The notes under the pieces were generated by a model, which made no database searches, was not told the origin of the DNA, and saw only the letters and a program-made list of their open reading frames with translations. A program made the translations under genes and the position numbers. Positions 1-17,440 of a stretch of DNA of 17,440 bases are shown one piece after another. Each line of letters begins with the position of its first letter. Position 1 is the stretch's first letter. This DNA is from Candidatus Hermodarchaeum yapensis. GTDB lineage: Archaea > Asgardarchaeota > Hermodarchaeia > Hermodarchaeales > Hermodarchaeaceae. The stretch is taken from positions 1 through 17,440 of the forward strand of contig JAEOSK010000046.1 of the NCBI GenBank assembly GCA_016840405.1, read 5' to 3'.

Positions 1-401
1 ATCGAGTCTGGCTCAACCGTTTGTCGGCTCACTCGTTCATCAGCATCTTGGAGGGCAAGTTTCATGAGTGGGTGTACATCAACACCCCGAAGGACAATTT
101 CTGCCATTTGAGCCGCTGCATCCGACAAATTTTCGGCAGCCACGCCCAATCGAATGAGACCCAACCGACGTCTTTCTTCGCCTTCTGGAAGATCTAATCC
201 TAAAACCTTGAGTTCAAAATCAGTGTGAAACTGATCAAATTTCTCTTCAAGTTCAAAAATGTCTTCTGCGATTTCCTTGTTGTTTGTTAAGAGTGAAGTA
301 TAGGCTAAGTTAATGAGTAATTCAGAGGTGTCTTTCATTTGGATAAGCATCGCAAGAACGCGTTCTTCGGGGGTCTGCTCGCCTTTGGGTGTTTTAAGCA
401 A
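1..401 (-). CDS. PhoU-domain / TrkA-C family protein, second tandem paralogue, 3' end runs off the window
   Basis: Not in the ORF track; translated by hand: MLIQMKDTSELLINLAYTSLLTNNKEIAEDIFELEEKFDQF...AAENLSDAAAQMAEIVLRG.... It aligns with the neighbouring gene (MKDLSELMIDLAYSAV...ANKISDAAADIAGLVL). Start is TTG 401 (overlapping the upstream stop) or ATG 350. Confidence 0.85.
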   Translation of the reverse strand, partial: MLKTPKGEQTPEERVLAMLIQMKDTSELLINLAYTSLLTNNKEIAEDIFELEEKFDQFHTDFELKVLGLDLPEGEERRRLGLIRLGVAAENLSDAAAQMAEIVLRGVDVHPLMKLALQDADERVSRQTVEPDS

Positions 402-1023
402 TCTCTTCAAGCTCACCAGCAGCTAACCTCTGTAATTTTCTAATTCCTTCCTTTGAGCCTCGGGCACTAACCCGATCACCTTTTTCGAATTGAAAGGATT
501 CAGGTGGATTAATCGTCCACAAGCCTTTACGTTGAATAGCGATGATATCGGAGCCAATTTCTTCTTCGAGATTCACATCGGCTAGGGTCTTTCCAATCAA
601 GATGGACTTACTAAGGATTGTAGCCCGTCCAACAATTTCCTCAGCCTGACTCACAGCAAGCCAGAGAATTCCAGGGATACCAATATCATGTAAAACAAGT
701 CCTGCGATGTCGGCCGCCGCATCGCTAATTTTATTCGCGGCTGAAGCGGTTTTCATAATGCTTACAATTTGTTCAGCATCGTCTTTGTCGCGAACCGCTA
801 AAGAAGCATTCATTTGCAACAAGTAACCGAGATAATCTACACGCTTCTCCATTTCCATAACTTCTTCAGCAAGATCTTTGTCATTGAACATTACAGCCGA
901 GTAGGCTAGATCTATCATGAGTTCACTAAGGTCTTTCATTTCAACCAATAAACTGCGAACAGGAATTGGTTGATACTCAACTTCTCGGAGGTCCTCTTGC
1001 ATAACGTTATCACGGGCTCCCAA
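394..1023 (-). CDS. PhoU-domain + TrkA-C (RCK_C) protein, putative K+ channel/transport regulator (COG3273-like)
   Basis: N-terminal helical PhoU-like region (EMKDLSELMIDLAYSA...LAEEVMEME) and C-terminal RCK_C motif (SILIGKTLADVNL...DIIAIQRKG...PPESFQFEKGD). Start is TTG 1023 or ATG 1002. Confidence 0.85.
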   Translation of the reverse strand: MGARDNVMQEDLREVEYQPIPVRSLLVEMKDLSELMIDLAYSAVMFNDKDLAEEVMEMEKRVDYLGYLLQMNASLAVRDKDDAEQIVSIMKTASAANKISDAAADIAGLVLHDIGIPGILWLAVSQAEEIVGRATILSKSILIGKTLADVNLEEEIGSDIIAIQRKGLWTINPPESFQFEKGDRVSARGSKEGIRKLQRLAAGELEEIA

Positions 1024-1166
1024 AAAAACTAACAGTCCATTATTTCCTATAAGCTATTTTCCTTAATACTAGCTTTTCAGTCTTTCGAGTTGTGCAATCA
1101 AGGCAAAGACACTTATTATATGCAAATACACACAAGCTAATACCCAATTCAAACGGAGCAAAATCA

Positions 1167-1832
1167 GTGATAGGACGTATCAAAGAACAATTCAAACGAG
1201 CTTTTACACCAGTAGCCCGAGTTATTGCCCGATCAAAGATTCCACCGAATGCCCTTACCCTCCTTGGACCTGTTGTTGCGACTTTTGCAGCGTGGATGTA
1301 CATTCAACAACAACTGGCGCTAGCTTTACTTCTCCTCCTCCTATCGGGCTTCGTTGATGCCCTCGACGGTGCGGTTGCTAGGGCAACGGGCAAGACGACG
1401 GCTTTTGGTGGTGTATTAGATAGTGTTTGTGATCGCTACAGCGATGCGATCGTTCTGATAGGAGTTATTTTGGGTGGATGGTCTTCCACCTTCTGGGGGA
1501 TTCTAGCTATTGTCGGGAGCCTACTCGTGAGCTATACGCGGGCTAGAGCAGAGGCTGCAGGTGTCGAACAATTGGGAGTGGGAATTGCTGAACGTCCTGA
1601 ACGACTAATCATACTTATGGTAGCAACTCTATTACAATATCTCACAGGAATTGGATTGTTATTTCCACCACCAAGTTACTTCGGAATAATCTATTGGTTG
1701 GAATATGGCGTCATTCTGATCGCAATCCTTGCTCACATAACCGTTGTTCAAAGGACAATTGCGGCATACCGGGCATTATCTAAGTTGGAAAATCATTTAG
1801 CGTCTTCGAGAGAAGGCGAAGAAAATTCCTAG
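1167..1832 (+). CDS. CDP-alcohol phosphatidyltransferase, probable archaetidylinositol phosphate synthase
   Basis: Signature DALDGAVARATGKTTAFGGVLDSVCDRYSD, plus PNALT, SYTRARAE and GIAERPERL motifs and hydrophobic helices. The likely start is GTG 1167, with GGAG at 1155-1158, rather than 1092. Confidence 0.9.
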   Translation: MIGRIKEQFKRAFTPVARVIARSKIPPNALTLLGPVVATFAAWMYIQQQLALALLLLLLSGFVDALDGAVARATGKTTAFGGVLDSVCDRYSDAIVLIGVILGGWSSTFWGILAIVGSLLVSYTRARAEAAGVEQLGVGIAERPERLIILMVATLLQYLTGIGLLFPPPSYFGIIYWLEYGVILIAILAHITVVQRTIAAYRALSKLENHLASSREGEENS

Positions 1833-2166
1833 CCTCAATGAGAGTTTGCAGACCTAACTCAGTTATCTTGTAATATTTTCGAGTGGGACGTTTGCCTTCA
1901 CGGCGTTCTTCGCTCAACTGGACCAATCTGTCTCGCCTTAGTTTGTATAACAAAACATACGCTGTCACTGAAGCCATTTCAACGCCAAATCGTTCCTGAA
2001 TCGCGCCTCGAAGTTCATAAGCAAAGTAATCCCTCTCTTTCAATAATGTCAACACATATAACCACAAATTATCTCGGGTTGTTCGGCTGATTAGCCGCTT
2101 CATGGCTTTCGTGGGATGCTGAGAATATGTTTCGATGGCTTGAATAAACTCGGAATTTTCTATCAT
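1780..2166 (-). CDS. PadR-family winged-helix transcriptional regulator
   Basis: LWLYVLTLLKERDYFAYELR...AYVLLYKLRRDRLV...RKYYKITELG matches the PadR pattern. Confidence 0.88.
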   Translation of the reverse strand: MIENSEFIQAIETYSQHPTKAMKRLISRTTRDNLWLYVLTLLKERDYFAYELRGAIQERFGVEMASVTAYVLLYKLRRDRLVQLSEERREGKRPTRKYYKITELGLQTLIEARNFLRLLSKTLNDFPT

Positions 2167-2190
2167 GGCTTCCCGTTCCTATTTACGCTA

Positions 2191-2823
2191 TCAGGGTTTG
2201 ATATTAGGACGCTTCGCTTCTTTACGCCGCGCCATCTCGAGTAGAAATAAACTTACGACTTGACTTCCCAAAAGGCTTCGTGTTCCAATGCTCACTTCCT
2301 GAACAGGGTACTGACGGACGAGTTTTTCATGCTCTGTGGGTAATCCCTGGTCATCACCTAATATGAGCGTGATAGGTTGGTCAAAATCAATCTTTACTTG
2401 ATCTAACGGTTTCCCTTTCTCAACTAAGTAAAGGAGTTGACTTGATGAGGAAGCGCCTTCCTTGAGGATATCATCAAAGCTTTTTGCCATTATAGAAAAC
2501 TGTGCCCACTGTCTGCTACTCTCTGTTTTAGTAGTTCGATAATTATGGAGAAGACCTTTGATAATTAAGGCGCAACTAAGTTCACTCTCAGGAAATTCAC
2601 CTGAATTCACATCATCAATTCGAAGAAGTAGGGGAGGATGAGGTGGTCCTCCAAGGATTGCATTAACTTGAATACAAGATGTGAAAATTGGGACGGTTCG
2701 ATAAGCGGCAATTAGAATCCTACAAACAACATCAAGCCGACCACTTGTCCCTGGAACATCTCGGATTAGAAACTCATCATCAGTTCGTGTCCGCGGGGCG
2801 TCAAGCAAAATTGAAATTTGCAT
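2191..2823 (-). CDS. trmY: tRNA (pseudouridine54-N1)-methyltransferase, SPOUT family
   Basis: DVPGTSGRLDVVCR, LGGPPHPP, ILGDDQGL and VSIG..SL motifs of archaeal TrmY; somewhat divergent. Confidence 0.8.
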   Translation of the reverse strand: MQISILLDAPRTRTDDEFLIRDVPGTSGRLDVVCRILIAAYRTVPIFTSCIQVNAILGGPPHPPLLLRIDDVNSGEFPESELSCALIIKGLLHNYRTTKTESSRQWAQFSIMAKSFDDILKEGASSSSQLLYLVEKGKPLDQVKIDFDQPITLILGDDQGLPTEHEKLVRQYPVQEVSIGTRSLLGSQVVSLFLLEMARRKEAKRPNIKP

Positions 2824-2887
2824 AATGAACCCCTCTGTCAGCTAACCATCCTAATTGAAAAGAAATCTTCCATTGGAGTGGGATCTA

Positions 2888-3163
2888 CTATCTCCCTTTC
2901 CTATCTTTTCGACTTCGGATAGTCACAACTCCACGATGAACAGCACAACTGATGCAAAACCATTTGGTAACACTTCTGCTCGGCAAGAATGTACCTGAAC
3001 GCCGAAGCTCCCGTGCCATCTGCGGGTCTACAAAAGATGCGCGTGACGTGCGTTTTTTAGCCTTATCACGTGGGACTACTTTTCCACACTGAGAACACTG
3101 GATTGTAGCTCCACGACCGGTCGAACCTTTACTTCGACCACCACTTTTTCGTTTCGATGGCAA
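2888..3163 (-). CDS. rps26e: 30S ribosomal protein eS26 (S26e)
   Basis: MPSKRKSGGRSKG, CSQCGKVVPRDKAKK and FCISCAVHRGVVTIRSRKDR (CxxC...CxxC zinc finger). TTG start; tandem TAG TAG stops. Confidence 0.96.
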   Translation of the reverse strand: MPSKRKSGGRSKGSTGRGATIQCSQCGKVVPRDKAKKRTSRASFVDPQMARELRRSGTFLPSRSVTKWFCISCAVHRGVVTIRSRKDRKGR

Positions 3164-3377
3164 ACTTCAATCATCTCGATGGCTCACGGCAGTCGTTGTC
3201 AGCTATTAAACCAGCTGAGTCCACAACAGCCTGTTTGGAGCATACCTCATGGCTACAAAAGTCTTATGCTCTCACTCTGTGCTAGCCAAATCGTTAGACC
3301 TAATCAACGAAAAAAGTGCGTGAAGGAATACCCTTACTTAGTTCCGGTTAATTCTAAACGATACTTTTATTTTTACC

Positions 3378-3710
3378 TTATTTAATCTCGAATAGCTGCC
3401 CAAATATCCTTTGACTTGCTCCTTTAAAGAAATCGGTTACAACTTGTTTGACCTCAGAATACTTCAACTCTTTCTGATGTGAATGAGTCATCCTTCCATT
3501 CTCGAGTATGGGGATGTCAATTAACCAGTTATCAGGCGCATACCTAAGAAATTGTATTGTTTCTTCTTTTTCATTGATGAAGCCAATGAAATAATCAGTA
3601 CCAGTTCCTGGTGGAATTCTTTCAAGCTCTTTGAGAGCATCATTTTGATTTATTGATTTAGGTTTCTGCCCAGGAATTGATTTTCCTGGTCGATTTACAC
3701 ACCAATGCAT
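3378..3710 (-). CDS. Hypothetical small alpha/beta protein (about 110 aa)
   Basis: Strong SD GGAGGGTGA just upstream of ATG 3710; globular composition (FIGFINEKEETIQFLRY...WLIDIP...VVTDFFKG). No family recognised. Confidence 0.7.
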   Translation of the reverse strand: MHWCVNRPGKSIPGQKPKSINQNDALKELERIPPGTGTDYFIGFINEKEETIQFLRYAPDNWLIDIPILENGRMTHSHQKELKYSEVKQVVTDFFKGASQRIFGQLFEIK

Positions 3711-3784
3711 TTGCTCACCCTCCACAATAAAATTGATTTTAGTTGGAGATGACTTCTCTAAAAATTATCTAGGTAATGAAATGG

Positions 3785-4210
3785 CTAGTCGATTGTCCGA
3801 CCGGATTCAGCTAAAGGATGTCCAAAGCAGTAGAGCCTAAATGACTTATACCAGCCAAAAGGTGTGCGAGAGGCGGTAAAACCACGTTGCTCTAGTTCCT
3901 TGGACAGTTCTTGTAGTATTCGAACTGCAAATTTGGGTTTGGCAAGTTTTCGGGGAAAAATGTGTGCATGAGGATACAAGACGATATTTTTGGTTTTTAC
4001 TCGGTCCGCGACTAGTTGAATCTCGTCAGCTGCTTTTTGAGTAATTTCTGATAATCGGCCTTCATCTGTTGCTTCAACGGCACAAAAGACAGTGAGCCCC
4101 TCTTCATATTCTACCCAATCGCCCTCGTCGGCGTCCTCTCGAACACTGATCTTCACCGGTTCTGTGGCTTTGTACGAGAGTTTTCCATGAAAAATTAACA
4201 ATCGCATCAT
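3785..4210 (-). CDS. Stand-alone archaeal threonyl-tRNA synthetase editing domain (Ser-tRNA(Thr) hydrolase)
   Basis: MRLLIFH, LYPHAH and RTPFGWYKSF..CFGHPLAE..RTI match the archaeal tRNA-Thr editing domain. No catalytic domain is attached. Confidence 0.92.
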   Translation of the reverse strand: MMRLLIFHGKLSYKATEPVKISVREDADEGDWVEYEEGLTVFCAVEATDEGRLSEITQKAADEIQLVADRVKTKNIVLYPHAHIFPRKLAKPKFAVRILQELSKELEQRGFTASRTPFGWYKSFRLYCFGHPLAESGRTID

Positions 4211-4222
4211 CAATCAACTCAA

Positions 4223-5611
4223 TTATTCCTTGGAAGGTTCTTTTATTTCTTCAAGCGCATCTTCAACAAGACTTAACCCATTCTCAATGAGTACTCTTGC
4301 GCGAGATTCTGTTTTTGCTTCCGCAAAGACTCGGAAAATGGGTTCGGTTCCTGATGGACGTAATAATACCCAGCCATCCGTGTAACGTAATTTGACACCA
4401 TCTATGGTTTCACAATCAGCATCTGTGGGAGCAAGCGATACAACCCGGGCTAGAAGGTCTTGTTTCAACGCGTTCGCACAGGCCACTTTTTCTTTGATTT
4501 GAAAATAGAAAGGGAATTGACGATCAAATTCTTCAAGTGATTGATCTTCAGCAGCCAACAAGTCGAGAATCAGTAAAGCTGTCAGCATCCCTTCTCGAGT
4601 CCAGGACCACCCACGGTATATTACCCCACCATTTTCTTCGCCACCAATTTGAGCATTTTCCTGCTTCATGGTTGTGACGATGTTGGGTTCACCAACGCAG
4701 GTCTGGATAAGCTCGGCACCTACTGTCTGAGCAACATCTCGGATAACATCACTTGTAGCAACCTGCGTGACAATGCGTTTTGGTTTTTCTTTCAGGTTTC
4801 GCAGTTTATGAAAAGCTGCTAAGGCAAATGTTCGATCACCCATCAGATACCGTCCTGTTTCAGATACAAGCACTATTCGATCGGCATCTCCATCCCACGC
4901 CATCCCCACGTCAACATCTTTCTCTTTGACAAGGCGAATTAATTTCGTGAGATTAACTTGAGTGGGTTCAGGTAGGCGGTGTTTGAATGAGCCATCCGGT
5001 TCGCAAAATAGAAGTTCGGTCTGGGCTTCAATTGATTTCAGGAGCATCGGTACAACTCTAGATGCAGCGCCTCCACCACAGTCTGCCACAACGTGAAATT
5101 GGCGTTTTTCAAGGCGTTTTCGGTTGACTTGTTTTACTAGGCTCTTGACATACTTGGGTCGGTAATCATCAAATGGAATGCGGTGACCACATTTCTGCCA
5201 AGGTGCTCGCAATTTTTTTGAAGCGAAGTAGAAGGCTTCGATTTTCCTTTCCATTTCTGTTGTATAGGATGCACCATCAGCTCCCCACAATTTGATTCCA
5301 TTAAATTCTGGTGGATTATGACTTGCGGTCACCATTACTCCACCATCGAATTCTAATTGCGGAATAGCATAGGAGAGCAGTGGAGTTGGAACGAGGCCCA
5401 ATAAGTGAACATTGCACCCCCCGCTCATCACACCAGCACTGAAGGCTAGTCCCAGCATCTCACTCGAAATTCTCGAATCCCAGCCTATACCCACAGTTTT
5501 TTCCTGTCCTAAATAATTCGCCATAGCAAGCCCGATATCGTGTGCCACGGTTGCTGTTAGCTCCTCATTAACTAGCCCACGAAACCCTTGAGTTCCAAAA
5601 AGCCGTGGCAT
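4223..5611 (-). CDS. Phosphohexomutase paralogue 1 (PMM/PGM or GlmM type)
   Basis: LFGTQGFRG, catalytic TASHNP, metal loop DGDADR, sugar loop GGEENGG and phosphate loop RPSGTEP. The start is probably ATG 5611 (SD GAGGAG) rather than 5674. Confidence 0.93.
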   Translation of the reverse strand: MPRLFGTQGFRGLVNEELTATVAHDIGLAMANYLGQEKTVGIGWDSRISSEMLGLAFSAGVMSGGCNVHLLGLVPTPLLSYAIPQLEFDGGVMVTASHNPPEFNGIKLWGADGASYTTEMERKIEAFYFASKKLRAPWQKCGHRIPFDDYRPKYVKSLVKQVNRKRLEKRQFHVVADCGGGAASRVVPMLLKSIEAQTELLFCEPDGSFKHRLPEPTQVNLTKLIRLVKEKDVDVGMAWDGDADRIVLVSETGRYLMGDRTFALAAFHKLRNLKEKPKRIVTQVATSDVIRDVAQTVGAELIQTCVGEPNIVTTMKQENAQIGGEENGGVIYRGWSWTREGMLTALLILDLLAAEDQSLEEFDRQFPFYFQIKEKVACANALKQDLLARVVSLAPTDADCETIDGVKLRYTDGWVLLRPSGTEPIFRVFAEAKTESRARVLIENGLSLVEDALEEIKEPSKE

Positions 5612-5651
5612 TGCAAACTCCTCTCTAAAAAAATCAAAATGACCTGAACGG

Positions 5652-5661
5652 ATATTAATAT
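5652..5661 (-). promoter_or_regulatory. Candidate TATA box, palindrome ATATTAATAT, upstream of mutase 1
   Basis: Perfect AT palindrome about 40-50 nt upstream of ATG 5611, in the intergenic gap. Confidence 0.35.
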
Positions 5662-5692
5662 GTATGATACTCAACGCATCAAAGCATTGCAG

Positions 5693-6403
5693 TTAGAACA
5701 TATTTGTTGGCACGTTCTGTCGAGAAACTAAGGAACGCGTTTCTTCAATGTGAGTGCCAATTTCTTTGCGAATCGTTTCGATACGCTCCGATTCGAGATA
5801 GGGTTCCATGGTCCAAAGCAGGAGACTGGTATACAGCTCCTTCGGGTCCAGAAGCTCCTCAATATTCCTGATTGTCTTCATGCGGAACAAGTATTCATCC
5901 TCGTACATGCAGACAATTTGTTTTAATTTTCGGCTCAAGGCGTCAACGTTTTCCACAAGTTGTTGCACACGTGGCTCGTTGGAGCCTTCGGGTGTTAGTA
6001 ATCCTGCTCCTCGGCGCTGTAATTCCGAAACGCGCTTTTCTATGAGTCGCATCTTGCGAATGGAACTTTCAAAATCTGATGCAAGGGCTAAAACTTTCGG
6101 TAGCACTTTATCTAACAAGCCCATGTTCTTAGTGAGGGCTCGTTCGACAATGCCATCAAAGGAATTGAGTTTCCCAAGATCTTCAACGTTACGGAGATAG
6201 TTGATTTTTGATAATGAACCTAAAATAACACGGATGGGGCGAAGGGAACTTCGATGGGCAGATTCCCACCGGTTCATAGCATCGTCAAGACCTCCGGTTA
6301 CTTCTCGCATTGATCGTCCGAATTCACGAATGACTGCTGCAAGATGGTCTTCGTCCATTGTCTCTGAACTTCCGAGGGAATTTGCCGATTTAATGACCCG
6401 CAT
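5693..6403 (-). CDS. Helical-bundle protein resembling CINP and C1orf109 (AIRIM); candidate eukaryotic signature protein
   Basis: Predicted all-helical. RWESAHR and EDLGKLNSFDGIVER...K.....DKVLPK resemble C1orf109; MYEDEYL...DP...LLLWTMEPYLES resembles CINP. Both comparisons use human sequences recalled from memory. SD-like GGGGGA precedes ATG 6403. Confidence 0.72.
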   Translation of the reverse strand: MRVIKSANSLGSSETMDEDHLAAVIREFGRSMREVTGGLDDAMNRWESAHRSSLRPIRVILGSLSKINYLRNVEDLGKLNSFDGIVERALTKNMGLLDKVLPKVLALASDFESSIRKMRLIEKRVSELQRRGAGLLTPEGSNEPRVQQLVENVDALSRKLKQIVCMYEDEYLFRMKTIRNIEELLDPKELYTSLLLWTMEPYLESERIETIRKEIGTHIEETRSLVSRQNVPTNMF

Positions 6404-6534
6404 CTATCCCCCTTTACACAGTCTGCAGATTTAACTTCTTTGCTTTGTGCATTGGAAGAAAATACCGGCTATTTAAATGAGCTTTTAAAGCCCAACCCAA
6501 TGGTTTATAGAAAGCAGGAGGTTGAACCATCAAT
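6404..6534. promoter_or_regulatory. Divergent promoter region between the CINP-like gene and the mutase 2/3 pair
   Basis: TATA-like ATTTAAAT (6471-6478) and TTTTAAA (6483-6489); SD GGAGGTTG (6517-6524) before ATG 6535. Confidence 0.6.
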
Positions 6535-7908
6535 ATGGCGTGGGTACCCGAGTTTGGGACCAGTGGCATTCGAGGCTGTGTACCCGAAGAATTGAGCCCC
6601 AAAATCGCATGGCAACTCGGGTTAAGTGTCGCCATCAATTTCAACCACCAGCCGTTCCTCCTTTGTCATGATAACCGTACTAGTAGTCCTCTACTTTCAA
6701 ACGCAATTGCTAGTGGCTTGATGGCAGGAGGATCAAATGTCCTCTATGGTGGAGAAGTCATTACACCCGCTGTCAGCTTCTATACACGCCAACAGAAACT
6801 ATCTGGTGCAATACTAATTACCGGCAGCCATATTCCCGCCCATATGTCCGGCATTGAAGTACTTGGAAATGACGGAGCACCCGTTGATAGAAAATTCGAA
6901 CAAAAAATTGAACGCCTCTCTCAATCCAATCCGGCTCCAGTCAATTGGATGAACACCGGAAAAATATCAACCATCAGCGATGTCGGACAGTATTGGGTTG
7001 ACCAAGTCCTCACTCAGGGAGACGTCGATCTTATTCGGCAGCGCAAATTCAAAGTTGTACTTGATGCAGCCAATGGAACTGCCATCCCTTGGCTTGTCGA
7101 AGTTATCAAACAACTAAATTGCACAATCATTGGTGTCAACATGGAGCCCAGCCCTTTCTATCCCGGGCGTTCACCCAATCTACGAGTCAAACTCCTTTCA
7201 CAAGCAGCAAAGATGGTCAAAGAAACCAAAGCCGATATTGGAATAGCTGTCGATGGTGATGCTGATCGAGCATTCTTCATTGATGATAAAGGACGTGCAC
7301 TTATGGGTGATATTTCTGGAACGCTCCTCGCTCAGATAGAATTACAGCGTCACAAAGGTGGAACCATCGTCACACCCATAAATTCTAGCAACCTAGTTGA
7401 TGATATTATAACTGAACATAATGGACGCGTGGTTCGCAGTCGCGTTGGGCCCCCCGCGATTGTAGCTGCAGTAAAAAAACATCAAGCACTCTTCGCGTTC
7501 GAAGAGTCAGGAAAAGCCATCTACCCCCACCTTAATTATTTATCCGATAGTGGTCTAGCCACAATACACCTACTGGAACATCTTGCTAAACATGAAACCT
7601 CACTTAGCACTATCATTGATGGGTTTCCCCAATATCACCAACTCAAACGTGCCATCGATTGCCCCAATGAGCTGAAAGAAGTGGTAACCAATCATGCAAT
7701 ACGTGAAGTCAAAGAACATTTCACTGATGCAAAGGTAATTACACTTGATGGAGTCAAAATCATATTTGATGATGGATGGCTCCTGCTTCGACCCTCCGGC
7801 ACAGAACCTGTATTTCGGTGCTTTGCTGAAGCTCAAAAGAAAATCCGTGCTCAACAACTTCTAAAGCTAGGATTAGATTGGATTGATCATGTCCTCAAAG
7901 CATCTTAA
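6535..7908 (+). CDS. Phosphohexomutase paralogue 2, atypical active site
   Basis: FGTSGIRG, DGDADR and RPSGTEP are conserved. The catalytic loop reads TGSHIP and the sugar loop reads AFEESGK. Confidence 0.9.
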   Translation: MAWVPEFGTSGIRGCVPEELSPKIAWQLGLSVAINFNHQPFLLCHDNRTSSPLLSNAIASGLMAGGSNVLYGGEVITPAVSFYTRQQKLSGAILITGSHIPAHMSGIEVLGNDGAPVDRKFEQKIERLSQSNPAPVNWMNTGKISTISDVGQYWVDQVLTQGDVDLIRQRKFKVVLDAANGTAIPWLVEVIKQLNCTIIGVNMEPSPFYPGRSPNLRVKLLSQAAKMVKETKADIGIAVDGDADRAFFIDDKGRALMGDISGTLLAQIELQRHKGGTIVTPINSSNLVDDIITEHNGRVVRSRVGPPAIVAAVKKHQALFAFEESGKAIYPHLNYLSDSGLATIHLLEHLAKHETSLSTIIDGFPQYHQLKRAIDCPNELKEVVTNHAIREVKEHFTDAKVITLDGVKIIFDDGWLLLRPSGTEPVFRCFAEAQKKIRAQQLLKLGLDWIDHVLKAS

Positions 7909-7938
7909 ACAATGTGAGTAAAAAATGGTGATGAATTA

Positions 7939-9351
7939 ATGCCCTCCAAATCCCCTCCTCAGTCACTCTTTGGGAGCTCAGGTATTCGAGGACGCGTTCA
8001 TGAGCTAATAACCGGGCCTTTTGCTATCCGTGTTGGTTTAGCTGCAGCACAATTTCTTCGCAAGAACACTAAGAATCCCGCCATCATGGTCGGTCATGAC
8101 CATCGAACGACTGGTCCCATGATCACCTCTGCCCTTATGTCAGGTCTTCTACAAGGTGGAATCCCTGTGCGAATGACCGGTATGGCTCCCACGCCAACCA
8201 TTGCTTATGCAGCTGGTAAGGAAGGGATGAGTGCTTCCATTATTGTGACAGCTAGCCACAATCCCCCGGAGTACAACGGCTTTAAATTCCATAATCCTGA
8301 TGGTGCAGGATTTTCGATTCCACAACAACACGAACTCGAACAGCTTCTTGACACAGCGGAGGCAGTTTCTTGGGAAGAATTTACCGAGTCTAGCTCCTAT
8401 GATGCAATTCCGCTTCATATTGATGCGCTACTCGACAATTGTGAAGTGAATACCTCACATCAAGTTGTAATTGATGCTGCTCTGGGTGTTGGAGGACTAG
8501 TTACTCCACAAGTACTTCAACAACTCAACGCCGTGACCAAAATACTCAACACACCTCCCAATGGCAAAAATTATGCTCGAAACTGTGGGCCTTCCAAAAT
8601 CCAAAGTGCTGCGGCCGCAGAATGGCAACACTTCGTTCGTTTAGATGATCTCAGCAAAATCGTTCAAACCACCAAAGCTGAAGTAGGGCTTGCCCATGAC
8701 GGGGATGCTGATCGCCTCCTTGCAGTTGATAATAAAGGTCGCGTACTAGCAGGGGATACCCTGCTCGCATTAATGGCAGATTTCTATCTTTCAGTACGTG
8801 GTGGCAAAGTAATTGCTACAACTGTCTCTAGTTCCAGTGTCGTTGACCATGTGGCTAAGAAACATGGAGCAACAGTTGAACGCACTCAGGTAGGGGATGT
8901 GTTTGTCTCGAACCTTGTAAAGGAACACAATGCCGTTATGGGGGCAGAACCTTCTGGTCCTTTCATCTTTCCTGAAGTTCACTTATGCCCCGATGGACCA
9001 CTAGCTGCCTGTAAAGTGCTCGAGTTTCTAGATTGGGCGAAGCGTCCGCTAAGTTCACTTGTCGATGACCTGCCAGCCACCCATCTTCTTCGCGCCTCGG
9101 TAAAATGCTCTGATGATAAGAAACGCCCAGTAATGAACACAATTGTTACGGTCTTAGACACGTGGACTGACATCGAAGACGTGAACCGTTTGGACGGTGT
9201 CCGAGTCAGTTTTGCTGATTCAAGTTGGGTACTCATCCGTCCTTCCGGAACAGAACCACTCATTCGGATTACCGTAGAAGCGCTCTCTGTTCAGCGTGCG
9301 AAAAAATTACTCAAAGATGCAAAAACTGCTCTCGGACCGGTTATCAAGTAG
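7939..9351 (+). CDS. glmM: Phosphohexomutase paralogue 3, probable phosphoglucosamine mutase
   Basis: FGSSGIRG, TASHNPPEYNGFK, HDGDADR, GAEPSG and RPSGTEP; SD GGTGA; abuts glmU. Substrate specificity is inferred. Confidence 0.75.
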   Translation: MPSKSPPQSLFGSSGIRGRVHELITGPFAIRVGLAAAQFLRKNTKNPAIMVGHDHRTTGPMITSALMSGLLQGGIPVRMTGMAPTPTIAYAAGKEGMSASIIVTASHNPPEYNGFKFHNPDGAGFSIPQQHELEQLLDTAEAVSWEEFTESSSYDAIPLHIDALLDNCEVNTSHQVVIDAALGVGGLVTPQVLQQLNAVTKILNTPPNGKNYARNCGPSKIQSAAAAEWQHFVRLDDLSKIVQTTKAEVGLAHDGDADRLLAVDNKGRVLAGDTLLALMADFYLSVRGGKVIATTVSSSSVVDHVAKKHGATVERTQVGDVFVSNLVKEHNAVMGAEPSGPFIFPEVHLCPDGPLAACKVLEFLDWAKRPLSSLVDDLPATHLLRASVKCSDDKKRPVMNTIVTVLDTWTDIEDVNRLDGVRVSFADSSWVLIRPSGTEPLIRITVEALSVQRAKKLLKDAKTALGPVIK

Positions 9352-10621
9352 GACCCCGACGTTTTTTCTCAAGATACTCTTGCTTTAATTGCAAATGGAT
9401 ATTGTCGGCTACATCAGTTTTTACGACCACAGCGGGATCAATCCATGAATTATAACCAATTGTCCTCCCAGGCAAAACAACCGCTCCACACCCAATTTTT
9501 GCAGTGTCACCAACGACCGCACCAAATTTATCGGTATGTGTTGAGGCTAGTTGTCCTCGTAGCATAACCTGAACTTCTGCTCCATCAAAACGATAATTCG
9601 AAAGCACCACACTGGCACCAATATCCACCTCATAGCCAAGAATGCTGTCCCCGACAAAGGCTAGGTGTCCGATACGGCTTCCTGGCATCAAGACGCTATT
9701 TCGTACTTCACAGGAGAAGCCAATGCTGGCTCCTAAATCAATCACGGTGTAATCACGGATTAGACAGTTGTTTCCCACAATGGCGTCAGGACCAACATAG
9801 ACTGGTCCAACTAGGGCTGCACCAGGAAATATTCGTGCTCTTGGTCCAATCCAAACGTCACCAATAATGTGAGCGGCATCACTAATAGAAGCAGAAGCGT
9901 CAATTCGGTCTCGCTTATTTTGACGTATACGTTCAAACAAGACAGGTGACGCTTCTAGGATGTTCCAAGTTCGACCCACATCAACCCATGGATCCTTTGA
10001 ATGACTTCCATAAACTGTATGTCCTTCGTTAATGAGCTGTTGAATTCCCACTTCTAATTCCTTGGTTTTTCGGATTGCATCAAAAACCGCGTTCGTAAAA
10101 ACGTAAACACCTGCAACCGCTAGATTGCTAGGTTCAGTTCCTGGCGCAGGCTTTTCAACAATAGTGGTGATTTCTTCTTCCGCCAAGGCAACGACTCCAA
10201 ATTGTGAGGGGTTTGGCACTTCAACTAATGACAAGGCCATATCATGAGCTTTTGCAGCTTGCACCGTTTCCTTGAATCGTTCAGTAGTGGTGATAATGTC
10301 ACAATCAGTCATGAGAAATCGGTCCCCATCGGCCAACTGCGTTTCAGCTGCCAACACTGCATCATATTCACCTTTCGGTTCAGCTTGAAGTGCATAGCTG
10401 ATGTTCACATCCATGTGTTTGCCGTCACCAAAGTAGCTCTCAATCTGCTCGCGCTGATGACCAACCACTACCACAATTTCCGTTAAACCGGCTTCTCGAA
10501 CCGTGTCAATCACATGATGGAGCATTGGTTTGCCAAGTAGTGGCAACATAGCCTTTGGGCGATATTGCGTCAGTGGATGTAATCGGGTCCCGTATCCTGC
10601 AGAAAGAATCAATGCTTTCAT
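9344..10621 (-). CDS. glmU: Archaeal bifunctional sugar-1-phosphate nucleotidyltransferase/acetyltransferase
   Basis: ILSAGYGTRLHPLTQYRPKAMLP, IVEKP and WVDVG, then hexapeptide left-handed beta-helix repeats with GHLAFVGDSILG, NYRFDG and KFGAVVGD. Likely start is ATG 10621, next to the cysS stop. Confidence 0.88.
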   Translation of the reverse strand: MKALILSAGYGTRLHPLTQYRPKAMLPLLGKPMLHHVIDTVREAGLTEIVVVVGHQREQIESYFGDGKHMDVNISYALQAEPKGEYDAVLAAETQLADGDRFLMTDCDIITTTERFKETVQAAKAHDMALSLVEVPNPSQFGVVALAEEEITTIVEKPAPGTEPSNLAVAGVYVFTNAVFDAIRKTKELEVGIQQLINEGHTVYGSHSKDPWVDVGRTWNILEASPVLFERIRQNKRDRIDASASISDAAHIIGDVWIGPRARIFPGAALVGPVYVGPDAIVGNNCLIRDYTVIDLGASIGFSCEVRNSVLMPGSRIGHLAFVGDSILGYEVDIGASVVLSNYRFDGAEVQVMLRGQLASTHTDKFGAVVGDTAKIGCGAVVLPGRTIGYNSWIDPAVVVKTDVADNIHLQLKQEYLEKKRRGPT

Positions 10622-10623
10622 TT

Positions 10624-12075
10624 TTACGCCCTCTTCCAAACTGTTCCAGATTTTTCATCCTCAAGAATGATGCCCAAATCTTTCAACTGTGCTCGAATCT
10701 GATCCGCGGTCTTGAAATCCTTGTTCTTGCGAGCCTGCGCACGCAAATCAATTAACAATTTCACCAATCCATCCACTGTAGCTTCATCAGTTATCTGCGC
10801 AGGTCCTCCCATTCGGTCTCGATACAAACCCAACACTTCACCTAAAGCATCCAAAACCTCACGAGTCTTCAGTAATGTTCCTGCTGTTATTGTTTGGGTT
10901 CCAGTTAGAATTGTATTCATTAAAGACAAAAATTTACTCAAGCTTGCAAGGGCGATTGGCGTGTTGAAATCATCATCCATCGCTGTTTCATATTCAGTGT
11001 GTAGTGTTTTCAGCCCTTCCCAAAGTTCAGCATCTGCATTCGAAGGCTTTGCTGGATTATCTGCTTCAGCCAAAACGGCTTCTTGGGTGTGTCGTTGAAG
11101 CAAATCGATGGCATTATGGATGCGAGCTAACCGCGATTTTGCCTCATCCAAGTGAGCATCACTAAAGTCAATGGGGCTTCGATATTGAGAGGAAATTAAG
11201 AATAAACGAACAACTTCGGGATCGTATTTGGCGGTGATTTCTTGAATTGTGAAAAAGTTTCCCAAAGATTTCGACATCTTCTCTTTATTCACGGTGAGAA
11301 AGCCATTATGCATCCAATATCGGACGAAGGGGCGGCCACTCAGCGCTTCTGACTGGGCAATCTCATTTTCATGGTGTGGAAACACCAAATCGAGACCTCC
11401 GCCATGGATGTCAATAGGTTCGCCAAGATATTTCGCCGACATCACCGAGCATTCAATATGCCACCCCGGACGACCCTTTCCCCATGGTGCCTCCCAGAAT
11501 GGCTCACCCGGTTTCATTGCCTTCCATAGAGCAAAATCATCCGGATGCTTCTTTTCCCCGCTTTCACTCGGTTCAGGTTCATCAGGTTCTTTGGCATCCT
11601 GCTCCTGTCGTGATAAGGACCCATACTTCTTGAATTTGGAAACGCGGAAATACACCGAACCATTCGCTTCATATGCATAGCCCTTTTTGATGAGCTTCTG
11701 AATGTGTGCAATCATTTCCTCAATGTGTTCTGTGGCCTTCGGAAATGCCGTCGCTCGCTTAACGCCCAATTTATCAAAATCCTCAAAGTACTCCTGAATG
11801 TACTTTGTCGCCAGTTCAGTGGTAGTAACGCCCTGCTCATTTGCTCGACTAATCATCTTATCATCAATGTCTGTGAAGTTCTGAATGAATCGAACATCAA
11901 AGCTCTTGTATTCAAGGTACCGTCGAATAACATCAAACGCTACAATGGATCGTGCATGACCCAGATGGCTCGAATCATACACCGTGGGTCCGCACAAATA
12001 CATGCGAACTTCGCCTTCATGTAATGGTTTGAAGGGTTCCTTCTTCCGTGTGAGCGTATTATAAACTTCCAACAT
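10624..12075 (-). CDS. cysS: Cysteine--tRNA ligase (class I)
   Basis: YLCGPTVY, HLGH, DFALWK, GRPGWHIECS, DIHGGGLDLVFPHHENEIAQ, KMSKSLGN and C-terminal ADQIR. Likely start is ATG 12075 (SD GGGAG). Confidence 0.98.
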   Translation of the reverse strand: MLEVYNTLTRKKEPFKPLHEGEVRMYLCGPTVYDSSHLGHARSIVAFDVIRRYLEYKSFDVRFIQNFTDIDDKMISRANEQGVTTTELATKYIQEYFEDFDKLGVKRATAFPKATEHIEEMIAHIQKLIKKGYAYEANGSVYFRVSKFKKYGSLSRQEQDAKEPDEPEPSESGEKKHPDDFALWKAMKPGEPFWEAPWGKGRPGWHIECSVMSAKYLGEPIDIHGGGLDLVFPHHENEIAQSEALSGRPFVRYWMHNGFLTVNKEKMSKSLGNFFTIQEITAKYDPEVVRLFLISSQYRSPIDFSDAHLDEAKSRLARIHNAIDLLQRHTQEAVLAEADNPAKPSNADAELWEGLKTLHTEYETAMDDDFNTPIALASLSKFLSLMNTILTGTQTITAGTLLKTREVLDALGEVLGLYRDRMGGPAQITDEATVDGLVKLLIDLRAQARKNKDFKTADQIRAQLKDLGIILEDEKSGTVWKRA

Positions 12076-12139
12076 AGCTTCTCCCGCCTGAATCAGCCAT
12101 TCGTTCTTATAAAAGTGCAATTATTCCTCCGCAATCCCT

Positions 12140-13087
12140 CTAAGACTTCGATTTTTTATTCCTGGCAGCTGCTAAAACCGTGCGGGCAAGCTGTTTTTTC
12201 CGTTCCATGGAAGTCAACAGCGTCTGCTCCACAACGGCATTCACACCTAACTCTTCTATCTTTGGTGTTAAGCTCTTGTCTTTCTGGTCAATGACTAGGA
12301 TATCAAGAAACTCGCGATAGAACTCCGCCACACCCTTTGCTGACACCTCGACCCCCTTTCCTTCCATCAGCTTATCCGCTGGTCCCTTCACCGGTTTTCC
12401 GCCAATAATCGGAGAAACACCCACACAAGGCGCCGACGCTTCTACGATCGCCTCTTTAATTCCTGGTACTGCAAGAATGGGGCCTATACTGACAATAGGA
12501 TTGCTTGGACAAATAATCAAAGTCTCAGCATGTTGGATAGCATCCAAAATACCTGGGCTAGGTTCCGCACTCTCAATACCATCAAAGATCACGTCCTCAA
12601 CGTTGTCTCTTGCTTGTCGTTTGACTAAATACTCTTCAAAATGAAGCAACCCTACATCTGTGACAATCCGGGTGGGAACCCATTTTTCGGTCATCGGAAA
12701 AAGTTGACAGCGAACACCCAAAGAGTGACTAATCACTTGTGTAGCTTTTGATAAGGACCACCCCTGTTGCAACATCGCTGTACGGGCAATATGTGTACCC
12801 AAATCCCGGTCGCCCAGAGTAAACCATGTCTCAAATCCAAGTTCCTGCAACATCGAAAGTGCCCTTGTTGTATCACCCTTAATCCCCCAACCTTTCTCAG
12901 GATCCACAATCCCCGCCAACGTATAGGTCACAATATCTAGATCTGGAGAAATATACAGGCCCATAAAATTCGCCATATCATCGCCCGTATTCACAATAAC
13001 CGTAACCTCTTCTGGAGGAACAACTCGAACAAGCCCCTCCAGAAACCGAGCCGCACCAACACCTCCTGCCAAGGCAACAACCGACAT
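12140..13087 (-). CDS. cofD: 2-phospho-L-lactate (or phosphoenolpyruvate) transferase, F420 biosynthesis
   Basis: LAGGVGAARFL, VNTGDD, ISPDLD, WFTLGDRD, HFEEY, PSNPIVSIGPIL and VSPIIGGKPVKGPA; SD GGAGG. Confidence 0.95.
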   Translation of the reverse strand: MSVVALAGGVGAARFLEGLVRVVPPEEVTVIVNTGDDMANFMGLYISPDLDIVTYTLAGIVDPEKGWGIKGDTTRALSMLQELGFETWFTLGDRDLGTHIARTAMLQQGWSLSKATQVISHSLGVRCQLFPMTEKWVPTRIVTDVGLLHFEEYLVKRQARDNVEDVIFDGIESAEPSPGILDAIQHAETLIICPSNPIVSIGPILAVPGIKEAIVEASAPCVGVSPIIGGKPVKGPADKLMEGKGVEVSAKGVAEFYREFLDILVIDQKDKSLTPKIEELGVNAVVEQTLLTSMERKKQLARTVLAAARNKKSKS

Positions 13088-13133
13088 AATGACTCCTCCA
13101 ATTCAAAGGAATGTCCAACAATTGTATTGTATC

Positions 13134-13745
13134 CTATTTTTCGCTATCGAAAACCACAATTTCTTCCAATCGACGCCGAGGAGGTGTTAACGGCGATTCC
13201 GCTGGCTCACCAAGCGCAATTAATGCCTGTGGATACACATCACTAGGAATCTTCAAGGTTTCTTGAACAATCCCTTGACAAAATAGCGGCGCACAGAACC
13301 AACACGCCCCCAACTCTTCAGCATGAGCCGCCAAGAGAATATTCTGAATTGCCGCTGCAACACTCTGCACTCCCATCACAAATTCTGCCTGTTGCCGTCT
13401 TTCATCAGAATATTCATCCATCGTGTCCATTGAAAGACATACTAGAACCAAAAGAGGGGCAGTGGAAAACCGCTCAATAGATTCATTCACGACCAATTCT
13501 ATTGTTTCGGCCGTCTCCCCGTCTTTTTCAAGATCCCGTCGAAATAAAGCTCCCATAGCTTCAGCTAGTTGTCGTTTTTTTTCAATGGACTCCAGTACAA
13601 AGAAACGCCACGGTTGAGCATTATGCGCAGAAGGCGCCCACATTCCTGCTGCTAATATCCTGGTAATTTGATCACGAGAAATTAATTTCTCACGATAATT
13701 ACGAACACTTCTCCGACTCTGGACGAAATCATAGAAGTCTTGCAT
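13134..13745 (-). CDS. Nitroreductase-family protein resembling the FbiB C-terminal domain / FbiE (putative dehydro-F420 reductase)
   Basis: RRSVRNY, WAPSAHNAQPWRF, RRDLEKDG, DEYSDERRQQAEFVM, QSVAAAIQNILLAAHAEELGACWFCAPLF; directly upstream of cofD. Likely start is ATG 13745 (SD GGGGT). Confidence 0.85.
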   Translation of the reverse strand: MQDFYDFVQSRRSVRNYREKLISRDQITRILAAGMWAPSAHNAQPWRFFVLESIEKKRQLAEAMGALFRRDLEKDGETAETIELVVNESIERFSTAPLLVLVCLSMDTMDEYSDERRQQAEFVMGVQSVAAAIQNILLAAHAEELGACWFCAPLFCQGIVQETLKIPSDVYPQALIALGEPAESPLTPPRRRLEEIVVFDSEK

Positions 13746-13878
13746 AATAACCCCATTCTTAATTGGCAAGATGCCCTTATAGGCTATGCTCGCATACCTT
13801 GTATATTGCTTAATTATTTTTCATCTACTCAATATCTAGGCAAATACTTATCAACGCGTTTTCCGCGGCTCTAGGTAG

Positions 13879-13909
13879 ACTCCCAAGAGGAAGGTCCTCT
13901 TCGAGGAGT
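13879..13909. repeat. Inverted repeat / stem-loop upstream of the large membrane protein
   Basis: ACTCC-C-AAGAGGA-agg-TCCTCTT-CGA-GGAGT, giving 7-bp and 5-bp stems. Confidence 0.6.
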
Positions 13910-13964
13910 AAGTACATAGATATTGCGGCTGCAACTGGCATTTCGCCAAAATAAGGTGGCTACT

Positions 13965-16900
13965 ATGAAGCGAACCAAAATCATTTCACTCCTTTTTCTA
14001 TTCATGATAACATTACCTGTACTTCCCATACTTCCTTTCACGGGGATAAATTCAGATTATGAGATCGCTCCGAATGATGAGTCGCTAGCTCCATATAGCT
14101 CAACTAATGCTTTTTCATCACCCCAACAAGAATTTAGCCTGTCGACATCGAGCTCAAGTGATGTCCTACCACCAGAAGAAGAACCCATAACTCAACCACC
14201 TCCTGACTATGAACAGTGGATTGGCGGTCCACGCGTTGTTCAATCCACATGGAATATCTCCCAAACATTCACAGATTGTGATAATGATACCGATTATTCT
14301 GTGTACATTGACAAAGGCATGATGTACCACGACACCAGTAACTTCACCCGAGTAGGAAAAATCGACACAACGAAATCCAACATTACTGTAGAAGATTACA
14401 ACCCTCTAGATGGGTGGTACTGGTATTGGCAGATGGATGAAAAAGAAGATCTGGGCGAAGTCGTCTTTATGGCATTTAATGTAACCGGGCAGGCTCCACT
14501 TCTTCTTTCAGGTTTCGCCATTTACCTCTATTCACCAACACATCCTTCCAATCCTCCAACTGGGGGCAATGTTGAATTCACAGTATTCGGTGCGGAATAT
14601 AGTTCCATCTCAGGTTTAGGTACGCAACCAGATTTGAGTAATCAAGTTGCCCCTTGGATACCCGACTATATTGATACTATTCCTCGAGGTGAAGAACGTT
14701 GGGTTTCTCTTTCTCCTGGCATGATGGTGGTTGTTTTAGATCCTTCAATGACTTATGCGAATACTTTCTACTTTGCTATCACTATGATGCCTGGAGCTGC
14801 AATTGGTTGGGCACTCATGGAAGATACAGGAACTCCCCCTGATGGTGACGGAGAAGATGAAGGAGACGCCTGGTACTCGTTAACAATGCCTAACTTGAAT
14901 TTCTTAGATGATGATTTCTTCCTCGCTGCAGTGTTTAATCGACATCCCTATCCCAGTGAAGTCGGAATGACAGTGAACAGCACCGCAGTGGTTGATCTCT
15001 GGCCCTATCCAGGCACTGGTTTCTGGGATGGAGGTTGGCATTCACCAGCAATCAATATGACCGGTGTCACACGATACTATGACGTCGAATTCCTATTCCC
15101 GGCAATCACCTATGACGTGACGTGGTTAGGCTGGTTCTATGAAAATATCTATGCCAACACGTCGTTCACGGCATGGGTTAATAATGATTATGTTGATTGG
15201 AATGTCAGCTTCTTCATCAACTACCCATCAGGAGCATTTGATCAAAGGTTGTTTGTTTCTATTGAAGATGATTGGACAGCTCTCGATGTCTTACTCGATG
15301 GCATACCGCATCCAGACTGGTCCGTTGTTTATTCACCGAGTACTGGGTGGTGGGTGCAAATTAATAATGCACAAAATGGTCAATGGAACGTGTTATGTGA
15401 ATCCTCCGCCTATGAAATACATGCTGAAGTACGAGATTCCGCCAATCAAATCGTAACAGACCTTTACGCCCTCGAAACGGCTTACGTTCGTGGATATGTA
15501 CAAGATCCTGGAGGCGAGAATGCCACAGACGGAAACGGGATCCTCTTTGTCTATGGTCCGAAGGGTAATCTTCAGATCGGCTTAATAAATCCTCTTCCAA
15601 TGCCTCCTGGAGGTCTAGTTGAAATCCCCTGGGATATTTGGACCCCACCAGGGATTGGTGGAATTTATACTCTTAATGTCCTTTGGACAAACGGCACAGA
15701 AGCGGGATTAAACGTTACCACTCTTGGCGTATGGCACACAACGCAGTCACTCATAATTGGGGAGCAATACCCTGAGCCTGGTGGAGAGCTCCTTCGCGGT
15801 GAGCGTGCAGAAGTCACCTTCTTCTATCATGATTTATTCGGATTTGGTATCGATCGGGCGACAATAACAGTCATCAACGAAACCAGTGGTTTCGAATGGG
15901 AAGGATATGACTTTGCAAACCACGCAGGTATTGGTTTACCAGGTTTGTACACAGTATACATCTTCACAGATGGCATAAACTTCGGATTGCACAATGTAAC
16001 AATTCACATCATCCAGAACTATTATGATGAACAAACCTACAACAAAGTGTTCACAATCAAAAGCCGAACAACGCATATTGAATTTTTGAACGGATTAGTA
16101 TTCGATAACAGTTCTGGGCTATGGGACTGGGAGCCAAACCCCCAACCTCTTATCAATACCTCCACTTCAGAATTTACCATTCTCTATAAGGATGATAATG
16201 GATTTCCGCTTGCTGGTGCTCAGTTGACACCCTGGCTATTAAAAGATGAAAATGCAACACGTCTGGACTGGATCGACCTACACTTCGAAGATTTAGGAGA
16301 AGCTGGGCTTTACAACATCACAATAGATACTAATCCCGTCGAAGGAAACATTTTCCATGAAGGAAATGTTGGGATTATCATTATTTATGCCTACAAGATT
16401 GGATATGAAGGAGTCTGGTCGTTTGATCCCGGTGAACCTGGACTAATAGGCGTGCTTCCTCAACCCCGTCCCACATGGATTGATGTACCCCTTGAGTATC
16501 AACACATTGAACTGTATGAAGATTGGCTCTATCCAACGCCCCAACACCCCAACATACTCCGGGTTGTTTTACGAGATACATTATCTGGTGAAGATCTTAG
16601 TCACGGAACCGTAGTTCTTGACGTTCCAGGTTCAGGTTATGTTCCTTTGAATTTAGCTACTCCTGGACTAGGTCTTTATGAAATCACCGCGCTCAATACA
16701 ACAGGTGCTACGCCCGGAACCTATGATTTTACTATTCGAGCTACAGCCACTGATTTTGCGAACTCAACGACAACCGTGAGAATTACTATCTATCCCAAAC
16801 AAGTAATTGTGTACGATGCGGTTCCTGATTTCCGTCCTGCTCCCAACCACGGAAGTTCATGGTCGTTGCGTATCCAATTCCGTCTTGGAATTGTCTCACC

Positions 16901-17440
16901 ACAGTTTATTTCAACCTCCGAAGGTGAATTCATTTCTTCATTTAGTAAACAACAAGGACTTGTTTACCTTCCTTTGGGCACGAAGGTCACTTTGGAGATA
17001 TTGCAAGGTGCTGTGTCAACCCAAATAGAAAAGTTCGTTGAAGCTGAAGGATGGGTTTACTTTGAAGGCATACTAGACCAAGAAGGGGAAGCCAATTTCT
17101 ATCTTTACATTGATGGTGACGAAAATTATGCTGGTTTTACTCAAGAAGCGATTATTTGGGAAGGAACACCATTGAGAGTGATGGTTCAGTCATTTGGCTC
17201 GTATTTCCTGAGTAATCCCCTCTTTATCATAGCAGCTGTGTGTGTCATAGTCATTCCACTTGGTTCTGGGCTATCTTATCGACGTTACGTCATGCTTCCG
17301 AAACGACGACGCAAACTCGCAAAGTACCAAGCCATCGCCGACACCTTCAGTGATGTCGCCAACCTCAACCGATTACTCGTCCTCCACAAAGAAAGTGGAA
17401 TATGTGTCTTCGATCCCTTCGCCGCAGAAAGCCAGGATGC
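13965..17440 (+). CDS. Large single-pass membrane glycoprotein (at least 1158 aa, 3'-partial): signal peptide, beta-rich/Ig-like ectodomain, TM helix, probable longin-like cytoplasmic domain
   Basis: Hand translation finds no stop from ATG 13965 (SD AAGGTGG) to the window end. N-terminus MKRTKIISLLFLFMITLPVLPIL; about 20 N-x-S/T sequons; TM LFIIAAVCVIVIPLGSGLSY (17220-17279); basic RRYVMLPKRRRKLAK; then DVANLNRLLVLHKESGICVF. Confidence 0.92.
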   Translation, partial: MKRTKIISLLFLFMITLPVLPILPFTGINSDYEIAPNDESLAPYSSTNAFSSPQQEFSLSTSSSSDVLPPEEEPITQPPPDYEQWIGGPRVVQSTWNISQTFTDCDNDTDYSVYIDKGMMYHDTSNFTRVGKIDTTKSNITVEDYNPLDGWYWYWQMDEKEDLGEVVFMAFNVTGQAPLLLSGFAIYLYSPTHPSNPPTGGNVEFTVFGAEYSSISGLGTQPDLSNQVAPWIPDYIDTIPRGEERWVSLSPGMMVVVLDPSMTYANTFYFAITMMPGAAIGWALMEDTGTPPDGDGEDEGDAWYSLTMPNLNFLDDDFFLAAVFNRHPYPSEVGMTVNSTAVVDLWPYPGTGFWDGGWHSPAINMTGVTRYYDVEFLFPAITYDVTWLGWFYENIYANTSFTAWVNNDYVDWNVSFFINYPSGAFDQRLFVSIEDDWTALDVLLDGIPHPDWSVVYSPSTGWWVQINNAQNGQWNVLCESSAYEIHAEVRDSANQIVTDLYALETAYVRGYVQDPGGENATDGNGILFVYGPKGNLQIGLINPLPMPPGGLVEIPWDIWTPPGIGGIYTLNVLWTNGTEAGLNVTTLGVWHTTQSLIIGEQYPEPGGELLRGERAEVTFFYHDLFGFGIDRATITVINETSGFEWEGYDFANHAGIGLPGLYTVYIFTDGINFGLHNVTIHIIQNYYDEQTYNKVFTIKSRTTHIEFLNGLVFDNSSGLWDWEPNPQPLINTSTSEFTILYKDDNGFPLAGAQLTPWLLKDENATRLDWIDLHFEDLGEAGLYNITIDTNPVEGNIFHEGNVGIIIIYAYKIGYEGVWSFDPGEPGLIGVLPQPRPTWIDVPLEYQHIELYEDWLYPTPQHPNILRVVLRDTLSGEDLSHGTVVLDVPGSGYVPLNLATPGLGLYEITALNTTGATPGTYDFTIRATATDFANSTTTVRITIYPKQVIVYDAVPDFRPAPNHGSSWSLRIQFRLGIVSPQFISTSEGEFISSFSKQQGLVYLPLGTKVTLEILQGAVSTQIEKFVEAEGWVYFEGILDQEGEANFYLYIDGDENYAGFTQEAIIWEGTPLRVMVQSFGSYFLSNPLFIIAAVCVIVIPLGSGLSYRRYVMLPKRRRKLAKYQAIADTFSDVANLNRLLVLHKESGICVFDPFAAESQD

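Follow-up and report, generated by a model that had tools for sequence, protein, structure and literature searches.

The gene at the end of this contig encodes a type I membrane glycoprotein of 1354 aa from an Asgard (Hermodarchaeia-type) archaeon, and its 240-aa tail stays constant throughout a very large Asgard family with fast-diverging ectodomains. The longin domain within that tail is, by profile comparison, homologous to an unnamed domain of bacterial Rup-GTPase operons, and this relationship is what is new here. On balance we lean towards a surface receptor that couples events outside the cell to an internal GTPase switch by way of a membrane-held longin platform. Asgard archaea possess dozens of eukaryote-like small GTPases together with longin and roadblock proteins; to our knowledge almost nothing is known of the signals that feed these GTPases, and we know of no molecular identity for the ‘complex surface proteins’ seen on cultured cells. 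In the family described here a large glycosylated ectodomain and a longin domain are parts of one polypeptide, and the family is nearly universal in its phylum and present in many copies. It is absent from Pfam, and no description of transmembrane-anchored longin receptors in Asgard archaea was found in the literature.

The window analysed, 17,440 nucleotides, is the entire contig JAEOSK010000046.1 of Candidatus Hermodarchaeum yapensis (GCA_016840405.1, positions 1–17,440, forward strand). An ORF listing that admits open-ended frames has one plus-strand frame open from a TTG at 13923 to 17438, and from the ATG at 13965 to the end of the window there are 1158 codons and zero stops, as the initial annotation had claimed. 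The ORF track available to that annotation showed only short shadow ORFs because frames running off the source were not listed. The final 54 nt of the contig overlap contig C42 of the same assembly, its sole overlap partner, on which the frame continues in phase for 196 codons (G000:C42:130277-130862, minus strand), so that the expectation of a tail running past the window was borne out. The complete gene has 1354 codons, of which the window holds the 5′ 85 per cent (Table 1). Two NCBI assemblies carry the same unbroken 1354-aa gene in the same synteny (identical protein P0007), and near-identical DNA is present in marine-sediment and seawater metagenomes among the sequencing runs listed, none of which is an RNA run.

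Table 1. Features of the receptor gene within the window. Residues are numbered on the complete protein.
Feature	Residues	Position	Strand	Evidence
First 1158 of 1354 codons	1–1158	13965..17440	+	Open frame; 54-nt overlap with C42; intact P0007 on contigs of other assemblies
Predicted signal peptide: basic MKRTK, then hydrophobic segment	~1–27	13965..14045	+	Hydropathy
Ser/Pro-rich linker, mature N-terminus, predicted disordered	~28–80	14046..14204	+	Ectodomain model
Lectin-like beta jelly-roll head	~134–327	14364..14945	+	VIA-align
Stalk of tandem Ig/macroglobulin-like beta sandwiches	~481–945	15405..16799	+	VIA-align, Foldseek
Single transmembrane helix	~1084–1105	17214..17279	+	Hydropathy; terminal helices of ectodomain model; sequence
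Positive-inside cluster RRYVMLPKRRRK and juxtamembrane helix	1106–1133	17280..17363	+	Tail model helix 2–28
Longin start: beta1–beta2 hairpin LLVLHKESGICVF and first residue (D) of helix alpha1		17364..17440	+	Tail model, fold searches, alignment

The N-terminus resembles a signal peptide in hydropathy windows, where a basic stretch leads into a hydrophobic segment distinct from the transmembrane helix, and the paralogues P0003 and P0004 have the same N-terminal pattern. The mature chain would begin with a disordered stretch (model residues 1–48 have a pLDDT below 50 and are without secondary structure), and beyond it the AF2-modelled ectodomain is all beta, with about eight beta domains in total. 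The lectin-like head (model residues 107–300) aligns best with the Bxb1 tail-tip protein 9d93 (Z 12.8, 153 aa, rmsd 3.2) and with the lectin-like domain of Cwp84, 4ci7 (Z 12.7, 145 aa, rmsd 2.8), followed by PHR domains at Z 9–9.6 (all VIA-align). The stalk, flanked on both sides by more beta domains, resembles the alpha2-macroglobulin MG domain 2p9r (Z 11.0, 96 aa, rmsd 2.6), adhesin extender repeats 6xi3 (Z 10.1) and invasin 1cwv (Z 10.0) in the same program. Foldseek with the ectodomain returned MG chains of C3/C5 and the Nitrosopumilus S-layer protein at E values of 1e-13 to 1e-16 with low TM, so these matches reflect strings of sandwiches and not a common overall shape. A feature search of the ESM Atlas with ectodomain residues 70–500 gave scores below 0.8 and was uninformative.

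In composition the ectodomain is acidic and aromatic (pI 4.1, 14 per cent W+Y+F, 9 per cent G), which together with its all-beta model agrees with the initial annotation. The glycosylation claimed there is likewise consistent with the predicted sites: 20 N-x-S/T sequons against 7.9 ± 2.5 in shuffled sequences, and a single one in the tail. The predicted features are those of an archaeal S-layer or adhesin-type protein, namely a secreted, N-glycosylated chain of beta sandwiches with a C-terminal membrane anchor. At the membrane, hydropathy and the model agree on the one transmembrane helix that had been described, the basic cluster follows it in the sequence, and the expected juxtamembrane helix is the first helix of the tail model. 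The pI shifts from 4.1 outside to 8.0 in the tail, where D25 is nearly invariant among 124 aligned family members.

The translation of the window breaks off within the longin domain at ...LLVLHKESGICVFDPFAAESQD, and the remainder, to residue 1270, is encoded on C42. The helix D..L..GF..A that had been predicted there is found as D-A-T-L-V-A-G-F-L-Q-A directly after ...ESQ. A further prediction, of some 120 residues beyond the window, was right in that the longin domain continues and fell short in length, the tail being extended by a winged-helix-like unit. The proposed longin-like fold is upheld by the AF2 tail model (pLDDT 83.5, pTM 0.77) and by fold searches. The model has a five-stranded sheet and the longin order beta-beta-alpha-beta-beta-beta-alpha-alpha (DSSP: E29-36, E42-44, H54-72, E87-92, E95-101, E105-111, H117-139, H146-164). 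In VIA the best match is the Lokiarchaeota longin 8yqg (Z 11.6, 132 aa, rmsd 3.3), ahead of Fuzzy 7q3d (Z 11.4, 18 per cent identity), VAMP7 4afi (Z 11.3), Sec22 3egd (Z 11.0), MON1A–CCZ1 9lol (Z 10.7) and Mon1 9rs7 (Z 10.4, 17 per cent identity), and the top 44 rows are all superpositions on longin or roadblock domains. Foldseek places the Sec22b longin 1ifq first (E 4.8e-4), and of its top 50 rows nearly all show longin domains, roadblock domains or complexes that contain such domains. A roadblock has the order alpha-beta-beta-alpha-beta-beta-beta, its N-terminal helix packed against the sheet. Roadblock structures align at Z 10–11.3 over 101–108 aa and from residues 24–25 only, so the juxtamembrane helix is unused; the longin alignments in VIA run through both C-terminal helices.

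Sequence-family searches of the same tail were silent. With Pfam there was no match at E values up to 10 and no longin model (Longin, Fuz_longin_1, Sybindin and related models) above its gathering score; Robl_LC7 matched neither this tail nor any of 124 family tails, among which a single sub-threshold Sybindin match was seen. Pfam and NCBIfam assigned no family to the window protein or the tail, and PDB sequence and profile searches with the tail gave nothing meaningful. A complex prediction for two copies of the tail scored 0.30 against a mark of 0.42 and has no bearing on self-association. The winged-helix-like unit (about residues 1271–1345, some 80 aa, encoded on C42) follows the longin domain directly. 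Its elements in the tail model (H181-193, H202-212, H217-229, E233-235; pLDDT 83–94) come in winged-helix order, and the sole fold-search row of the whole-tail search that covers this part is 6ec8, at Z 8.2.

The tail module was found in 140 of the 151 genomes of the phylum and in all 72 of the high-quality ones, at 8 to 18 or more copies per genome, and in most of the top representative matches it starts 0–14 aa after the last transmembrane helix. Constraint on an interior function is strong: across 28 orthologues, the tail averages 80 per cent identity versus 45 per cent for the ectodomain, with the tail higher in 28 out of 28. Cultured Asgard archaea are among those that encode members of the family. 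The paralogues anticipated in the genome exist: two more receptors and several soluble forms, the latter including the longin plus winged-helix proteins P0005 and P0006. The soluble paralogues have sub-threshold Pfam matches to Fuz_longin_1 (E 0.002 and 0.05) or to Longin. C-terminal extensions of 190–390 aa in other family members were considered as GTPase domains and discarded, having only weak TPR/MIT-like matches.

The homology outside the Asgard archaea is to the domain that bacterial OmpA-type membrane proteins have in the cytoplasm. The longin part aligns with it at 98.3 per cent in hhalign starting from one sequence, and at 99.6 per cent (E 1.3e-23, 127 columns) when the Asgard longin and bacterial domain are compared profile to profile; in the Atlas, a bacterial OmpA-family cluster of 6862 members is reached at TM 0.52. 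The bacterial protein P0193, as a single query, found no relative in the genome contigs searched. At six of six bacterial loci (Cyanobacteria, Calditrichota, KSB1, Leucothrix and two further lineages) a Ras-family GTPase gene lies directly downstream on the same strand and a coiled-coil gene upstream. The small upstream ORF was rejected as a second longin or roadblock (hhalign 0.1 per cent); it resembles a coiled coil. This neighbourhood has been published as that of the Group 1 Rup GTPases, with the membrane protein described as carrying a domain of unknown function (Wuichet and Sogaard-Andersen 2014, PMC4316618), and no follow-up work on Group 1 Rup systems was found in the literature. With the present alignment the bacterial ‘domain of unknown function’ gains a fold, and the idea of a GTPase partner moves from analogy to a testable hypothesis with defined candidates.

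The Asgard gene itself is set among housekeeping genes (nitroreductase, CofD, CysRS, apgM and tRNA-Cys). The initial annotation had looked to a small GTPase or roadblock gene downstream, and this was not found, the next genes being tRNA-Cys and apgM. Neither this gene nor its 60 per cent identical orthologue has a GTPase, roadblock or other signalling gene next to it, and for that reason the GTPase partnership is something we infer. Around the three receptor genes of the genome there is one GTPase within 4 kb, on C49, 3.7 kb from a paralogue with three metabolic genes between. The genome encodes about 31 small GTPases, some 20 of them 30–38 per cent identical to bacterial Rup GTPases. Where no copy of the module was found, Asgard families have 5–13 Ras-like GTPases all the same, so module and GTPases are not co-inherited.

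There is reason to think that the tail serves a GTPase. Longin domains act as GTPase platforms in Mon1–Ccz1, Fuzzy–Inturned and TRAPP, and they have GTPase-unrelated jobs too, as in SNAREs and adaptor sigma subunits. GTPase signalling gains indirect support because the bacterial homologues sit in operons with Ras-like GTPases. In the receptor that we favour, the ectodomain would bind a glycan, partner cell, surface or other target outside, and the longin, held at the membrane, would offer a platform on which one of the many Ras/Rab-like small GTPases in the cell docks or is regulated. The winged-helix-like unit may be an adaptor to a further partner, and events at the surface would thereby be coupled to a GTPase switch inside.

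A rather doubtful, though serious, alternative is that the protein is a structural envelope component or adhesin in a disordered Asgard coat that replaces an S-layer, its tail anchoring or clustering it (through self-association or by binding cytoskeleton or membrane) with no GTPase switch involved. Its ectodomain, in which a lectin-like head joins a row of Ig/MG-like sandwiches, is like those of adhesins, invasin and the Nitrosopumilus S-layer protein; paralogues are many in each genome and no signalling gene is nearby. Cultured Lokiarchaeia also have many complex proteins at the surface and lack an ordered S-layer (PMC9834061), which counts on the same side. A mere anchor, however, needs no folded module of 240 aa held at 80 per cent identity while the ectodomain falls to 45 per cent, and the homologous bacterial domain is encoded in conserved operons whose other members include a Ras-like GTPase gene and genes for signalling output. 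The same operons speak against a sorting tag, in which the longin would be recognised by coat-like, ESCRT or vesicle machinery that sends the glycoprotein to protrusions or extracellular vesicles, since the bacterial homologues occur in cells that lack this machinery yet have a partner GTPase. We regard this second alternative as improbable. In VAMP7 and Sec22 it is the longin domain that adaptors and COPII recognise, and in complex with adaptor or coat these domains match the tail as well as GEF longins do (Z 11.0–11.3), with MIT/TPR-like C-terminal extensions in some family members pointing the same way. Those extensions nevertheless match far below Pfam thresholds, and the top identities are to Fuzzy and Mon1 (17–18 per cent) as against 7–11 per cent for SNARE longins.

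The end of the tail raises the further prospect of a membrane-tethered transcription regulator, whose winged-helix-like unit would bind DNA either in place at the membrane or once proteolysis has freed the tail. The helix, helix, helix, strand succession is that of a winged helix, the tail is basic (pI 8.0), and related soluble longin proteins, and they only, match Pfam HTH_47 (half of one Atlas cluster, and P0006 weakly at E 0.09). Yet the putative recognition helix is not basic (net charge +0.4 ± 1.6 across the family) and, one Leu apart, shows poor conservation; the whole-tail fold search, whose only row there is 6ec8, gave no match to a DNA-binding winged helix, and there is no sign of a cleavage site; of the explanations weighed here, we give this one the least credence.

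A more specific form of the receptor reading can be put forward tentatively, with rather more against it than for it: the Asgard longin-tailed glycoproteins may be the archaeal counterpart of the Group 1 Rup systems, true transmembrane receptors whose membrane-held longin switches a Ras/Rab-like GTPase, serving as a GEF or GAP platform related to longins of Mon1/Fuzzy type. If so, receptor-to-small-GTPase signalling at a membrane predates eukaryotes and underwent massive expansion in the lineage from which they arose. The GTPase hypothesis, if it holds, would bear on the links between recognition at the surface, membrane remodelling and GTPase switches before there were eukaryotes.

The homology to the Group 1 Rup membrane component extends over the whole longin unit and includes the HKeSG hairpin, the D.DL.SGFL.AI..F helix and the dG and F.G turns. 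Both proteins hold the domain at the inner face of the membrane, beside a single transmembrane helix, and present a binding domain outside. They differ in order, the module being N-terminal to the helix in Rup proteins whereas the Asgard chain runs ectodomain, helix, module, and in what lies outside, BON and OmpA peptidoglycan-binding domains in the one and a giant glycosylated ectodomain in the other (Pfam has no OmpA or BON match in the Asgard protein). The Rup proteins have a coiled coil in place of the winged-helix-like unit and belong, at six of six loci, to operons with GTPase, coiled-coil and signalling output genes, whereas the Asgard gene and its orthologue have housekeeping neighbours only.

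Elsewhere in Asgard archaea, longin proteins occur in soluble form or as fusions with roadblock or GTPase domains (PMC10933270); here the longin forms the cytoplasmic terminus of a surface glycoprotein of type I topology. The best structural match, the longin domain of the Lokiarchaeota Roadblock-Longin protein 8yqg, comes from the same phylum but is only 6 per cent identical in sequence. Longin domain 1 of Mon1–Ccz1 and of Fuzzy–Inturned (CPLANE) combines high structural matches with the top identities (Fuzzy 18 per cent, Mon1 17 per cent), though the tri-longin Rab GEFs (Mon1, Ccz1, Fuzzy, Inturned, HPS1/4) have three longins where the Asgard tail has one and a small helical unit, and they are peripheral whereas the Asgard protein is membrane-integral, its GEF activity putative. 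The roadblock platforms Ragulator/LAMTOR and MglB share the fold superfamily (Z 10–11 over about 105 aa) and the logic of a membrane-held platform for a small GTPase. The Asgard element order nonetheless fits a longin better than a roadblock, both C-terminal helices aligning as far as residue 165, and where LAMTOR is attached through lipidated LAMTOR1, the Asgard protein has a transmembrane helix of its own.

The initial annotation had proposed a hidden reading frame from 13965 to the end of the window, where only short shadow ORFs were visible because the default ORF listing leaves out any frame still open at the source's end. When such frames are included, the plus strand is open from 13923 to the last base, and the ATG at 13965 begins 1158 residues without a stop. 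The window is the whole of contig C55 in a 2.7 Mb assembly (77 contigs, 86 per cent complete). Reverse-complemented, the end of contig C42 matches the window's final 54 nt exactly, and these occur in no other contig. C42 carries the frame on in phase for 196 further codons to a stop, where about 120 more residues had been predicted, and beyond it lie a tRNA-Cys gene (opposite strand) and a gene for an archaeal-type phosphoglycerate mutase. Independent confirmation of the join comes from P0007, a database entry whose length is exactly 1354 aa and which equals the window ORF plus its continuation save for a single K/E difference; its NCBI contig is uninterrupted (PGM, NTP-transferase, CysRS, CofD, nitroreductase, receptor gene, apgM), and the gene order is the same around an orthologue of 60 per cent identity from a further assembly. 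Positions 1–40 of the window also overlap the end of contig C19 (minus strand, last about 120 nt), and thus the local genome order is probably C19(rc), C55, C42(rc). About 1.8 kb separate the receptor gene from the cysteinyl-tRNA synthetase gene upstream (window 10627–12120, minus strand), and the tRNA-Cys(GCA) gene (locus L002, 763–837) comes just downstream of the receptor gene.

All features of the type I topology first described for this protein are present in the 13965 frame. The N-terminus has a basic and then a hydrophobic stretch, and the ectodomain is long, acidic (pI 4.1) and rich in aromatics. It holds 20 N-x-S/T sequons where composition-matched shuffles give 7.9 ± 2.5, and the tail has one. 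A lone hydrophobic helix at about residues 1084–1105 is followed directly by RRYVMLPKRRRK, and the window terminates in ...LLVLHKESGICVFDPFAAESQD. The helix that a longin-like fold had been expected to show next, of the form D..L..GF..A, is found as D-A-T-L-V-A-G-F-L-Q-A immediately past ...ESQ.

The cytoplasmic tail (residues 1106–1354) was modelled with 124 homologous tails (alignment A1; pLDDT 83.5, pTM 0.77), and its elements from 29 to 164 follow the longin order.

Predicted structural elements of the cytoplasmic tail
Element	Positions (tail numbering)	Basis
Juxtamembrane helix	2-28	model
Longin strands	29-36, 42-44, 87-92, 95-101, 105-111	model
Longin helices	54-72, 117-139, 146-164	model
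C-terminal small unit	helices 181-193, 202-212, 217-229; strand 233-235	model

Foldseek placed the Sec22b longin domain first in a list made up almost wholly of longin and roadblock proteins. An exhaustive VIA-align search was headed by a Lokiarchaeota longin domain (8yqg, Z 11.6, 132 aa), followed by Fuzzy (Z 11.4, 18 per cent identity), VAMP7 (11.3), Sec22 (11.0) and MON1A–CCZ1 (10.7), with TRAPP, adaptor sigma subunits, SRX, MglB and LAMTOR further down; the top 44 rows are without exception members of the longin/roadblock superfamily, and together with the order of elements they bear out the longin-like fold suggested earlier. Since longin alignments span both C-terminal helices while roadblock alignments end earlier, longin would be the better label for the modelled tail. 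None of the 124 tails has a Pfam match that reaches threshold, and the family is therefore unrecognised at the sequence level. The C-terminal unit has a winged-helix order of elements in the model, without confirmation by fold searches; the presence of Pfam HTH_47 in soluble proteins related to the tail points indirectly to a putative winged helix. The receptor is thus a longin-domain protein built as a type I surface glycoprotein, with the longin at its cytoplasmic end, an arrangement for which no description was found in the literature.

Named relatives of the receptor belong to Hermodarchaeia, Promethearchaeota and Odinarchaeota, all Asgard archaea, to which the complete receptor architecture was confined in the searches made. 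The tail alone retrieves 722 cluster representatives (290 at E < 1e-10), mostly of 700–3000 aa, with the module beginning 0–14 residues past the last TM helix. Of 151 genomes sampled across the phylum, 140 have matches to the A1 profile, among them all 72 of high quality, with 1 to at least 18 copies each and mostly at least 8. The paralogues that had been anticipated are there: besides the window gene (1354 aa), the source genome encodes the receptors P0003 (808 aa) and P0004 (1421 aa), soluble longin plus winged-helix forms and more distant longins. Many members from other genomes (P0057, P0070, P0111, P0151 and others) continue for 190, 215, 280 or 390 residues past the longin and winged-helix module; these extensions give only sub-threshold TPR or MIT-like Pfam matches, and their reading as GTPase domains was rejected. 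Over 28 orthologues mean identity is 80 per cent in the tail and 45 per cent in the ectodomain, with the tail higher in all 28, as expected of a rapidly evolving exposed part joined to a constrained interior interaction.

In an AF2 model of the ectodomain from 30 orthologues (pLDDT 81), some 50 disordered residues of a Ser/Pro-rich linker come first, and the rest is an all-beta chain of about eight domains. Residues 134–327 fold as a lectin-like jelly roll, with matches at Z 12.7 to the Cwp84 lectin-like domain and at Z 12.8 to a phage tail-tip protein. Tandem macroglobulin/Ig-like sandwiches make up residues 481–945, matched by the alpha2-macroglobulin MG domain (Z 11.0), invasin (Z 10.0) and an adhesin extender (Z 10.1). 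A gene cluster (window 4226–10639) upstream of the receptor, within about 3.3 kb, comprises three paralogous phosphoglucomutase/phosphomannomutase genes and a hexapeptide-repeat sugar-nucleotidyl transferase; it is syntenic in two other assemblies and may supply glycan precursors for a heavily glycosylated surface protein.

A lectin-like head on a string of sandwiches is the build of adhesins and surface-layer proteins, and it fits the 'complex surface proteins' of Lokiarchaeia in culture, whose cells have no ordered S-layer (PMC9834061). A purely structural role as coat or adhesin, however, leaves unexplained why the 240-aa tail is so much more constrained than the ectodomain. The tail might instead be a sorting tag, for which analogies with SNARE longins and the sub-threshold MIT/TPR matches are the available support. 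A membrane-tethered transcription factor, to which the putative winged helix would correspond, is weakened by a putative recognition helix that is non-basic and poorly conserved. Overall, the analysis supports a receptor gene that is real and complete, and with it the initial reading as a receptor.

The longin module also has bacterial homologues. In an Atlas shape search the tail resembled Promethearchaeota-only clusters, and its longin part resembled, in addition, a cluster of 6862 bacterial proteins named 'OmpA family protein'. One such protein matches the A1 profile at E 1.4e-12 and is ordered as cytoplasmic coiled coil, longin-like module, TM helix and OmpA. By hhalign, A1 scored 98.3% against this one bacterial sequence, and the Asgard profile 99.6% (E 1.3e-23) against a profile of 45 bacterial modules, over 127 columns that cover the whole longin unit with motifs common to both sides. 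The bacterial family (214 matches) spans Cyanobacteria, Calditrichota, KSB1, Acidobacteria and Leucothrix. A coiled-coil ORF precedes the longin–OmpA gene in six of six loci, and in five a Ras-family GTPase gene (165–181 aa) follows on the same strand after 4–43 nt; at the sixth locus a short gene of its own, called for the OmpA part, stands between the module and GTPase genes. PAS, histidine-kinase, sigma-54 activator or HD genes flank these loci. The supposed link between tail and small GTPase thus has homology and conserved bacterial gene context behind it as well as fold analogy. For the receptor, architecture and fold are demonstrated, and both the partner and the direction of signalling are inferred.

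In the Asgard genomes gene order does not reveal such a link: no GTPase-like gene was found among the neighbours of the receptor gene or its orthologue. A search of sequencing runs brought up no RNA data. Asgard GTPase genes generally lie outside the operons of their presumed regulators (PMC10933270), and Ras-like GTPases also occur in those Asgard families in which no copy of the module was found. The sole GTPase close to a receptor paralogue, a Ras-family member on contig C49 (G000:C49:32691-33173, plus strand; locus L025, 9656–10186), lies 3.7 kb from P0003, separated by three metabolic genes (SnoaL, FGGY kinase, saccharopine dehydrogenase), and is the genome's best tblastn match for three of the six bacterial Rup GTPases (31–37 per cent identity). 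The initial idea of signalling to a small GTPase has become a concrete, testable hypothesis. On contig C10 a soluble 354-aa longin protein related to the tail (G000:C10:18543-19897, minus strand; A1 profile E 8e-5) directly adjoins a Ras-family GTPase gene (PF00071, E 2e-50), one of few such pairs in the source genome. The other window genes are archaeal housekeeping genes; a 236-aa protein (5696–6403, minus strand) matches Pfam CA109-like (ribosome biogenesis protein C1orf109-like; E 6.8e-6) at 26.5 bits, slightly below the 27-bit cut-off, and by this sequence match an Asgard archaeon may here encode a ribosome-biogenesis factor of eukaryote type.

A simple pattern search recognised no D-x-x-G-Q G3 motif in five of the six bacterial Rup GTPases (loci L019–L024), in agreement with the published lack of a catalytic glutamine in Group 1 Rup GTPases (PMC4316618). 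No later work on Group 1 Rup systems was found in the literature. The gene neighbourhood at the six bacterial loci is the one that Wuichet and Sogaard-Andersen described as 'Group 1 Rup' (PMC4316618), and what is new here is that the longin module of the Asgard receptors has a large bacterial family, in Ras-like GTPase operons.
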